From an uncultured Planctomycetales bacterium (GTDB lineage: Bacteria; Omnitrophota; Gorgyraeia; Zapsychrales; Fredricksoniimonadaceae), in NCBI GenBank assembly GCA_964572155.1, contig CAZNDZ010000001.1:15300-79299 (forward strand): DNA of 64,000 nucleotides, read 5' to 3'. Below are positions 1 through 64,000 of the stretch, one piece after another. The notes under the pieces are model-generated. The model had not been told where the DNA came from and searched no databases. It saw only the letters and a list, made by a program, of their open reading frames with translations. Both the position numbers and the translations under genes were made by a program. Each line of letters starts with the position of its first letter. Within the stretch, counting starts at the first letter, position 1.

Positions 1-170
1 TAATATACATGTTCAATGTCTTGACCAATACCGTCGATAAAAGAAACGTGATGCCCTGCATGACGCACGCTACTAGCCAAATAGGCAAGGCCGATGGGTG
101 GTGTAGCGCTTAAGGTCAATGCCCCAGCGGCAAATAAACTTGGTGAGCGGATAATGACAACGTTAGCCAT
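1..170 (-). CDS. B12-binding-domain radical SAM protein, N-terminal fragment (runs off the window edge)
   Basis: Reverse-complement of 1..170 translates from an ATG at 170..168 as MANVVIIRSPSLFAAGALTLSATPPIGLAYLASSVRHAGHHVSFIDGIG. The GLAYLAS...AGH.V..ID pattern is typical of the cobalamin-binding N-terminus of class B radical SAM enzymes. The ATG lies 3 nt after the stop of the upstream gene. Confidence 0.4.
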   Translation of the reverse strand, partial: MANVVIIRSPSLFAAGALTLSATPPIGLAYLASSVRHAGHHVSFIDGIGQDIEHVY

Positions 171-1911
171 TATGTACTTTCACGGTACGAAATTTATCCC
201 ATAAAATTCTTAGTGCAAATAATGTGCCATGCTTAATAACCAACGACTTTGCTTTACCACCGACGCGAGAACGTTCGTGAGATGGGATCTCAGTGATGGG
301 TTTACCTAAGCGTAATGTGTTAACCAATAACTCAATTTCTATCTCAAAATTTTGTGACGTATATTCATAATTCTTAAAAACTTCATGGTGAAAAACCTTA
401 TACCCATTGATCGCATCTGACAAATATCGACCATGCACCAAGCCAAAAAACCACGTTAAAATAATGTTACCAAATGCCCTAATTGGTGTATATTCCTCAC
501 TACCCCCTGTAATGCGCGAACCAACCACCATGCCTTGATGTCGACGAGCCTCTTCAATCAAACCAGATAGTTCCACAATATTGTGCGACAAATCTGCATC
601 CATCATAGCAATGTACTCACCTTGAGCTTGTTCAAAACCCGCTCGCAAGGCATGCCCTTTGCCTGGTTTGCGCAAGTTTTCTACTACCCTGACAAACGGA
701 TAAGACTTAGCCACCTCAACAGTTTTATCCGTTGAATGATCATTAACCACAATAACTTCTGTATTATATTGAAATGATGGCCGAGCCATCGCAATCTCAT
801 TTAACACTTTTGGTAATGACTCTTCTTCATTCCGTGCTGGGATCACAAGTGATATGTCAATGCGTTTGCCAACATATTGCTGACTATCCCTTAATTTCTT
901 AATCGTCTCTTTTTCTTCTTTAATCCACTCTAGTAAATGGTCGATGCCTTCTATCATTGAAACCTTAGGCGACCAATTTAAGATCTTTTTGACTTTACTA
1001 ATATCACAAATAAAGACCTTCTGATCATACAACCGCTCTGCTTCTTTAATCACTTTCTGAGTGATCGATAACTTCTTGTTGAGTAACGAAATCAATTCAT
1101 TAACGGACAATGCTTTATCTGGACCACCGCCGATATTTAACGCTTGCCCTTTGACCTTATCAATATTGATAATGGCTTTCTCGTAAGCATCTAATAGATC
1201 AGAAATGTAAAGAATATCCCTCACCTGAAAACCATCGCCATAAACCGTTACTTGATTTTTTAAGACAGCAGAACCAGCAAACCAAGCCACCCAACCCTGA
1301 TCCTCAAATCCGTACTGATAAGGGCCATAAATGCACGATTGGCGCATGACAACCGTCGGCACGCCATAGGTAGCAAAATAATCTAGAACATACTGATCCG
1401 CGGCGCCTTTTGAACAGCCATATGGGGTCTTAAACGATAACGGCACATTCTCATCATATCCCAAACGATCTGGCAAAGTATATCGACCATCTTTTAATAT
1501 CTCATTGCCGAGTGTTCCATAAACTTTATTGCTTGAAGCATAAATAACAATGGGCACAACCTTGGAAAGACGTGCAATTTCTAAAATATTAAGCGTTCCT
1601 AATACATTAGACGTGAAATCCCGCATCGGATTCGACACAGAGAGGGTCACCGCGACTTGCGCAGCTAAATGTAAGATAACATCTGGAGAAAACTCTTGGA
1701 CAATCGTCCTTAATGATTGCATGTGGCTAACATCAACGAGCACAAAAGGTATATTCCATGCCTTTAAATATGCCTGGGATATCTCCGTTCCCATGCGACT
1801 ACCATCATCGACGACTAGGACATGATTACGCTGACTAAAATGTTTTGCGGCGTTAAGCCCAATAAATCCAAAACCACCTGTAATTAGTATTTTTTTACCT
1901 TCCATACTCAT
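163..1911 (-). CDS. Bifunctional protein: N-terminal NAD-dependent sugar epimerase/dehydratase (SDR) fused to a C-terminal family-2 glycosyltransferase (DPM1/ArnC-like)
   Basis: N-terminus has the Rossmann motif GGFGFIG and a YGCSK (YxxxK) catalytic motif. The C-terminal half has GT2 hallmarks: ISLVIPARNEEE, VIVVNDHSTDKT, MDADLSH (DxD-like). Confidence 0.75.
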   Translation of the reverse strand: MSMEGKKILITGGFGFIGLNAAKHFSQRNHVLVVDDGSRMGTEISQAYLKAWNIPFVLVDVSHMQSLRTIVQEFSPDVILHLAAQVAVTLSVSNPMRDFTSNVLGTLNILEIARLSKVVPIVIYASSNKVYGTLGNEILKDGRYTLPDRLGYDENVPLSFKTPYGCSKGAADQYVLDYFATYGVPTVVMRQSCIYGPYQYGFEDQGWVAWFAGSAVLKNQVTVYGDGFQVRDILYISDLLDAYEKAIINIDKVKGQALNIGGGPDKALSVNELISLLNKKLSITQKVIKEAERLYDQKVFICDISKVKKILNWSPKVSMIEGIDHLLEWIKEEKETIKKLRDSQQYVGKRIDISLVIPARNEEESLPKVLNEIAMARPSFQYNTEVIVVNDHSTDKTVEVAKSYPFVRVVENLRKPGKGHALRAGFEQAQGEYIAMMDADLSHNIVELSGLIEEARRHQGMVVGSRITGGSEEYTPIRAFGNIILTWFFGLVHGRYLSDAINGYKVFHHEVFKNYEYTSQNFEIEIELLVNTLRLGKPITEIPSHERSRVGGKAKSLVIKHGTLFALRILWDKFRTVKVHNG

Positions 1912-1976
1912 TTATGCAATATACTTTTTTCTTTTTATATGGTCAACTGTTTTGTCCAACGTTATAATAAGATACC

Positions 1977-4900
1977 ATGTCAAAAAAGAAGCCTATTTGG
2001 ATTTTCGTTGTTATTGGAGTAATCGTACTTATCACCGGATTGACGATTTTTATCAATCGGGTTATCTTGCCTGTTCAAATTAAAAACATTGCCATCACAC
2101 AAGCCAAAAACTTTCTTAAACGTAACGTTGAAATAGGAAATCTGCGCTTTAGCTGGGTTAAAGGCCTGATGGTAGACGATGTGCGTATCTACCAAAAAGA
2201 TTCAACCGAACTCTTTTTCCAATCCCGACGCATTTCTGTTGGGATCATCTTTATCCCTGGTTTCAAACAACACCAGCTGACAATCCCCTTTGTCGATGTG
2301 CTTGAACCAGAAGTTCATTTATCACGTCAAAAAACCCAAGAATGGAACTTTAGCGACCTGCTTACTCCCCCCGTCGGTGATAACAAAACATCAAACATCA
2401 AATTTTCATTACTAGGGGTCAATATCATCGATGGGCATATCATCATTGATGATAAAAGCAGCACAGCTCCTTTTCACCAAGACTTAGAAGCGGTTAATGT
2501 GAAAGTTGGCCTTGGACTAAACGGCATTGCGATTGATGCGCGTGCTAATTTAAGCAAAACTAACGGGCTATTTAACATTCAAGGCACTTACCAACCCCTC
2601 GCCAAATCGCTTGATGCCCATGTGTATTTGAAAAATATACGACCTGCTCAATATTTATCGCTAGTCCCTGCCATACCAAACATTACACTCACTGATGCAC
2701 TGCTCAAAGAAATCAATGTTGATACGCATTACGACGCAAATCTCTTTTCCGTCAAAGGCGATATCAATGCGGCCGAGATCAATGTTCAATATGGCACCAT
2801 CAATATTGCTGGCAATTTAGAGGCCAACATCAACCAGTGCGATATTAAGAAAGGCTCCATTAATATTGATGCCAGTGTCAATGCCACCAAAGCATCCTTA
2901 AGCCTATCCCCGTCACAAGTCTTCAAAGGAAATGTGACATTAGAAAAAGTCAAAATTCGCCAAGATAAAGATGGCACACAACTGGTTGGCACCATCAGTG
3001 GACAAAATCTCGATGCCTTATTTAATGGTCAAACGCTTCGCGGCGATTTTCTAGCACGCCCCATCACCGTTGAAATGAAAAATGAAAATGACATCGACGT
3101 CAAAGGTGATTTCAAATCCAGCCACATTGAATTCGCATTGAATGATCAACAATCATTTAGCGGTAAAGTTGGGATCAGCGACGCCCACCTGCATTTAACG
3201 GATAAGAAAGACATCACCTTTGATGGCAAGATTGCATTAGATGACTTAGACCTTAAGCCGATGACAAACATGCACGCGGCAGGCAGCATAGATTTAAAAA
3301 ATGTTGCGCTGACACTCAAGAGTGACATCCTCAATGTCAAAACCAAGGGCGAATTAAATAATTGGCAGATCAATTTAGATAAAGATAAATCTATCGTCGC
3401 TGAGGCAGCATTTAGTGTGGATGCAACATGCCCCATCAAAGAGCCAAAGAATCTGACATATGCAGGAACATTCGAAATCCAACATGCCGATGTCTCTGGA
3501 TATCCATTTGGACCGTTTAACGCGATCGCTGCGAAAGGTGATTTTAAAACTGATCAAATATCCATTAAATTATTCTCCGTTGTGGCCATGGATAGCGCTT
3601 TTAAAGGTGCAGCCACCATCCTTAACCTCAAAGATCCTGTATTAAGTGTTGAGATAGCCAACGAAAGCATTGATTTGAGCAAACTTAAAGATGTAATTCC
3701 CGATATCTATAATCAATATGGCTTAGACACAAAAGGCAGTGCTTCATTCAATGCCTCTTTTGAAGGTCTTGTTTCAGCACCTTTAAGTGGCAAGATCAAC
3801 ATCAAAGCACAACTACAAGGCGTTGATGTGGCTAGTTCTAAATTTAATCAACGCGCCAGTAATATTACAGGCACCGTCGAAGGAACACCAGATTCCTTGA
3901 CATGGAATAACTTTAGCGGCACCTACCTCGATAAAAAATACACCTTAACAGGTTCATTAAACAATTTTAAATCGCCAAAGATCAAAACCACCCTTAATGG
4001 CGACGATATAAAAATTGATACGGACATTGAAAAGAAAAATAATGATTGGAGCATCAACAAACTCGTGGGTAAATATTTTGATATTGTCTTTGATGCCTCC
4101 GGTAAAATTAGTATGCCTGAGAATAAGCCACCGGTTTTAGATATTCAAACATCCATCAATACAAACATCGAAAAGATTCTGCCCCTGTTCCCTGCTGATC
4201 AACGCAAGGTCATAGAACCGCTCGGAATCACGGGAGACGTGGCCTTACAAGGTCATGTTGGCGGCAGTATCAGCGACTGGAAAAATCTTGCTTCAAACGC
4301 AACAATCAAAAGCAATCATTTAACCATCATGGGGTATCACATTGATGACTTAAGCGTCGTTGTTAACCAACAAGACGGAAAATTATCTAACTCGACGATC
4401 GATGCCATCGCTTACACCGGCAAAATTCATAGTGTGGTTAACTTAGATCTCAATGATGCCGCCATGCCTTTTGACATCGCACTCAATGTTGACGGCTTAG
4501 ACATGCAAGGCATCAAAAAAGACATCCCATCCCTAAATGGCAAAGAAATCAAAGGTAAGTTTTATTTAACCACCGTCGGAAAAGGAAAGGCAACCGATAT
4601 TACCAACATATCTGCAAAAGGTTCTTTAGCCATTCGAGAAGGTTTCTTAACGGAGTTTAAAATCTTTGAAGGATTGCTTGGCATCTTAAATGAAGCCATG
4701 CGTCTTGGCCAATTGACCATCACCGATGTGGATGGGAACTTTACGATTGAAAATAAAAAGATCACCACGCAAAACTTACGGTTGATTAGTCCAACGATTG
4801 TTTTGTTAACGGAAGGTTGGATTGACTTGGATCAAATGTGCGACTTAAACGTCAGTGTTGATATGACCTCAGGTGTGATTCCGCCGGTGGCTGAACAAGT

Positions 4901-5018
4901 CTTGCGGACACTTAGCATTCACATCTACGACAAAATAACTGCTCCAAAATTCACCAAAAAAATCTCAGTGCCTCAGGTGCTTAACAGCATCATTAAGACG
5001 ATCGGTATTTTTCAATAA
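1977..5018 (+). CDS. AsmA-family outer-membrane biogenesis protein (AsmA/TamB-like), N-terminal membrane anchor
   Basis: 1013 aa. N-terminus KKPIWIFVVIGVIVLITGLTIF..NIAITQAKNFLKRNVEIGNLRFSW matches the AsmA N-terminal signature. The rest is long beta-rich repeats typical of AsmA-like proteins. Confidence 0.65.
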   Translation: MSKKKPIWIFVVIGVIVLITGLTIFINRVILPVQIKNIAITQAKNFLKRNVEIGNLRFSWVKGLMVDDVRIYQKDSTELFFQSRRISVGIIFIPGFKQHQLTIPFVDVLEPEVHLSRQKTQEWNFSDLLTPPVGDNKTSNIKFSLLGVNIIDGHIIIDDKSSTAPFHQDLEAVNVKVGLGLNGIAIDARANLSKTNGLFNIQGTYQPLAKSLDAHVYLKNIRPAQYLSLVPAIPNITLTDALLKEINVDTHYDANLFSVKGDINAAEINVQYGTINIAGNLEANINQCDIKKGSINIDASVNATKASLSLSPSQVFKGNVTLEKVKIRQDKDGTQLVGTISGQNLDALFNGQTLRGDFLARPITVEMKNENDIDVKGDFKSSHIEFALNDQQSFSGKVGISDAHLHLTDKKDITFDGKIALDDLDLKPMTNMHAAGSIDLKNVALTLKSDILNVKTKGELNNWQINLDKDKSIVAEAAFSVDATCPIKEPKNLTYAGTFEIQHADVSGYPFGPFNAIAAKGDFKTDQISIKLFSVVAMDSAFKGAATILNLKDPVLSVEIANESIDLSKLKDVIPDIYNQYGLDTKGSASFNASFEGLVSAPLSGKINIKAQLQGVDVASSKFNQRASNITGTVEGTPDSLTWNNFSGTYLDKKYTLTGSLNNFKSPKIKTTLNGDDIKIDTDIEKKNNDWSINKLVGKYFDIVFDASGKISMPENKPPVLDIQTSINTNIEKILPLFPADQRKVIEPLGITGDVALQGHVGGSISDWKNLASNATIKSNHLTIMGYHIDDLSVVVNQQDGKLSNSTIDAIAYTGKIHSVVNLDLNDAAMPFDIALNVDGLDMQGIKKDIPSLNGKEIKGKFYLTTVGKGKATDITNISAKGSLAIREGFLTEFKIFEGLLGILNEAMRLGQLTITDVDGNFTIENKKITTQNLRLISPTIVLLTEGWIDLDQMCDLNVSVDMTSGVIPPVAEQVLRTLSIHIYDKITAPKFTKKISVPQVLNSIIKTIGIFQ

Positions 5019-5595
5019 CGCTCAAAAATTTTTTAAGCGCTCGCGCGCGGTGGGAAATGCTTGCCTTCAATGACGCGGGTAATTCTCCAAACGTCTTATT
5101 GTAGCGCTTAAGGATAAACAACGGGTCAAAACCAAAACCATTGCTCCCCTGCTCTTTTTCTGCGATCAAACCACTGCACGTGCCTTGCACCACCGCAATT
5201 TCTTTGCCTTTACCGTCGACAAAAGCAATCACACAACGATATCGCGCTTGTCGCTTTGATAAAGGAACGCCCTTTAACATCGCAAGCAACTTCTTATTTT
5301 TAGCATCCTCACTAGCGCCTTCACCGGCAAAACGTGCGGAATAAATACCAGGGGCATTGCCAAGCGCTTTGACTTCAAGTCCGGAATCATCGGAGATTGT
5401 AAGCTTGCCTGTGCACTTGGCTATCTCAATGGCTTTCTTTAAGGCATTAGCCCGATAGGTTTTACCATCTTCGACCACGTCGGGTAAATTGGGATATTCG
5501 AGCAATGATGTTACTTTGTAAGGCAGACCTGCGAGCAATTCTTTAATTTCCCCAACCTTACCCTTATTGCGTGATGCGACAATTAATTCTTTCAT
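4993..5595 (-). CDS. rdgB: Non-canonical purine NTP pyrophosphatase (dITP/XTP pyrophosphatase, Ham1/RdgB family)
   Basis: ELIVASRNKGKVGEIKELL..., SGLEV..LGNAPGIYSARFAG and FGFDPLF motifs of the Ham1 family. 200 aa. Confidence 0.85.
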   Translation of the reverse strand: MKELIVASRNKGKVGEIKELLAGLPYKVTSLLEYPNLPDVVEDGKTYRANALKKAIEIAKCTGKLTISDDSGLEVKALGNAPGIYSARFAGEGASEDAKNKKLLAMLKGVPLSKRQARYRCVIAFVDGKGKEIAVVQGTCSGLIAEKEQGSNGFGFDPLFILKRYNKTFGELPASLKASISHRARALKKFLSVIEKYRSS

Positions 5596-6311
5596 TAAAA
5601 TTTCAACCCCGGCAGATTTTTCTTCTGCATGGCAATCAATTCTTTAATGCCCTTCTTAGCCAATGCCGTCAACGCTGCCATTTGTTTATCAGAAAATGTG
5701 CCGCCCTCGCCGGTGCCTTGCACTTCAACAAATTCACCCTTACCCACCATCACAATATTCATATCCACTTCCGCTTTAGAATCTTCGATGTAATTTAAAT
5801 CCAAAACTGGAGTTCCTTTTGAAATGCCAACACTAATGGCCGCAATATAATCACGAAGTGGGATCGCATTGATCATTTCTTTCTTCTTCATCCACAATAA
5901 CGCATCTGCAAGTGCTATAAATCCACCTGTAATCGACGCGGTGCGTGTTCCTCCATCACCTTGCAACACATCACAATCAATGCGCAGTGTGCGTTCGCCC
6001 AACTGTTTCATATCCACAACACTGCGCAAGCTGCGCCCAACAAGGCGTTGGATTTCTTCGGTGCGGCCAGAAGTCTTTTCACGACGTATACGTGACGTAC
6101 AAGAACGTGGCAACATGCCATATTCTGCAGTAACCCAACCTTCGCCCTTGCCTTTGAGAAATGGTGGGACACCATCTTCAACCGATGCAGAACAAATGAC
6201 CTTGGTTTCACCAAATTCAATCAAACATGAACCTTCCGCATGCTTTAAATAATTTTTAGTAACTCGAATGGGTCGCATTTGATTGGCGCGACGTCCGTCT
6301 GGTCTTGGCAT
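5595..6311 (-). CDS. rph: Ribonuclease PH
   Basis: [43 protein letters not shown] and [27 protein letters not shown] are classic RNase PH motifs. 238 aa. Confidence 0.9.
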
Positions 6312-6715
6312 TATTTTTTCCTTGTGTTGGGGTATTCTGCGGTGACAATCGTACCTATCCCGCCTCGAGGATTCATCACAACTGTCACTTTCATATAACG
6401 GGGTTTGCAGGCTTTAACAAAATCATCCATCAAACGATTCACCAAATGCTCATGAAAGATACCTAATTGCCGATACTCTAAGAGATACATTTTCAATGAC
6501 TTAAGTTCCAAACAAACTTTTGATGGCTTATAAGAAACCTTGATCACCGCAAAATCTGGTAAACCTGTCTTAGGACAGATGCAGGTGAATTCCGGAATAT
6601 CTAAATCAATGACATACTCACGGTCATCGTATTGATTGGTCCAGACTTCGATAGCAGGCATTTTGAGATTGCGAATATTGCTTTGACGACCTTCGTATGA
6701 GCTTGGATTTTTCAT
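6311..6715 (-). CDS. queF: NADPH-dependent 7-cyano-7-deazaguanine (preQ0) reductase
   Basis: [14 protein letters not shown] active-site Cys motif and HEHL motif of type-I QueF. 134 aa. Start ATG coincides with the rph stop. Confidence 0.85.
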
Positions 6716-6718
6716 AAC

Positions 6719-7468
6719 TTACCTTAATTTCATGAATTTGTGTGTTTGAGGGATTATTCTAACATCGGTTAAATGTTTAGAACAATATTTCTGAAGCTCG
6801 ACAGATTGCGCAATGCACCCGTCGGCTTTCTTCATATCAAAATAATTGGGCTGCAAGATAAACGGCAAATGCGGGTCAATGCGTTTAACCAGATCAACGG
6901 CTTTATAGACCTCCGCTTCTAACGTATCTGCTGAAATCACCACCTTAATAAAGGTTGGTTTTGTAACGGCTATTTTTAAGAAAGCTTCATGTTCCTCCCA
7001 GAATGCTTGTTGTTGCGTCGAGGATGGCAACTTGATGTCCATGGCCACAATATCAACGTGTTTGATCAAACGTTGTAATTGATCGGGTAAGGTGCCGTTG
7101 GTTTCTAAATAAATCTTCATGCCCGCTTGATGCAACTGTGGCAAGAATGCTTCTAAGAAATCAACTTGTATCAACGGTTCTCCGCCGGTGATGCTAACGG
7201 AATGACACCCTTCATAAAGCGCCTTAACTTGACGTAACAGATCTTCTAATCCAACGTCTTTATAATTGCGGCTCGTATCACCAATAGATGCGGGCGTATC
7301 GCACCAGACACAATGCATGTTGCATTCAAAGAAACGCACAAAAACTTGGGGGCGCCCCATGTAAGGGCCTTCGCCTTGGATGGAACGAAACACTTCCAGT
7401 ATTTTAGCGTCAGGCGATGCCAGCATCGAGGAATCCTTGTTCACGCAAGCGGCAGCTATCACAAACAC
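6719..7468 (-). CDS. queE: 7-carboxy-7-deazaguanine synthase (radical SAM)
   Basis: EVFRSIQGEGPYMGRPQVFVRFFECNMHCVWCDTP gives the CxxxCxxC-type cluster motif of QueE. The real start may be the internal Met near 7426, which would reduce the overlap with queC. Confidence 0.85.
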   Translation of the reverse strand: MFVIAAACVNKDSSMLASPDAKILEVFRSIQGEGPYMGRPQVFVRFFECNMHCVWCDTPASIGDTSRNYKDVGLEDLLRQVKALYEGCHSVSITGGEPLIQVDFLEAFLPQLHQAGMKIYLETNGTLPDQLQRLIKHVDIVAMDIKLPSSTQQQAFWEEHEAFLKIAVTKPTFIKVVISADTLEAEVYKAVDLVKRIDPHLPFILQPNYFDMKKADGCIAQSVELQKYCSKHLTDVRIIPQTHKFMKLR

Positions 7469-8096
7469 CGCAGGGTTTTTGTTTTCCTTGATAGCACGAC
7501 CATGTCATGTGCAAAGGAACGTTGAGTTTTGCAGCTAATTGAATGATGCGAGCTTTGCTCAAATGAATGAGCGGTGTTTGCACCTTGATCGTCTTGCCTT
7601 GCACACCCGTCTTTAAACCTTGGGCTAACATGCTTTGAAAACTATCAATAAACGCTGGACGACAATCTGGGTACCCCGAATAATCAACCGCGTTAGCCCC
7701 AATAAAAATATGTTTAGCACCAATGGCTTCAGCAAATGATGCAGCGAAACTTAAGAAAATGATATTTCTCGCCGGAACATAGGTCACGGGAATATCCTTG
7801 CCTTCAAGTTTGCGATACTTAGGGACCACAATATTATTATCAAGCAACGCCGACCCCTTCCACGGCAACCCGATCGTCACCACATGAAACGGGCTTTTGG
7901 ACAATGTGGCAATTTTTTTAGCTGCGAGAATTTCTTTGCGATGGCGTTGGCCATAATCGAAAATCAGGCAATGCGTTTCATAGCCTTTGGATTTGGCATA
8001 ATACAATACGGTTGTGGAATCAAGCCCGCCGGAAAGCAGGACAACAGCTTTAGTCATAATAAATGATGCTGGCTGTATCCGATTCAAAGACTTCAA
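7410..8096 (-). CDS. queC: 7-cyano-7-deazaguanine synthase
   Basis: KAVVLLSGGLDSTTVL PP-loop and a C-terminal CGVCDSC zinc motif. 228 aa. Confidence 0.9.
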   Translation of the reverse strand: MKSLNRIQPASFIMTKAVVLLSGGLDSTTVLYYAKSKGYETHCLIFDYGQRHRKEILAAKKIATLSKSPFHVVTIGLPWKGSALLDNNIVVPKYRKLEGKDIPVTYVPARNIIFLSFAASFAEAIGAKHIFIGANAVDYSGYPDCRPAFIDSFQSMLAQGLKTGVQGKTIKVQTPLIHLSKARIIQLAAKLNVPLHMTWSCYQGKQKPCGVCDSCRLREQGFLDAGIA

Positions 8097-8412
8097 CAGA
8101 CTTTAATTGAAGCGGCGCCACCTGTGATTTTAACTGGGCGTGAATATACTTTGCTAGATTTTCCGTCGAAGGATTAACATTTTTAAATGCAGGGTGTTCA
8201 TTTAAATTTACATGGTCCAAGGGCTTTAAGACATCTTTGAGCTTCATCTTTAAAATCTTAAAATCCATCAACAAACCAATATTGTTTAATTGATCGCCTA
8301 TTAAGACAACTTCAACTTTCCATGTATGGCCATGCAATTGCGCGCACGGGCCATCATAACCGTTGAGCATATGTGCTGATGCGATATGATCTTTGACTTT
8401 TAACTCAAACAT
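8050..8412 (-). CDS. queD: 6-carboxy-5,6,7,8-tetrahydropterin synthase
   Basis: CAQLHGHTWKVEV and the PTPS-family fold. 120 aa. Sits in the queDCEF cluster. Confidence 0.85.
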   Translation of the reverse strand: MFELKVKDHIASAHMLNGYDGPCAQLHGHTWKVEVVLIGDQLNNIGLLMDFKILKMKLKDVLKPLDHVNLNEHPAFKNVNPSTENLAKYIHAQLKSQVAPLQLKSVEVFESDTASIIYYD

Positions 8413-9250
8413 TGACTTTTAAAACCTCTTTAACCCCGCCGCCTAAAAAACGCTGGGCCATGCGTTTAAAATTTTCTGGTTCGTCGCTGACTAAAAATGT
8501 ATGTTCTGCAGGGGACAACTGCATGCGCAACAACTTCTTCTCCAACAATATCTGCCTCACCTGCGCCGCCACTTCCTCGGCGGAATCGATGAGATTAACC
8601 TTCGGCCCCATGCAAGAGTGTAACACATTTTTAAGCAATGGGTAGTGCGTGCACCCTAGGATCAGGCTATCCACCTTGGCCTTCTTAATCGCCGCCAAGT
8701 ACTCTTCTGCCACCTTATAGGTAACAGCATGATTAAACCAACCCTCTTCGACCAAGGGCACAAACAAAGGGCAAGCCTGTGATGTCACGGCGATGCGTCG
8801 ATCTAAAGCCTTAATCTCTGCAGCATAAGCCCCACTTTTGATCGTCGAAGAAGTGGCTATAATACCAACTTTCTTGGTTTTTGTCGATAGCGCGGCTTTG
8901 CGCGCCCCTGGGCCAATTACCCCAATGATGGGGACCTTACATTCTTTTGATAAGACATTGAGTGCCAATGCAGATGCGGTATTACACGCCACAATGATCA
9001 CCTTCACCTTATGCTGTTGTAAAACCTTCACAATCTGACGGGAATAGCGGATGATTGTTTCCGCAGACTTTGTCCCATAAGGCACACGGGCGGTATCACC
9101 AAAATAAACAATGCGTTCATTAGGCAAAAATTGAATGACCTGTTTGACAACGGTTAAGCCGCCTAAACCTGAATCAAAAACTCCGATGGGGAAATTAGAT
9201 TTATGAGTCTGTGGCATATTTAATGATGCTGTGCGCGATGGCCTCAGCAA
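8405..9250 (-). CDS. murI: Glutamate racemase
   Basis: IGVFDSGLGGLTV and VIIVACNTAS and GCTHYPLL are the catalytic-Cys motifs of MurI. 281 aa. Confidence 0.85.
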   Translation of the reverse strand: MLRPSRTASLNMPQTHKSNFPIGVFDSGLGGLTVVKQVIQFLPNERIVYFGDTARVPYGTKSAETIIRYSRQIVKVLQQHKVKVIIVACNTASALALNVLSKECKVPIIGVIGPGARKAALSTKTKKVGIIATSSTIKSGAYAAEIKALDRRIAVTSQACPLFVPLVEEGWFNHAVTYKVAEEYLAAIKKAKVDSLILGCTHYPLLKNVLHSCMGPKVNLIDSAEEVAAQVRQILLEKKLLRMQLSPAEHTFLVSDEPENFKRMAQRFLGGGVKEVLKVNV

Positions 9251-10244
9251 TTTTTTGGCGGTATGCGAGTGAACTTAATTTCTTTTCTTCATGACGATTG
9301 GACAAATAACCGACTTCAACCAACACGGCGGGGATTAACGTATTACGCACTACAAAAAATCTACAATGTCGAGCCCCACGGTTAACGACTCCCGTTTCAC
9401 TGGCACTTTCTTTCACGATTCTTTTAGCCAACGTCTCTGATTGAGAAACTTTTTGTGCATACATCATATCGGCCACAATATCTTCTAAAATACCAGAGTA
9501 AGTACTATTTAATTTCTTAACAAATATTTTCTCATTCTTAGCACGTTGCTCCTCATCTAAATCCCGCTTTGATGTTGTCTTTGCATAATAAACCTCAATC
9601 CCCTCTGTTTTTCTAGCAGGATTAGAATTGGCATGAACACTTACGAATAAATCTGCGTCTGATTTTGTTGCAATTTCAGTTCGTTGAGGCAACGAAATAA
9701 ATTCATCACGATCACGTGTTAATATTACTTTTAAACCAGCTTCTTCTAGATAATCTTTCATATGACGGGCAATATCTAAAACAACTGTTTTTTCCTTAAT
9801 ACCCGTCGCTCCTTGCGTGCCTGGATCTTTACCCCCATGCCCCGCATCAATAACAACTGTCCTAATCCTAGTTCTACTCCAATCCACTTGTGCCCCGCCC
9901 TGTGGCGCAATCACGCCTAGCGGTACTAAAACCTTACTTTCAAAATCATCTGGAACAAAAATATTACTATTCACGCGACGCAATGGCGCACTAAGGGTAA
10001 CTCGGTCACGATTAACCATGACAACACGGCTGCCGACCAAGGCTTTGGCTTTATTGCCTTGAAATTCTAATAACACCACTTGCGTAACCCCATCCCATTG
10101 CCAGCTAACATGGTATTGATTACAAATCTCATTTAAATCAATGCCCATGGGTGGCGGTGGTGGTGGCGTCGGAGTTCCCGCGCAACCATGCAAGAACAAC
10201 ACCAACATGGTTACCAAGCATAATTTTAAAACATGCCTAAACAT
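9201..10244 (-). CDS. N-acetylmuramoyl-L-alanine amidase (Amidase_3 family, AmiC-like lipoprotein)
   Basis: Lipoprotein signal (LFLHGCAG), Pro-rich linker, then VVIDAGHGGKDPG...DLFVSVHAN...GYLSN, the characteristic Amidase_3 zinc-binding motifs. Confidence 0.8.
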   Translation of the reverse strand: MFRHVLKLCLVTMLVLFLHGCAGTPTPPPPPPMGIDLNEICNQYHVSWQWDGVTQVVLLEFQGNKAKALVGSRVVMVNRDRVTLSAPLRRVNSNIFVPDDFESKVLVPLGVIAPQGGAQVDWSRTRIRTVVIDAGHGGKDPGTQGATGIKEKTVVLDIARHMKDYLEEAGLKVILTRDRDEFISLPQRTEIATKSDADLFVSVHANSNPARKTEGIEVYYAKTTSKRDLDEEQRAKNEKIFVKKLNSTYSGILEDIVADMMYAQKVSQSETLAKRIVKESASETGVVNRGARHCRFFVVRNTLIPAVLVEVGYLSNRHEEKKLSSLAYRQKIAEAIAHSIIKYATDS

Positions 10245-10928
10245 CTATTGTCCCTTAGCCGTTAAAAATATGATTGTCTCAACGCGCTGCATTAATTTGC
10301 CTTTATTACGAAAAACTAATCCCACAATCGGCAAATCACCTAATAAGGGAAACTTGTGTGTTTTAGTAACTTCATGCTCATAAAAAATTGAACCCATGAC
10401 AATCGTCGATCTAGGTTTCAAATCAAGGCGCGTTGAACCAACTTTACTCTTGATGGTAGGCTGCAACATCAGCTGCTTTTCACCTTTGCTATCCATCGTT
10501 AATTCCACATCGAGAGCAATTGTATTTTTTACATCTTCTTTAAGAAATACTAACGTTTGTTTTTCATCTGCCGTTAAGGTTATGGTCTCCTGATCAACCT
10601 GGGTTACCTTACCAACTGCATCCAAGGCATCTAACAAAACCCCATAGTCTTCGTCGGATACTGAGCCAACGCTCAACTTTTTCTTATTCTCAAGTGCATC
10701 ATCACTCTTAAGCGTGACCGCATGAAAATCACTAACAATGGCTTCCCAATCAACGCCATCCCGGTGTTCGTCGTTTAAGATAATTGATACCACATGTGGT
10801 TGAAGGATAATTTGAGCCAACGGGGTCGTTGCATTCTCTTGCGCCCAAGCTGGTAACGCAAACAAAACACAACACAACAGAAGCCATGAAGCCTGTAACT
10901 TATGAAATCTCATTGTCGACATTCTCAT
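10245..10928 (-). CDS. Small secreted secretin-like protein: an N-domain-like region plus only the conserved secretin C-terminal tail
   Basis: Signal peptide (WLLLCCVLFALPAWAQE). The C-terminus FPLLGDLPIVGLVFRNKGKLMQRVETIIFLTAKGQ matches the invariant C-terminal motif of T2SS/T4P secretins. At 227 aa it is far shorter than a canonical secretin of over 400 aa. Confidence 0.45.
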   Translation of the reverse strand: MRMSTMRFHKLQASWLLLCCVLFALPAWAQENATTPLAQIILQPHVVSIILNDEHRDGVDWEAIVSDFHAVTLKSDDALENKKKLSVGSVSDEDYGVLLDALDAVGKVTQVDQETITLTADEKQTLVFLKEDVKNTIALDVELTMDSKGEKQLMLQPTIKSKVGSTRLDLKPRSTIVMGSIFYEHEVTKTHKFPLLGDLPIVGLVFRNKGKLMQRVETIIFLTAKGQ

Positions 10929-10945
10929 ACATTTTTACGTCTAGG

Positions 10946-11830
10946 TCAAGATGAAAACTTAGCTAAAAAGAAGCCTTCCATGACATCACTGGGCATAACC
11001 CGCAAACAGCCTGTGATGGTAGAAGGATATGATGACACACCTTTTATCTCAATTGGCTGCAACTTGAAACTACCATTCGTTTTCTTTAAAAACCAGTCGA
11101 CCACATCTTCATTCTCTTCTTTACCAAATGTGCACGTCGCATAAACCATGGTGCCGCCCTGCTTTAATAATTCACTAGCCTTTAACAACAATCCTTTTTG
11201 TTTATGCGCCATTTCATGGATCTTGCGCACCGACCAGAATTCATAACTTTTAGGACGATCCAACGAAAAGCGCCCCTCACTGCTACAGGGAGCGTCAACC
11301 AAAATGCTATCAAATAAATGTTCACCTCTAAAAAAGCGGCCATCCTTACTTGTCAACTTAACCTTAGCCTCTAACAATTCTGTGACAGCTTTTAACCTAA
11401 AGAAACGATTGCGCACCGGCTCATTGGCCATGATGCTGCCTTCATTGTTCATCATCGCCGCTATTTGTGTTGTTTTGCTGCCAGGCGCCGCACACAAATC
11501 CAAAACGTGCATACCAGGTTTTGGATCCAAAACAATTGGCGCCAACATACTCTCTAAACCCTGCGCATAAATCATCCCATGCTGACACAAAATCGATTCT
11601 AATAATTGAGCACTATGCGCAACATCAACAATAAAAGCATCCGCATACCAAGACACTTCTTGAAAAGGGATATCATGCTCCTTCAAATAAGCCCACACAT
11701 CATCCCGCTTCATCTTAAGCGTGTTCACACGAAATGATTTATGCGTTTTGGGCTTAAAATATTCTAAAACATCACCTTGGCATGGGACTGTTTGAGAAAA
11801 ACGTTGTAAGAATTCTTGAGGTAGTGCCAC
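10946..11830 (-). CDS. RNA cytosine-C5 methyltransferase, NOL1/NOP2/Sun (RsmB/RsmF) family
   Basis: VLDLCAAPGSKTTQIA SAM-binding motif and DAPCSSEG catalytic motif IV, then TC(T)..E..ENE at the C-terminus. Confidence 0.75.
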   Translation of the reverse strand: MALPQEFLQRFSQTVPCQGDVLEYFKPKTHKSFRVNTLKMKRDDVWAYLKEHDIPFQEVSWYADAFIVDVAHSAQLLESILCQHGMIYAQGLESMLAPIVLDPKPGMHVLDLCAAPGSKTTQIAAMMNNEGSIMANEPVRNRFFRLKAVTELLEAKVKLTSKDGRFFRGEHLFDSILVDAPCSSEGRFSLDRPKSYEFWSVRKIHEMAHKQKGLLLKASELLKQGGTMVYATCTFGKEENEDVVDWFLKKTNGSFKLQPIEIKGVSSYPSTITGCLRVMPSDVMEGFFLAKFSS

Positions 11831-11888
11831 GTAAACCTTCCCGACTATAAAGTTGCTAAATAAAACGTGTTAGTATATACTTTTAAGT

Positions 11889-13256
11889 ATGAAATGTCTA
11901 GAAAACCGTCGCGGTCAATCCATGATCGAACTGTCCTTTGTGGCTTTAGCTGTTATTGCTGGGATCGTCATAGGCGGGCCATATTTACTAGACTCGATCA
12001 ACAGCCATTTTAAAATTTGGGACACCGCTGTTAGTGATTCAACCAATGATCGTTTGGTTAAAGCCAATAAAGAAGATTTAAATATTCCGTCCCAAGCATG
12101 CGTTCCTCAAGGTAAGGCGCCAGGCAGTTGCGGAGATCCTCGGGGTAATTGTCAAGAAACACAACGATTCTTTACCCATCAATACACCCCTGTTGGTTGC
12201 CAGACAAACTTTTCCTGTGAAGATGACAGCGAATGTTGCTCCATCCCCCAGCTCACCCAACTCTGCTGGCGAAAGAATGACCCTCAAAATGGCGCACGCC
12301 TTTGGGCTTCTACCACTGACATTACTGCAGATGTTGCATCAAAAGGATTTATTTCATGTTACCCCAACGGTGTTTACACTCCCAGTGCTTCCAATTGCAA
12401 GAATGGCGATCAACTCTATCAATTCTCTTGTGGCAACAAAAAAAACATGTTTGTTGGCTTACCCAATCGGGATAAATGCTTGCCTGTTTGCAATTGGGAT
12501 GCCATCCCACCAAACTCGACCGCTTGTCCAAATCAAGGTAATGGTGATCTTATGGCTGATAGTCAAGATCCTAGTATTATCGAAACAAAAACCCCTTGCT
12601 CAACATTCAGTGGAGATTGTCAAGCCCAATGCAATGATGGATATAAACGAAATAACGGAACCTGTACAGAAACCGCCTGTGAACTCGTTACTACATTTAA
12701 TACTGGCGCTTCTCAAGGGTCGTATTACAGCTCAGCTAGGTATGATGAAGTAGTAAGATTTATTTCTGATGTTTGTGCAGATGATTTTAATTATTCCTAC
12801 AGGGTCGATGGTGGTCCGTGGCAAGGTAACTGTCCAGGCCCCATATGGACATGTAATTACTCAGATAAGAATAAACATGATGGTGGTGGCACCGCGCAAT
12901 GCGCCCGCATTAATGAACGAGGGCACCAGATTGAGATTTACCTTTGGGATGGTGGCGATGGACATGATAATACACAAATTTCAGGATATATTTATCTCGA
13001 TGGCGTATGTTCTGCAACAAGAAATGGAGGATGGGGCGAATGGGGACCTTGCACTGCGCCTTATGCTTACACTTGCTTAGGAGTTCAATATCGCTCCTGT
13101 AATAACCCCGCTCCTGCTTATGGCGGAGAAAACTGTCCTAATTTTGCCAATGCGTATTATCAAATCTGTAATCTCCCCATTGGAACACCTGCTTGTTTCT
13201 GTCGAGATAATCCTAATGATGCTAGCTGCCAATCTAGTGGCGGAGATGGCCGATAA
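11889..13256 (+). CDS. Type IV pilin-like (class III signal) protein with a large Cys-rich extracellular domain containing a thrombospondin type-1-like repeat
   Basis: N-terminus RRG|QSMIELSFVALAVIAGIVIGG has the prepilin-peptidase G/xxxxE pattern with Glu at +5. About 40 Cys. C-terminus WGEWGPCTAPYAYTCLGVQYRSCNNPAPAYGGENC resembles the TSP1 WxxWxxC...TC.G...R.C..P...GG..C consensus. Confidence 0.5.
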   Translation: MKCLENRRGQSMIELSFVALAVIAGIVIGGPYLLDSINSHFKIWDTAVSDSTNDRLVKANKEDLNIPSQACVPQGKAPGSCGDPRGNCQETQRFFTHQYTPVGCQTNFSCEDDSECCSIPQLTQLCWRKNDPQNGARLWASTTDITADVASKGFISCYPNGVYTPSASNCKNGDQLYQFSCGNKKNMFVGLPNRDKCLPVCNWDAIPPNSTACPNQGNGDLMADSQDPSIIETKTPCSTFSGDCQAQCNDGYKRNNGTCTETACELVTTFNTGASQGSYYSSARYDEVVRFISDVCADDFNYSYRVDGGPWQGNCPGPIWTCNYSDKNKHDGGGTAQCARINERGHQIEIYLWDGGDGHDNTQISGYIYLDGVCSATRNGGWGEWGPCTAPYAYTCLGVQYRSCNNPAPAYGGENCPNFANAYYQICNLPIGTPACFCRDNPNDASCQSSGGDGR

Positions 13257-13399
13257 ATTGTATCTTTAAAAAAACAGACCGTTTCTCTCTAAAGCTTTAA
13301 TAATTCACAACTTCCAGCAGATGTGTCCCCGTAAGTTGTTATTAATAACTTATTTTGCATTTTCATATTTTCTAAGAAACGGTCCATTCAAAAAAGGGG

Positions 13400-13774
13400 T
13401 TACAAAATGGTGGCGGTTAGCATCCCAACGCGAAAAAGGATTAATCCCAGCGAGATGCTGCCGAATAAGTATAGTAGGGCTTTGATCATTGCACCGGATT
13501 TGATTAGGGTGTAGCTTTCTAGGATGTAGGCAGAAAAGGTTGTGAAGGCGCCGCAGAAGCCGGTGATCATCATGAGCCGTACCGTCGATGGAACGGTGAA
13601 TTTACGTTCGATTAAAACATCCAAGAATCCCACCAAGAAGCATCCCAAAAGATTAACGGCCAACGTGCCATAAGGAAAGTCCATGCCTGTCTTGTGAAAG
13701 ATGGCGCCGGCTAAAGAATACCGTGCGATGGTTCCTGCAATACCACCTAAAATTAAGGCGATCCAATTATTCAT
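13400..13774 (-). CDS. crcB: Fluoride ion channel/exporter CrcB (Fluc)
   Basis: MNNWIALILGGIAGTIARYSL..., four TM segments, GFCGAFTTFS motif. 124 aa. Confidence 0.85.
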   Translation of the reverse strand: MNNWIALILGGIAGTIARYSLAGAIFHKTGMDFPYGTLAVNLLGCFLVGFLDVLIERKFTVPSTVRLMMITGFCGAFTTFSAYILESYTLIKSGAMIKALLYLFGSISLGLILFRVGMLTATIL

Positions 13775-13833
13775 GGCATATCTCCAAATTTTGAATATAA
13801 TACATTTCCTTTAAAAACCGCTAGGAGCATATT

Positions 13834-14487
13834 ATGTCAACCCCGATATCTACGCAAGATCTGCTTACACAATTAAACTGGCGCTACGCCGTTAAAAAGT
13901 TTGACTCAACACGCACGATCCCGCAAAATATTTGGCAGACATTAGAGCAATCCTTAATCTTAACCCCCTCTTCGTTTGGTTTACAACCTTGGAAATTCAT
14001 CGTCGTTAAAAATCCAGACCTTCGCGCTAAACTGCGTGGGTTTTCTTGGAATCAGGGTCAAATCACCGACGCATCACATTTGGTTGTCTTTGCTGTTAAG
14101 AAGAATGTCGACGGGATTGACATCGAGCACTTGATCAACCGCATTGCAACCGTACGCAAGATCCAAGAAGAGGCATTAGCGGGATACAAACAAATCATGT
14201 TGGGATTCGTCAACAACCCCGACAAAAATTTCGACATCAATGAATGGGCTTCCCGTCAGGTTTATATTGCCCTTGGAAACTTCTTAACATCTGCGGCCTT
14301 ATTGGGAGTTGATGCATGCCCCATGGAAGGATTGGATGCTGCTGCCTATGACCAAGCATTAGGCATTGAAGAAGAAGGTTATCACACCTTGTGCGTTGCA
14401 ACGGCAGGCTTTCGCGCCGACGATGATGAATACGCACGTCTCTCAAAGGTGCGTTTCGCTCAAAGCGATGTCATAACATACCGTTAA
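13834..14487 (+). CDS. Oxygen-insensitive NAD(P)H nitroreductase family protein (NfsB/NfnB-like)
   Basis: WRYAVKKFD and LTPSSFGLQPWKFIVV match the nitroreductase signatures RxSxRxF-like and APSxxNxQPW. 217 aa. Confidence 0.8.
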   Translation: MSTPISTQDLLTQLNWRYAVKKFDSTRTIPQNIWQTLEQSLILTPSSFGLQPWKFIVVKNPDLRAKLRGFSWNQGQITDASHLVVFAVKKNVDGIDIEHLINRIATVRKIQEEALAGYKQIMLGFVNNPDKNFDINEWASRQVYIALGNFLTSAALLGVDACPMEGLDAAAYDQALGIEEEGYHTLCVATAGFRADDDEYARLSKVRFAQSDVITYR

Positions 14488-14492
14488 TCTTT

Positions 14493-17400
14493 TTAGAATT
14501 TCTTCAAGACACTTAAGCGGAATAAATGCTGCGTTTCTAATACCGTCGAGGCGTAGTAAGCCAAACGCGGGTCATAGACATTGGTCGCCACATTATAAGC
14601 AGGACCGACGCCATACTCTAAACCTAACCAACTATCTGGCGCAAACACCCATCGGGTAGCAAAATATAAATTGTGATACCCGCGATATTCAATCTCCGGT
14701 GTTGCTTGACCTAATTTCACAAAATCATTCCAACGCGAATAGCTGTAACGGCCAAATAGCCCCCAGTTTTTGGTGATCAAATAACTGCTTTCAATCCCAA
14801 AATGGTTCATGTTATCGTCGATATTACCGGCAAAAACATTAGAATTGCGGGTATAATCAAGGTAAATGTGCCACTTATCCGTCGGGACTAATTCCAAACC
14901 TGTTTTCATAATGCTAAAGTAGTCATATGGTGGGGTGTCAAACAAACCACCAGAATACACAAATGGCACTTGCTTTGTATAAAGCCGTGTTTCATCGCGG
15001 AAGGTTGTGATAAAGGAACTGTTTAAGTCTGCTTGTGGAAAATTATCCGCTGCTAGTGTTGAGTCATTGGTATATTCCCACACCCCATTTAACGCTGCCC
15101 ATTGGGTTAATTGATAACGCGCGCCAACAGATGTGGTGGTTGTGCTTGGATCTTCCCCGCCCCTAACAGCTGCATTCTGCAATGCCTCACCTGTATCACC
15201 ATCATAAACATAAGGGTCGATCCCTTGCGTAGTTTTAGGTAACTTATCCCAAATAAATAAAAACTTGGTGGTTAATTCATCGGTTGCTTTATAATCCCAA
15301 TGTGTTTGGCTGACAGTTTCAATTTTTTTCTGATGTTGCCCCTCAACATTAACAACTTGGCGTATATCGGTCGTTCCTTTTAATCGCCCATCAAGCATGC
15401 CAACATCATAACGCCACCCATAAGCCATGCGGCCATAGTCTAAGCCATCACCTATCGCAAAAGGTGAAAGATCATCTTCACTGGCATAAGCCATTTGGGC
15501 AACACCTGGCAAATATCTAAACGTCGACGGATAAAACGTCAAATGACGATTCCAAAATGCATCTTTGCGGGTTGAATGATAGTTGGATAATGTTGATTCA
15601 AAGTCTTGATCCATACGTCCAATATAGGCACGGGTCTTATAGAAGTTTGTGTCCTTAGAACCTGACGCAATACCATAATAATCTTTTCGATTCATCATGT
15701 AAGGATCAGATGTAGCGGTGATCGACGTGTAATAGGCATTTCCATATTTCTTAGTTTGCCACTTAGCATCGGTTGCATCATATTGGCTCGATGAAAAACT
15801 GTATTGAGCATTCCACTTCACATTTTCAAAAGGCATAATCCCTGTGTCAATGCTCCCGACGTAGTTACGACCATCTTGGCTGGACTTGACAAACCCTTCG
15901 TGATCTGCGGCAGTACCACCGATATAAAATCCTTCATCAAAATAATGCTTTAAGCGGGCACTTGCAGCCAATGTGTCAAAATCACTATAGTTTTGCCATA
16001 ATGTTTTTGGTGATGCAATCACAAAATCTAACGATGTATCTGGTTCGGGATTAAATGCAAATTTGGCCCCGCGCAACGCTGTCAAACGCTGACCAGAACT
16101 ATCCCTCGTCCCAAAACTTAATGAACGATCCCAATAACCTTTTGTGTAACTACCAGCTAAGTCATTAAAATTTCCTGGTTGCCAGCTGCGTAACCATGGG
16201 CTTTCTTCCCAATAAGAACGGTTATTGGATAACTTTAATGGATCGTCCGTTGTTAATGCTTGATTCTCATACGCCATTGGGAAAGCGCGGAAGAAAACAC
16301 TGTCCGTTGGTTTAAAATCTAACCATGCTTCACGGATCGGCATGAATGTATATTCTAGCTTTTGCTCAGGGAGATTAAAGAAACCACCAAAGGTTGTCCC
16401 GACGCGGTTGGCAGGAATAATGTTACCATTTTGAATCTTAATTTCTGGAAGAGCTAGAGCATCCCCCGTACGTGTGGTTCTTAAAATACGGCCAATTGTG
16501 TAGGTATTGCTTCCAATGCTTAAATATTGCAATTTCACAATGTCGCCGCTACCTTGCTGCACATAAACTTCTTTGGATTTCCCTGTCAAGCTCCATGGAT
16601 CTAGGGTTACATTAATATGGGTTGCCACCGACGATGCCACCGACGCATCCACGACAAATTTCATGCGCGAATATAGAGCCGGGTCAAAGGTTTCAAGACG
16701 ATTATTTAAGGCCTTATCTGACAAAATGCGATAATTACGTTCATTTAAATCCGCATTAGCGCGATTGAAACGCACACGGCCGTTGGGATAGATACCAATC
16801 GATGAATACAATTCACCTGAAACTTTAAATTTATTTTTCTTAGAAGATCGTTTACGATCTTTAGCCAAAGCTTCTGCAAATGTTTGCGGTCTTTCATTTA
16901 CACCTGTATTTGGTAAATCTGTCACTACTTCTTCCGTCGCTGATTCATCATCTACTGCTACTTCAGCAACATAATCTTGAGGATTAGCTTGAGCTTGAAC
17001 AATGATTTCAGGTGATTGCGCGGTAATCGTATCATCCAAGCGTTTAATTGTTTGGGCTGACGCCAAGGTTGGCATCACATTGGTCTTTGTCACAATCGGC
17101 AGCGGCGCTTGTGCAACTACTTTTTGTGTCGACGGCACAAGATTAGTCTTAACAACTGGCGCATCGCTCTTGATAACAGGCACGACCACAGGTTTATTGA
17201 CAGGTGTAGCACTTATCGGTTTTACAGCAGCCACATTTACTACCGGCTCAACCGTTTTTGTAACTGTCGGAATAACTGGCAAAGTAGTTGCTATTATAGG
17301 AGTAGACGGTGCTGTTGTTGACTGAACAACGCTGGGCGTTGATAAATTATCTAAACTTGTGTTAACCGCATTAATGACAGTGGCTGACACAGGAACCGTC

Positions 17401-17651
17401 TTTGCATCACTACAAGGCTTCTCTGGGCACTCTGGACATGCTGGGCATGGTGGGCAAGGCGCTTGTCTTAACGTAATGCCACCGCCATTTGGTATTTCTA
17501 AAAGGTCTAAAATCTCTAGGATTAACTTATCACGATTAGGCTTACTAAAATTCTCAATTTCAGCCGCATAAGACACAGACGGGCCAATGCTTAAAATTAG
17601 GCAAAGAAAAAATAAAATAAACCGCTTATATGGCGCTACTTTTGAGTTCAT
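14493..17651 (-). CDS. Very large secreted protein with a C-terminal beta-barrel-type signature (putative outer-membrane or surface protein)
   Basis: Signal peptide (FLCLILSIGPSVSYAAE). CPPCPACPECPEKPC Cys-Pro motif. About 150 aa of Thr/Pro/Val-rich low-complexity linker. A roughly 800-aa Tyr/Gly/Asp-rich domain ending in alternating hydrophobic residues and a terminal Phe (RLSVLKKF), typical of OMP beta-barrels. Confidence 0.5.
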   Translation of the reverse strand: MNSKVAPYKRFILFFLCLILSIGPSVSYAAEIENFSKPNRDKLILEILDLLEIPNGGGITLRQAPCPPCPACPECPEKPCSDAKTVPVSATVINAVNTSLDNLSTPSVVQSTTAPSTPIIATTLPVIPTVTKTVEPVVNVAAVKPISATPVNKPVVVPVIKSDAPVVKTNLVPSTQKVVAQAPLPIVTKTNVMPTLASAQTIKRLDDTITAQSPEIIVQAQANPQDYVAEVAVDDESATEEVVTDLPNTGVNERPQTFAEALAKDRKRSSKKNKFKVSGELYSSIGIYPNGRVRFNRANADLNERNYRILSDKALNNRLETFDPALYSRMKFVVDASVASSVATHINVTLDPWSLTGKSKEVYVQQGSGDIVKLQYLSIGSNTYTIGRILRTTRTGDALALPEIKIQNGNIIPANRVGTTFGGFFNLPEQKLEYTFMPIREAWLDFKPTDSVFFRAFPMAYENQALTTDDPLKLSNNRSYWEESPWLRSWQPGNFNDLAGSYTKGYWDRSLSFGTRDSSGQRLTALRGAKFAFNPEPDTSLDFVIASPKTLWQNYSDFDTLAASARLKHYFDEGFYIGGTAADHEGFVKSSQDGRNYVGSIDTGIMPFENVKWNAQYSFSSSQYDATDAKWQTKKYGNAYYTSITATSDPYMMNRKDYYGIASGSKDTNFYKTRAYIGRMDQDFESTLSNYHSTRKDAFWNRHLTFYPSTFRYLPGVAQMAYASEDDLSPFAIGDGLDYGRMAYGWRYDVGMLDGRLKGTTDIRQVVNVEGQHQKKIETVSQTHWDYKATDELTTKFLFIWDKLPKTTQGIDPYVYDGDTGEALQNAAVRGGEDPSTTTTSVGARYQLTQWAALNGVWEYTNDSTLAADNFPQADLNSSFITTFRDETRLYTKQVPFVYSGGLFDTPPYDYFSIMKTGLELVPTDKWHIYLDYTRNSNVFAGNIDDNMNHFGIESSYLITKNWGLFGRYSYSRWNDFVKLGQATPEIEYRGYHNLYFATRWVFAPDSWLGLEYGVGPAYNVATNVYDPRLAYYASTVLETQHLFRLSVLKKF

Positions 17652-17839
17652 GATCCCAATTTTCTATGGTTAAGGGGAAACTATAGGGAAAGTGTACACT
17701 ACAACCGGCTGTTTTGCCAATTTATGAGGCAGACACCTATATGCTTCAAAATATTAAAACAACGCCATAACCTCATAAGCCCCTAAGGTTTAAGGCTTTG
17801 GATCAAGAATACGCTTTCTTACATAAAAAAAATATTTCG

Positions 17840-18877
17840 TTATTTAGGTAATTCTTCTTTGGAAAGAGGTTTTGAAGGGTGGTAAAAAATCTGTTCGTTG
17901 GTCACACGGCCATCAGGGTCATACTCACGCTGATATCGAAGGACATCATCTTTAAACTCATGCTCAGCAATTTTCTTGCCATCATCATTAAATTCCTTAA
18001 AAATACCTTGGCGTTTATCATCTTTAAATAAACCCGCTGTCTTAACTTTCCCATTGGGGTAAAATTCACGTGCAATACCTTGCTTTAAATCATCAACAAC
18101 CTTTACCTCTGACTTAACCTCACCGGTGTCATAATATTGTTGCCACGATGGATCATTTTTCTTGCCAGCTTTGTAATGAACTTTGGAGAGCTTTTTGCCA
18201 TTTTCATAGAAACTTACTACATCACCTTCCCATAGATCATTTTTCATTTTTCCTTCACGAGAAATTGTCCCTGTCTTAAAATATTCTTTAGCTATGCCCG
18301 TGCGTATGCCGTCGATGGCTGAATATGTCCCTTTAACTTGACCATTACCCCAATATTCACGGATAAGACCTGTTTGTATGCCATCTTTAAATTCATATTC
18401 ACGTATCAAGGCTGCTGTTACAGGATCAAATTGTTTTGTCGTCCCTACCTCTTTACCCGACTTAAAATGACGCTCCCATACCAAACGTCCCTGCTCATTG
18501 TATTCTCTTGTCGGCCCATCTTGCACGCCTTTGATATATTCAATTTCTGCTTGAACACGGCCATTATTGTAATACAGCGTCGATGTGCCATGCAGACGAC
18601 CTTCATTGTAAAATGATTTTATTTTCATCGTCCCATCTGGCCAAAATCCTAAGGCTATGTCATCCATCTTACCATCGACCAATTTACCTGTACCAGATAT
18701 CCTGCCGTCGGGATAGAAATTGCGAAAGAGGCCATTGGGGACGCCTAATTTGTATTGGACAATGCGCGATAATTTTCCGTCTTTATCATATTCATTGATA
18801 AAGCCGTCTTTGATCGGCTCAGCCGCCCACGCAGGGGAAAACAAAAAGAAGAGGGCTAAAAACAAGCAGACATTCAT
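17840..18877 (-). CDS. Secreted MORN-variant repeat protein (YwqK-like repeats)
   Basis: Signal peptide, then about 12 repeats of the Y.NG...E..Y.nG..dG....y..nG type (for example LYYNNGRVQAEIEYIKGVQDGPTREYNEQGRL). 345 aa. Confidence 0.7.
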   Translation of the reverse strand: MNVCLFLALFFLFSPAWAAEPIKDGFINEYDKDGKLSRIVQYKLGVPNGLFRNFYPDGRISGTGKLVDGKMDDIALGFWPDGTMKIKSFYNEGRLHGTSTLYYNNGRVQAEIEYIKGVQDGPTREYNEQGRLVWERHFKSGKEVGTTKQFDPVTAALIREYEFKDGIQTGLIREYWGNGQVKGTYSAIDGIRTGIAKEYFKTGTISREGKMKNDLWEGDVVSFYENGKKLSKVHYKAGKKNDPSWQQYYDTGEVKSEVKVVDDLKQGIAREFYPNGKVKTAGLFKDDKRQGIFKEFNDDGKKIAEHEFKDDVLRYQREYDPDGRVTNEQIFYHPSKPLSKEELPK

Positions 18878-18920
18878 ACCTGTAATTTAGCCCCCTAAAC
18901 GCCTTTAGACAAGCATAAAA

Positions 18921-19511
18921 TCATTTAACTGTAATTTTTTGTACTGCAGGTGCTGGTACTTTTGCAATACGATTGAGTTTGATTGTTAAAACTCCTTTGT
19001 CGTACTGCGCATCAATCCCTGATGTTTCGACATCGTCGGGTAATGGCATCGATCTAACAAAATGCCCAAACGATCGTTCTTGTCTAAAGTATTTATCCTG
19101 CGCTTTTTCTTCTTTAGCGCTATTACGCTCCCCAGAAATAATTAAATAATTGTCTTTTACAGTGACTTCAATATTATTTTTATCCATCCCAGGGATATCC
19201 ATGGTGATCGTATATTGCTTATCAGATTCTTTGACATCAATGCGCGGGTTGAAATAATTCTGATAATCTAATTGTTTCAACATGCGCTGCATATCGTGCA
19301 TTTGGGCAAATGGATCCCATGCATCAAAGTCTTCCATGACTGGCTGTTGAGCGTTTCGTTGTTCTAATTGTGATAAGCGTTGTTTTAATAACTGAATTTC
19401 TTTCTTAAGTGCCATCGTGTCTTCTGCAGCAAAGGATGTCGTCGCGACACCTAATGCCGTTGCAGTGGCAATGATCATTAAAGCGGCATTCTTATAAACG
19501 GTGATTTTCAT
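18921..19511 (-). CDS. Hsp20/alpha-crystallin-family small heat-shock protein with an N-terminal Sec signal peptide and coiled-coil segment
   Basis: Alpha-crystallin domain motifs PRIDVKESDKQYTITMDIPGMDKNNIEV and GVLTIKL. The N-terminus KNAALMIIATATALGVATTSFA|AED looks like a cleavable signal peptide. A strong RBS (AAGGAGGG) lies 31 nt downstream of clpB. Confidence 0.75.
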   Translation of the reverse strand: MKITVYKNAALMIIATATALGVATTSFAAEDTMALKKEIQLLKQRLSQLEQRNAQQPVMEDFDAWDPFAQMHDMQRMLKQLDYQNYFNPRIDVKESDKQYTITMDIPGMDKNNIEVTVKDNYLIISGERNSAKEEKAQDKYFRQERSFGHFVRSMPLPDDVETSGIDAQYDKGVLTIKLNRIAKVPAPAVQKITVK

Positions 19512-19542
19512 CGTACCCTCCTTGTATGATGATTGTGTTGGT

Positions 19543-21672
19543 TTAAATAAAGACTAAATCCTCACCTTGGGCATCCACCGCGATCGCTTGACCTTCTTTT
19601 AATTCACCTTGCAATAAACGCATGGCAATGGGGTCTTGCAATAGTTTCTGCATCACGCGTTTTAGCGGCCTTGCCCCATAGATTGGATCATAGCCTTGAT
19701 GAACTAACAAATCTTTGGCTTTTGTAGTCACGTCAATTGTGATCTTACGATCTTCCAAGCGTCGTGCCAAAAGACCTAGTTGCACGTCAACAATCTTTCT
19801 GACTTCATCTTGTCCTAAACGGTTAAAGACAATGATGTCATCCAACCGATTTAAGAATTCTGGCTTAAAGTGCTGACGCATGGCTTGTAAAATGATTTGA
19901 CGCACGTCTTTGCTGCTTTTAATATCAGCTGTTTCTGCCGTGCCAATATTTGATGTCATGATCACAATGGTGTTTTTAAAATTGACCACGCGACCTTGAG
20001 AATCTGTTAAGCGCCCGTCGTCTAACAATTGCAACAATACATTAAACACGTCGGGATGTGCTTTTTCAATCTCATCAAATAAAACAACCGCATATGGCCT
20101 GCGACGCACGGCCTCGGTTAATTGACCGCCTTCTTCAAAGCCAACATACCCTGGGGGCGCCCCAATCAAGCGGGCAACGGAATGTTTTTCCATATACTCG
20201 CTCATATCAATGCGCACCATGGCATTTTCATCGTCAAACAAGAACCATGCCAAAGATTTGGCGAGCTCTGTCTTACCGACACCCGTGGGCCCAACAAAAA
20301 TAAACGATCCCAAAGGTCGACGAGGATCACTTAATCCTGTGCGTGAGCGACGGATACAAGATGCAATGCTATCAATCGCATCGCTTTGCCCAATGACCCG
20401 CACCTTCATTGCCTTCTCCATATCAATGAGCTTTTGTGTCTCAGCTTGCATGAGCTTTGATAAGGGGATTTTTGTCCATTTCGAAATAATTTCGGCAACA
20501 TCGCTCTCGTCGACTTCTTCTTTAAGCAAAGCGCCACCCGATTGAACCTTAGCTAATTCTTGATTCTTAGCTTCTAATTCCTTTTGTAAAAGCCCAATGG
20601 TGCCATAACGGATCTCAGCGACTTTATTTAAATCACCGATTTTTTCCGCCTTGGCTTCTTCCAAACGGCTCGATTCGATTTTTGCTTTAATGGCACGGAT
20701 GCGATCAATGACCGCTTTTTCATTTTGCCAACGCACGCGCATTTCTTTGTTCTTTTCTTTTAAAACGCTTAAATCAGCCTCGATTTTATTTGATCGCTCT
20801 TTAGATGCCGCATCTGTTTCTTTGCGCAATGCTTGGCGTTCAATTTCTAAACGCCTGATCTCACGTTCATTCTGATCTAATTCTTGGGGCATGCTGTCAA
20901 TTTCGATGCGCAATTTTGAAGCAGCCTCGTCGATCAAATCAATGGCTTTATCTGGTAAGAAACGTTCGGTGATATAGCGATCACTCATGACCGCGGCTGC
21001 GACGATGGCCGCATCTTGAATGCGCACCCCATGATGCACTTCATATTTTTCCTTAAGACCACGCAAAATGGTGATGGCATCTTCAACCGATGGTTCATTG
21101 ACCATGACCTGTTGAAAACGTCGCTCCAAGGCCGCATCTTTTTCAATATATTGCCTGTATTCGTCAAGCGTTGTTGCGCCAATGCATTTTAAAGAACCGC
21201 GCGCTAACGCGGGCTTAAGCAAGTTAGCGGCATCGACGCTGCCTTCGGCGCGTCCGGCCCCAACAATTGTATGTAACTCATCAATGAATAAAATAATGGA
21301 TCCATCATTGCCTTCAACCTCCTTTAAAACAGCTTTTAAACGATCTTCAAACTCCCCACGAAATTTTGCACCTGCCACCAACGCTCCCATATCTAAAACA
21401 ATGACGCGTTTGTGCTTTAATCCTTCTGGGACATCCCCAGTAAAAATACGTTGCGCTAAGCCTTCAACAATGGCTGTCTTACCAACCCCTGGTTCTCCAA
21501 TCAACACCGGATTGTTTTTCGTACGGCGTGACAATACTTGTATCACCCGACGGATTTCTTCCTCGCGCCCAATCACCGGATCTAACTTACCCTTAGCCGC
21601 TAAGTCCGTTAAATCCCGACCAAAACGTTCTAAAGCTGGTTTCTTTTCATCTTCATTTGGAATGATCTGCAT
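19543..21672 (-). CDS. clpB: ClpB-type AAA+ disaggregase lacking the N-terminal domain (NBD1-middle coiled coil-NBD2 only)
   Basis: Walker A motifs [15 protein letters not shown] (NBD1) and [15 protein letters not shown] (NBD2), a long coiled-coil M-domain between them, and the sensor motif GARPLKR. The ORF starts with GAGGAGG-N4-ATG directly at the position where NBD1 begins. 709 aa against about 860 for full-length ClpB. Confidence 0.85.
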
Positions 21673-21729
21673 ACATCCTCCTCACATGTCGGGCATAGTC
21701 ACACGTGAAAACATTGTGACGAAGCCTGA

Positions 21730-21756
21730 TTAGCACTCATGCTTCTCGTCTGCTAA
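21730..21756. promoter_or_regulatory. CIRCE-like inverted repeat (HrcA operator-like), copy 1, in the clpB leader
   Basis: Plus strand TTAGCACTC-N9-GTCTGCTAA; on the clpB strand it reads TTAGCAGAC-N9-GAGTGCTAA. CIRCE consensus is TTAGCACTC-N9-GAGTGCTAA, so 2 mismatches. It lies 58 nt upstream of the clpB ATG. Confidence 0.5.
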
Positions 21757-21786
21757 AAACTGATCAAAAAAATATGAGCGCCTTGA

Positions 21787-21813
21787 TTAGCACTCTAAGT
21801 ATTACACTGCTAA
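21787..21813. promoter_or_regulatory. CIRCE-like inverted repeat, copy 2, overlapping the -10 box of the clpB promoter
   Basis: Plus strand TTAGCACTC-N9-CACTGCTAA; on the clpB strand it reads TTAGCAGTG-N9-GAGTGCTAA, so 2 mismatches to consensus. Confidence 0.5.
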
Positions 21814-21839
21814 TATATCACTTTATTGTTTTTTGTCAA
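21812..21839 (-). promoter_or_regulatory. Sigma70-like promoter of clpB-hsp20 (TTGACA-N16-TATATT)
   Basis: On the minus strand a perfect -35 TTGACA (plus-strand coordinates 21834..21839), a 16-nt spacer, then the -10 TATATT (21812..21817). CIRCE copy 2 begins within the -10 element. Confidence 0.5.
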
Positions 21840-21843
21840 GAGC

Positions 21844-23223
21844 CTAAAATATCCAGCACCCCCACGGTACATGTGAGAACCATAGGGCAAATATGATCAT
21901 GGCGCTTAATATTGCTTTTAAACATGCGGCAACGAGAGTGGCTAAAGGCGGAGAAAAACTCACGGCGATTAAACATAAACCTAACGCCATCACCATGTCT
22001 GCCAGCGGCACGACGGGGATATTGGCCAAGATGGATATCGGTGTGATCATGTGAAAGTGATATAGGATAATTGGTGCGGTTGCTATGAATGCTGCGATGG
22101 ATACGGCGATGGGTAATGCAATGAGCTTTGGGAGAAATGTTATTACACCTTCGATGGACTTAGTTAATACTAAGATGCCTAAAACCGCAGCAAAAGACAA
22201 TTGAAAGCCCACATCGAACAGATTATTTGGATCAAGGCACAATAAAATTAACGCAGCAAACCCTAATGTATTTAATGCATCCCCCTCGTATTCCCATGCA
22301 AATGTGGACAATAACACGGCGCTCATGATCGTGGCCCGCACAACCGATGGCGACCAGCCACTGGTATAGGCATATGCAAATAGAAAAATGGCTGTCATGA
22401 TAAACTTCCATCGTCGTGTAAACGGCATTAATTGGAATATAAAGAAAATTACTGTCACAACCACCGCCATATTCATCCCACTGATGGCAAGGATATGTGC
22501 TGTTCCTGTATTAACGAAAACTTCTTTAAGATCTTTAGGCATTTTATGACGATCACCAATCACCAACGCTGAAACAAAGGCCGCTTCACGAGGTGCAAGA
22601 TAGACGTCAAAAATTTGATTGATGTAAGCGCGCAAATTGTTAGCGCTGGCAATCATGGCATTGCCCTGATGAAAACCTAATGACTCAACTCCATCTTTTT
22701 GTGGGGAAAACATCCAATATATGCCGCGTTCTTGCAAATACTGACGATATGAGAAACTACCTGACCTCATATCATAGATTGGAAACATTTTGCCCTTAAT
22801 ACGCACACGTTGCCCATACCTCACATCCAATTGAGTTTCTCCCCATACCCTTAGTTTTACCGACCCGCTGACCTTGCGCCAATCTTCACCTACCTTTATT
22901 TGATAAACATTCACAAGTAAGTCATCAACAGACCGAACCACACCCTCAATGGCTTCACAATGTATAGCATTCCTATATGATAAAAATCCTAAGGAATCGT
23001 TGGGTAATAAATGACGCTGTGTGATCCAAACCATTCCCAAAACAAAAACAAGCACGTAAATGATCACCTGCATTTCTTTGAAAACATATAGAAGTAAAAA
23101 TGCACTGCCCCCTAAGAACAACCACCATAACGGCATCATCAACCACTTGCCTACAACGATCCCTAAGGCAAAGACAATGCACAGCATCAGACATGGACGA
23201 TGTGTTTTAATGTTCATGCCCAT
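21844..23223 (-). CDS. comEC: DNA internalisation competence protein ComEC/Rec2 (short form without a metallo-beta-lactamase domain)
   Basis: Polytopic membrane protein with the competence-domain motif GDRHKMPKDLKEVFVNTGTAHILAISGMNMAVV. 459 aa. Confidence 0.8.
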   Translation of the reverse strand: MGMNIKTHRPCLMLCIVFALGIVVGKWLMMPLWWLFLGGSAFLLLYVFKEMQVIIYVLVFVLGMVWITQRHLLPNDSLGFLSYRNAIHCEAIEGVVRSVDDLLVNVYQIKVGEDWRKVSGSVKLRVWGETQLDVRYGQRVRIKGKMFPIYDMRSGSFSYRQYLQERGIYWMFSPQKDGVESLGFHQGNAMIASANNLRAYINQIFDVYLAPREAAFVSALVIGDRHKMPKDLKEVFVNTGTAHILAISGMNMAVVVTVIFFIFQLMPFTRRWKFIMTAIFLFAYAYTSGWSPSVVRATIMSAVLLSTFAWEYEGDALNTLGFAALILLCLDPNNLFDVGFQLSFAAVLGILVLTKSIEGVITFLPKLIALPIAVSIAAFIATAPIILYHFHMITPISILANIPVVPLADMVMALGLCLIAVSFSPPLATLVAACLKAILSAMIIFALWFSHVPWGCWIF

Positions 23224-23578
23224 TTGCCTCTACATAAAATGCTTTGATTTTTTGGAAATTCTTTTTGGTTATGCCTTTGACTTTTTTAAGATCTTCCAGT
23301 GACTGAAAAGCCCCATGAGTTTGGCGATACTCAACAATGCGTTGTGCCGTCTTTGGACCAATACCGTCGATGCGTTCAATAAATTTCGCATCATCGCGAT
23401 TAATATCCGGCAGTCGTTTCTTGATTTTCTGACTTGAGGTTTTTACCCAACGTAGTGGCTTGGCATTAAACATCAATGCAGCATGGATGACCTGCCCAAG
23501 CAAACAAATGACAATAAACCCAACAATGACCTGACGTTCTTGAGGTGTTAGATGCAACATGAAATAAAACGGGGGCAT
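23207..23578 (-). CDS. comEA: Competence protein ComEA (helix-hairpin-helix DNA-binding)
   Basis: N-terminal TM, then the tandem HhH motif ININRDDAKFIERIDGIGPKTAQRIVEYRQTHGAFQSLEDLKKVKGI. Confidence 0.8.
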   Translation of the reverse strand: MPPFYFMLHLTPQERQVIVGFIVICLLGQVIHAALMFNAKPLRWVKTSSQKIKKRLPDINRDDAKFIERIDGIGPKTAQRIVEYRQTHGAFQSLEDLKKVKGITKKNFQKIKAFYVEANGHEH

Positions 23579-23626
23579 TAAAATAGAACGCCACGGGGGA
23601 TGGCGTTTGAAACAACAATATATTAC

Positions 23627-24907
23627 CTAAAACAACTGCATTTGTCCATGATCTGCTTGCGCCTGCTTCTTAAATTTTTTTGGACTTTCATGAATGTCAG
23701 GTAAAAATGGTGATGGGCTTAATTGCACGGGCTTACCAAAAAGTTGTCGACGATGTGCATAGGTTAAATATAAACATTCCTTGGCACGCGACATGCCAAC
23801 AAAAAATAAGCGACGCTCTGCTTCTATATCAGCTTTCATATGTTCTACGTCTAAGGGCAATAGTTTATCTTCACAGCCAATGATAAACACAACAGAAAAT
23901 TCTAAACCTTTCGCCGCATGTATCGACAATAAGACAACTTTTGCTGACGCATATTCTAATGTGTTTTCATCTTGATGGGGAATGCCCAAATGATCCAAAG
24001 CCTGCGTCATAACATGTCGCAGCGCATCTAAACGATACAAGATAGCAATGTCAGCAAGAATACGGTGCGTGCCCATCATCTTTTCAATTTGAGATGCGAC
24101 ATAATCCGCTTCCGCACGATCACTCATAGACGCATGCGTGATTATTTTTCTATTTCTAAAATAACGCAGGTTTTCGTTTAATTTTAATACCGTCGCCCCA
24201 TCAAAGTCTTGCTCAAAACGATGGATTAAAGAAACTTTCGCCGCATGACACCTGTCAATGCTTTGATCAGGATCTCCAAACGCCGTGACAATGCCTGTAT
24301 TGCCCGCCAAACGTTTTAACAACGCATGTTGCACAACATTAATATCTTCATATGCGTCGATAAAAATATAAGGATATTGCTGTTGCAATGTATTACAAAT
24401 AGACTCATCTTCCAGCAATTCTAAGGCTTCCCGCAAGATATCATCCGCATCAATCAGCCCTGCTTGGCGTAAAGCGCGTGTATACATTTTAAATTCTTCA
24501 TCAGGATTAATGACTAATTGGGTGGACTTGATCAAGCTAATGCGTTCACGCATGGACTTATCAAAATTTTTTAAATCATCATCAGACGCCACCTTGAAAT
24601 CTTTAGGAAGAGCCGTCTTATCTAAATGAGTGCGTAATAGTTCTAAACAAAATGCATGAAATGTCCCTGCAAACACATGACGTTTGGCCACATCAAGGGC
24701 CATCAATTGATATTCTAACTGTGCCGCTGCTTTATTAGTAAACGTTATAGCAAGAACTTGCTTATCTGCTTTTAGATAAGTTACAAAACGTGCGATGCGA
24801 TGCGCCAAGATATACGTCTTACCCGTGCCTGGACCACCCACAATTAAAACATGGCCGCCGCAATGATCAATCGCTTGCTGTTGTGCAGGATTTAATTGAT
24901 TTGCCAT
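23627..24907 (-). CDS. Short UvrD/PcrA-family superfamily-1 DNA helicase (motor domains only)
   Basis: LNPAQQQAIDHCGGHVLIVGGPGTGKT (Walker A), ...ILAITFTNKAA, a DEDQ-like box (GDPDQSI), and C-terminal VGMSRAKECLYLTYA (motif VI). 426 aa. Confidence 0.75.
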   Translation of the reverse strand: MANQLNPAQQQAIDHCGGHVLIVGGPGTGKTYILAHRIARFVTYLKADKQVLAITFTNKAAAQLEYQLMALDVAKRHVFAGTFHAFCLELLRTHLDKTALPKDFKVASDDDLKNFDKSMRERISLIKSTQLVINPDEEFKMYTRALRQAGLIDADDILREALELLEDESICNTLQQQYPYIFIDAYEDINVVQHALLKRLAGNTGIVTAFGDPDQSIDRCHAAKVSLIHRFEQDFDGATVLKLNENLRYFRNRKIITHASMSDRAEADYVASQIEKMMGTHRILADIAILYRLDALRHVMTQALDHLGIPHQDENTLEYASAKVVLLSIHAAKGLEFSVVFIIGCEDKLLPLDVEHMKADIEAERRLFFVGMSRAKECLYLTYAHRRQLFGKPVQLSPSPFLPDIHESPKKFKKQAQADHGQMQLF

Positions 24908-26193
24908 TACACTATTGCCATCTGACGATCGATGGCGTCGCGTTCTTGATCTGAGAATATTTTAATCGTACCAAATTCCCCGTCGTATCCGGGGGCAATC
25001 TGGACTTTACCTTCACGCGTGCGACGTATGCCCTCAGCGATAATATCACCTGCAGCTTTCTTGATTTGATCAATGGGCATATCGCACAAGATATGAAATT
25101 CACTACCTAAATTTTTTAACATGTCCTGATAAACAGCTTGCACGGCTTTAGAGGCGGAGCCTACATCTTTGGCTTCGGAAATGATTTCTGGTAGCGGGAT
25201 TAAACTTTTATACGGTCGTGCACGTGGTGCTTTGCGACCTTCGGGATGATCGGCTAGCTCCTCAACACGGGCCATAACACCGACTGTCACTTCTTTTTTA
25301 CAGACGGGACATAGGCCCTTATGCTTGATTGTTTCTTGAGGGTGCAAACGGGTTTGGCAATTGCGATGGCCGTCATAATGATACTTCCCTTCTTCTGGGA
25401 AAAATTCTAGTGTACCAACTAAACCTTTATCTTTCACGTCAGACAATGCTTTATAGATGGCCGAATAAGAAAGCTCTGTATCAAAAATATTGGCTTCACG
25501 TCCTAACTTCGACGGTGAATGCGCATCAGAATTCGAAATCGAGATATAAGGATCCAATTGTTTCAAACGCCAATTCATGACAGGGTCCGACGATAAGCCC
25601 GTCTCAACGGCATAGATATGCTTGGTTAAATCGGCAAAACAATCTTCCATACGGTCAAACCCACCCATAGAACCTAAAGCGGAAAACCATGGCGTCCAAA
25701 TATGTGCAGGGACAAATAAATTCTTAGGATCTGCCTCTAATGCGATCTCTAATAAATCCCGCGAATCAAGCCCTAAAATTGGTCGCCCGTCAGATTTGAT
25801 ATTTCCTATAGCATTTAATTTTGCTTGGACACGCTTCGCCGATTCAAATGATGGGAACCAAATTAAATTATGGACCTTACGTACTTTATCTAACCGCTTA
25901 TAAATATTTGAAATCTCGACGGTCAACATGAAACGCACCGGCATGCGGCACGCAGGTGGAACCTGAGCTTCCATGGGCTTTGCAAACGTGTCTTTGAGTT
26001 TAAACAATCCCTCTTCAGCAGGCTCTAGTTTCGTTTCTAATTCTTTAAGCCATTGAGGATGAACACAATCTCCGGTGCCAACCAGATGAATACCTTTGAG
26101 CTGGGCCCAAACATATAAATTTTCTAAATCTAAATTTTTTGCCGTGGCTCGGGAATAGTGGGAATGGATGTGCAGGTCGGCGTAAAACTTCAT
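24907..26193 (-). CDS. PHP-domain phosphoesterase (TIGR00375-like) with a C-terminal zinc-ribbon-like motif
   Basis: N-terminus [16 protein letters not shown] (PHP HxH motif). Further His/Asp clusters (NSDAHSP). [11 protein letters not shown] near the C-terminus. The start coincides with the helicase stop, which suggests translational coupling. Confidence 0.7.
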
Positions 26194-28649
26194 ACTACTA
26201 TACTAACAAGTTTATTCGGCACAACAATGATCTTTTTGATGGTCTGATTTTCGAGATATTTAACAACATTAGGTTCTGCGATGGCGGCTGCTTGTATGAC
26301 GTCTTGGGCGCTTCCCGCTGGCATTAAAATCTGGCCGCGAACTTTGCCATTAACTTGAACAGCATAATTGATATTACTTAAAACCAAAGCGCTTTCATCT
26401 ACAAGCGGCCAATTAACACGACACACTGTTTTTTCTGTCTTACCCATCATCTGCCACATTTCTTCGGCGACATGCGGAGCAAATGGGGTTAATAACAAAA
26501 CCAATGTTTCGATGGCTTGATTTAATAAAGCATTATTTGTTTTATATTTATCAATTGCATTGGCCAAGACCATCATATGGCTGATCGCTGAATTAAATTT
26601 ATACCCTTCATCAAAACTTGCAGCAATTTTCTTAATCGCACTATTACGTTCACGTTCTAATTCTTTGGCAGCATCGTCAGCAACTTGAAGAGCATCTTTA
26701 ATATCTTTGTTATAACGTTTCTCAACCATCATATACACACGGTTTAGGAAGCGCCATGCACCTTCTAACCCGTCGCTATTCCATTCCAATTGATCTTCGG
26801 GAGGCGCCGCAAATAAAATAAACAAACGCAATGTGTCTGCGCCATACTTCGACAACACTTCATCAGGATCGACCGTATTCCCACGGGATTTTGACATAAC
26901 CTCACCATCTTTGAGCACCATGCCCTGCGTCAATAATCTATCAAATGGTTCACTCACATCAACTAAACCTAAATCTTTTAGGAACTTTGTAAAGAAGCGC
27001 GAATACAGCAAATGCAAGATCGCATGTTCAATGCCGCCGATATATTGATCAACGGGCATCCAATATTTGGCTTCATTTTTATCAAAGATGACTTTATCGT
27101 TATGCGCAGAGCAAAAACGCAAAAAATACCAGGATGAATCAAAAAAGGTCGCCATAGTATCCATTTCACGACGGGCTGGTTTATTGCATTTTGGACATTT
27201 ACAGTCGACAAACTCTTTAACCTTAGCCAGCGGTGAACCACCTTCACCGGTGATTTTCACATTTTTAGGCAACTCAACAGGCAATTGTGCATCAGGCACA
27301 GGAACCACGCCGCAGGTATCGCAATAAATCATCGGGATGGGCGCACCCCAATATCGCTGACGAGAAATCAACCAATCACGCAAGCGCCAATGGACAGAAA
27401 CCTTGCCCATGTTTTGTGCTTCAATCCATTTGGCAATCTGTTCTTTAGCCGCTTCATTGGCAACACCATCAAATTGTTTGGAATTAACAAGCACACCTTC
27501 GTCGACAAAAGCTTCTGTCATTTGCTCAAGCGTAGCATCAGGGGCTTTAGGATTTTTAATGACAACGCGCATCGGCAGCTTATGCTCTTTAGCAAATTCA
27601 AAATCACGTTGATCATGAGTCGGCACCGCCATGATCGCACCCGTCCCATATTCCATGAGGACATAATCTCCGATGAAAACCGGAATGCTCTCACCATTGA
27701 CGGGATTAATGGCATTAACACCCAACGCCATACCTTCTTTGCGTTGATCACCGGACATGCGCATGGACTTTGATTTGTTGGCGGTCTTTGCGATAAAATC
27801 TAAGATGGCTTTTTCTTGCGGCTTCCCAGCTATTAATTTCTTAACCAAAGCATGTTCTGGGGCGAGCACAACGTAGGTTGCACCAAAAATCGTGTCAGCA
27901 CGGGTCGTAAAAACGCGGATGACGTCAGCAGAATCTTTGACTTTAAAATGAATCTCAACGCCGTAACTTTTGCCAATCCAATTTTCCTGCATGGCCTTCA
28001 CGCGACTGGGCCAATTATTCAATTGCTTTAAATCTTCGAGCAAGGTTTGTGAATATTGTGTGATCTTTAAATACCATTGCTCTAAATCTTTTTGAACAAC
28101 TTCCGTTTTACAACGCCAACAGGCTCCATTGATGACTTCTTCATTGGCGAGCGTCGTCGCACAACTCGAACACCAATTAACCGGCGAGGCTTTGCGATAC
28201 GCTAAGCCACGCTCAAACATCTTTATAAAAATCCACTGATTCCACTTATAGTAGCTGGCATCGCACGTCGAGATCTCACGATCATAGTCGTAAGAGAAAC
28301 CCATCTTAAGCAATTCATCATGCATTTGACCAATACACTTATAGGTCCAGTCACTTGGGTCGGTGTTATGTTTAATCGCGGCATTTTCAGCAGGTTGGCC
28401 AAAAGCATCGTAGCCGATGGGGTGCAACACATTAAAGCCTTGCATCATCTTATAACGGGCGATCACATCCGCGATTGTGTAGTTACGGACATGACCCATG
28501 TGAATCTTACCCGATGGGTATGGGAACATTTCAAGGCAGTAATATTTCTTCTTTGACGGATCAGCATCAACCTTAAAGGTTTTGTGATCACGCCAAAACT
28601 TCTGCCATTTCTGCTCTATATGCTTGATGTCATTGGTTGTGTAGGGCAT
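26190..28649 (-). CDS. leuS: Leucine--tRNA ligase
   Basis: [22 protein letters not shown] (HIGH motif region), a CP1 editing domain, and the KMSKS-equivalent VMSKSRGN. 819 aa. Confidence 0.95.
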
Positions 28650-28673
28650 GATGCTCTATCGGAACTTAAAGAC

Positions 28674-29093
28674 TTATTTTGCGCTAAGGGCTTTGGCGGG
28701 AGCCTCTGCGTCAGCGTAATAACTAAGTCCACGTTCGACAAATTGCGATTCGACTTTCTTTGGACCAAAGAAACGTTTGCAGAAATCTTCAGCCTTCTTT
28801 TTGTCAAATTCACGGCAGCAATAAATGTCTACGGTGATAAAATCTTTAGGGGTTAAGGTATGGATAACAATTGAGCTTTCGATCAATGGCACCCAACCGG
28901 AAAGGCCTGCTTTATCTGGAAAACGCACATCGTCACTTTTGAAAATAGATGGTGGCGCTTGTTTCTCCATCCCCAAAAAACCCACAATCTCGTCGAGGAA
29001 ATTGTAGCAAAGTGTGAGGTCGTCACAAACACCTGGTTTGCAACCATACAGATCAACTAATAATTCATACCCGAATACCCCGGCTTTGCTCAT
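28674..29093 (-). CDS. speH: S-adenosylmethionine decarboxylase proenzyme, class 1A (pyruvoyl-dependent)
   Basis: GYELLVDLYGC...VPLIESSIVIHTLTPK contains the E|S self-processing site and matches SpeH/SpeD class 1A enzymes. 139 aa. RBS AAGGAG upstream. Confidence 0.85.
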   Translation of the reverse strand: MSKAGVFGYELLVDLYGCKPGVCDDLTLCYNFLDEIVGFLGMEKQAPPSIFKSDDVRFPDKAGLSGWVPLIESSIVIHTLTPKDFITVDIYCCREFDKKKAEDFCKRFFGPKKVESQFVERGLSYYADAEAPAKALSAK

Positions 29094-29194
29094 GGGCTTG
29101 TGCGCTCCTTGTAAACTACGTTAATAAACGGTTTATTATACAAAAAATTCTTCTCTTGCAAAGATATATTTTATTACACAATGCTAAAAGAACT

Positions 29195-29242
29195 CCCTAC
29201 TAAATAACTCCTGCTAGCGGACCTGCCTGCCGGCAGGTAGGA
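29195..29242 (-). terminator. Putative intrinsic terminator downstream of the small membrane-protein gene
   Basis: GC-rich hairpin (stem ACCTGCC/GGCAGGT with a 4-nt loop, extended by CTCCT/AGGAG), followed on the minus strand by a U-rich tract (UUAUUUAG). Confidence 0.4.
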
Positions 29243-29272
29243 GAGCTTTGCAACTGGTTGCAAACAGAAAGA

Positions 29273-29662
29273 CTACTTTCCAGCACCTTTATTACACAAA
29301 TTTAAATAAACAATCCAAAGAGGTAGAAATAGAAATAAATATATGCCTCCGCATGCTAGCAGAGCAAAACCCCTGCTAGTTTCTAATTGATCTTGATACA
29401 TAAAAATAAGGCAAAACAAAGTAATAACTACTAGACCAATAAGTAACGCTAAACTAATCTTTGGTTTAGATAAAGACATCGAGCGATCATTGAACAAATT
29501 CATTAAAAAAGGACCTGTGAAAAAAACTATTACACCTATTAATATAGGCCCATCAATATAAGATTGAACTTCTTTAGGAAGATTTTTCAAAGCCCAAATA
29601 AAAACTAAATTAGCTACGATTGCCGTTAAATTAAGAATTTTAATCATTTCATCTCCGATCAC
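29273..29662 (-). CDS. Hypothetical small integral membrane protein (3-4 TM helices)
   Basis: 129 aa and highly hydrophobic (LTAIVANLVFIWAL, ILIGVIVFFTGPFLMNLF, LIGLVVITLFCLIFMY, GGIYLFLFLPLWIVYL). Sits in an AT-rich islet. No recognisable motif. Confidence 0.4.
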   Translation of the reverse strand: MIGDEMIKILNLTAIVANLVFIWALKNLPKEVQSYIDGPILIGVIVFFTGPFLMNLFNDRSMSLSKPKISLALLIGLVVITLFCLIFMYQDQLETSRGFALLACGGIYLFLFLPLWIVYLNLCNKGAGK

Positions 29663-29732
29663 TTAACATAAAAGACCCGTTGCAAATGTATCAATTACAG
29701 CGGGTTTTGATATAGCCCCTCTAGTTAATTTG

Positions 29733-29981
29733 TTAAACGTGCACTAAAGGATGTTTCTTAGGATTTAAAAGCGCATCAACAGAAAGGTCTTCGTCAATCA
29801 ACGGCCAATGAATTCCATAACCTGAGGGTGATACTTTATATGTTTCGCGTTCTTTCTTGGACGCCTTAAGAAGCCTTTTAGATGCTTTGGTTAAATTAAC
29901 AACCACCTCTGTACCATCCACCTTCATCTTCATAAGCGAACCGGAAAAGACTATTTTCTGAACTTTATGAATCGCTTTCAT
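29733..29981 (-). CDS. DUF2442-family small protein
   Basis: 82 aa. ...YKVSPSGYGIHWPLIDEDLSVDALL matches the conserved C-terminal IHWP..DEDLS motif of DUF2442. Immediately downstream of a DUF4160 gene with no gap. Confidence 0.55.
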   Translation of the reverse strand: MKAIHKVQKIVFSGSLMKMKVDGTEVVVNLTKASKRLLKASKKERETYKVSPSGYGIHWPLIDEDLSVDALLNPKKHPLVHV

Positions 29982-30233
29982 TTATTTTCTCCTCTCAAAT
30001 TCGTTCCATTGATCAATTATATAATCAAAATGATCAAAAATAATGCGACGAATTTGTCTTTTATCATTCGCTTTCAAGCCAGACGCATAAGCTTCTTCAA
30101 TATCAAACTTTTTAACATCTAGCCAAAACTTACATTCCATTTCTGCTTTTCTTGCATGAATATGGATCGGCTCATTATTTTCATTTGAATAAAAGAACAG
30201 TCTCCATCCTAATATTTCTAATATCGTCGGCAT
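29982..30233 (-). CDS. DUF4160-family small protein
   Basis: 83 aa. NEPIHIHARKAEMECKFWLD matches the DUF4160 EPPHVHV-like core. Classic adjacent pairing with DUF2442. Confidence 0.55.
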   Translation of the reverse strand: MPTILEILGWRLFFYSNENNEPIHIHARKAEMECKFWLDVKKFDIEEAYASGLKANDKRQIRRIIFDHFDYIIDQWNEFERRK

Positions 30234-30249
30234 AGCTAAACTATATCAC

Positions 30250-30290
30250 AACAAAAAAGACGCTGCAAACTTAATGTTTACAGCGTCTTA
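30250..30290 (-). terminator. Rho-independent terminator downstream of the methyltransferase gene
   Basis: A 14-bp stem with one mismatch (AAGACGCUGUAAAC / GUUUGCAGCGUCUU on the minus strand), followed by UUUUGUUGUG. Confidence 0.5.
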
Positions 30291-30312
30291 GGATATTGAC
30301 TCACCGTAGTGG

Positions 30313-30924
30313 CTAAGAAGATTCTGCCTGAAATTCTTTGATGTGTTGTTTGACAACACCTAAAGGAATATCGGCAGATTCGGCGCCGAATTTATTGTTG
30401 TGAGAATGGATGAGCAGTTTGTCTAATTCTTCGTCGGTGACATGCTTGACCTTGCGGCCAGTGTAGCGGATGTTGAGGCCTTTGGTTACAACGGTGACAG
30501 GTTCAAAGCCAAATTGCCTTAAAAACTCCGTAAGCGTCTTTTGGGAATAGCCCCACTTATGATTGCCAAAGTGTCCGATGTAAATCTTCGATCCCCATAA
30601 ATTCTCGCCGAAGATGGTGTCCATGAGATCGTCGAATTTAAATTTAAAATAGCGATTAAATAATATTTTCTTAAAATCCGGTAGCTCCAAATGCATCAGG
30701 CCGCCAACTTTAAGCACACGCGCCCAATCGGATACAACCACATAGCGCATGTATTTATCAAAATGCTCTAAGACCCCCTCGGCTTTCAGCTCATCTGCCA
30801 CTTGGGTATCATAAGGCAAAGGTTTTGCTAAATCATGAATGAGATCAGGATTGCAACTGGCGACCGAATCAATGTTGACCCAGCCTGGAATTTTATTGGT
30901 GCCGCAGCCGACGTGTAGTTTCAT
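30313..30924 (-). CDS. Class I SAM-dependent methyltransferase (Methyltransf_11/23-like)
   Basis: MKLHVGCGTNKIPGWVNID is a motif-I-like glycine-rich start typical of small MTases. 203 aa. Substrate unknown. Confidence 0.55.
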   Translation of the reverse strand: MKLHVGCGTNKIPGWVNIDSVASCNPDLIHDLAKPLPYDTQVADELKAEGVLEHFDKYMRYVVVSDWARVLKVGGLMHLELPDFKKILFNRYFKFKFDDLMDTIFGENLWGSKIYIGHFGNHKWGYSQKTLTEFLRQFGFEPVTVVTKGLNIRYTGRKVKHVTDEELDKLLIHSHNNKFGAESADIPLGVVKQHIKEFQAESS

Positions 30925-31024
30925 ATCGATAATGTAGCATCGTCAAAAGAGCTCTGCAAGGGTTTAAGTTTGCTTTTTAGAAGCAATTCATCTAAAATAA
31001 TTTCCTTCAACCCAAGGAGGCTTT

Positions 31025-31225
31025 ATGCAGTTAGTCATTAATGGAATTCTCAAAGAAATCAATAACGGCCAAACAATTGCCGATACGATTAAACAATTCT
31101 CAAAAACCGATAAACATTTGATTGCTGAGCTTAATGGCGCCATCATCCCAACCAATGCGTGGGGCACAACAGCGCTAAAAAGCGGTGATACACTTGAACT
31201 TGTGGCTTTTGTTGGTGGTGGCTAA
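31025..31225 (+). CDS. thiS: Sulfur-carrier protein ThiS
   Basis: 66 aa with a ubiquitin-like beta-grasp pattern ending in VGGG-stop (C-terminal GG). RBS AAGGAGG 6 nt upstream. First gene of the thi operon. Confidence 0.8.
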   Translation: MQLVINGILKEINNGQTIADTIKQFSKTDKHLIAELNGAIIPTNAWGTTALKSGDTLELVAFVGGG

Positions 31226-32014
31226 ATGTCTGATCCATTAATCATTGCCGGTAAAACTTTCAAAAGTCGCTTCTTCCTCGGCACTGGTAAATTCAAAAAT
31301 AAAGAAGATTTAAAGAACGCCATTGATCAAAGTGGTAGCGAGCTTGTGACCGTGGCGCTGCGTCGCATTGACTTGGAACACCATGAAGACAATATCATGG
31401 ACTATATTCCAAAACATGTGACGCTGTTGACCAACACGTCGGGTGCTAGGGACGCCAAAGAAGCCATCCGCATCGCACGTTTGGCCAAAGCATCTGGGTG
31501 TGGCAACTGGGTTAAGATTGAAGTCATCAATGATAGCAAATACCTCCTTCCCGACAATCAAGAAACAATTCGAGCAACCGAAGTGCTAGCTGCTGAAGGC
31601 TTTATTGTCCTGCCTTATGTGACACCGGACCTGTATGCCGCACGAGCACTAGTCAAAGCTGGCGCTGCAACGGTCATGCCACTAGGATCTTTGATTGGCA
31701 GCAATCAAGGATTACTCACCAAAGAATTCATTCAAATTTTAATCAATGAACTGGATATCCCCATCGTTGTGGATGCGGGCATCGGTGCACCATCGCAGGC
31801 GGCAGAGGCCATGGAGATGGGCGCGGCTGCTGTTTTGGTCAATACCGCCGTTGCCACCGCAGAGCACCCCCCACGTTTGGCCAAAGCATTTGCACAAGCA
31901 GTTGACGCAGGACGTACGGCATTCTTGAGTGGCTTACCTGCCAAACAAAGCTTAGCAAACCCAAGCTCTCCTCTGACGGGATTTTTGTATGACCACGCTA
32001 AAACAAATCACTGA
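31226..32014 (+). CDS. thiG: Thiazole synthase
   Basis: [19 protein letters not shown]...VMPLGS.IGS..G..., the ThiG TIM-barrel signature. 262 aa. Confidence 0.9.
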
Positions 32015-33011
32015 TATTTTAAACGACAGGCGACCTGAAAGCGTTGAAGCCTTAGCCCAAGAAGCTAGCCGCATCACCCGTCAGCAATTTGGCCGTGCGA
32101 TTGGTTTGTATACACCGCTCTATTTATCTAATTTCTGCTCAAGCCATTGCACCTATTGTGGGTTTCATAGTCAAAATAAAATTGAACGCGTCAAATTAAA
32201 CCCCGAACAATACACCAAAGAAATGCAGCACATCCATGCACAGGGCATACGTAATATTTTAATGTTAACCGGTGAAAGCTATAAGCACACACCTGTCCCT
32301 TATTTAAAAGAAGCCGCGACTCATGCCAGCCAATATTTTCAAGGCATTGCTTTAGAAGTTCATCCCATGCAAACCGATGAATACAAAGAATTATTTGCGG
32401 CTGGGGTCGATGGGATCACCGTTTATCAAGAGACATATGACCGCACCCGTTATGCAGAAGTTCATTTATCGGGCTATAAAAAAGATTATGATTTTAGATA
32501 CGCCACACCCGCGCGAGCCGCAGAAGCTGGTATGCGTCAAATTGCCATGGGGATACTGTTGGGATTATCTGAGAATTTGTCCGAGGACCTCTTTGCGCTC
32601 TTTGCACATTTGCGCACATTGGAAAGATCGTACCCAGGGGTTGAGTATGCCTTGTCTTTCCCGAGGCTGCGCACGATCAAATCCAAAGAATTTGCCCGTT
32701 GCGACATTGATGATATCACCTTCACCAAGATCTTATGTTTAACACGCATCCTGTTCCCACGTGTGGGAATTAATTTATCTACACGCGAAGATGCGATGCT
32801 GCGTGATCATTTATTGGAGCTAGTCATCACCCGCATGTCCGCTGGTTCAAATACGGCTGTCGGTGGCTATTCATTATTCGAAGAAGAAAAACAAGATCCA
32901 CAATTTGACATTAAAGATGATCGCACGATCGCTCAAGTTGTTCGACTTCTTAAAAACAAAAACTTCGACCCCGTCTTTACCGACTGGCGTCGCATCGAGA
33001 ACGGCATATGA
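31989..33011 (+). CDS. thiH: 2-iminoacetate synthase (radical SAM tyrosine lyase)
   Basis: [10 protein letters not shown] radical-SAM cluster motif and the thi-operon context. 340 aa. Confidence 0.75.
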
Positions 33012-33631
33012 ACGTCTTTGAACAGGGATTATTAAGATATTTAAAACCCGAACAACTGGCCGTGATCCAATCGAAAAAAGTTGGGATCGGCGGTGCAGGT
33101 GGCTTAGGAAGCAATTGCGCCATGATGCTCGTGCGCAGTGGTTTTAAACATTTAGAAATCATCGACCAAGATGTGATCGACGCCTCCAACCTTAATCGTC
33201 AGCAATTTTTTACCGCCGAGATCGGTCAACCCAAGGTCAACATCACCAAAAAACGCCTACTCGACATCAATCCCGACGCCCACATCATCACCCATCATAT
33301 TCAATGGAATGAAACAATTGGGGTTAACTTATTCAAAAATTATGATTTTATTGTCGAAGCCTTCGACAATGCTGAGTGGAAATTCAGATTCGTGCAATTT
33401 TACGCAAACAAGTTTCCCGTGGTCGTCAGTGGTGTTGGCATGGCAGGTTTATTAGAAAAGAAACCAATGCAAAAGAAGAAAGTCGGAAACATTTATTTCT
33501 GCGGCGATTTATCGACGGATTCAGCGCAAGGACATCCCCCAATGGCGCCAAGGGTTTCACAATGCGCCGGCATGATGGCAGAAGTTGTTTTAGATTTGAC
33601 CTTAGGACTTACTTCTGTTTCATCCCACTAA
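33008..33631 (+). CDS. thiF: Sulfur-carrier protein adenylyltransferase (short ThiF/MoeB family)
   Basis: VGIGGAGGLGSNCAMMLVRSGFKHLEIIDQDVIDASNLNRQ is the E1-like Rossmann motif. ATGA overlap with thiH. Confidence 0.75.
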   Translation: MNVFEQGLLRYLKPEQLAVIQSKKVGIGGAGGLGSNCAMMLVRSGFKHLEIIDQDVIDASNLNRQQFFTAEIGQPKVNITKKRLLDINPDAHIITHHIQWNETIGVNLFKNYDFIVEAFDNAEWKFRFVQFYANKFPVVVSGVGMAGLLEKKPMQKKKVGNIYFCGDLSTDSAQGHPPMAPRVSQCAGMMAEVVLDLTLGLTSVSSH

Positions 33632-34346
33632 TCTTCCCTCCACCCTTCACCGACAGACGCGGAGTCCCCGCCAAATAAATCGCACTAACCTCAGCCTGAG
33701 TCAATGCACGGCTATAAATACGGACATCATCTAACAAACCAGGGAAAGGTGCTACTACTCCACGACCACCCATATAAAAAGTACCCGTACCATATGTTGG
33801 AGATCCATGACTTGCCTCATTTGTATCATTTCTAGCATCAATATACACGGCTCCACTAACAGAAGTAACAACAAAAACAACATGATGCCATAAACCATCA
33901 TTATTTAAACCCAATGTAGATGAAGTGATTCGATCGCCTGCACCGGTGCCCCCAACATTCAACAAAACTTTTCCCGCATTTACTCCTGAAAATGTTTGAA
34001 ATGAATACCCCGAATTTGAATCCTTCTCTAAGATTACGGTATTATTAACTGTAGTGGTATTAATCCACGCACTTACTGAAAATGGAAATGACATTTCAAG
34101 GATACTTGTATCAGGAACAGTAATATAATCGTTGTTCCCATCAAAATTAATAGATCCGTCTCTTTTACCACTAGTCCACGTCGGTCCATTGGTCAATGTG
34201 CCGGTATTGCCCTGACCACTGGAATCATTGGCTGTTGTGCCACTACCCTCATCCAACTTCCACCACCCCACCAACCCATCGGTAACATCAGCACGTGCGG
34301 GTTGGATTGTGAGGATGAATAATATTATTATAAGAAATCTGGTCAT
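33609..34346 (-). CDS. Secreted LamG-like (concanavalin A-like lectin/glucanase fold) domain protein
   Basis: Signal peptide, then DGLVGWWKLDEGSGTTANDSSGQGNTGTL...SINFDGNNDYITVPD...LLDDVRIYSRALTQAEV, the typical Laminin_G_3 pattern. 245 aa. Confidence 0.65.
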   Translation of the reverse strand: MTRFLIIILFILTIQPARADVTDGLVGWWKLDEGSGTTANDSSGQGNTGTLTNGPTWTSGKRDGSINFDGNNDYITVPDTSILEMSFPFSVSAWINTTTVNNTVILEKDSNSGYSFQTFSGVNAGKVLLNVGGTGAGDRITSSTLGLNNDGLWHHVVFVVTSVSGAVYIDARNDTNEASHGSPTYGTGTFYMGGRGVVAPFPGLLDDVRIYSRALTQAEVSAIYLAGTPRLSVKGGGKISGMKQK

Positions 34347-34348
34347 AT

Positions 34349-34639
34349 TTATTTCTTAGCGATAAATGAAATTCTTAACTCTGCATTACAAGCTGATGCA
34401 ATTTTTGAGAGCAATGATACACTATAACCGTTATACACATTACTTTCGTATCTAGAGATTGCTGATTTTGTTGTCCTAATTTTTTTAGCCAACTGCTCTT
34501 GTGTCAATTGTGCTTTATGACGTATCTGAGCTATTTTCTCAGAAATTACTAAATTACGATACTCTAATTCAAACTTGTCTTTAAACTCCTTATTCTCAAA
34601 TAATTTATCTGAATATGTCCTAAACTTACTTATTTTCAT
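34349..34639 (-). CDS. HTH XRE-family antitoxin (HigA-like)
   Basis: Helix-turn-helix LTQEQLAKKIRTTKSAISRYES. The longest ORF extends to 34741, but the Met at 34639 gives a 96-aa product with only a 14-nt overlap with the upstream toxin gene. Confidence 0.6.
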   Translation of the reverse strand: MKISKFRTYSDKLFENKEFKDKFELEYRNLVISEKIAQIRHKAQLTQEQLAKKIRTTKSAISRYESNVYNGYSVSLLSKIASACNAELRISFIAKK

Positions 34640-35030
34640 AATAACTTCCCTCCTTAACTCTTTGTTCATAATCTCTCTTATATTTAATTGCTCTAGCAAG
34701 CTCCTGCCCATCAACTTTTTGCGTCTTCTTGTGATACGCATGCGTTATGATAATTTTCTTCCCTTCATGAAAAAAACTAAAGAACCTGTCATGTTTTGGT
34801 TTAAACTCATAAAGCTTTTCATGCTTATCAACCAATCTAAACTTATTCTCATCATAAAGCCTTCCATTCTCTGAAATATATTTAACAAGTGCTAATAACT
34901 TAACTTGTACTTGAGAATCACTGTCTTGGAAATACTCTTTTGCAAACATCCTGCCTTTTTCCGAAAAGTAAAATTCTACCCTGTAATGCTCCCCCACATA
35001 AAACACAAAGTCTTCTGTCTTAGGCACCAT
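34626..35030 (-). CDS. HigB/Gp49-family (RelE/ParE superfamily) toxin
   Basis: KLYEFKPKHDRFFSFFHEGKKIIITHAYHKKTQKV matches the Phage_Gp49_66/HigB pattern (LYE.R...RI.YFF..G..IVLLH.F.KKTQK). 134 aa. Toxin-first gene order as in higBA. Confidence 0.6.
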   Translation of the reverse strand: MVPKTEDFVFYVGEHYRVEFYFSEKGRMFAKEYFQDSDSQVQVKLLALVKYISENGRLYDENKFRLVDKHEKLYEFKPKHDRFFSFFHEGKKIIITHAYHKKTQKVDGQELARAIKYKRDYEQRVKEGSYYENK

Positions 35031-35044
35031 TCTTTCTCTCCTTT

Positions 35045-35068
35045 AAGGTTAGCATATATGCTAACCTT
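35045..35068. promoter_or_regulatory. Perfect 24-bp palindrome AAGGTTAGCATATATGCTAACCTT, candidate HigBA operator
   Basis: Perfect inverted repeat centred on TATATA, 15 nt upstream of the toxin start codon. Confidence 0.5.
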
Positions 35069-35176
35069 TGTCAAAAATAATTGTCTTCTGTGTATTTAAT
35101 TTTTCGGGGGAGATTTACTAAACTACGGCCATGCTAATGGGGGATTAACATAGCCGTAGTAAATGTATTAAAAAGG

Positions 35177-36112
35177 CTAACTACGATATTCCGCAAACAA
35201 ATCTGTCGATAAATAGCGTTCGCCGGTTGAGGGGATGATGGCGACGATTAGCTTGCCTTTGTTCTCTGGGCGTTGCGCGACTTTGATGGCGGCAGCGACG
35301 TTACCACCAGATGAAATGCCACACAAGATGCCTTCTTCTTTGATCAATCTTTTGGCCATGGCGAAGGCTTCGTCATTTGTGATAGGAAGAATTTCATCGA
35401 TTAACTTTGTGTCAACGATGCTTGGGATAAAACCAGCGCCAATACCTTGAATCTTATGAGGTCCTGGTTGTCCGCCAGCGAGCACTTGGCTAGTGGCTGG
35501 TTCAACTGCAACAGCTTTAAATGACGGCTTACGTGATTTGATCACTTGTGAGACACCCGTGATTGTTCCACCTGTTCCAACACCTGCAACGATAAAATCA
35601 ACTGTACCATCGGTGTCTTTCCAAATTTCTTCCGCCGTGGTTAAACGGTGAATCTCGACGTTGGCTTGATTGTCGAATTGTTGTGGCATGTAATATTTAT
35701 TAGGATCTGAGTCATACATTTCTTTCGCTTTTTTAATCGCACCCTTCATGCCTTCTGGGCCTGGGGTTAAAATCAAATCCGCGCCTAAGGCTTTAAGCAA
35801 CGCGCGACGCTCTAAGCTCATTGTTTCAGGCATGGTTAAAACCAAGCGGTAACCTTTGACAGCACAAACAAACGCTAAGGCAATACCCGTATTCCCTGAT
35901 GTTGGCTCGACGATGACAGTGTCTTTTTTGATCTTGCCAGCTTTTTCAGCGCTGCGAATCATGTTAAAACCAATGCGGTCTTTAACGGATGATAAAGGAT
36001 TGAAAAATTCCAACTTTGCAACAACCGTTGCATGGCAGCCGGCGGTTACTTTATTTAATTTGACTAAAGGTGTGTTGCCAATTAATTCCGTGATGTCATT
36101 AGCGATTCTCAT
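35177..36112 (-). CDS. cysK: Cysteine synthase A (O-acetylserine sulfhydrylase)
   Basis: [10 protein letters not shown] (PLP-lysine motif), [22 protein letters not shown]. 311 aa. Confidence 0.9.
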
Positions 36113-37943
36113 TAACCTTTTCTCCTCTTTGTTCTGCTTTGTATTTTTTTAAAAAGATCATCAACACGGTGATCGCCGCGGGTGTTACACCAGAAATTCG
36201 ATTGGCTTGGCCCAATGTTGTAGGCTCGAAACGTTTAAGCTTTTCTTGAATCTCTTTCGATAAGCTTGGAACAATCTTATAATCGAAGCCACTTGGAATC
36301 TTAATATATTCGATATGCGCAAATTTCTCAATCTCTTTTTGCTGACGATGGATAAAACCCTCGTATTTGATTTCATACTCAACTTGGTCAATGATATTGC
36401 GTGGATAATTTTTTAAATTCCCGTCGTATGCAGCGATATCATCATAGCCAACTTCCGGACGTTTCAATAAATCATACAAAGTTTTACCTTCTAGCTTTAT
36501 TTCCCGCAAATGATCAATTTCTTTGCCAATGGCTTCATATTTCTGGCAGACAGCTTCATATTCTTTCGTCGACAATAACCCAAATTGATGGCCATACTTG
36601 GCTAAACGTTTATCCGCATTGTCTTCGCGCACGATCAAACGATACTCGACGCGTGAGGTGAACATGCGATAGGGTTCTTCCGTGCCTTTGGTGACTAAAT
36701 CATCGATCAACACACCAATGTAAGATTCATGGCGACCCAAAATAAAAGGTTCTTTGCCTTGCACTTGTAAGGCCGCATTGATGCCTGCGATCAACCCTTG
36801 GGCACCTGCTTCTTCATAACCGGTTGTACCATTGATTTGCCCTGCCAAATATAAACCCGCAATCTTTTTTGTCTCAAGCGTTGGCTTTAATTCCGTCGCT
36901 GGAACAACCCCATGTTCGATGGAATAGCCTGGACGAACAATCACAACTTTTTCTAAGCCTGGAATCGAACGCACAAATGCTTCTTGAACATCGGCCGGTA
37001 AACCTGTTGAAATGCCATTGGGATAATATTCATCGGTGTCTAAACCTTCCGGTTCTAAGAACACATGATGCGTTGACTTGTCAGCAAACTTCTTTAATTT
37101 ATCTTCGATCGACGGGCAATAGCGCACGCCGGTTGCTTTAATTTGACCGCTATACATGGGAGACAAATGAAAACTCGCGCGAATAATGTCATGCGTCTTC
37201 TCAGTTGTCTTCGTAATATGGCATGGCAATAACTTTTGTTCTTTAGGAATAAATGGTGTGCGAAATGAAAATGGCACCGGTGGATTATCAGAATCTTGGC
37301 GCTCTAAATTGGTAAAATCAATTGTTTTTCCGTCGATGCGTGGCGGTGTACCTGTCTTAAACATCACCACATCTAAACCTAAACCACGGATCGATTCAGC
37401 CAAACTATTTGATGCCACCTCACCCACACGACCACCTGGGGTAATGCTTGGGCCCACGTGAATGCGGCCATTTAAGAATGTGCCGGTTGTGATCACAATG
37501 GCTTTGGTGGTGAGCTTCAAACCTGAATTGGTGGTGAGCCCTACGATGCGGCCACTTTCAACTTCTAAAGTCTTAACCTTATCTTCAATGACGGTTAAAT
37601 TAGATTGGTTTAATACAACCTGTTGCATATATAGGCGATATTGTTTGCGATCGCTTTGGCAGCGTGACGAACGGACAGCTTGGCCTTTGGATGCATTGAG
37701 TTGACGAAACTGAATACCGGTGCGGTCTGCGGCTAAACCCATTTCACCACCCAGCGCATCAATTTCTTTAACCAATTGGCCCTTGCCTACCCCGCCAATG
37801 GCAGGATTACAGCTCATCTGACCTATGGTTTCTTTTGATAGTGTCACCATGGCCGTTTTAACGCCCATACGAGCACTTGCTAAGGCAGCTTCGACGCCAG
37901 CATGGCCAGCACCAATAATAATTGTGTCAAAATGGGTTTTCAT
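36099..37943 (-). CDS. mnmG: tRNA uridine 5-carboxymethylaminomethyl modification enzyme MnmG (GidA)
   Basis: [26 protein letters not shown] motif, [17 protein letters not shown], and a C-terminal RPGYAIEYD-like segment. 614 aa. Confidence 0.9.
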
Positions 37944-37983
37944 AAGTCCTATAATGTACCCTGAAAATGGGGAAAAGTCAATG

Positions 37984-39000
37984 TTAAGACGACGGAGGAG
38001 CGCAGGATTCGCGGACGATGAGTTCAGGGGTTAACAGCTTTTGAACCACGCCTGTTTGCTTGCCAGAAATGATGTCAGATAAGACTTTAACAGCCTCTTC
38101 ACCCATGGAAAACAAGGGTTGTTTAATCGTAGTTAAACTCACAGGACCAAATAAACCAACAGGGTTATCATCAAAACCAATAACCGAAATATCTTCAGGA
38201 ACTTTGATGCCATTTTCCATCGCAACCGAGATAATTTCCAAGGCCATGTCATCGCTCGCGGCAAATACAGCTGTTGGTGGATTATCTAAACCAAAGAAAC
38301 GTTCGGCCGCAGAACGCGCAGAGCGACGGGAATAATCGCCTTTATAAAAATATTCTGGCTCAAACGTTAAATCTTTTTTCATCAAGGTCTTTTGGAAACC
38401 TTCAAAACGTTCAATACCCGCTTGTGTTTGCATATTTCCGGTGACAGTCGCAATGCGTTTATGCCCTAAGTTCATCAAATATTCTGCAGCAATGACCCCG
38501 CCTTTGAAATTATCAACGGCGATATAGCTAACATTTAAATCCTTAACCACATAATTAAGGACAAGCGCTGGGATGCCATCTTCAATCGCATCTTCCACTT
38601 GTGAACGATTCTCAATGATATCCGCAAAAATTAATCCACCTGCATAATTGGACTTCAATGGATTTCTTCCGTCGGTGATGTGAAAAATCATGTCCAAACG
38701 GCCAACTTCACAGCCATGACCAATACCACGGATGAGTTCAACCGCATAAAAGGAATGAAAAATACCAGGGTATCCAGGGATCACAAAACCGATTGCAGAA
38801 CTGCCAGAACCTTTGGCTAAACGTTGCGCGGTTGGATTTGGTTTAAATTTAAGTTCAGCAATGGCTGATTCAACACGGGAGGTGATTTCTTTATTGACGG
38901 TATTGACTTTATTGATGACACGCGAAACAGTGGTGATCGAGACATTGGCTTTCTTAGCCACGTCGGTGATGCTAATTTTCTTCTTAGGTTTTGGGACCAT
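37984..39000 (-). CDS. LacI/GalR-family transcriptional regulator
   Basis: N-terminal HTH ISITDVAKKANVSITTVSRVINK and a periplasmic-binding-protein-like effector domain. 338 aa. Confidence 0.85.
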   Translation of the reverse strand: MVPKPKKKISITDVAKKANVSITTVSRVINKVNTVNKEITSRVESAIAELKFKPNPTAQRLAKGSGSSAIGFVIPGYPGIFHSFYAVELIRGIGHGCEVGRLDMIFHITDGRNPLKSNYAGGLIFADIIENRSQVEDAIEDGIPALVLNYVVKDLNVSYIAVDNFKGGVIAAEYLMNLGHKRIATVTGNMQTQAGIERFEGFQKTLMKKDLTFEPEYFYKGDYSRRSARSAAERFFGLDNPPTAVFAASDDMALEIISVAMENGIKVPEDISVIGFDDNPVGLFGPVSLTTIKQPLFSMGEEAVKVLSDIISGKQTGVVQKLLTPELIVRESCAPPSS

Positions 39001-39002
39001 AA

Positions 39003-40442
39003 TTAATTATACCGGACGATATCACCAACACGTAATGCACCATTAGATTCTTTGATGTCTGCCGCGGAAATATCTTTGCGCACTTGGATCACTTCTAATG
39101 AACCAACAGGATTATTATCGCGCATGACCGTCATTTTGCGGCCTACTTGCGACCCATCCCCTTCGCCTAAATCAACAATGACAAAATTATTGGGCTCATT
39201 GATGCTAATGATGGTGCCTTGATCTTTATTTGCAACAGCGACGGGTTGAGGAGCGCTTTGTGCACGTTTCTTATCTTTTGATTGTTGAGCAGCTTGGGGC
39301 TTTGGCGCTTGCTGTGGCATGTCATTGGCATTAGGATTCACAACAATCGGTGACAACTCAACTTCTGGTGTCGCAACGCGCGTGGTTACATTGCTCGGTG
39401 CTGGATTAGATGGTAATTGTGAAATCTTTTGATCTAAGTTTTGTTTAATCTTCCAAATCTCGTCGATACGACCTTGGATGGCACCTTCGGTTTGATCCAA
39501 ACGTTTTTGCATGCTAATCTTTTCTTGATTAATTTGTGCAATCGTTTTTTCTAATGCCAACTTTGTTGAGCTTAATTGACGGATTTGATCTTGCAAGGCC
39601 ATGCTATCTTGTTTGTATTTCTCAGCACGTGCAGCATCGTCTTTTTGATCTGAATGTGCACGAGCCACTTCCATCGACAAACTATTGGCTAAATCTTCGC
39701 TATATTTAACCTTGCGTTCATATTCTTTACGTTCAGCGGCTAATTGATTTTCTAAATCTTCTTTATCGCGCGCTAATTTTTTCTCGAGATCATCTTTTAA
39801 ATCCGTCAAATTCTTTAATTGCATTTGAATATCATTATTTTGTTTCTTTAACTCGACAACTTGTAAAGCGCTTTGATCCAATTCACTTTGAGCTTTTTGT
39901 AAATCTAATTTTAACGATTCTTTTTCCTTCAAAACATTCGCCCAATATTGATCACCTTTTTCAATACCAGAATCTTCAGCAACAGCAGTGTCTGATGTTG
40001 CATCTGACTCTCTATCTTTATAGACAATTTTCTCGACGATCTTTTCTTTTTGATTCTTTAAGCGCTCAACCAAATCATCGCGTTCTTTGCGCATCGTATC
40101 AACGCGACCCTTATAGTCATCACGGTCTTGGCTTAGTTGTGAAATTTGATTATTTAAGTCATCAACCTTAGACTTTAAACCATCGTAGGCTTGTTGTGCT
40201 TGATCACGTTCTTTTTCTTTTTGACGAATTTTATCGTTCAAATCTTGTTGATCACGCTCGAGCTTCTTAGCTTTACTTAAAAGATCATTTTCTTTATTTT
40301 GGAATTCTTGAATTTGTGATTGGAATGATTGATTTTCTTGGGCGAGCTTTTGATTTTGTAATAAAAAATAACCCGCAATGCCGGCGCTACCGACTAAGAG
40401 CACAAATAAAATTATAACTGCAGCCTGCATTGGCTTAGACAT
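39003..40442 (-). CDS. Membrane-anchored long coiled-coil protein with a C-terminal beta-rich domain
   Basis: One N-terminal TM, about 300 aa of heptad-like Q/E/K/L-rich sequence, a Pro/Gln-rich linker, and a C-terminal roughly 80-aa domain (TIISINEPNNFVIVDLGEGDGSQVGRKMTVMRD...LRVGDIV). No confident family assignment. Confidence 0.45.
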   Translation of the reverse strand: MSKPMQAAVIILFVLLVGSAGIAGYFLLQNQKLAQENQSFQSQIQEFQNKENDLLSKAKKLERDQQDLNDKIRQKEKERDQAQQAYDGLKSKVDDLNNQISQLSQDRDDYKGRVDTMRKERDDLVERLKNQKEKIVEKIVYKDRESDATSDTAVAEDSGIEKGDQYWANVLKEKESLKLDLQKAQSELDQSALQVVELKKQNNDIQMQLKNLTDLKDDLEKKLARDKEDLENQLAAERKEYERKVKYSEDLANSLSMEVARAHSDQKDDAARAEKYKQDSMALQDQIRQLSSTKLALEKTIAQINQEKISMQKRLDQTEGAIQGRIDEIWKIKQNLDQKISQLPSNPAPSNVTTRVATPEVELSPIVVNPNANDMPQQAPKPQAAQQSKDKKRAQSAPQPVAVANKDQGTIISINEPNNFVIVDLGEGDGSQVGRKMTVMRDNNPVGSLEVIQVRKDISAADIKESNGALRVGDIVRYN

Positions 40443-40541
40443 ACAATCTCCTTAAAATAAAATCAATAAAAAAAATATAACAAAGATATGTTACTTACAC
40501 AAGGAATTTTCGGTATTTTATTTAACAGAAAGGAGTTACAA

Positions 40542-41180
40542 CTATTCGTAACGAATGTCGTCGAGGTAAAAGATGCAGGTTTCGGTATTATTTTCTACAT
40601 TAGCAACCCAGGCAAATCCGCCGCTAATATATGATAAATCGCGCCCGCGCAAATCTATAGAATATTGTTTCCACGCTTTAGATAATATGACTGGTCCAAT
40701 GCCAACCGTATCAGAATCTGGGAATTCACGGCTAATGCCAACACCACCCACTTTAAATTCAGCGATGGTTTCACCACCTTTTTCACCACGGGCCCAGAAC
40801 GTAAGCTTTTTAGCACCAGTGAGATTGAAGCCACCTTTGCGGTCACCCCAATTATCTGCAGGGTTTAACCAATAAACACCAGCCCAGCCATTTCCTTTAG
40901 TTGAACAGGTAATGTCGTATTCAACCTTAATGCAGCTCTTGCCTTGTTGGCAACTTTCTTGCCATGAATCTTTTTGTCTAATGCATTGTCCATCTGGCAT
41001 ATAACCTGATGGCACAAAATGATTTGAGCCGCTTTTATCTTGGTAAACGATAAATGGCTTAAATGGCTTTTCTTCTTGAGCAACAGCAGGCGCAATGCTT
41101 GCCATCATCAGAAAAAATAACGTCGGGGCCAATAGTACTTGACCCCGACGGTTATATGATTCGGTCAAACGATTAGACAT
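40542..41180 (-). CDS. Secreted beta-sandwich (carbohydrate-binding-module-like) protein
   Basis: Signal peptide. Trp/Gly-rich segments (GWAGVYWLNPADNWGD, KLTFWARG, YLDDIRYE) reminiscent of CBM/CIA30-like domains. 212 aa. Assignment is tentative. Confidence 0.35.
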   Translation of the reverse strand: MSNRLTESYNRRGQVLLAPTLFFLMMASIAPAVAQEEKPFKPFIVYQDKSGSNHFVPSGYMPDGQCIRQKDSWQESCQQGKSCIKVEYDITCSTKGNGWAGVYWLNPADNWGDRKGGFNLTGAKKLTFWARGEKGGETIAEFKVGGVGISREFPDSDTVGIGPVILSKAWKQYSIDLRGRDLSYISGGFAWVANVENNTETCIFYLDDIRYE

Positions 41181-42213
41181 TGTCTAATTCGCCTAACTTT
41201 TGTTGTGCAGCTTCTGCAGGTTTCCAGAACCAACCATTAGGATCCCAGCATTGTGCGTAGAAGTATTCATCAATCAATTGCTTATAAGCCTTTGAAGCTT
41301 CTTCTTTATTTTCAGATAAGCGGTAAGCTTCGCCTAAGATAAACAAGCTGGTGCCCACATCATTCAAAGCCCAGTAGCTCATTGTTTTTTCTTTAGATTC
41401 CCATGCATATTCTTTCAAAGAATCTTGCATTTCTTTGGCTTTTGCGCCGTAGAGTTCAACGTTCTTCTTAACTAAGGCAATAACTGTTGGGTAATCTTTT
41501 GCATTTAATGCGCCCCATGCCTTTGTTGTTAAGGTGCTGGAGGTATAATCACCGTAATCAACATCAACACCGCTTTCAACAGCTGCTAACTTTTCTTTTG
41601 CTGCTTCAGATGGTTTCCAAAACCAACCCTTTGGATCCCATGCTTGGCCGTATGTATATTCATTGATGACTTTATTGTAAGCTTCTTTCGCTTCATCCTT
41701 CATCTTGGCTTTGCGGTATGCTTCGCCTTGGATATAATAGGAAGTCGCAACATCGTTTAATGCCCATTTCTTAAAGACATCGTCGTTGCTACCAGACACA
41801 TAATCTTTAAGTTCAGCTTGCATCTTACCGGCTTGTTCGCCGTATAATTCAATGGCTTTATTAGTATATGCTAAGACAGCTTCAACATCGCCTTTAGCTA
41901 AAGCGCCCCATGCTTTTGTTGTTAAGGTGCTAGATTTATAATCACCAAAGTTAACTGCAACTTTGGATTCTGCTGCGGCAGGAGCAACTTCTTCCTTTGC
42001 TTCTGGCTTTACTTCCGCATCTTCTGCTGCAGGAGTCTCGGCATTTTCTTCAACAACCGCATTGTCAGTATCTTCAACAGCAGCTTCTTCCTTAACAGCT
42101 TCATCTTGAGCCGCAGCCGCATTATCAGTAACTTGAGGTTCTTCTTCATCTGCATATGCAGGGATAAATCCGATTGTTAATAAAAGACTTAATACAATTC
42201 CTAACTTCTTCAT
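41173..42213 (-). CDS. Secreted protein with an acidic N-terminal region and two tandem roughly 150-aa TPR-like repeats
   Basis: Signal peptide. Two repeats sharing WALNDV.TS..I.GEAYR......EA..AY...I.EY.Y.Q.WDP.GWFWKP.EAA..KL. The same module recurs at the N-terminus of the adjacent glycoside hydrolase. Confidence 0.5.
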   Translation of the reverse strand: MKKLGIVLSLLLTIGFIPAYADEEEPQVTDNAAAAQDEAVKEEAAVEDTDNAVVEENAETPAAEDAEVKPEAKEEVAPAAAESKVAVNFGDYKSSTLTTKAWGALAKGDVEAVLAYTNKAIELYGEQAGKMQAELKDYVSGSNDDVFKKWALNDVATSYYIQGEAYRKAKMKDEAKEAYNKVINEYTYGQAWDPKGWFWKPSEAAKEKLAAVESGVDVDYGDYTSSTLTTKAWGALNAKDYPTVIALVKKNVELYGAKAKEMQDSLKEYAWESKEKTMSYWALNDVGTSLFILGEAYRLSENKEEASKAYKQLIDEYFYAQCWDPNGWFWKPAEAAQQKLGELDNV

Positions 42214-42333
42214 ACTTCCTCCTGACCTATTGGTTATTGAGTGCTACGAGACTTACTAAATGTAAATTAAGTATACACTATATATACGGTGTAATGCAAG
42301 TTTTACCTTCGAAGGAGTGAATTTTCTGCGATG

Positions 42334-44628
42334 CTACTTGGCGGGATTCCAAAGTGCTTGATATGTGTCAATGACCTTGCGCTTTTCACGTAAGAACGGA
42401 GAATTTTTTCCTTCACCTTGACCAAATAAACCAAACCATTCTTCATAATAGTAGCCACCTGCAAAAGGTCCCACCACATCGGCCTTTGTATCATGGGCTA
42501 AAGGCTCATAGTTCTTCCACCACTCATCCATCCATTCAAAAGCCACTCCACCTATAGAATTTCCAACACTTACTTCATCAAAACCAGCACCATTATGTAA
42601 AATATCTAACCAATTACCGCGATGATAATCTGCTTGCGCTTGTTGCGCCTCTAGATAGGTCATATGGTCCCCGCCAAATGATGGCGCACCATATTCTGAA
42701 ATAAACGCAGGTCGATCAGCAATTTCTGCCACTTGATCCCAGAATGAACCAAATCCAAAATCACCACGATACACATTGGATGCATACACATCAACAGCAG
42801 GCGCATACTTGGCAAACTTATCTAAAAATAACGTGTCCCCATTACAAATAGCGACGGGATGATTCTTATCAATTGATTTGATCATCTTTGCCACTTCATT
42901 GACAAATTTAAAATATGCTTCTGGTTTTTTATCCGCATTGGATGCAACGCCATAATTATTTTCATTACCAAGCAACCACAACAAAATAAATGGCTCATCT
43001 TTATATTCCATCACTAAATCTTTAACACTCTGCATCATGGCTTTTTGATGTGCAGGATTGGCATAATCCGTACCTTCCGACCAAGATGCACCAGACCCAA
43101 TGGCATACTTACCCAAGAAATCGCCCATGATGACCCTTAAGCCATGTTCTTTATACATTTGACGCAATACTTCCTTATTAGGCTTTAACGGCTGATGATA
43201 CAAACGAATGGTGTTAACACCCATATCCTTCATTAACTTAAAATCACCAACTGCAGGTTCATCGGCATCTTGAACACCATTGCCATTTTGATCAACCCAA
43301 CTATCATATGGACCATCAGCTTTGCCATTATGATTGAAATCATCATCCATCCAACTGGTCATGGTATTTTTATCTGGACTTTGTCCAATCTTGGTCGAAC
43401 TATACGTGATGCCCTTGATCATATATGGTTTACCCTTAACCAATAATTGCCAATGACCATTGGTATATTTAACCAAACGCACTGTACCTTCGCCGATTTG
43501 TTTGACAACTTTTCCAACATGAATGGGCGCATGTTTCAACGCTTTGATGCGGGCAAATTCACGTTCGCTTAATTGCGTTAATCTTCCTGGGGATGTGATC
43601 GTCACATCATTCTTTGGATCATTATCATATGCGTTTAGGATGCGCACCTTTGCACCTTTATAAACTAAACGTAATTCTGGATGATCATAAATAATGTGAT
43701 TGATTTTCGCTATAGCCGCTTGACCTGGATACCATGGCGTTTGCCAATATGTCCATGCAATGGTATTTGGGAAAAATACTACAAGCGTCTGATAACACTT
43801 GATAGCTTGGGCATACATTTTTGCTCGTTCAAAAATCACGCCCATGTAAAACAATCGCACACCTGGAGGCTCTGGAGCAGTCGCCCATTTATAAATGGCA
43901 GCTTGCATATCGTCGGAATCAACAAAATCCCAATGCTTGCCTTTTAAGCGCCCCTCTTGTAAGGCTTTTTTATATTCCGGATCTTTATAGATGTCCGATA
44001 AATTTGGATAAATCCCCTCGCCTTGTGCGGCAACTAAACCGGCATTATCTATTAAGGAATAATGAAAATTTTGCGTACCTTCATTTTGAAACTTGCCATA
44101 CTTGGTAAAATCAACGAAATCTGATCCTGGGAATGCTAACGTGGGTTTGGTACGAGGGGCCTTATGTTTTACTTTTTCTTCACTTACCTTACCATCGATC
44201 GCATCAATACTTGCCTGTGACTTTTCTTTAATAGACCAATATGAACCACGACTAGGATCCCATGCTTGCGCCCATGGGTATTGCTTGATTGCAGCATTAA
44301 ATACTGTTTTTGCCTCTTCGCTCTTACCTTGATGCATCAAATATTCTGCTTTCACGAATATGATAGTAGCTACATCATTCATGATGCGATAATTCTCTAT
44401 GGCGTCACGTGCAGGGAAGTTATTAAGGGATTGCGCTTGCTCTAATGCTTGAGCTTCATATGCCGACATCATTTGTTGGTATAACTTTTCTAATGAAGCT
44501 AAATCACTATCATTCGATGCCTTCCAACCCAATCGTAGAATTTCTTTAGATGGTGTCTCTTCTGCCCACGATGGAACACTGCCCAACATGAACATCAGCG
44601 CGATTACTATGGATAGATATTTACGCAT
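42334..44628 (-). CDS. Secreted clan GH-A (TIM-barrel, GH5/GH2-like) glycoside hydrolase with an N-terminal TPR-like module
   Basis: Signal peptide. N-terminal module ending AQAWDPSRGSYWS. The catalytic region has LLGNENNYG (acid/base Glu of the NEP motif) and FISEYGAPSFGG (nucleophile Glu), plus GVNTIRLYH. 764 aa. Confidence 0.6.
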   Translation of the reverse strand: MRKYLSIVIALMFMLGSVPSWAEETPSKEILRLGWKASNDSDLASLEKLYQQMMSAYEAQALEQAQSLNNFPARDAIENYRIMNDVATIIFVKAEYLMHQGKSEEAKTVFNAAIKQYPWAQAWDPSRGSYWSIKEKSQASIDAIDGKVSEEKVKHKAPRTKPTLAFPGSDFVDFTKYGKFQNEGTQNFHYSLIDNAGLVAAQGEGIYPNLSDIYKDPEYKKALQEGRLKGKHWDFVDSDDMQAAIYKWATAPEPPGVRLFYMGVIFERAKMYAQAIKCYQTLVVFFPNTIAWTYWQTPWYPGQAAIAKINHIIYDHPELRLVYKGAKVRILNAYDNDPKNDVTITSPGRLTQLSEREFARIKALKHAPIHVGKVVKQIGEGTVRLVKYTNGHWQLLVKGKPYMIKGITYSSTKIGQSPDKNTMTSWMDDDFNHNGKADGPYDSWVDQNGNGVQDADEPAVGDFKLMKDMGVNTIRLYHQPLKPNKEVLRQMYKEHGLRVIMGDFLGKYAIGSGASWSEGTDYANPAHQKAMMQSVKDLVMEYKDEPFILLWLLGNENNYGVASNADKKPEAYFKFVNEVAKMIKSIDKNHPVAICNGDTLFLDKFAKYAPAVDVYASNVYRGDFGFGSFWDQVAEIADRPAFISEYGAPSFGGDHMTYLEAQQAQADYHRGNWLDILHNGAGFDEVSVGNSIGGVAFEWMDEWWKNYEPLAHDTKADVVGPFAGGYYYEEWFGLFGQGEGKNSPFLREKRKVIDTYQALWNPAK

Positions 44629-45473
44629 TATCCGACGACAGCTCCTGAAGATAAACCTTTGACAATATGTTTTTGCATGGCCAAATAAATTATCACAATC
44701 GGTGCTGCGGTGATTGTTAAACCCGCCATCAACACTGGATAGTCATAACTGTTGGCACCTTGAAACACCATGAGCCCGCGTTGCAATGGCATAAGCTCTG
44801 TCTTGCCTAATAACAAATTCGCCAAGATGTATTCGTTCCATACATTCAAAGAATTGAAAATCACAATAACAGCGATGGCGGGTGCAGCTAAAGGCAATGC
44901 CACATGTCGCCAAATGCCAAGCTTGGTACATCCGTCGATGCGCGCGGCATCTTCAAGGTCTTTAGGCATCTTATCAAAGAAAGGCTTTAAGATCATGATG
45001 CTCATTGATAACCCAACATTGATCATACATAGGATATACCCTAAACGTGTATTAATCAAATGGAGCTTGCTCATCATCAAGAATAATGGCACAAAACTAC
45101 CTGGCAATGGGATCATCATAGCAGCCAGGAAAACAGCAAAAACAACATCCTTGCCCCAAAATTTTAGACGAGAAAATGCATATGCAGCTAATGACGAAAT
45201 GATCACAATGCCGAACACAACGCTGGTTGTATAAATGACACTGTTTAAGAAATACATGCCAAAATTTCCCTTAGTCCAAGCAACCGCATAATTATTAAAA
45301 TTAATGACTGCCGGGATTAAAGATTTTTCGGTAAAAATGGTGTCCATGCTCATCAAAGAACAACGGATCATCCAGACGATTGGAAAAAGGCAAGTTAACG
45401 TCACACTTAATAAGAAGGTGTGGATCAAAATAGATTTAAGCGACGCAAATACGTAATATTTATTTAGTTTCAT
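44628..45473 (-). CDS. Carbohydrate ABC transporter permease (MalG/UgpE-like)
   Basis: Six TM helices and the EAA loop DLEDAARIDGCTKLGIWRHVALPLAAP. 281 aa. Confidence 0.85.
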   Translation of the reverse strand: MKLNKYYVFASLKSILIHTFLLSVTLTCLFPIVWMIRCSLMSMDTIFTEKSLIPAVINFNNYAVAWTKGNFGMYFLNSVIYTTSVVFGIVIISSLAAYAFSRLKFWGKDVVFAVFLAAMMIPLPGSFVPLFLMMSKLHLINTRLGYILCMINVGLSMSIMILKPFFDKMPKDLEDAARIDGCTKLGIWRHVALPLAAPAIAVIVIFNSLNVWNEYILANLLLGKTELMPLQRGLMVFQGANSYDYPVLMAGLTITAAPIVIIYLAMQKHIVKGLSSGAVVG

Positions 45474-46381
45474 GCTTGTTTAATCTTATCTGAGAATTTC
45501 TTAACACCAAAAGATATGGCCACCAAGATAGCCCCAAACACAATGGCTTGCGCACATGCGTATCCAAACTGCTTTGTCCCTGACATCGACGACAAAATTC
45601 GTGTAACTGGAACTTCGGTATGAAAACCTAAACCATTTTGAACCATGGAGATGATTAAAGCAAAGACTTGCATAGAACCTAAGATGGTTAAAATCATGAC
45701 CATCATGATGACCGGCAACATCATGGGGATGGTCACATTGGTAAATGTTTTCCAAGCACCCGCACCATCAACCTTAGCTGCTTCATAAAGTTGTTTATCA
45801 ATCGTTTGTAAACCAGCAAGCAAGATGATAAAGCCCCAACCAAAACCTTTCCAACTATGTACGATGGAAATGCATGTCAACGCCGTCTTAGGATCACCTA
45901 GCCAATTGTGCACCAATTGTGGTAAACCCGTTGAATACAATAAATGATTAAGTAACCCGATGTGTTGGCCGTTTTGCATGCCTGGATCTAAGATCCAATT
46001 CCACAACATCCCAACAACAACTTCGGATAATACCGGCGGGATAAAGAAAACAACACGATAAAACCGTTTGGCACGAATTTCACGATCACAGGCCAGCGCC
46101 AACGCAAAGGCCAACATATTTTGAAATGTTAACGCAATGAGGGTGATATACCCTGCATGACCGATCGATTCCCACCAATGTGTGTCCCCGATCATATCTT
46201 TAAAGTTTCCAAGACCAACAAACTTCATCGCGCCAATGCCGTTCCAATCAAACATGGAAAGTCGGAACATATCAAAGAAAGGATAAATATAAAATGCAGA
46301 AAATATCGCGATCGCGGGAAGAACAAAAAGAAAATTCTCGAAACCATCAAAGAGACTTTGTCTTTTTTTATTTTTAGGCAT
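45470..46381 (-). CDS. Carbohydrate ABC transporter permease (MalF/UgpA-like)
   Basis: EAA loop LYEAAKVDGAGAWKTFTNVTIPMMLP. Six TM helices. 4-nt overlap with the downstream permease gene. Confidence 0.85.
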   Translation of the reverse strand: MPKNKKRQSLFDGFENFLFVLPAIAIFSAFYIYPFFDMFRLSMFDWNGIGAMKFVGLGNFKDMIGDTHWWESIGHAGYITLIALTFQNMLAFALALACDREIRAKRFYRVVFFIPPVLSEVVVGMLWNWILDPGMQNGQHIGLLNHLLYSTGLPQLVHNWLGDPKTALTCISIVHSWKGFGWGFIILLAGLQTIDKQLYEAAKVDGAGAWKTFTNVTIPMMLPVIMMVMILTILGSMQVFALIISMVQNGLGFHTEVPVTRILSSMSGTKQFGYACAQAIVFGAILVAISFGVKKFSDKIKQA

Positions 46382-46383
46382 TG

Positions 46384-47673
46384 TTATTTTTGTTTCGCCA
46401 TTTGTTTAAGCTTGACGGCTTGAACATCTGCAGCCACTTGGGCTGGGGTCTTCTCGCCGATGATGATCGCCTGTATGCCTTTTGTAAACGCTTCACTAAC
46501 CAATGGATCTTCATTTAAAGGCCAAATGGTTGGATGTGTGGAGCTTTCCATACCCTTGGCAAAACTTTCCAATACCGGCGGAATCAAATCCATGGCCCCG
46601 CGGTTGGCAGGCAAATTATTTGTTTCTTTAGCTAATACTGCTTGCTGTTCTTTCGCGGTTAACCACTTTAAGAATGCAATCGCTTTGTCTTTATTGGGCG
46701 ATTCATTGTTAACCATAAATGATGAGCCTGCCCCACCCCAGATCTTTAATGCAAATGGAGATGTGACCGGTGGTGGCGGGATAACACCATATTCTAAATT
46801 CTTATTCATTTCCTTATAAACATTCACGCACCATGAACCGTTGAATGTAAATGCAGCGCGTTCCAAAGCAAAATCTTGTTCGGCATATTTGTTACCTTTG
46901 GTCACGATGCCATCGATCAAGGCGCCTTCATCACGCAATTGACGGAAAATATCTAAAACCTTCACCCAATCTGGATCGGTATAAGAAACCTTGCCACGAT
47001 AGGTGTCCATGATTTTTTGTTCACCCATGATATTAAAAGCATAGTTGGAAGCAAAACATTCTGCCAACCACAATTCGCCCCATCCAGAAACAAAGGCAGG
47101 TACGCCAATGCGTTTGAGTGATTTAACGGCTTTGATGAATTCATCGAAAGTCTTTGGTGGCGTAGCAATTCCAGCTTTGCTTAAAAGTTTTTTGTTATAC
47201 AACATTTGCATGTTGGTCACATCAATGGGCACGCCATAAATCCCTGGCTTGATATTGTACATATTGCCAACTTCAAAACGGTTGGTGGCAAGGGCTTGAT
47301 CAAACATACTTTTTTCCCATGCACCGTTGTCAGCAGCAAAATCTGCTGTTAAATCAGCAATCTTATTCGCCGTAATAAAATCAGCGAGGATGGATTTTTT
47401 ATCGAGGATGCCGAAAATTTCAGGTAAAACACTGGCTTGCGCTGAGGCGATGATTTTTTGGGAATATGCTTCTGATGGGGCGAATAATTCTACGTCTATT
47501 TCAATACCGGTTAATGTTTTATATTCTGCTGCTAGTTTCTTTAACGTTTCATCTCTGTCTGTCATCCAGTGCCAGAGAACAATTTTGTTGGAAGGTTTTT
47601 GAGTTTGAGAACATCCGCTAAAGATAAGGGTCAAGCTACATAGTAAACACAGCAGGAAAGTTAATTTGCGCAT
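46384..47673 (-). CDS. Extracellular solute-binding lipoprotein, family 1 (sugar ABC transporter)
   Basis: Lipoprotein signal (LTLIFSGCSQ), 429 aa, family-1 sugar SBP sequence pattern. Located immediately upstream of the two permeases. Confidence 0.8.
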   Translation of the reverse strand: MRKLTFLLCLLCSLTLIFSGCSQTQKPSNKIVLWHWMTDRDETLKKLAAEYKTLTGIEIDVELFAPSEAYSQKIIASAQASVLPEIFGILDKKSILADFITANKIADLTADFAADNGAWEKSMFDQALATNRFEVGNMYNIKPGIYGVPIDVTNMQMLYNKKLLSKAGIATPPKTFDEFIKAVKSLKRIGVPAFVSGWGELWLAECFASNYAFNIMGEQKIMDTYRGKVSYTDPDWVKVLDIFRQLRDEGALIDGIVTKGNKYAEQDFALERAAFTFNGSWCVNVYKEMNKNLEYGVIPPPPVTSPFALKIWGGAGSSFMVNNESPNKDKAIAFLKWLTAKEQQAVLAKETNNLPANRGAMDLIPPVLESFAKGMESSTHPTIWPLNEDPLVSEAFTKGIQAIIIGEKTPAQVAADVQAVKLKQMAKQK

Positions 47674-47726
47674 GAAGAATTGGCTCCCAAATGATTTAAG
47701 TGTAAGCTAAAAATCTAACACAGTCG

Positions 47727-50438
47727 CTATTTTGCGTCAAGTAAAACCTTGATCGCACGGACGCCTTTAATCTGCTCTCTTGCAATACAAACACCGCCAT
47801 CAAGATGCGGTATAAAATCTAATGATCTGCCATCAGCGCTGATCGCCTTAATGGCATACTTACCAAATTCCAATCGCTTGGGGTTTTGATATTCAACGAC
47901 AACTTGCGTTTGAGCAAATTGACAGCTCACGGCAGCTAAACCCTTGGCATTAAACTGGTTTTTAACCAGCTTCGGATCCAGCCATAAATCACCATATGAC
48001 CCTCTGACACCAAAACTTTGAGTTAATAGCGTCAAGACCAACCAGCTCGCTGAACCTGTTAAATAGTGGTACATGCCTTGGCCATTGGAATCAAAATATT
48101 CTGGGATGCCTGGGTAAATCTTACTCGTATTGCCATCAACAGCCATTTTATAAATGGAATCAATGACATCATAACCTTCTTGCGCAAAACCGCGCACATA
48201 TAAGGCATATGCATACATGACATTCATGTGCGAGAAAAACGCACCATTTTCTTTGGTGCCATAGGCAAAACCAAATGCTCGCCCTAAATCTAAATAATGG
48301 CGCACGCCAAAATCGGTGTTTAAGCGATAACCGCCATGCTTTTTATCTTTCAAGAACCGACGGACAGAGACAATCACATCCTTGGCTTCATCTTCTTGGG
48401 CTAAGGTGCTCATCAATGTAAAGACTTGACCCGTTAACGTCATGCGAACATTGTCATCGATCTTACCTTCAACACGACGGGCTTGATTATCATAGTAACC
48501 ATTGAACCACTGATATTTCTTACCTTCATGCGTCACAGAAATTTTTTCTTGATGACGGATGTGTTGAAATATCCAATGCCCTTTCTTACGCAAATCTTGG
48601 GCAATTAGTTCTAAAGAAACTTCCACATGCTCGCCGCTAATGGCAGGTTGCACATGATGGCAATAATTTTCAAATAAGTACGCTTTCTTGTCTTGCCAAC
48701 GATCATAATTAACAGGATGCTCGCCTAAGGTATCAAGCAAAATGACAATTTCTTTGGCCAAACGCACGACACTTATCTTTTTGGCAGTACCTAACGCTTC
48801 AATCAAATCTGCCAACTTCAATAAATTGCCCGCATAAAGCGCCGTAAACGCAACACTTTCGCCGCGATCAAAAGCCATATCAAGACCGTCATTCCAATCC
48901 GCATTTTCTAGACGGATGATATTATGTTCACCAACATTAAAGAATTGTGTCAAATGCTGCACTAATAAATGCTCGAGGATTGTTCCTTCGTGCACGTGAC
49001 CTTTTTTATCGAGCAATTTATTACCATAGGCCGAAACCCATGCAATGTCTTTGTCATACGTGCGCGACAATTGTGGATCACGGAAATACGTTTGTCTCTG
49101 CAGTAATAAATCAAAATCGCCCGTTTGATGAATATATAACAGCGTCGTTAAAAATGGCCAGCTGCCATGATCCATCCATACGCGGGTAATGGCATTACGA
49201 TCAGCAAAAAATTCACCGAGTTTATTGCCGATGATCGTGGCATTGCTACCGTCGATGCGAATACCAGAAAAGTTATTGATTAAACCATCTCTAACCAAAT
49301 GTGGTTCGATTAAAATAAGCGACAACAAATCTTGCCATAAGTCACGCCAACCTTTACCGCCTTTGCCATAATCATGGTCGGGCAAGAAGGAACAACCAAA
49401 AATGCGACGCAATACCGGTTGCACGGTGACCCAACGCATCCAACCGTTGAACGTTTCATCACCGGTCTTAAAACCAATCGTTGATGTTTTTTCGCTCCAA
49501 AATTTCTTATTTTCTATTAAAGCAGCGTCAAACTTTGAGCTGCTGCTAAATTTCTTAAATGTGCTATGCGCCTCTTTAGCGTCGGATACAACACCAACAG
49601 CAATGATAAAATCTTTCGATTGTTTGGATTTAAGCGTTACATCTTTAAAACGCAAAGCCCCAACCACTTCCTTGCCTTGCATTTCGGCGGGCGTTAATCG
49701 ACGTGGTTTTACATTTTCAATCACTGCGTGTGGCGCAATCATTGTGCCGACATCGCCATAAAAAACATCCACCGTCGGAAATGTTCCAAGCGGTAATGCA
49801 TTTTTATCATCCACCCCAAAGACAAAATAACTCGAATGAATTTCTTTGTGCCCCTCTTCATTAAATGCCATGGTGGGCTCAACTAAGATGCCCTCAGATA
49901 ATTGCACTGTACGATTGAGCAACGCTGTTACATGCTCATGATCATGCTTGTTGGCCAAGGACCTACCAAAGATGGGCACGGCCGCTGTGGGGGTGAATGT
50001 GATTGTCTTTTTAGAAATATTCTTAACCGTCACACGCATGAGCTCAACAGGCTCATTGCTCGACGGAATAAAATTAATGGCGGATAATTCAATGCCGCTT
50101 TTTTTATCGCTGCGCACCAAGCTGTGCCACAATTGACCAACCGTGATGGTTGCTTGATCATCAAAACCAAAACCTGCCAATGACAATGTCGACTTACCCT
50201 TAATATGGACAAAGAAATTACGCACAGGATAACGCAGATCTTCACGAGAAGCGGGTTTGGTCACGTAATGAAATTTATCGGTCTTGATATCCCCACTTAA
50301 AGACGGCGTAATAGCCGACTTTAAGCTTGTCGCTTCAGCTCCGCACAAAGGCGCATACATAGTTTTCATCTTGGCCGCTTGTGTACTTACAAACGTCGCC
50401 TGATCATCAATAAAATTAAAAAATGGTTTCGTTGGCAT
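47727..50438 (-). CDS. GH94-like glycoside phosphorylase / (alpha/alpha)6-barrel glycosidase (cellobiose/cellodextrin/beta-1,2-glucan phosphorylase-like)
   Basis: 903 aa with no signal peptide, so cytoplasmic. Motifs GKGGKGWRDLWQDLL and NADWNDGLDM resemble the conserved Arg/Asp catalytic regions of GH94 phosphorylases. Sits behind the sugar ABC importer. Confidence 0.5.
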   Translation of the reverse strand: MPTKPFFNFIDDQATFVSTQAAKMKTMYAPLCGAEATSLKSAITPSLSGDIKTDKFHYVTKPASREDLRYPVRNFFVHIKGKSTLSLAGFGFDDQATITVGQLWHSLVRSDKKSGIELSAINFIPSSNEPVELMRVTVKNISKKTITFTPTAAVPIFGRSLANKHDHEHVTALLNRTVQLSEGILVEPTMAFNEEGHKEIHSSYFVFGVDDKNALPLGTFPTVDVFYGDVGTMIAPHAVIENVKPRRLTPAEMQGKEVVGALRFKDVTLKSKQSKDFIIAVGVVSDAKEAHSTFKKFSSSSKFDAALIENKKFWSEKTSTIGFKTGDETFNGWMRWVTVQPVLRRIFGCSFLPDHDYGKGGKGWRDLWQDLLSLILIEPHLVRDGLINNFSGIRIDGSNATIIGNKLGEFFADRNAITRVWMDHGSWPFLTTLLYIHQTGDFDLLLQRQTYFRDPQLSRTYDKDIAWVSAYGNKLLDKKGHVHEGTILEHLLVQHLTQFFNVGEHNIIRLENADWNDGLDMAFDRGESVAFTALYAGNLLKLADLIEALGTAKKISVVRLAKEIVILLDTLGEHPVNYDRWQDKKAYLFENYCHHVQPAISGEHVEVSLELIAQDLRKKGHWIFQHIRHQEKISVTHEGKKYQWFNGYYDNQARRVEGKIDDNVRMTLTGQVFTLMSTLAQEDEAKDVIVSVRRFLKDKKHGGYRLNTDFGVRHYLDLGRAFGFAYGTKENGAFFSHMNVMYAYALYVRGFAQEGYDVIDSIYKMAVDGNTSKIYPGIPEYFDSNGQGMYHYLTGSASWLVLTLLTQSFGVRGSYGDLWLDPKLVKNQFNAKGLAAVSCQFAQTQVVVEYQNPKRLEFGKYAIKAISADGRSLDFIPHLDGGVCIAREQIKGVRAIKVLLDAK

Positions 50439-50452
50439 AGAGAGGGATTACT

Positions 50453-50776
50453 TTAGGCGAGGGAATATTTCATCAGACGCGACATCTTTAATAAATTTAT
50501 TTTAGGAAAATTAACACCCACATCCCACATATTGGCGCTTGCTGGTTTACTCCATGCAACGCGACCTGTAAGGATTAAGGGAGAACCACCATCTGGCATT
50601 TGCACTTCTATCGATACAGGATCATCAAGGAACATGCGTTCACGGGTGCTAATGCGAATACCAGAAGCCGATGCGTCTCTTAAAAAAACTTCAACCCCAT
50701 AATCCGCACGAAAATCTTTAAAGCGCGTCGGAAAACGAGTCGAGAATCGCTCAAATATGCGGCGTTCTTGATCCAT
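50453..50776 (-). CDS. Standalone PilZ-domain protein (c-di-GMP receptor-like)
   Basis: RRIFERF (RxxxR) and DASASGIRIS (DxSxxG), the two c-di-GMP-binding PilZ motifs. 107 aa. Confidence 0.65.
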   Translation of the reverse strand: MDQERRIFERFSTRFPTRFKDFRADYGVEVFLRDASASGIRISTRERMFLDDPVSIEVQMPDGGSPLILTGRVAWSKPASANMWDVGVNFPKINLLKMSRLMKYSLA

Positions 50777-50779
50777 AGG

Positions 50780-51109
50780 TTATACTGTTTTCAAATATTT
50801 ATTCAAACGTGTTGCTGAACCTGCTAAAACTTCTTGGAAATTCATGCCAATGCGGTATTGCTTTGATTCTTCAATCTTACGCACCCATTTGACAACACCC
50901 AAAACCAACACCGGCGCTGTATCAGGCTGTAATTGGATTTCAATCGCTACTTTTTCATTGATCTCATGTGCGTGGCTCGAGATAAAACCAATGCCGTTCT
51001 TGCTAATGTCAACCGTTCTGGTTTGATCAAAAGCAGAACCTTCTTTCCCTTCTACCGGAACAATACAACCATGACGCGATTCAGTGCGTTTGTTAGCGGC
51101 AGATTTCAT
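50780..51109 (-). CDS. Standalone PilZ-domain protein (c-di-GMP receptor-like)
   Basis: KRTESRH (RxxxR) and DISKNGIGF (DxSxxG). 109 aa. Tandem with the previous PilZ gene. Confidence 0.65.
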   Translation of the reverse strand: MKSAANKRTESRHGCIVPVEGKEGSAFDQTRTVDISKNGIGFISSHAHEINEKVAIEIQLQPDTAPVLVLGVVKWVRKIEESKQYRIGMNFQEVLAGSATRLNKYLKTV

Positions 51110-51312
51110 ATGGACCTCTTCTATTTAAATATAATAACAGTGATTGGGGTTGAAAACGCTTTCTTATTTCTAATTGTAAAACATTTTCCCAAAAGTGCAA
51201 TAAAATTTCATAAAAACTTATTGTACGGGTATAACCTTAGGCAAAATAGCCACTTATAAAGAATTCTTGAGTTTATATTGCTCACGCATTCCTAAATGCT
51301 ATAATAAATTTT

Positions 51313-51510
51313 ATGGCAAAGAAACCCGCACCTGCAAAAGTAAAATTCAATATTGCTGAATACAATAAAGGAAAAGATCTGCGCGAAAAGAACAGATTAA
51401 AGCTGTTTTACCCTACCTTAGTGAAGGTTTTGGTAGCCATTCCTGTCGTCTACTTCTTATTTTTGATTATTTACTTCTTAACCACTGCGAAGAACCTGCC
51501 TGAACGTTAA
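51313..51510 (+). CDS. Hypothetical small Lys-rich protein with one C-terminal TM helix (only plus-strand gene in this region)
   Basis: 65 aa, MAKKPAPAKVKF...VKVLVAIPVVYFLFLIIYFLTT. A TATAAT box ends 8 nt before the ATG and there is no SD, so possibly leaderless. Could also be a spurious ORF. Confidence 0.3.
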   Translation: MAKKPAPAKVKFNIAEYNKGKDLREKNRLKLFYPTLVKVLVAIPVVYFLFLIIYFLTTAKNLPER

Positions 51511-52787
51511 AACTTGTAGATAAAAACGATGAAGTATCTGGATCTTGACTTATAGAATCCAAAGGTATTGCTGGGATCTCCGGCGAAGATATCCATACCA
51601 ATCTTAACTTGCCAATGGCTATTGATATTGTATTTTAAACTGGGGCGATAGAGGAAATCGGGGCTGTCAAGGCTTGCCAACATCATAAATTCGGCATCAA
51701 GCTTGTGATTTAAGAAGTCGCGCGATACTCGAAACGATGCACCATTAGAAAACCGATGTTCATTATAGAACGATTCATTGTAATCCAAGACCACCTTTTG
51801 AAAATATTGTACGCCCACATTGATCTTATCGAAAAACGTCTTATCCATCCCCAAAACATAGGTTAAATCATCACTGCGTGCCACCCCATCGTCATCACTT
51901 GGATCTAAAGAGGAAAAATAATTGTCTTTATTAAAAACAAACTCACCGCTGATGACGGTCTCACCGACTTCTTTTGAAAAAGAACCGCCAAATGAATTAA
52001 GACGCTTATATTGAGGATCGAAATTATAAACACCACTGCCGCTAATCGTGCGAAATGCCACGGGCGCATGCGTCCAACTATACACATAAAATGCCCCAAG
52101 ATCGTAGCCGCCAAGTAAGTAAGATACACGCGCACCAGCCTTGGCATCACTAAAACCATAAGGTTGTTTTGGGTCAGCTGTTGTAAAGGAAACACCTGGC
52201 GGCACTGGCAAAGGATTAGCAAATTCAGCCCCATCAACACCCATCCGATCAAATTCTGGAGCAGGGATGATAAATGTTTCCGCATGAAATTTATCGCGCG
52301 TATATTCCACATCTGCACCCCACTCAGGAGTTCGGATTTGATCGAAATCCATGAGTGTATTCTTGCGATAATCCTTGGCATTCACAATATCGGCAACAAA
52401 AGCGCCAACCGCATCACCCCAAACAATTTGCTGTTTGCCTAGACGCACGTCCCAAGGACCGTTGGAATAATCCAGATAGGTGTCGCGCAGATCAGCTTGC
52501 AGGCGTTCATCGGAGGCCGCATTGACCGAATAATTGTCTTGATCAAACGCCGCGTCATAATTAAATCTACCGCTAACACGATAATGCAAGGTTTTTGTCA
52601 AATCACCGGAGCCATCTAAAATCACTTGTGATTGGATGTTGGAAAATTTATCTGAGGCATACATGTGACGCGCCAAGGTTTGCGACATCGAACCATGCAA
52701 GACAAAAAGATTCTCATCCGCTGCAGCTAAAGTGCTGCATGCGCAAACCATCAACAACAAACCAAATGCACGGATTTGAATTTTCAT
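51507..52787 (-). CDS. Putative outer-membrane beta-barrel protein
   Basis: Signal peptide (LLLMVCACSTLAAADE). Tyr/Gly/Asp-rich alternating pattern. C-terminus YFIVFIYKF ends in Phe. 426 aa. Confidence 0.5.
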   Translation of the reverse strand: MKIQIRAFGLLLMVCACSTLAAADENLFVLHGSMSQTLARHMYASDKFSNIQSQVILDGSGDLTKTLHYRVSGRFNYDAAFDQDNYSVNAASDERLQADLRDTYLDYSNGPWDVRLGKQQIVWGDAVGAFVADIVNAKDYRKNTLMDFDQIRTPEWGADVEYTRDKFHAETFIIPAPEFDRMGVDGAEFANPLPVPPGVSFTTADPKQPYGFSDAKAGARVSYLLGGYDLGAFYVYSWTHAPVAFRTISGSGVYNFDPQYKRLNSFGGSFSKEVGETVISGEFVFNKDNYFSSLDPSDDDGVARSDDLTYVLGMDKTFFDKINVGVQYFQKVVLDYNESFYNEHRFSNGASFRVSRDFLNHKLDAEFMMLASLDSPDFLYRPSLKYNINSHWQVKIGMDIFAGDPSNTFGFYKSRSRYFIVFIYKF

Positions 52788-52805
52788 GCGTATAAAAAGA
52801 CTGCG

Positions 52806-53549
52806 TTAATAAGCCAATTTTTTTAAATACTCTTTGGAAAAATATTTTTCTGGAATTTCTTGTATCGTAATATCGCCATATTCAATCGTCGAATATTGAC
52901 CTTTCATAACGGCATCAGACAATACCAGCTTTGATGGACGCTCTGCACCTCCCAATGTCTTATAATTCTCATAACTACATGTCTTCAAAAACCTACCACT
53001 GATGGCATAAAATTCTGCTTTTAATGGCCAAAATGTATCATGTTCAGCCCATAAAATGACTTTGCCGTAGGTCGCCGTATCTGTTTTAGCTTTTAATTCC
53101 AATACATAATATTTTTTACCATTAATATCATCATCACGTAGCATGGTGGCATTATAGTCGCCGGAAAAATTGGTGCGGGCTATATCGCCATTGCTCACAT
53201 CCCCTGTTAACTTTTCTTGTAGTGAAATGCGCAAAGGTTTGGCAACTTCGGGAAAGAATGCCCAGAAATCTGGGCCACGCATTAATAATGATCGCCCTCG
53301 TTCCGTTTGAGGCTCTATGGTCTTGATGATGGTATTATCTTTCCCCTTTAACAATACTTCATACTTTGCCATGCGCTGCGCACGATTGGGCTTATAGCTA
53401 GTCACCGTGGCAATGCTCGAATGATCCTCAGCCACATTACGCACCCCGTCAACCTTAGCCACAATCTCATCCGGTGTTAATTGTGCCCATGTTGCCGTCG
53501 ATAAAATACATGCCGCAATGGTGGTAACCATCAAAAATGAATGTCTCAC
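52806..53549 (-). CDS. Outer-membrane lipoprotein-sorting protein (LolA-like fold, PF17131-type)
   Basis: Signal peptide, then QLTPDEIVAKVDGVRN...F.P......ISLQEKL, the characteristic start of LolA_like proteins that accompany FtsX-type ABC transporters. 247 aa. Confidence 0.55.
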   Translation of the reverse strand: MRHSFLMVTTIAACILSTATWAQLTPDEIVAKVDGVRNVAEDHSSIATVTSYKPNRAQRMAKYEVLLKGKDNTIIKTIEPQTERGRSLLMRGPDFWAFFPEVAKPLRISLQEKLTGDVSNGDIARTNFSGDYNATMLRDDDINGKKYYVLELKAKTDTATYGKVILWAEHDTFWPLKAEFYAISGRFLKTCSYENYKTLGGAERPSKLVLSDAVMKGQYSTIEYGDITIQEIPEKYFSKEYLKKLAY

Positions 53550-53553
53550 AAGT

Positions 53554-54423
53554 TTACTCCGTCTTTAATGTTAGCGAATAAATCATGCGTTTTAAACGTT
53601 GTAAAGGGCTTTTCATCCCTAAAGGATAATATCGTTGATTCACCTGTTGGGTGAACATATCAAACTGATAAATATGCGGCGCATAATCAACCTTGGCTTT
53701 GCCTGTTAACATCTTGACGGTTTCTGTGCTCGACAAAGCCCCAACCAGCATAAGCCCAGGGCAAACACTAGCCCCTCGACGCTGCTTCGGATTCAATACC
53801 CGAGAGCGATCAAGGTATTTTAAACAAAATGGATTTGGATTTAAGCCCGCAATCATGGTTAAAATTTTTTGAGTAGGATCAAGCTTGTCGGAAAAATCAA
53901 AATATTCATCAAAGCTCATGCCTGTTGGAGAAAACATGATCATCGTCGCCCCAAAACCCATGGGTGCACATGTTAAAGACGGGATGCCTTTAAGCCGCGT
54001 GTGACGAAAGAATAAACGTTTGACCTCGATCTCATAGAGATCAATTCCATCTAATGCCACATCAACACCGTCTAAGAATGCTGTGATATTTTCTGGGTTA
54101 ATGCCTTTGGAAAAAACTTCCACCTTCGCTTGTGGATTGATATCTAAGATCATCTGACGCATGACCTCGCATTTGTCCACACCGATCGTCGACATCGTCG
54201 CACCCATTTGTCGATTCATATTGGTCATATCAAAGGTATCTAAATCCGCAATGCGAAAAGCACCGACACCTAAACGTGCTAAAGCCTGAGCTTGGTATCC
54301 ACCGGCCCCACCAACACCGGCAATGGCCACAAGCGAGCTTTTTAATTTAGCTTGTTGCTCCTCGGTGAGCCAACCTAAATTGCGATCAAATGCTTTTTCA
54401 TAAACAAATTCATTAGCCGGCAT
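53554..54423 (-). CDS. ThiF/MoeB/HesA-family E1-like adenylyltransferase
   Basis: SLVAIAGVGGAGGYQAQALARLGVGAFRIADLDTFDMTNMNRQ is the nucleotide-binding Rossmann motif of E1-like enzymes. 289 aa. Not part of the thi operon. Confidence 0.7.
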   Translation of the reverse strand: MPANEFVYEKAFDRNLGWLTEEQQAKLKSSLVAIAGVGGAGGYQAQALARLGVGAFRIADLDTFDMTNMNRQMGATMSTIGVDKCEVMRQMILDINPQAKVEVFSKGINPENITAFLDGVDVALDGIDLYEIEVKRLFFRHTRLKGIPSLTCAPMGFGATMIMFSPTGMSFDEYFDFSDKLDPTQKILTMIAGLNPNPFCLKYLDRSRVLNPKQRRGASVCPGLMLVGALSSTETVKMLTGKAKVDYAPHIYQFDMFTQQVNQRYYPLGMKSPLQRLKRMIYSLTLKTE

Positions 54424-54425
54424 GA

Positions 54426-54914
54426 TTATGAGCTTTCCGTCTTAGGTGAATATTTTTCTTTATAATATTTTTTCAAATCTTGGGGCGTATGGTTATGTTG
54501 CAAAAAATTTGCGCGCCATGTTTTGGCTTTATGGCAATGAGGCAAATCTTTATTTTGTATCGGGCAGTAGCGTTTTTCTATTTCATTGGTGATGGCCAAG
54601 GTCCATTGCAAGGTGCCGTTCGCCCACTCGCAATATTCACACCACATCTTATCCATGAATCCCATGTGAGGCACTTTGTGACGATCATATTGAAAAAAGT
54701 TTTTAGGATCGACGGGTTTTTGCCCACGCAGGCTAAAATACGCCCAATTAAAAAAGAACGTGTACAAATATAAGGGCAACAAAAATATGGCAAAAGAAAC
54801 CATGACGGGATAACCCAATAACGGGGTTAAAGGCCCGAGGGGTTGTTTGTGACCTTCACAACAACTAAGCTCTTTTAAACAAGCTTGGACACTTACTTTT
54901 TCTGTATTAGACAT
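54426..54914 (-). CDS. Cys/His-rich single-pass membrane protein of unknown function
   Basis: 162 aa, one TM (GYPVMVSFAIFLLPLYLYTFFF). Cys/His clusters (CLKELSCCEGH, CEYCEW, CP...HCH). 2-nt gap to the ThiF-like gene. Confidence 0.4.
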   Translation of the reverse strand: MSNTEKVSVQACLKELSCCEGHKQPLGPLTPLLGYPVMVSFAIFLLPLYLYTFFFNWAYFSLRGQKPVDPKNFFQYDRHKVPHMGFMDKMWCEYCEWANGTLQWTLAITNEIEKRYCPIQNKDLPHCHKAKTWRANFLQHNHTPQDLKKYYKEKYSPKTESS

Positions 54915-54973
54915 AGGAAACCTTTCTATGGTTAGAATACCATAGCCTCGGCGTGAATTAATAAATAATTTGA

Positions 54974-56194
54974 TTAAATTTCGTAGATTTCTTTAAGGTA
55001 AGCTTGATGCTCGGGCTTGAAGTTATTCCAGAATGTGCTGTTTTTAACAAGGCCTTGTACAAACGGTTTAGACAAGGTGAAATCCATGTTAAAGGTGCGT
55101 GGGTATTTCGTTTCTTTAAAGAAGTACATGCCTGGGCCTTCTTTAAGCAACATCGTATGGCGATAAGCATCCGGGATGCTTAATTTCATCAACACCGCCG
55201 GAGCAGCGTTGGCACCATGATAGGCTTTTGCTGGGCTGATGGTTTCAAAATTCAAATATTTGTATAAGAATTCATGGCGTGGATGACAACCGATGATAAA
55301 ATCCGTAACCTTATTCGACGCACGTGCATAATCGAACATCGTCTTGTATAACTTATATAGATACGCTTGTTTCTGGAAATTCTTAAACGAGTATTGCTTC
55401 ATGTTCACATGTTGAGAATTTAACGCCAATGCGCCTACTTCCGCAATCTTCTTGCCTTGTGCACGCAGGTTCTTAATTTCTTCAGGAAAAATTGTTTCCA
55501 TCGGAATGCCCATCGGTGAATCTGCCACCAAACACATGGTCCCTAAAAGTTTTTCATCTTTGCGAAGCAAGAAGGTGCGTGATCCGGGAACAAAACTATA
55601 AGAATTATAAAACATGTTTTCTTGATTAGGCACACACAACTTGCGTGACAAATATTCTTGATACACCAACGCATATGCCGCTTTTAATTCATCCAAATCA
55701 TCGACGTCTAAACCACTACAATCTGCCGTATATTTTTCTAAGAACCAGCTATTAATATCAGCCAAACTCCAAAGCACATTATTTAATTGATGAAATTTGA
55801 TCGCTTTTTCTTTAAACGCAATGTGACATAGGTTCTGATTATTTTTACCTGTAGAAAAACCAACAACCTTGCCCGTTAATTTAAAAACTTCACGGACATT
55901 CATATTCTTCTTGGGTATCTCAACATCAATGGCTTCTCCAACTTCAACCAAACCACTAACTTCAATGCACATACCGCTACGAGAAATATTAACCGTCTTT
56001 GACATTTCCCACGTAGGATTAACTTGATTTGATAATTGGTAATATATAGGAATGACTTTATTAATGCGGTTTTCGCGGCGTAATTCATCCACAAAAACAG
56101 TTTTCATAATACTGGAAGATAACTGCTGAAGCCCTTCTTCCAAATGTTCGAAGGGATTGCTTGATTCTGTAGTATGGTCCAACTTGAATTTCAT
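54974..56194 (-). CDS. Fusion of an N-terminal PilZ domain with a C-terminal GNAT-fold N-acyltransferase of the FeeM/OlsB/autoinducer-synthase-like family (Acetyltransf_5)
   Basis: PilZ motifs ELRRENRI (RxxxR) and NISRSGMCIEV (NxSxxG). The C-terminal about 250 aa (LKAAYALVYQEYL..., FLLRKDEKLLGTMCLVADSPMGIPME, IAEVGALAL) fits the N-acyl-amino-acid synthase family pattern. Confidence 0.5.
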   Translation of the reverse strand: MKFKLDHTTESSNPFEHLEEGLQQLSSSIMKTVFVDELRRENRINKVIPIYYQLSNQVNPTWEMSKTVNISRSGMCIEVSGLVEVGEAIDVEIPKKNMNVREVFKLTGKVVGFSTGKNNQNLCHIAFKEKAIKFHQLNNVLWSLADINSWFLEKYTADCSGLDVDDLDELKAAYALVYQEYLSRKLCVPNQENMFYNSYSFVPGSRTFLLRKDEKLLGTMCLVADSPMGIPMETIFPEEIKNLRAQGKKIAEVGALALNSQHVNMKQYSFKNFQKQAYLYKLYKTMFDYARASNKVTDFIIGCHPRHEFLYKYLNFETISPAKAYHGANAAPAVLMKLSIPDAYRHTMLLKEGPGMYFFKETKYPRTFNMDFTLSKPFVQGLVKNSTFWNNFKPEHQAYLKEIYEI

Positions 56195-56298
56195 GGGTAC
56201 TCCCTCTTTTCCACATACGTCCCGCTAACATTAGTTTAGCATGCAGGAACCCAAAAACAAGGTCTGGAGGCTGTATTTGAGAAAGCGGTTTCTTGAAA

Positions 56299-57564
56299 TT
56301 ATCGATGTCTTAGCGCGTCGGTGATGACGAGTTTGGAGGCGCGGTAGGCGGGACATAAGGAGGAAATGGCGCCGATGATAACGCAGAGGATAAAAGTGGT
56401 TAAAAGGACGCTTGGAACGATGCTGGGTTGGGATAACCAGTTCATGGTGCCGCCTGGTGCGGGGGGCATGACAATGCCGATAGCGGCAATTGAGGATACA
56501 ATGCCACTGCCAATCGCTAACCCTAAGGCCCCACCAATCGACCCCAACAATAAACCTTCCAATAAAAATAATTTCATGATGCCGCTACTCCTGATCCCTA
56601 AGGCCATAAGTGTACCTATCTCACTAATCCGCTCTAATACGGCCATATTCATGGTATTAAAAACACCTAAGATCACCACAATGGACACAACCACGCGCAT
56701 GATCAAATGGAACATGTCAAACAATTCAACGGTCTTTGTATAAAAGTCGGTGATTTCTCTCCAGTCTAAAACTTCTAAATCTAAATGATTCTCCTGGAAG
56801 ATGGCTTGAAGTTTTTTCTTCATAGCAACCGTATCATCGTCGTTGCGCAAATAAACAACCAACGTTTGCACAGAATCTGTGCCTAACAATTTCTGAGCTG
56901 TCTTTAAAGGAACACGCAAGAAAATGTCATCAAAACTTTTTACCCCTGAATAAAATACCGCCTTGGTATTTAAGTCCATGGCATTGGATGATCCGTTGAC
57001 GGTATTGGTCAATAACGTCACATTCATGCCCGGGTGCGCGTCCATGGTTTGCGCCAACCCTCTGGCTAGAGCAACTTCTTTAAAGTCGTCCGCCGCTAAA
57101 CTCTGCCCCTCTTCGACAATCGGTAAGCCTACACTCTCCCCCTTATATAACTTTCTTAAATTGAGTGTATCTGCCTTAAGGAGCATTTTCTCATATACTG
57201 GATTAACCCCTTGTCCATAAAATGAGACCGTAGTTTCCCCAGTACTTAAAAGACCCGCAAAAATAATGCGCGGTGCCACATAATCCACATCAGGGACAGC
57301 CTTAACCAATGCCTCTACTTTAGAAAGATCCTCGATAAAATAGCTATATGGATCAGTTTTGCCGTATTGAATAAAGCCCTTCTTATTGATCTGCAAATGA
57401 CCTGTTTGACTCTTAATGTAACTGGCGCGCATTTGCCAGAAGGTGTTTTCAAAGAAACCCCCAACAAAAATGAGCGCGGTACAGCCAAAGACAATCGTCG
57501 ACAACGTAATAAGCGACCTTGCCCGATGACGAAATATATTGCGAAATGCTAATTTAAACATCAT
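56299..57564 (-). CDS. FtsX-family ABC transporter permease (MacB/LolE-like) with a large periplasmic domain
   Basis: [34 protein letters not shown]-terminal TM1 signature, about 230-aa periplasmic domain, three C-terminal TMs. 421 aa. Confidence 0.8.
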   Translation of the reverse strand: MMFKLAFRNIFRHRARSLITLSTIVFGCTALIFVGGFFENTFWQMRASYIKSQTGHLQINKKGFIQYGKTDPYSYFIEDLSKVEALVKAVPDVDYVAPRIIFAGLLSTGETTVSFYGQGVNPVYEKMLLKADTLNLRKLYKGESVGLPIVEEGQSLAADDFKEVALARGLAQTMDAHPGMNVTLLTNTVNGSSNAMDLNTKAVFYSGVKSFDDIFLRVPLKTAQKLLGTDSVQTLVVYLRNDDDTVAMKKKLQAIFQENHLDLEVLDWREITDFYTKTVELFDMFHLIMRVVVSIVVILGVFNTMNMAVLERISEIGTLMALGIRSSGIMKLFLLEGLLLGSIGGALGLAIGSGIVSSIAAIGIVMPPAPGGTMNWLSQPSIVPSVLLTTFILCVIIGAISSLCPAYRASKLVITDALRHR

Positions 57565-59318
57565 GCGGTGATAACCCCATCCCAGATGCGCACCAATCGA
57601 TCGGCCTCATCCATGACTTTTTGATCGTGGGTTGAAAATATGTAAGTGATCTTCTTTTCACGACTGCTCTTCTTCATTAGCGCAATGATCTCTTCGCCTG
57701 TTTTATGATCGAGGTTCGCTGTTGGCTCGTCGGCTAAGATGAATAGTGGCTCACGCACCATGGCACGGGCAATGGCCACTCGTTGCTGTTGGCCGCCACT
57801 TAACTCTAAGGGCTTATGGTTGGCATGCTTCGATAAACCAACTGCATCCAATGCCGCCAACGCTTTACGTCGACGCTCTTGCGGTGTCATAGTCTTTTGT
57901 AACAATGGAAACTCAACATTCTCAACAGCTGAAAGCACAGGCAACAAATTAAAATTCTGAAAAATAAAACTAATCTTATGCGCCCGCAAATCAGCCAACG
58001 CATCGGGCGATAATTTCGACACATCTTGACCATCGATGATCACCTGTCCGGAACTAGCCGTGTCAATGCAACCAATGATATTGAGCAACGTCGTCTTACC
58101 GCTGCCCGACGGGCCAGCAATGGCTAAAAATTCCCCACGGCCAACGCTTAAATTGATGCCTTTAAGCACATCGACGCGGTTCTTGTTTAAAAAATAGCTT
58201 TTATTAACATTGCTGATATTAATTAACGACATATGATTATCCTTATTGACGGCATCTTTGACCATGATCTCATTTAACGACAGCCGAATTGACCGTGATG
58301 TTTTAGGTTTAGCAAATCCAACCCGCCCCATCCACACCAAATTCTTACGAATACTGTCACTCCCTAACAATGTTGATAAGTCCTCTTTAATATCCATCGC
58401 TTTTTCTTTTACATGCGGCATGGTCGACAAAACCTTACCCTCATCAAGATACTTTGAAAAAAGCATGGGTGTATACGACGGCTGATGCGACAATCCTTGG
58501 GATGTTAGTGCCAACCAAAAGCGTTGGATAGCTCTACCCGCCGCTATCCAATCCTCAGGCGTTGTAGGTGTTTTATCAGTGACGATGGCAATGCCAGCAG
58601 AGCACATGATGTTGGGCAATAATTCCAACTTCAATGCGGTCATATAATGACCTAACATCAAACGGTTATAGGCTTCCATGCGTTGCGGTTTACCTAAGAA
58701 CCAACGCATGATCGGCAAGAATAGTGTTGGCATACCTAAAGCCTTAGACGGAATTCGATCAGGACTTAAGTCGTGTTCCCAATCAACAATCTTGCTGTGC
58801 ACATCAAACATTTCTGGAATTAAATACCGTAACGCTGCTGATTTGAAAATGAGCGAAGCAAAATCCATTTTTTGTTTATCTTCAAACCATAAAATCTTAT
58901 ACCCCGACGGCATTTGTGCTTCTATATTTTTCTTTTCCGTATCTTTTAACGGTGTCATGGCATATGTGAAACGATTGACCATCCGGTGTTCGATGAAACG
59001 GGCTAATGGATCAACCTTAGGATTTTGTGATTTTGAAACAACGACACGATAAACCGGCGCTTTGCCTAGTTGTGGTGGATCTACCTTATCAACAACGATA
59101 TCAAATCCCAAAGCCCCTGCTGCTGTATGCATATTTTCCAAAAAACAGCCTAAGGCAATATGATCAGAATGTCGATTTAGATGAAAGATGGTGTCGAGCA
59201 AATACCCCGTTGTGACCTCACAAGCATCCTCCGCGATCATCTTAACCCGCCATGCCTGTTCATTGTCTCCGCTGGGCGCCCATCGAGCTTTATCTAAAAG
59301 TTTTTCAATATGTGTCAC
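57561..59318 (-). CDS. Fusion: N-terminal nitroreductase-like domain (about 360 aa) + C-terminal LolD/MacB-type ABC ATPase
   Basis: N-terminus [13 protein letters not shown] matches the nitroreductase APSxxNxQPW signature, plus HRMVNRFTY (RxSxRxF-like). C-terminus [13 protein letters not shown] (Walker A), [14 protein letters not shown] (ABC signature), ILADEPT (Walker B). ATGA overlap with the downstream FtsX gene. Confidence 0.65.
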
Positions 59319-59339
59319 AATAAACCTCCCCCAATCAAA

Positions 59340-60608
59340 CTACCTGTAACGCAATGCTTCGACAATATTAAGCCGCGATGCCCTGCATGCAGGAAACCAC
59401 GACGATATTCCGCCAATCATGGTTGATAAAAAAAATGTAAATACCATCACCGAAGGCACAATGACTGGCTGAGAAATCCAACTCATGGTGGTTCCCGGCG
59501 ACGGCGGCATCACAATCCCAACCTTGCTAATACCAAAAACAATCACACATCCCATGCTCACACCAATCAAACCACCGACCATCCCCAAGAGGATGCCTTC
59601 GTATAAAAACAATGTCAAAATGCCTTTGCGTTTAACACCCATGGCCATGATGGTGCCAATTTCACTAAAACGTTCCATGACCGACATGTTCATGGTGTTA
59701 AAAATTCCCAAAATAACGGCGATGGATATAACAATGCGCATCACCCAATGGAATGTATTAAATAGATCTGCTGTCTTTACATAGAAATCAGAAAGCTCGT
59801 CCCATGTTTTAATTTCTAAATCATAGTGATACAACTTAAACAAGCGCTCTAGCCCTGCTTTCACCTTTAAGGTATCGTTGGTATTATGCAACTTCACAAC
59901 AATGTTTTGAACCGATGTTGTATTGAGCATTGATTGCGCTGTGGCTAAGGACATTCTAACGGTCATGTCATCATAATTCTTATCTGACGTTGCCATTACG
60001 CCTTTGACGTGCATGTCCATGGCATTAACACCGCCATGGACGGTATTGGTCATCACCGTCACAAATGCCCCTGGCTTCACATTAAGCGCTTCTGACAAAC
60101 CTTTGCCAATGATCAACGTTTCTGGCACATCTTGGGCGCTTAAACCATCCCCCACAATGATTTCACCTAATCCATTATCATCAGGACTTATCGATGTCGA
60201 TTTTCGGTCTTTGTATTTTGACGTTAAGAAGGTGCGGTCAAAATCAATGTTAACACCTTGACCCATGCATGGCAGTGAAGCATCGCCCAAATTGATAAGA
60301 CCAGAAAACTGCAAACGCGAACCAACCGATTTTACTTGTGGGATCTTATGAATCACATCCGCAATGGCTTGCGGGTCGCTAATGAGATAACTATAGGGCG
60401 AAATCTTGCTGTTTTTTTCGTAACCCGCTTTGAATATCTGAAGATGTCCAATTTGAGCATTGATGTAACTTTCTTTCATTTGAGTTAACGCATCGGTGAA
60501 GAATCCAGCGACAAACATGAGAGCGACACAACCAAAAGCAATCGTTGATAATGAAATGATCGATCGCGCTTTATGTCTAAAAATATTTCGCAAGGCAATA
60601 TTAAACAT
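59340..60608 (-). CDS. FtsX-family ABC transporter permease (LolC/MacB-like), paralog of 56299..57564
   Basis: MFNIALRNIFRHKARSIISLSTIAFGCVALMF and the same architecture as the paralog. The longest ORF extends to 60653, but the Met at 60608 aligns with the paralog start. Confidence 0.75.
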   Translation of the reverse strand: MFNIALRNIFRHKARSIISLSTIAFGCVALMFVAGFFTDALTQMKESYINAQIGHLQIFKAGYEKNSKISPYSYLISDPQAIADVIHKIPQVKSVGSRLQFSGLINLGDASLPCMGQGVNIDFDRTFLTSKYKDRKSTSISPDDNGLGEIIVGDGLSAQDVPETLIIGKGLSEALNVKPGAFVTVMTNTVHGGVNAMDMHVKGVMATSDKNYDDMTVRMSLATAQSMLNTTSVQNIVVKLHNTNDTLKVKAGLERLFKLYHYDLEIKTWDELSDFYVKTADLFNTFHWVMRIVISIAVILGIFNTMNMSVMERFSEIGTIMAMGVKRKGILTLFLYEGILLGMVGGLIGVSMGCVIVFGISKVGIVMPPSPGTTMSWISQPVIVPSVMVFTFFLSTMIGGISSWFPACRASRLNIVEALRYR

Positions 60609-62190
60609 CGGAGTACCTTCCCGGAGACATGATGCCTTTAGGATCAAGGGCATGCTTAATGGAACGCTGTACTTTCCAAAATGTATCCTCAGGGTTTACC
60701 AAATCATGCATCATATCAACACCTGTGCGATAAGGATATACACCCATCTTACGCCCACCTTCTAACAATGCTTCAAAACAGGCCTTGGCGCGTTGTGTTT
60801 GATCTTCGTTGTTTAAATCAAAAAGAATTGGGACCGTACTATCAAAACATTTTTCAGAAACACTCGATAACGTGATCAATGGCTCCATTTGATACTGCGC
60901 ACATGTGCGCTCGACAAAATCAATATAACGTCTAACAAGTGCCGCTTTCATGGGAACTAATGGTGCGTACCATAAAAGACCACAACCATCCCGTGCTGGA
61001 TTTAACGTAACCCCTTGGGGAACACCTTGCCGCAACTGACGATAACATAAACTTAATGCCCCACCGTTGGGACGCCCCTCAGATAGATCTAATGGGATCA
61101 GCATTTTTTGAAACTGCACAAATAAGGCTTTTGGAATAATAAACCCCAATGGTTTTAAAATCGACTGCAGCAAGAGCACACGCGAACGTGTTAAGAAAAT
61201 CACCCGATTCACATCTGGTTTAATGCGTGCTTTGAGCGCATGCTTAGCTGCTTTGATGATCGATTTCTTTCCATAAAAAGAACCAATGCATGTCCACGGC
61301 GCATATCCTGCTTGCTTGGCCTGTTGCTTTAAGTGTGCAATAAAATTATTTGGGGATGCCGCAACCTCATCAAAAGGAAACGGAAGTGTCATGGATAGCA
61401 ATTGCAATGAACTGATCATTTTAATTGAACCAATCAAAGCACCATGTTCAATCAGAACATTTCGCACCAGGTCAACAGTCTTTTCCAAATCAGCATCTGA
61501 GGAAATGTCAAAATAAAATGTTTCCACATGTTCTGGTCGTGGGGCTAAGGCAATGGTCATTTCTGTGACAATGCCATAATTGCTTTGTGAAAATATACCA
61601 TCAATATATGGGCCTATCCCCCATTTAAAAACCTTGTCGACCTGATGACATCCTTTCGCATAAATCGCTGAACGATATATGGTCCCATTGGCCAATACCG
61701 CTTCTAAATTCATGACAGCGAAGAAATGGTCCGCAAGAGGAACCAAGCCATAGCCGCGCTCTAAAGCATTCCCTAGAATACTAGCCTCAGGACCTGCACC
61801 TGTTGTTGGCATAAGATACTCATCACCATGTTCTAATAAAAATGTCGCTAGTTGCCCTTGCGTTACCCCTGGCTCTACAGTGATCACTCCCAAATCAGCA
61901 TCATAGCCACTAATTTTTGTCATGCCTGAAAGATCAACAATCACACAACCATCCGTTGCTGGATTAGCAGTACCATAACCCCAATTATTGCCTTTGCTAA
62001 TAGGATATAAAGCAATGTTATGTTGATTAGCAATTTTAACAATATCCACGACTTCTTGTCGTGTGGTCGGGGCAACAACGCCTAATATTTCACGTTTGGC
62101 ACCTGTTGTATCAGCATGGTATTTTTCAAGATCTTGCGGATTTGTTTTCACATGGATACTACCAAATATGTGCATCATTTTATCAATCAT
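60601..62190 (-). CDS. FAD-linked oxidase (PCMH-type FAD_binding_4 domain, VAO/GlcD superfamily)
   Basis: N-terminal FAD-binding domain (VVAPTTRQEVVDIVKIANQHNIALYPISKGNNWGYG...VIVDLSGMTKI), C-terminal substrate-binding domain ending SPGRY. 529 aa. Confidence 0.65.
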   Translation of the reverse strand: MIDKMMHIFGSIHVKTNPQDLEKYHADTTGAKREILGVVAPTTRQEVVDIVKIANQHNIALYPISKGNNWGYGTANPATDGCVIVDLSGMTKISGYDADLGVITVEPGVTQGQLATFLLEHGDEYLMPTTGAGPEASILGNALERGYGLVPLADHFFAVMNLEAVLANGTIYRSAIYAKGCHQVDKVFKWGIGPYIDGIFSQSNYGIVTEMTIALAPRPEHVETFYFDISSDADLEKTVDLVRNVLIEHGALIGSIKMISSLQLLSMTLPFPFDEVAASPNNFIAHLKQQAKQAGYAPWTCIGSFYGKKSIIKAAKHALKARIKPDVNRVIFLTRSRVLLLQSILKPLGFIIPKALFVQFQKMLIPLDLSEGRPNGGALSLCYRQLRQGVPQGVTLNPARDGCGLLWYAPLVPMKAALVRRYIDFVERTCAQYQMEPLITLSSVSEKCFDSTVPILFDLNNEDQTQRAKACFEALLEGGRKMGVYPYRTGVDMMHDLVNPEDTFWKVQRSIKHALDPKGIMSPGRYSDV

Positions 62191-63791
62191 CGAGAGTACC
62201 TGCCTGGAGACATGATATTGTTAGGATCTAATGCCTGCTTGATCGATGCTTGTACATTCCAAAATGAATGTTCTGGATCAACCACGTCTTTCATCATGCC
62301 AATGCCCGCCCGATGAGGGTATGCCCCTCGCAAACGCCCCCCTTCAATCAGCGCCGCTAAACACTCTTTGGCTCGCCGAGACTGATCTGTATTCATCGGA
62401 TCAAATAAAATAGGTATTGGGCTAATGATGCAACGTTCCGAGATGCTGGTCAATGTTACTAATGGTTCAATGCCGTAATGCTCACATGTGTTTTCTACAA
62501 ATTGAACATACGCACTTGCGGTATGCGGCTGTAATGGTAAAAGTGGTGCATACCAATAAATACCACATCCATCCGCTGCTGGATTTAGATTCTTTCCTTT
62601 GGGAACACCTTGACGCAGTTGTCGATAACATATGTGCAACGTTTCCTGCCGCGGCTTACCTGACAAAATATCGAGCATCATGGTCATCTTTTCAAAACGA
62701 TTCCTAATTTTCGAAAACAAATTCTTCGGTAAACGTGAAAATAACGCATCAATGAATAAAATTTTCTCTTTAGATAAGAACAAAACCCGTCGAGATCGTT
62801 CTCTAACTATTTTGACCAATTCTTTTTTAACAGCTTGGATGACATACTTATGTCCGTAAAGTGATCCCATGCAAGTCCACGCATAAAATCCATTTTCTTT
62901 GGCTTTACGCTTTAAAATACTTTTGGCTTTATCTGGCGTGGCATCAATTTCATCAAAAGGATAATCTGCGGTCACAGCTGATAATCGTAAATCACTCATG
63001 ATATTGATTGACCCAGAAAACACACCAACATCTTTAAGTATTTTTCTAACCGTCACTATCGCATCCTCTAAATCTTCTTCCTTTGAGAATTCAATGAAAA
63101 ATATTTCGATGCATTCTGGCTTGGGTCGCAAGGCAATCGTTGCTTTTGTCACAATACCAAAATTACTTTGAGAGAACAAACCATCGAGATATGGGCCAAT
63201 GCCCCATTTGAAGACCCCATCAACATCTTCACATTCTTTAGCATGGATGGCAGAATGATAGATACTACCATCAGCTAATACAACTTCTAAACTCATGACA
63301 GCAAGAAAATGATCCGCAATCGGCACTAAACCATAACCACGTTCTAAAGAATTTCCTAAGATCGTGCCATCAGGACCAGTGCTGGTCGTTGGGGTTATAT
63401 ATAAATCATCGTGTTTTAAAAGAAATGCCGCAAGCTGTTCTTGAGTAACGCCTGGCTCTAATGTCACAACCCCTAATTGTGGGTCGTAGCCACTAATAGT
63501 ATTCATGCCAGATAAGTCCACAATGACAGAACCACTTTGTGCAGGATTTGCCGAACCATATCCCCAATTATTTCCCTTACTAATAGGATATAGCGCAATG
63601 CCGTATTCCGACGCGATCTTAACAATCGCAACAACTTCAGTTGACGTGATTGGCCTTAAAACACCTGAAATGATGCGGGATGAATTTGTTGTATCAGCGT
63701 GGTACTTTTGCAAGTCAAACGCTTGTGTTTTTACGCGTTCAGCGCCAAGCAAATTTTGCCATGCAGTTAAAGCTACTGATAAGTTATCCAT
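62187..63791 (-). CDS. FAD-linked oxidase (PCMH-type FAD_binding_4), tandem paralog of 60601..62190
   Basis: VLRPITSTEVVAIVKIASEYGIALYPISKGNNWGYG...VIVDLSGMNTI, about 50% identical to its neighbour across the full length. ATGA overlap with the downstream paralog. Confidence 0.65.
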   Translation of the reverse strand: MDNLSVALTAWQNLLGAERVKTQAFDLQKYHADTTNSSRIISGVLRPITSTEVVAIVKIASEYGIALYPISKGNNWGYGSANPAQSGSVIVDLSGMNTISGYDPQLGVVTLEPGVTQEQLAAFLLKHDDLYITPTTSTGPDGTILGNSLERGYGLVPIADHFLAVMSLEVVLADGSIYHSAIHAKECEDVDGVFKWGIGPYLDGLFSQSNFGIVTKATIALRPKPECIEIFFIEFSKEEDLEDAIVTVRKILKDVGVFSGSINIMSDLRLSAVTADYPFDEIDATPDKAKSILKRKAKENGFYAWTCMGSLYGHKYVIQAVKKELVKIVRERSRRVLFLSKEKILFIDALFSRLPKNLFSKIRNRFEKMTMMLDILSGKPRQETLHICYRQLRQGVPKGKNLNPAADGCGIYWYAPLLPLQPHTASAYVQFVENTCEHYGIEPLVTLTSISERCIISPIPILFDPMNTDQSRRAKECLAALIEGGRLRGAYPHRAGIGMMKDVVDPEHSFWNVQASIKQALDPNNIMSPGRYSR

Positions 63792-64000
63792 GATGCCCTT
63801 ATCATCTCAAATTATCAGACAATAAACAAAACTCTTTTTGGATTTTTACTTGCCGATGCAGAAAGCAGAAAAGATTTTATCGAGCAGATCTTGATCAATA
63901 TTGCGACCGGTAATGGCATCGCATTGATTAACCGCATCTTTGATATTGTGTGACACAATCTCCCATGAGGCATTTGTCTTAATCAAGGCTGTGCTTTCTT

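Follow-up and report, generated by a model that had tools for sequence, protein, structure and literature searches.

Enzymes that couple a synthase of N-acyl amino acids (NAS) to a c-di-GMP receptor domain have been described before. Nas343 and Nas354, of metagenomic origin, in which a type I FeeM-type NAS and a PilZ domain share one polypeptide, were cloned and expressed, produce N-acyltyrosines, and were proposed to be under c-di-GMP control (Thies et al. 2016, PMC4897644). Nas354 is active in E. coli without manipulation of c-di-GMP, and its PilZ domain is not strictly needed for catalysis there; the E103A substitution abolishes its activity (PMC4897644). PixB of Myxococcus xanthus, a PilZ-PilZ-GNAT protein, binds c-di-GMP in vitro and is thought to be made more active by it (PMC8316039). 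Direct control by a second messenger is also described for NasP, a cAMP-activated NAS (Clardy & Brady 2007, as cited in PMC4897644), and for Rv0998 (PDB 4AVB), a GNAT regulated by cAMP through a fused cyclic-nucleotide-binding domain (PMC8316039), but in both cases the ligand is cAMP and the sensor has another fold. In BcsA and Alg44, as cited in PMC4897644, binding of c-di-GMP to a fused PilZ domain switches on the synthesis and export of a surface product, although the products are polysaccharides and PilZ is carried by a glycosyltransferase or co-polymerase rather than an acyltransferase.

A second group of described systems would be related through chemistry. The pathways encoded by OxzAB of P. 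rubra (10.1101/2020.06.11.147165), TyzACB (PMC10404671) and TrzAS of M. tuberculosis (PMC12856293) have been established experimentally, and each relies on a NAS, a ThiF-like enzyme and a nitroreductase-type oxidase. The stieleriacine clusters of Planctomycetota contain the same gene set with one to four NAS genes; in S. neptunia most stieleriacine production does not come from the in-cluster NAS, and what ThiF does there has been called enigmatic (PMC12479983). The thalassotalic and kyonggic acid clusters are further examples of this kind. TyzA and OxzA are only remotely related to FeeM. The position of trzAS beside c-di-GMP turnover genes in M. tuberculosis is the only earlier hint of a link between such a pathway and this second messenger (PMC12856293).

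Here we describe a gene that would bring these two groups together. It lies within a 64,000-nucleotide stretch of DNA (the window) and encodes a 406-residue protein, PilZ-NAS, in which a PilZ domain and a FeeM-type NAS are fused in one polypeptide. The features of the gene are as follows.

54974..56194, minus strand: PilZ-NAS gene, 406 aa; PilZ N-terminal, FeeM-type NAS C-terminal, followed by a helical tail of about 60 aa
55784..56083, minus strand: PilZ domain, beta-barrel, aa 38-137 (Pfam and fold)
56066..56080, minus strand: RxxxR c-di-GMP motif, R39 R40 E N R43 (translation and conservation)
55973..55990, minus strand: [D/N]xSxxG c-di-GMP motif, N69 I S71 R S G74 (translation and conservation)
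55160..55777, minus strand: catalytic domain of the FeeM-type NAS, aa 140-345, with the Pfam core at aa 172-338
55439..55441, minus strand: Glu252, predicted catalytic residue, equivalent to the Glu of FeeM 'LAEV' and to Nas354 Glu103
54977..55159, minus strand: helical tail at the C-terminus, aa 346-406, a feature specific to this subfamily of NAS

[quoted passage not shown] In the Pfam scan PF07238 matched residues 38-128 with 31.0 bits against a gathering cut-off of 22.5 (E=3.2e-7), a modest score, and the second motif lies 25 residues past R43, within the usual spacing of about 20-30. R39, R43, S71 and G74 are each at least 90% conserved in an alignment of 44 diverse members. Both motifs, as RxxxR and [DN]xSxxG, are kept in 53 of 61 family representatives, these being diverged family members from a library clustered at 50% identity. 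This degree of conservation argues that the c-di-GMP motifs are under selection. By sequence, the domain appears to be a canonical c-di-GMP receptor, from which we infer that it binds the ligand.

The catalytic domain gave a much stronger signal, matching positions 1-157 of the 158 in the FeeM-type NAS profile with 123.9 bits against a cut-off of 27 (E=6.6e-36), and a FeeM-like, GNAT-related alpha/beta fold is present. E252, which lies in 'IAEVGALAL', lines up with the 'LAEV' Glu of FeeM (FeeM Glu95, Nas354 Glu103) and is invariant in both alignments that we made (A1 and A2). A comparison with Acetyltransf_5 and OlsB drawn in the preliminary description was not borne out: Acetyltransf_5 (PF13444) gave no match at E<=10 in the Pfam scan, a scan in which the HMMER speed filters can drop very weak matches, and an OlsB-like aminolipid N-acyltransferase was rejected on this basis. 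We also rejected a LuxI-type AHL synthase, on the Autoind_synth profile and on the closest fold. The amino acid and acyl specificities of PilZ-NAS cannot be read from its sequence. In the predicted structure the arrangement of the two domains is confident (pTM 0.76), which suggests a fixed intramolecular PilZ/NAS interface that would be compatible with allostery. The same model places helices at 376-385 and 394-404 of the C-terminal tail, and an HMM purpose-built for this tail matched 59 of 165 relatives.

Although the preliminary description knew of no characterised example of this architecture, Nas343 and Nas354 are a published precedent (PMC4897644), in the reverse domain order. They resemble PilZ-NAS in domain content, in the conserved catalytic Glu and in length (about 394 aa, with 406 aa here), and for both a regulatory role of c-di-GMP has been put forward. 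The NAS domain of Nas354 occupies residues 1-200 and is followed by a linker and PilZ at 279-394, whereas in the window protein PilZ (38-137) precedes NAS (140-345). By their published description the genes for Nas343 and Nas354 lie outside any biosynthetic operon, whereas the window gene sits inside a cluster of ThiF, oxidase and exporter genes. PixB shares with PilZ-NAS an N-terminal PilZ region fused to a GNAT-fold acyltransferase, but it has two PilZ domains, lacks the Ser of the second motif, and its catalytic part is a generic GNAT acetyltransferase acting in motility and development, where PilZ-NAS has a long-chain NAS of FeeM type encoded within a metabolite cluster.

The same two-domain architecture, for which the preliminary description had suggested a database search, was recovered repeatedly. 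Both Pfam domains occur in about 93 of the 115 clusters recovered by the homologue search and in 56 of the best 165 profile matches, a recurrence which indicates that the PilZ-NAS pairing is a selected unit, and about 100 clusters retain the covalent fusion. Among relatives with a name, the nearest come from Ca. Omnitrophota MAGs. The homologue search behind the 115 clusters started from a Planctomycetia member and gave proteins from MAGs and metagenomes only, and another search, with a 44-sequence profile and a strict E-value, added nothing new among the matches listed. Variants of the fusion include a tandem PilZ-PilZ-NAS protein (P0027), a PilZ-FeeM-ThiF fusion (P0046/L014), a PilZ-FeeM-methyltransferase fusion (P0233/L015), and a split pair in locus L013, in which 2 nt separate the PilZ gene (142 aa) from the NAS gene (295 aa). 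Related Omnitrophota and Planctomycetota MAG clusters carry tandem PilZ-NAS paralogues, and the NCBIfam family PRK14852 unites a NAS-like domain, ThiF and a nitroreductase-type (NTR) domain within one protein.

The gene neighbourhood, which the preliminary description did not take up, contains the following features.

60601..63791, minus strand: two tandem FAD_binding_4 oxidases in overlapping or abutting frames, head of the co-directional gene string (Pfam)
59340..60653, minus strand: MacB/LolCE-type permease 1 (MacB_PCD and FtsX; Pfam, NCBIfam)
58230..59318, minus strand: flavin-dependent oxidase domain of the nitroreductase superfamily (Acg/TyzC-like), forming the N-terminal part of a 585-aa fusion (NCBIfam)
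57561..58229, minus strand: LolD/MacB-type ABC ATPase domain, in frame with the oxidase domain (Pfam, NCBIfam)
56299..57564, minus strand: MacB/LolCE-type permease 2 (MacB_PCD and FtsX; Pfam, NCBIfam)
54426..54914, minus strand: protein of 162 aa, single TM segment, Cys pattern CxxC...C...C; conserved in the position directly upstream of ThiF
53554..54423, minus strand: ThiF/E1-like adenylating enzyme predicted to cyclise N-acyl amino acids (TyzB / OxzB N-domain-like; Pfam, NCBIfam)
52806..53549, minus strand: periplasmic carrier, LolA-like (TP_0789-like), whose N-terminus resembles a signal peptide (Pfam LolA_like, E=2.3e-45)
51507..52787, minus strand: putative outer-membrane protein, DUF1302-like, whose N-terminus resembles a signal peptide (Pfam DUF1302, E=9.4e-14)

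These genes are co-directional and tightly packed in an operon-like manner, with intergenic gaps of -53 to +104 nt, and ThiF, encoded by the same strand, follows 551 nt downstream of the NAS gene after a single small gene. In 50300-64000, promoter and terminator matches were no more numerous than the shuffle expectation and did not inform the operon boundaries. The linkage of NAS to ThiF recurs in six other loci (L003, L005, L009, L012, L013 and L014); permease 2 is conserved in L003, L005, L009, L012 and L013, the LolA-like protein in L005, L009, L012 and L013, and the DUF1302-like protein in L009 and L013. NAS, ThiF and NTR occur together in every sufficiently long locus, and the set of NAS, ThiF, NTR, ABC ATPase, MacB permease and LolA-like protein, with or without DUF1302, is present in at least five independent MAG loci. 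The cluster recurs in MAGs of both Omnitrophota and Planctomycetota. The 162-aa protein, which had no Pfam or NCBIfam match, is 75% identical to a homologue in the same position in L003. The pair of FAD_binding_4 oxidases was not found in the other loci compared, and its membership of the pathway is uncertain. A regex scan of the ORFs of the 64-kb window found no GGDEF, EAL or HD-GYP motifs; an additional PilZ-like regex match at 37984-39000 was a chance match in a LacI-family regulator.

ThiF was identified by its Pfam match (E=4.7e-40) and by a score of 343 bits against a cut-off of 266 for NCBIfam PRK08223, a family without a named function; it also matched PRK14851, PRK14852 and the Rv1355c family model. 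Its best solved relative is TcdA (E=1e-19), with which the adenylation and ATP-binding motifs G36VGGAG, N70RQ and D125GID align and are kept, and TcdA forms an oxazolone ring (PMC12596934). The oxidase domain matched the NCBIfam Acg-family FMN oxidoreductase model (E=1.1e-27) and positions 377-718 of 722, the FDO half, of the Rv1355c (TrzS) model (E=2.5e-26), and is 53% identical to a stand-alone protein in L003. The window ThiF and NTR domain each match one half of a ThiF-NTR fusion in L005 (37% identity to its ThiF half and 35% to its C-terminal half, respectively), and in the same way each matches one half of the Rv1355c/TrzS model. Given that their scores against this model (75.5 bits for ThiF and 92 bits for the oxidase) are far below its equivalog cut-off of 476, the two are best regarded as relatives rather than orthologues of the Rv1355c (TrzS) family, and ThiF was set beside TyzB, OxzB and TrzS by way of family models. 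No stop codon interrupts the oxidase/ATPase junction. Within the fusion, Pfam ABC_tran covers residues 385-534, and the ATPase matched the NCBIfam LolD, DevA and MacB models at E=1e-62 to 1e-67. Since all of these scores are below the equivalog cut-offs, the exporter would be a relative of the LolCDE/MacB type VII ABC class and not LolCDE itself.

The combination of NAS, ThiF and nitroreductase-type oxidase is common to this cluster and to the OxzAB, TyzACB, TrzAS and stieleriacine systems. Related loci carry ThiF-NTR fusions, as in OxzB and TrzS, and tandem NAS paralogues and a UbiE-like methyltransferase occur, as in Stieleria. In contrast, the accounts of these systems that we consulted describe no PilZ domain on the acyltransferase, no Lol/MacB-type exporter and no oxidase-ATPase fusion. 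With this context, the prediction is no longer a plain N-acyl amino acid but a derivative that has been cyclised, desaturated or both.

These data allow us to propose a pathway. PilZ-NAS, as the first committed enzyme of the cluster, would N-acylate an amino acid, probably aromatic by analogy with the known pathways, from acyl-ACP or acyl-CoA. The ThiF-like enzyme would then adenylate the free carboxylate and cyclise the product, and the Acg/TyzC-like flavin oxidase would desaturate the C-alpha/C-beta bond, so that the outcome would be, as for OxzAB, TyzACB, TrzAS and the stieleriacine pathway, an N-acyl oxazolone or an N-acyl dehydro-amino acid. The fusion of this oxidase to the ATPase of a MacB/Lol-type ABC exporter would join tailoring to export. 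We favour, with reasonable rather than firm confidence, a model where a c-di-GMP-sensing NAS begins a conserved cluster whose product is probably an exported oxazolone or dehydro-amino-acid lipid, with c-di-GMP gating the first step. Of the control that the preliminary description had imagined, direct action of a second messenger on N-acyl amino acid synthesis is in our view the best reading, and the 53 representatives that keep both motifs are consistent with it; its alternative of aminolipid synthesis is not supported, given the lack of an Acetyltransf_5 match. c-di-GMP is more likely to activate PilZ-NAS than to inhibit it, judging from BcsA, Alg44 and PixB, although HfsK provides a counter-case of a GNAT inactivated by c-di-GMP (PMC5362036).

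PilZ domains that do not bind c-di-GMP exist, the founding PilZ protein among them, and many PilZ proteins act by binding partners. The PilZ domain could on this account be a structural relic on a constitutive NAS, as might be read from its modest profile score, from the eight of 61 family members without a clean motif pair, and from the ability of the PixB acetyltransferase to function without its PilZ domains during growth (PMC8316039); we consider this very improbable. Alternatively, PilZ might bind c-di-GMP as a docking or localisation module rather than as an allosteric switch, for example by tethering NAS to the ThiF/oxidase-ABC assembly or to the membrane at high c-di-GMP. The separate PilZ and NAS polypeptides of L013 must act through protein-protein contact, physical coupling is repeated in the cluster (the oxidase-ATPase, ThiF-NTR and NAS-ThiF fusions), and the membrane localisation of HfsK shifts on c-di-GMP binding (PMC5362036). 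Retention of the direct covalent fusion to the catalytic domain across so many clusters speaks against docking, however, and the confident inter-domain model is better suited to allostery, which leaves this reading unlikely.

A further question is whether PilZ-NAS supplies ThiF and the oxidase at all, or whether these act elsewhere and the end product is a plain N-acyl amino acid serving as a biosurfactant, antibiotic or membrane aminolipid. Nas343 and Nas354 by themselves yield N-acyltyrosine surfactants in E. coli (PMC4897644), stieleriacines persist after deletion of the in-cluster nasY2 in S. neptunia (PMC12479983), and a simple lipoamino acid could be the cargo of a Lol-like exporter. Against this, NAS-ThiF fusions (P0046, PRK14852), the ThiF-NTR fusion and the co-occurrence of NAS, ThiF and NTR point to the NAS product being the substrate of ThiF and the oxidase, for which Oxz, Tyz and Trz provide biochemical precedent, and the Pfam scan held no OlsB-family signal; a plain product is distinctly unlikely in our judgement. 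Given the Lol-like context we also considered whether the FeeM domain acylates a lipoprotein, and rejected this because the NAS-ThiF and ThiF-NTR fusions imply small-molecule chemistry.

Returning to the model of a c-di-GMP-gated pathway, the concept of a PilZ-NAS enzyme is not unprecedented, and what is new is a PilZ-NAS gene leading a conserved cluster for the probable synthesis and export of an oxazolone-type lipid in uncultured Omnitrophota-like bacteria. More tentatively, and as a possibility that we would not yet lean on, c-di-GMP may, acting directly on the enzyme, gate the synthesis of an exported N-acyl-oxazolone or dehydro-amino-acid lipid in Omnitrophota and Planctomycetota through a separate PilZ switch on each tandem NAS, with the last tailoring enzyme coupled to a Lol-like exporter that carries the product to the cell surface or the outer membrane. 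The physiological function of bacterial N-acyl oxazolones and dehydro-amino-acid lipids, and how they are regulated, are unsettled in the literature (PMC12856293, PMC12479983), and with about 100 PilZ-NAS enzymes in such clusters the idea of c-di-GMP control can be tested with one purified protein. If it is true, lipid and natural-product synthesis would join the short list of enzymes directly controlled by a fused PilZ domain, a small-molecule lipid or signal would be a new class of output for PilZ signalling, and the physiological role of bacterial oxazolones, unresolved according to PMC12856293, would gain its first regulatory handle. The coupling to MacB, LolA-like and outer-membrane proteins, together with the oxidase-ATPase fusion, suggests lipids destined for the cell envelope or for release, which would bear on the surface biology of the uncultured Omnitrophota.

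The studied protein, PilZ-NAS, is a genuine 406-aa product of an open reading frame at 54974..56194 on the minus strand, with an ATG start preceded by a Shine-Dalgarno-like AGAGGGAG. Two Pfam domains exceed their curated thresholds: PilZ (PF07238) at aa 38-128 (31.0 bits, cut-off 22.5, E=3.2e-7) and FeeM (PF21926; NAS, for N-acyl amino acid synthase) at aa 172-338 (123.9 bits, cut-off 27, E=6.6e-36). The c-di-GMP signatures R39-R-E-N-R43 and, 25 residues on, N69-I-S71-R-S-G74 have canonical spacing, bearing out the PilZ call made in the preliminary description from the motifs RRENR and NISRSG. That description had also called the C-terminus FeeM/OlsB-like; the FeeM assignment holds for Pfam family, fold and PDB match, whereas the OlsB assignment does not, as Acetyltransf_5 (OlsB family) gave no Pfam match to the protein at E<=10. 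A confident AlphaFold2 model (13 homologues; mean pLDDT 82.7, pTM 0.76) has a beta-barrel (aa 49-137) that a helix (140-155) connects to an alpha/beta domain reaching about aa 345, after which comes a helical tail. At the level of this predicted structure, fold searches independently confirm both domains; Foldseek ranked FeeM first, and its matches included the cAMP-gated GNAT Rv0998. FeeM was also the sole PDB sequence match of the family profile (E=9.6e-22), and E252 in "IAEVGALAL" aligns to the Glu of FeeM "LAEV".

Searched with a family profile, 1.84 billion cluster representatives gave 4,989 FeeM-like matches, of which 231 fell below 1e-30. Of the best 165, 56 share the N-terminal PilZ module; in several others PilZ sits on a longer linker, and one protein has a pair of PilZ domains. 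Seeding the search with a Planctomycetia member gave 115 clusters at 90% identity, with both Pfam domains precomputed for about 93 of the 115. Named members, annotated "PilZ domain-containing protein", derive from Candidatus Omnitrophota MAGs and one Verrucomicrobiae MAG, and the reference-genome loci from Omnitrophota and Planctomycetota MAGs; no named member or reference-genome locus found came from a cultured organism. RxxxR and [D/N]xSxxG are both kept in 53 of 61 representatives drawn from a library clustered at 50% identity. In a 44-sequence family alignment with a mean column identity of 19%, E252 never varies, and conservation is at least 90% at R39, R43, S71 and G74. Conservation in both sets indicates that the PilZ ligand-binding residues and the catalytic Glu are under purifying selection.

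PilZ-NAS lies within a densely packed, co-directional gene string (gaps of -53 to +104 nt), whose limits were judged by gene spacing alone because a promoter and terminator scan was uninformative.

Genes of the cluster in transcription order, all on the minus strand
1 and 2. 62187-63791 and 60601-62190: two FAD_binding_4 (GlcD-like) oxidases
3. MacB_PCD+FtsX permease
4. 57561-59318: 585-aa oxidase-ATPase protein
5. Second MacB-type permease
6. 54974..56194: PilZ-NAS
7. 54426-54914: 162-aa single-TM Cys-rich protein, without a Pfam or NCBIfam family match
8. ThiF-family protein (E1-like adenylating enzyme)
9. LolA-like protein with a signal-peptide-like N-terminus
10. DUF1302-like protein with a signal-peptide-like N-terminus

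At the head of the string, the tandem FAD_binding_4 oxidase genes overlap one another and the gene of the first permease. The related loci lack them, and they may encode tailoring enzymes peculiar to this species or have no connection with the pathway. The 162-aa protein has one predicted TM segment (aa ~32-58) and the pattern C92xxC95...C117...C127; its homologue in the Omnitrophota MAG locus L003 (11976-12476) shares 75% identity with it, the less conserved PilZ-NAS reaching 62%, and in both loci the gene is directly upstream of ThiF.

The 585-aa protein combines a nitroreductase-superfamily (NTR; Acg/TyzC-like) flavin oxidase (aa 1-352) with a LolD/MacB-like ABC ATPase in its last ~220 residues (aa ~363-585). 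The junction is in frame without a stop codon, and internal Met363 ('MSLINISNV') could start a free ATPase. L003 and the Omnitrophota locus L013 encode the two parts, in unchanged order, by separate genes that overlap. It is unusual for a tailoring enzyme to be joined to the motor of its own exporter. The oxidase domain is recognised by the Acg-family model for FMN oxidoreductases (E=1.1e-27) and aligns to positions 377-718 of the Rv1355c family model, which has 722 positions (E=2.5e-26), while the window ThiF matches positions 90-225 of the latter, exceeds the PRK08223 cut-off and has TcdA as its closest solved relative (E=1e-19). A 659-aa ThiF-NTR fusion in L005, from a Planctomycetales MAG, resembles the window ThiF in its N-terminal half (37% identity, E=6e-55) and the window oxidase domain in its C-terminal half (35%, E=4e-58).

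These enzymes have published counterparts. OxzA yields N-acyl-tyrosine, which the ThiF-nitroreductase fusion OxzB cyclises and oxidises in an ATP-dependent manner (10.1101/2020.06.11.147165). M. tuberculosis has TyzA for the N-acylation of Tyr or Phe, the O2-using desaturase TyzC and the ThiF homologue TyzB, which cyclises with ATP (PMC10404671); there, TrzA and TrzS (Rv1356c and Rv1355c, TrzS being a fusion of ThiF with a flavin-dependent oxidase) make N-acyl tryptazolones (PMC12856293). The planctomycete Stieleria likewise has this gene set, which includes 1-4 NAS genes together with a methyltransferase and is proposed to make N-acyl dehydrotyrosines, the stieleriacines (PMC12479983). The physiological role of oxazolones has been called a major unresolved question, and trzAS adjoins c-di-GMP turnover genes (PMC12856293). 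A motif scan of the 64-kb window found no such turnover genes. The published Oxz, Tyz, Trz and stieleriacine accounts and a 2025 review of ThiF-like chemistry mention no PilZ, c-di-GMP receptor or ABC/LolA-type exporter in clusters of this kind.

When the window cluster proteins were searched against the ORFs of related loci, the core set was found again in independent MAGs.

Related loci
L003/L006 (Omnitrophota): permease, oxidase, ATPase, permease, two PilZ-NAS, methyltransferase, small Cys-rich protein, ThiF
L005/L007/L008 (Planctomycetales, one 40-kb MAG contig, CAZKUL010000006.1): seven PilZ-FeeM paralogues, ThiF-NTR fusion, ABC ATPase, MacB permease, LolA-like, SDR, DUF4442, extra NTR
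L009 (Planctomycetia), L012 and L013 (Omnitrophota): same core, DUF1302 in part
L014, 9152-11194: 680-aa PilZ-FeeM-ThiF fusion (P0046), behind two PilZ-NAS genes
L015, 2191-4062: 623-aa PilZ-FeeM-UbiE-like methyltransferase fusion (P0233), then a fatty-acid desaturase

The seven paralogues suggest differently specific synthases, each PilZ-tagged. Two-part fusions are the ThiF-NTR of L005 and the oxidase-ABC ATPase of the window. P0046 and P0233 share a sequencing run (SRR13608701). NCBIfam PRK14852 (989 positions) holds NAS-like (37-202), ThiF (312-583) and NTR (623-747) regions in a single protein, and PRK14851 (679 positions) ThiF and NTR; by sequence they resemble oxazolone-type pathways, complete or in part, within one polypeptide. 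NCBI still labels both 'hypothetical protein', without a functional name. In L013 a 142-aa PilZ gene (9486-9914, 33 bits), with TISGAG in place of [D/N]xSxxG, stands 2 nt ahead of a 295-aa FeeM/NAS gene that lacks PilZ (9917-10804); ThiF, NTR, ABC, MacB, LolA-like and DUF1302 genes lie downstream in the same cluster. The pairing of PilZ with NAS therefore serves a function and is no accident. Most likely the NAS supplies the ThiF and oxidase enzymes with substrate.

From the domain identities and folds observed, the conservation of ligand and catalytic residues, and the conserved linkage and fusions of the genes, we consider a c-di-GMP-modulated, exported oxazolone-type pathway reasonably probable. 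Here the PilZ domain would bind c-di-GMP and modulate NAS activity, the ThiF enzyme would adenylate and cyclise the N-acyl amino acid, and the flavin oxidase would desaturate it; the product would then pass to the MacB-type exporter with its oxidase-fused ATPase, and the LolA-like carrier would take it on to the DUF1302-like outer-membrane protein. Judged from the analogous BcsA, Alg44 and PixB, activation by c-di-GMP is more likely than inhibition, for which HfsK is a precedent (PMC5362036). It is unlikely that the PilZ domain has instead a docking role, and a little less likely still that the end product is a plain N-acyl amino acid, ThiF and oxidase genes being linked to the synthase. A non-binding PilZ domain appears improbable, and an AHL synthase very much so; Pfam gave no Autoind_synth (LuxI family) match to PilZ-NAS at E<=10.

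Downstream of DUF1302, at a distance of 397 nt, are two adjacent stand-alone PilZ genes (50780-51109 and 50453-50776, minus strand) encoding 109 and 107 aa, each having RxxxR and DxSxxG-type motifs; a GH94 glycoside phosphorylase and a sugar ABC importer are encoded directly downstream of them. The two PilZ genes, found only in the window species' loci (L001, L002), may be a second c-di-GMP output of the same neighbourhood. A further PilZ candidate at 37984-39000 (minus strand) was a chance match to a loose regular expression; it is a LacI-family transcription regulator (LacI HTH and Peripla_BP_3).

The preliminary description knew of no characterised example of the fusion, but NAS joined to PilZ was published in 2016: Nas343 and Nas354 (NAS 1-200, PilZ 279-394) make N-acyltyrosines in E. 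coli, lose activity with E103A, and were described as "unique" in architecture, with c-di-GMP control proposed, not tested (PMC4897644). Their order is NAS then PilZ, whereas that of the window protein is reversed. Related precedents are PixB, a PilZ-PilZ-GNAT protein that binds c-di-GMP (PMC8316039), NasP, a cAMP-activated NAS as cited in PMC4897644, and the cAMP-gated Rv0998. As far as our literature search reaches, what is new is that the PilZ-then-NAS order characterises a family of about 100 clusters from Omnitrophota and Planctomycetota, that this family is placed systematically in oxazolone-type gene clusters, that those gene clusters are coupled to a Lol/MacB-like export route, and that the oxidase is fused to the ATPase. 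For a specialist in c-di-GMP or natural products, PilZ-NAS is a good and directly testable lead rather than a surprise.

What the first reader, a model, noticed from the sequence alone, without database searches (positions are those of the whole stretch)
57561..59318. Nitroreductase-like domain fused to a LolD/MacB-type ABC ATPase, flanked by two FtsX permeases in lolCDE order
The ATPase half is a canonical LolD/MacB-type cassette with Walker A, signature and Walker B motifs. Its first about 360 residues carry nitroreductase signatures: [10 protein letters not shown] against consensus APSxxNxQPW, and an RxSxRxF-like HRMVNRF. Flavin nitroreductase/SagB-like dehydrogenase folds fused to a mechanotransmission-type ABC ATPase are, as far as I know, unreported. 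The FtsX(59340..60608)-ATPase-FtsX(56299..57564) order mirrors lolC-lolD-lolE, and a LolA-like protein (52806..53549) is nearby.
Basis: partly seen in the sequence, partly recalled or inferred. Interest (0 to 1): 0.7.

Follow-up and report, generated by a model that had tools for sequence, protein, structure and literature searches.

The report
Oxazolone desaturase fused to exporter ATPase
In an uncultured Omnitrophota bacterium, one lost stop codon has joined a flavin enzyme of the known N-acyl-oxazolone lipid pathway to the ATPase of the neighbouring Lol-like exporter; the fusion itself is a one-lineage curiosity, but it points to a recurring link, not found in the papers searched, between making these lipids and exporting them to the cell envelope.

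Summary
The 585-aa ORF (57561..59318, minus strand) is real, and its DNA is identical in three independent read-set assemblies. Residues 363-585 are an intact LolD/MacB-type ABC ATPase. Residues 1-355 are not SagB-like. [quoted passage not shown] Its pathway partners lie in the same operon: a PilZ-FeeM N-acyl amino acid synthase and a ThiF-type cyclase.

The fusion is unique among the roughly 5.8 billion proteins searched. All four related Omnitrophota-type lineages keep two adjacent genes 4-18 nt apart. The window's Lys359 codon AAG sits exactly where one relative has its TAG stop, so one base change explains the fusion. The ATPase's own Shine-Dalgarno motif and ATG survive inside the 7-residue disordered linker.

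The transporter is not canonical LolCDE, because it scores below the curated cut-offs. It belongs to a distinct ABC + FtsX + LolA-like + DUF1302 module that also sits beside ThiF-FDO genes in 18 of 80 proteobacterial loci, in several different arrangements. None of the oxazolone papers read mentions such an exporter.

Verdict: a new variant of a known kind, of moderate interest.

The parts
57561..59318 (-). Fused ORF of 585 aa: FDO desaturase domain, 7-residue linker, ABC ATPase
   Evidence: ORF listing. Found as the identical protein P0001 on 8 contigs. The DNA is 1758/1758 identical in L001-L003. The full-length AF2 model has mean pLDDT 92.2 and pTM 0.71, and the only segment below pLDDT 50 is residues 355-361.
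58254..59318 (-). Residues 1-355: TyzC/OxzB-type flavin-dependent oxidase (monomeric tandem nitroreductase fold)
   Evidence: NCBIfam hits to Acg family (1.1e-27), Rv1355c family (2.5e-26) and PRK14851 (3.6e-22). AF2 model pLDDT 94.3, pTM 0.93. Foldseek best hit 2YMV (MsAcg), E 7e-12. All 28 invariant family columns are retained. R164 and Q279 align with the residues mutated in TrzS.
58233..58253 (-). Linker AVNKDNH (residues 356-362): the former intergenic spacer now read in frame. It contains the AAG codon (58242..58244) at the position of a relative's TAG stop, and the AAGGA Shine-Dalgarno-like motif (58240..58244)
   Evidence: Junction DNA. Stand-alone relatives end within 1-3 residues of residue 355. 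L087 reads TAG GAT ATC AAT ATG where the window reads AAG GAT AAT CAT ATG. pLDDT is below 50 for residues 355-361.
57561..58232 (-). Residues 363-585: LolD/MacB-type ABC ATPase with its original ATG (58230..58232)
   Evidence: Pfam ABC_tran 2.3e-32. TIGR02211 scores 225 bits against a cut-off of 307.75. Motifs are intact. It is 85% and 82% identical to the separate ABC genes of L004 and L005. AAGGA lies 7 nt before the ATG.
59340..60608 (-). FtsX-type permease a (MacB_PCD + FtsX), 21 nt upstream of the fusion
   Evidence: Pfam MacB_PCD 6.4e-11 and FtsX 4.2e-11. TIGR02212 lolCE scores 100.7 bits against a cut-off of 362. Gene callers start it at M16 of the longer ORF.
56299..57564 (-). FtsX-type permease b, overlapping the fusion's stop codon by 4 nt
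   Evidence: Pfam MacB_PCD 1.4e-12 and FtsX 9.7e-14. lolCE scores 88.8 bits against a cut-off of 362. Gap of -4 nt.
54974..56194 (-). PilZ + FeeM-type N-acyl amino acid synthase (counterpart of OxzA/TyzA/NasY)
   Evidence: Pfam FeeM 6.6e-36 (residues 172-338) and PilZ 3.2e-7 (residues 38-128). It also matches the N-terminal part of the PRK14852 fusion family.
54426..54914 (-). Cys-rich 162-aa protein with hydrophobic stretches and no family match, conserved in the Omnitrophota clusters
   Evidence: No Pfam or NCBIfam hit. 86% and 75% identical in L004 and L005. Not detected in the 80 proteobacterial loci.
53554..54423 (-). ThiF-family adenylating enzyme (counterpart of the TyzB / OxzB-N cyclase)
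   Evidence: Pfam ThiF 4.7e-40. NCBIfam PRK08223 scores 343 bits, above its 266-bit cut-off. It also matches the ThiF parts of PRK14851, PRK14852 and Rv1355c. It is 36-44% identical to the ThiF genes directly upstream of FDO in the 80 loci.
52806..53549 (-). LolA-like (PF17131 / TP_0789-like) periplasmic protein with an N-terminal signal-peptide-like sequence
   Evidence: Pfam LolA_like 2.3e-45. It co-occurs with the ABC and FtsX genes in 18 loci.
51507..52787 (-). DUF1302 putative outer-membrane protein, last gene of the array
   Evidence: Pfam DUF1302 9.4e-14. Present in the two-FtsX type modules of L014, L016, L018, L022, L026, L029, L031, L034, L048, L056, L061, L065 and L070.
60601..63791 (-). 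Two paralogous FAD_binding_4 (GlcD/VAO-type) flavoproteins at the head of the array. They overlap each other by 4 nt and FtsXa by 8 nt. Their role is unassigned.
   Evidence: Pfam FAD_binding_4 5.8e-23 and 8e-22. Present in L004 and absent from L005. Gaps.

Best explanation
The ORF is a fusion, seen in one lineage only, of two neighbouring genes of one biosynthesis-plus-export operon.

The N-terminal 355 residues are an FMN-dependent oxidase (FDO) of the TyzC/OxzB/TrzS type. Together with the operon's PilZ-FeeM N-acyl amino acid synthase and its ThiF-type ATP-dependent cyclase, this enzyme should convert an amino acid plus a fatty acyl donor into an N-acyl dehydro-amino acid or acyl-oxazolone lipid. 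The synthase acylates, the FDO desaturates and ThiF cyclises.

The C-terminal 223 residues are the nucleotide-binding subunit of a Lol-like (type VII, mechanotransmission) ABC machine made of the two flanking FtsX permeases. With the LolA-like periplasmic carrier and the DUF1302 outer-membrane protein, this machine most likely extracts that lipid from the inner membrane and passes it to the outer membrane or cell surface.

The fusion arose when the stop codon between the two genes was lost. One T-to-A change (TAG to AAG, Lys359) is enough. The old 21-nt tail and spacer are now a disordered 7-residue linker.

Shown here: the domain identities, the intact motifs, the origin of the fusion, and the recurring gene neighbourhood. 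Inferred: the chemistry (by homology to characterised enzymes), the exported substrate (by gene neighbourhood), and whether the tether changes function. Nothing here shows that it does.
For: Domain identity:
- NCBIfam Acg, Rv1355c and PRK14851 models cover most or all of residues 4-354.
- The AF2 model has pLDDT 94.3, and its best PDB match is MsAcg 2YMV with TM 0.70/0.76.
- All invariant family residues are kept, as are the likely equivalents of TrzS R540 and Q651 (PMC12856293).

Pathway partners in the operon:
- FeeM 6.6e-36, and ThiF/PRK08223 at 343 bits, above its cut-off.
- Experimental precedent: TyzA/TyzB/TyzC (PMC10404671), TrzA/TrzS (PMC12856293), OxzAB (bioRxiv 10.1101/2020.06.11.147165) and NasY+ThiF+NTR (PMC12479983).
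- ThiF lies directly upstream of FDO in 68 of 80 genome loci, and is fused to it in 27. One of those is Rheinheimera pacifica, a species whose oxzAB made tyrazolones in E. coli.

Origin of the fusion:
- It occurs only as P0001, and none of the 150 best representatives has it.
- L004, L005, L086 and L087 all have separate adjacent genes. The AAG codon aligns with L087's TAG.
- The DNA is identical in three read sets.
- The linker is the only low-confidence segment of the full-length model.
- The fused FDO shows no extra loss of conserved residues compared with its unfused relatives.

Link to the export module:
- 18 of 80 loci, and 10 of the 46 with full flanks, carry ABC + FtsX + LolA-like genes (13 of the 18 also DUF1302) beside ThiF-FDO, in at least four different gene orders.
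- The best database-wide homologues of the ABC half are those same ATPases, at 91-100% identity to the ABC ORFs of L014, L016, L018, L022 and L056.
- Type VII ABC systems are known or proposed lipid extractors (PMC12646458).
Against: - No biochemical data exist for this protein or for any Omnitrophota homologue.
- The FDO is only 33-38% identical to the proteobacterial FDOs, and only about 29% to an Rv1355c-like protein, so its substrate and product may differ.
- Characterised FDOs use O2. The oxygen tolerance of this organism was not examined here, and many Omnitrophota are described as anaerobes (my own knowledge). The electron acceptor is therefore open.
- Most ThiF-FDO loci (about 78% of those with full flanks) have no exporter within 10 kb, so export by this module is not obligatory.
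- Type VII transporters act on the periplasmic leaflet, whereas the FDO is cytoplasmic. The tether therefore cannot hand substrate straight to the extraction site.
- The surviving SD + ATG means the ATPase may still be made separately, so the fusion could be functionally neutral.
- The fusion is seen in one sequence type only, so selection for it cannot be tested.
Confidence: 0.67

Rival explanations
1. The fusion is adaptive. Tethering the desaturase to the exporter's ATPase builds a membrane-associated biosynthesis-export complex, or couples ATPase activity to substrate supply. In that role the FDO would act like the FHA or PAS input domains found at the same position in related ATPases.
For: The closest ABC relatives carry N-terminal FHA (P0017: FHA 24-85, ABC 126-276) or PAS (P0110) domains, so this position tolerates input domains and is used for them. 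FHA-ABC is the ATPase in five cluster-linked modules. Both halves of the fusion are intact.
Against: Only one lineage has the fusion, and four sister lineages keep two genes. A single point mutation explains it. The linker is the untouched old spacer, with no sign of remodelling. AF2 gives no confident inter-domain packing: pTM falls from 0.93 to 0.71 and the linker has pLDDT below 50. The internal SD + ATG is retained.
Confidence: 0.15
2. The two modules are neighbours by coincidence. The ABC/FtsX/LolA-like/DUF1302 machine would then traffic something else, such as a lipoprotein subset or another envelope lipid, and the FDO is fused to it only because the genes happened to be adjacent.
For: About 78% of full-flank ThiF-FDO loci lack the module. 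No experiment links the two. The oxazolone papers report no transporter apart from the mmpL9 adjacency in M. tuberculosis (PMC10404671).
Against: The adjacency recurs in Omnitrophota and in Beta- and Gammaproteobacteria with different gene orders and orientations. The ATPase subfamily closest to the window's is specifically the cluster-linked one. Within the Omnitrophota operon the genes overlap or lie 2-21 nt apart, with biosynthetic genes interleaved with transport genes.
Confidence: 0.12
3. The operon encodes the organism's canonical lipoprotein-sorting LolCDE, and LolD has simply acquired an extra domain.
For: The gene order FtsX-ATPase-FtsX resembles lolC-lolD-lolE. LolD is the top-scoring NCBIfam model for the ATPase half.
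Against: All scores are well below the curated equivalog cut-offs: LolD 225 against 307.75, and lolCE 100.7 and 88.8 against 362.45. The DevA, MacB and DarD models score almost as well as LolD. The carrier belongs to PF17131, and no LolA family appears in the NCBIfam scan at E<=0.01. The module is embedded in a natural-product-like cluster whose tailoring genes vary between relatives.
Confidence: 0.03
4. The fusion is a sequencing or assembly artefact.
For: It is a singleton architecture. A one-base difference at a stop codon would produce it.
Against: The 1758-nt gene is identical in Logan assemblies of SRR10036059, SRR10036058 and ERR15459718. The protein is recorded on 8 contigs, including a 1.34-Mb NCBI contig. 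No frameshift is involved and there is no homopolymer at the junction.
Confidence: 0.03

Closest known systems
TyzC (Rv2337c) with TyzB (ThiF) and TyzA, the M. tuberculosis acyl-tyrazolone pathway (PMC10404671)
   Same: The FDO is a single-domain monomeric protein of about 350-370 aa encoded separately from its ThiF partner. A FeeM-fold N-acyltransferase is in the same cluster. The predicted fold is Acg-like.
   Different: Here the FDO is fused at its C-terminus to an ABC ATPase and is not adjacent to ThiF: four genes lie between them. The synthase carries a PilZ domain. The host is Omnitrophota. The neighbouring transporter is Lol-like rather than MmpL9.
OxzB / TrzS (Rv1355c), the ThiF-FDO di-domain oxazolone synthetases (bioRxiv 10.1101/2020.06.11.147165; PMC12856293)
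   Same: The FDO domain is homologous: Rv1355c-family model 2.5e-26 over residues 4-352, and 34-38% identity to proteobacterial loci, including the R. pacifica oxzB locus L074. The FDO readily fuses to pathway neighbours.
   Different: In those enzymes the fusion partner is the upstream ThiF cyclase, at the N-terminus of the FDO. Here the partner is a downstream transport ATPase, at its C-terminus. The two fused activities are therefore catalysis and transport, not two catalytic steps.
LolCDE-LolA lipoprotein trafficking system
   Same: A separate NBD lies between two FtsX/MacB_PCD permease genes, with a LolA-fold periplasmic carrier nearby. Both belong to the type VII ABC class.
   Different: It fails the LolD, LolC and LolE equivalog cut-offs. 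The carrier is PF17131, not canonical LolA. It is paired with a DUF1302 outer-membrane protein instead of LolB. It is embedded in a small-lipid biosynthetic cluster.
FHA-ABC and PAS-ABC ATPases of the same subfamily (e.g. P0017, P0101, P0110)
   Same: They are the closest homologues of the ABC half (43-64% identity). They also carry an extra cytoplasmic domain at the N-terminus of the NBD. Several sit in modules next to FeeM-ThiF-FDO genes.
   Different: Their added domain is a signalling module (phospho-threonine binding or PAS), not an enzyme of the linked pathway.
DevBCA-type and MacAB-type lipid or glycolipid exporters, and YbbAP-TesA (PMC12646458)
   Same: These are type VII ABC systems that act, or are proposed to act, on lipid-like substrates. 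The DevA model scores 216 bits.
   Different: No membrane-fusion (DevB/MacA) protein was seen among the cluster genes scanned. Here a LolA-like carrier and a DUF1302 protein take the periplasmic and outer-membrane roles.

Membership tests
FDO subgroup of the nitroreductase superfamily (Acg/TyzC/OxzB-C/TrzS-C) | A single polypeptide forming a pseudo-dimeric tandem nitroreductase fold (monomer of about 340-370 aa) | tested here: met
   The AF2 model has pLDDT 94.3 and pTM 0.93. Foldseek's best hit is 2YMV (MsAcg) with TM 0.70/0.76, while ordinary dimeric nitroreductases match only half of the model (TMq about 0.35).
FDO subgroup of the nitroreductase superfamily (Acg/TyzC/OxzB-C/TrzS-C) | Sequence match to curated FDO-containing families across the whole domain | tested here: inconclusive
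   Hits are significant: NF047509 Acg family 1.1e-27 (97 bits), PRK07877 Rv1355c 2.5e-26 and PRK14851 3.6e-22. All are below the whole-protein cut-offs (199, 476 and 1170 bits). For two of these models that is expected, because they also cover a ThiF half that is absent here.
FDO subgroup of the nitroreductase superfamily (Acg/TyzC/OxzB-C/TrzS-C) | Conserved flavin-site residues, including the equivalents of TrzS R540 and Q651 | tested here: met
   The [10 protein letters not shown] motif, R112, R116, Q279-P280 and R342-S343-R345 are invariant and present. R164 and Q279 align with R538 and Q654 of an Rv1355c-like protein. The correspondence to TrzS numbering is inferred, being offset by 2-3 residues.
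FDO subgroup of the nitroreductase superfamily (Acg/TyzC/OxzB-C/TrzS-C) | [quoted passage not shown] | not testable with these tools
   This requires purified protein and LC-MS assays such as those in PMC10404671 and PMC12856293.
Acyl-oxazolone / N-acyl dehydro-amino-acid gene cluster (OxzAB, TyzABC, TrzAS, NasY type) | Co-occurrence of an N-acyl amino acid synthase, a ThiF-like enzyme and an FDO in one cluster | tested here: met
   FeeM domain 6.6e-36, ThiF 4.7e-40 (PRK08223 above its cut-off) and the FDO all lie on the minus strand between 53554 and 59318. The same trio occurs in L004 and L005 and in many of the 80 loci.
OxzB / TrzS di-domain oxazolone synthetase | ThiF and FDO domains in one polypeptide | tested here: not met
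   ThiF is a separate 289-aa gene (53554..54423), four genes downstream of the fusion. The arrangement is TyzB/TyzC-like, not OxzB-like.
SagB-type (TOMM) dehydrogenase | Match to the SagB-type dehydrogenase domain model, with a YcaO cyclodehydratase partner | tested here: not met
   No SagB model appears among the NCBIfam hits even at E<=10. No YcaO domain was found in the ten neighbouring proteins scanned.
LolCDE (canonical lipoprotein-releasing system) | Scores at or above the equivalog cut-offs for LolD and LolC/E | tested here: not met
   LolD TIGR02211 scores 225 against 307.75, and PRK11629 scores 209 against 360. lolCE TIGR02212 scores 100.7 and 88.8 against 362.45.
LolCDE (canonical lipoprotein-releasing system) | Uniqueness: no second lolCDE in the genome | not testable with these tools
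   Only 64 kb of the genome was available. The 426- and 428-aa ORFs at 23627..26193 are a helicase-like protein and a TIGR00375-family protein, not lolCE.
Type VII (MacB/FtsX-fold, mechanotransmission) ABC systems | An ABC NBD with intact motifs, plus permeases with the FtsX transmembrane domain and a MacB-like periplasmic core domain | tested here: met
   Walker A, Q-loop, signature, Walker B and H-loop are all present. Both permeases hit MacB_PCD and FtsX above the Pfam cut-offs.

The most novel reading that the evidence does not exclude
Acyl-oxazolone / N-acyl dehydro-amino-acid lipids of diderm bacteria are envelope or surface lipids with their own Lol-type trafficking route: a LolCDE-like extractor, a PF17131 LolA-like carrier and a DUF1302 outer-membrane acceptor. 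That would be a Lol-style pathway for a small lipid rather than for a lipoprotein. In this Omnitrophota lineage the last biosynthetic enzyme would be physically docked on the extractor's ATPase, giving a combined synthesis-export machine, possibly under c-di-GMP control through the PilZ domain on the synthase.
Probability: 0.3. Interest if true: 0.7.

Novelty: new variant of a known kind. Interest (0 to 1): 0.45.

Why it matters
The oxazolone pathway papers say plainly that the biological role and cellular fate of these lipids are unknown (bioRxiv 10.1101/2020.06.11.147165; PMC10404671). This locus offers a concrete, testable answer: the pathway is physically fused here to a dedicated Lol-like inner-membrane-to-outer-membrane export module, and it sits next to the same module in 18 of 80 proteobacterial loci. 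That suggests the products are shipped to the outer membrane or cell surface.

The locus also extends the pathway to the uncultured phylum Omnitrophota. It defines a subfamily of type VII ABC ATPases that collect N-terminal add-on domains (FHA, PAS and, here, an enzyme). And it gives a clean example of a gene fusion created by a single stop-codon substitution, with the old ribosome-binding site preserved inside the linker.

The fusion itself is probably of little functional consequence.

Tried and rejected
- Pfam alone under-calls the N-terminal domain, matching only residues 3-30. A PDB sequence search gave only marginal hits (E 0.2). NCBIfam and a fold search were needed.
- The SagB-like idea was rejected: there is no model hit and no YcaO.
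- Canonical LolCDE was rejected on curated cut-offs.
- A frameshift or assembly artefact was rejected: three assemblies give identical DNA, and the stop loss is in frame.
- Apparent long open frames upstream of the ABC gene in the Rubrivivax loci L017 and L053 looked like further fusions. They are in a different frame from the FDO gene and are high-GC artefacts.
- The FDO half is only 52-57% identical between lineages, against 64-86% for its neighbours, which suggested decay after the fusion. The same low identity holds between the unfused relatives, and the fused copy deviates from the family consensus no more than they do (21 against 20-21 of 85 columns).
- The 426- and 428-aa ORFs at 23627..26193 were checked as a possible second lolCE. 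They are a helicase-like protein and a TIGR00375-family protein.
- An Rfam scan of the whole window found nothing, so there is no c-di-GMP or other riboswitch.
- Promoter and terminator scans were at chance level.
- The cluster-member look-up returned no names. Taxonomy came from LeuS instead.
- Literature searches for a described link between oxazolone/NAS clusters and ABC, LolA-like, DUF1302 or FtsX genes found none. The library does not cover all journals.


Full report
**1. Observation**

The window contains a 585-aa ORF at 57561..59318 on the minus strand, with a GTG start. It lies in a tightly packed minus-strand array. The gene order is: two FAD_binding_4 flavoproteins, FtsX permease a, the ORF, FtsX permease b, a PilZ-FeeM protein, a 162-aa unknown, a ThiF-family protein, a LolA-like protein and a DUF1302 protein. 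Gaps are -8 to +21 nt within each of the two blocks, 104 nt between the blocks, and 59 nt between the FeeM gene and the 162-aa ORF.

The C-terminal part (residues 363-585) is a LolD/MacB/DevA-type ABC ATPase: ABC_tran 2.3e-32 and TIGR02211 8e-67. Every catalytic motif is intact. The flanking genes carry MacB_PCD + FtsX domains, and 52806..53549 is LolA_like PF17131 at 2.3e-45.

**2. What the N-terminal half is**

Pfam's Nitroreductase model sees only residues 3-30, and a PDB sequence search gives only marginal hits. NCBIfam does much better. It matches the Acg-family FMN oxidoreductase model (1.1e-27, residues 7-283). It also matches the C-terminal halves of two ThiF-fusion families, Rv1355c (2.5e-26, residues 4-352 against model 377-718) and PRK14851 (3.6e-22). 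No SagB-type model matches.

An AlphaFold model built from 40 homologues is very confident, with pLDDT 94.3 and pTM 0.93. Its best PDB match is MsAcg (2YMV) at E 7e-12 and TM 0.70/0.76. Ordinary dimeric nitroreductases cover only half of the model. The domain is thus a monomeric tandem-nitroreductase "flavin-dependent oxidase" (FDO).

R164 and Q279 align with the Arg and Gln of an Rv1355c-like protein that lie 2-3 residues from TrzS R540 and Q651. Substituting those two TrzS residues cut FMN content and impaired desaturation (PMC12856293).

**3. What is already known about this family**

- De Rond et al. showed that OxzA (an N-acyl amino acid synthase) and OxzB (a ThiF-nitroreductase di-domain) make acyl-oxazolones (bioRxiv 10.1101/2020.06.11.147165).
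- Grigg et al. showed for M. tuberculosis that TyzA (FeeM fold) N-acylates Tyr/Phe, TyzC (a stand-alone FDO) desaturates the product using O2, and TyzB (ThiF) cyclises it using ATP (PMC10404671).
- Kleetz et al. showed that Rv1355c (TrzS) does both steps for tryptazolones (PMC12856293).
- A NasY + ThiF + nitroreductase trio is proposed for N-acyl dehydrotyrosines such as the stieleriacines (PMC12479983).

The window operon holds all three parts:
- the FDO;
- a FeeM-domain synthase (6.6e-36, with an N-terminal PilZ domain);
- a ThiF protein that passes the PRK08223 cut-off and also matches the ThiF parts of PRK14851, PRK14852 and Rv1355c.

**4. Is the fusion found elsewhere?**

No.
- In a search of 5.8 billion proteins, the full-length architecture occurs only as the identical protein P0001.
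- Among 48 relatives of the N-terminal domain, only P0001 has an ABC domain. The others are stand-alone proteins of about 355 aa, or are fused to ThiF.
- In a profile search of 1.84 billion representatives (8,817 hits), all 150 best hits are either stand-alone or have the FDO at the C-terminal end of a ThiF fusion. None has 200 or more residues after the FDO.

**5. How the fusion arose**

P0001 is recorded on 8 contigs. The 1758-nt gene is identical in Logan assemblies of three read sets, so this is not an assembly error.

Four related lineages have the same local synteny but two separate genes: L004, L005, L086 and L087/L088, whose FDOs are 52-59% identical to the window's. Their spacers are 4-18 nt. 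The stand-alone FDOs end within 1-3 residues of window residue 355.

L087 reads ...GAA TAG GAT ATC AAT ATG, and the window reads ...AAT AAG GAT AAT CAT ATG. The window's Lys359 codon occupies exactly the position of L087's stop, followed by the same three-codon spacer before the ATPase ATG. L004 is also in frame, with a single TGA. One T-to-A substitution is therefore enough.

The linker AVNKDNH is the old tail and spacer. It still contains AAGGA 7 nt before the ATPase's ATG (M363), a spacing like those of the other Shine-Dalgarno-bearing genes of the operon. The ATPase may therefore still be translated on its own.

A full-length AlphaFold model gives two well-folded domains (mean pLDDT 92.2). 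The only segment below pLDDT 50 is residues 355-361, and pTM drops to 0.71. In other words, no confident inter-domain packing is predicted.

The FDO is the fastest-evolving protein of the cluster in all lineages, at 52-57% pairwise identity against 64-86% for the others. The fused copy has lost no more conserved positions than the unfused ones: 21 against 20-21 of 85.

**6. The transporter is not LolCDE**

The ATPase scores 225 bits against a LolD cut-off of 307.75. The permeases score 100.7 and 88.8 bits against 362.45 for lolCE. The DevA, MacB and DarD models score nearly as well as LolD. The carrier belongs to PF17131, not to the canonical LolA family.

The best homologues of the ATPase half in the whole database (43-64% identity) mostly carry an N-terminal FHA domain, and one carries PAS. 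N-terminal add-on domains thus have precedent in this subfamily.

**7. Conserved neighbourhood**

A scan of one genome per GTDB species found 573 FDO relatives. The best 80 loci come mostly from Beta- and Gammaproteobacteria, with a few Nitrospirae MAGs. I mapped the window's cluster proteins onto them with tblastn.

- ThiF lies directly upstream of the FDO on the same strand in 68 of 80 loci. It is in one ORF with the FDO in 27 and is a separate gene in 41. One of the 27 is Rheinheimera pacifica, a species whose oxzAB produced tyrazolones in E. coli.
- A FeeM-like gene is detectable in 20 loci.
- An ABC + FtsX + LolA-like module lies within 10 kb in 18 loci, and in 10 of the 46 loci that have at least 8 kb of flank on both sides. 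Thirteen of the 18 are the two-FtsX type that also carries DUF1302.
- The module occurs in at least four different orders and orientations relative to ThiF-FDO.
- Its ATPases are the same proteins that top the database-wide search with the window's ABC half: 91-100% identity for L014, L016, L018, L022 and L056, and 69-82% for eight others.

This is the signature of a functional link between the biosynthetic module and the export module. None of the oxazolone papers mentions such a transporter, and targeted literature searches found none. Grigg et al. note only the mmpL9 adjacency, and state that the fate of the lipid in the cell is an open question.

**8. Organism**

The window's LeuS is 68-76% identical to proteins whose source names are Candidatus Omnitrophota/Omnitrophica, apart from a single Elusimicrobia entry at 68%. 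The genome is therefore most likely an uncultured Omnitrophota. In relatives, the cluster's tailoring content varies: L005 has a second FeeM, a methyltransferase and sugar-nucleotide genes, and lacks the two FAD_binding_4 genes. Such variation is typical of natural-product clusters.

**9. Most likely mechanism**

Inferred steps:
1. The PilZ-FeeM synthase N-acylates an amino acid.
2. The FDO half of the fusion introduces the alpha,beta-double bond, with flavin as cofactor.
3. ThiF adenylates the carboxylate and closes the oxazolone ring. The order of steps 2 and 3 may vary, as it does between Tyz and Trz.
4. The amphiphilic product partitions into the inner membrane.
5. The FtsXa/FtsXb heterodimer extracts it on the periplasmic side. 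It is powered by two copies of the ATPase half, as proposed for type VII ABC systems acting on lipids (PMC12646458).
6. The extractor hands the lipid to the LolA-like carrier, which delivers it to the DUF1302 outer-membrane protein.

Shown here: domain identities, intact motifs, the origin of the fusion and the neighbourhood conservation. Not shown: any chemistry, the substrate of the exporter, the electron acceptor, and whether tethering changes anything. The cytoplasmic FDO cannot feed the periplasmic extraction site directly, and only one lineage has the fusion. The simplest reading is therefore a neutral or nearly neutral accident within a functionally coupled operon.

**10. Verdict**

Each half belongs to a known kind, and the N-terminal enzyme family has been characterised experimentally since 2020-2025. 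Three things were not found in any database or paper searched here: the FDO-ABC architecture itself (one lineage, made by a single-base stop loss), the recurrent coupling of acyl-oxazolone-type clusters to a distinct Lol-like export module, and the presence of the pathway in Omnitrophota. Interest is moderate (0.45). The rating is new variant of a known kind.

Noticed in passing
window 54974..56194 (-), with 50453..50776 and 50780..51109 (-): The N-acyl amino acid synthase carries an N-terminal PilZ domain (residues 38-128). The same PilZ-FeeM architecture is present in L004 and L005. Two small stand-alone PilZ proteins follow the cluster. This suggests c-di-GMP control of lipid synthesis, a combination not mentioned in the oxazolone papers I read.
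   Followed up: partly
window 54426..54914 (-): A 162-aa Cys-rich protein with hydrophobic stretches (CC..C, CEYCEW, YCP, HCH motifs) matches no Pfam or NCBIfam family. It is 75-86% conserved in the Omnitrophota clusters L004 and L005 and sits 2 nt upstream of ThiF. It was not detected in the 80 proteobacterial loci.
   Followed up: partly
window 60601..63791 (-): Two paralogous FAD_binding_4 (GlcD/VAO-like) flavoproteins head the operon with overlapping stop and start codons. They are present in L004 and absent from L005. They could be tailoring oxidases or electron-transfer partners for the FDO. Their role is unassigned.
   Followed up: no
L004 11051..11074 and L087 1247..1261: In two unfused relatives, the FDO and ABC ORFs are in the same frame and separated by a single stop codon (TGA in L004, TAG in L087). 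Any stop-codon read-through there would give the same fusion protein at a low level.
   Followed up: partly
L014, L016, L018, L022, L056 (ABC genes of the export module); P0017, P0101, P0110: The LolD-like ATPases of the cluster-linked modules in Thiobacillus, Nitrotoga, Sulfurirhabdus and Hydrogenophilales carry an N-terminal FHA domain, and one relative carries PAS. This suggests phospho-threonine or signal-dependent control of this exporter subfamily.
   Followed up: partly
window 19543..21672 (-) and 18921..19511 (-): The ClpB homologue is 709 aa and aligns to the ClpB model only from position 148 onward, so it lacks the N-terminal domain. It scores 1182 bits against a cut-off of 1232. A small heat-shock protein gene lies next to it.
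   Followed up: no
window 23627..24907 (-) and 24907..26193 (-): A UvrD/PcrA-like protein of only 426 aa matches the helicase models in three separate stretches (N- and C-terminal parts), as if the middle were missing. Its stop overlaps the start of a TIGR00375-family protein.
   Followed up: no
window 14493..17651 (-) and 17840..18877 (-): A 1052-aa ORF has no NCBIfam match. Next to it is a 345-aa protein with a weak match to the Leptospira LIC20035 adhesin family (3.3e-19, below the cut-off).
   Followed up: no
window 42334..50438 (-): A sugar-utilisation block lies directly downstream of the cluster. It comprises a 903-aa protein whose L004 orthologue carries GH94 phosphorylase domains, a sugar ABC substrate-binding protein, and a GH2-like 764-aa protein.
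   Followed up: no
window 58236..58264 (-): A sigma-70-like hexamer pair (TGGTCA-17-GATAAT) lies just upstream of the internal ATG of the ATPase half. The scan as a whole was at chance level (32 found, 34.7 expected), so this is not evidence of an internal promoter.
   Followed up: partly
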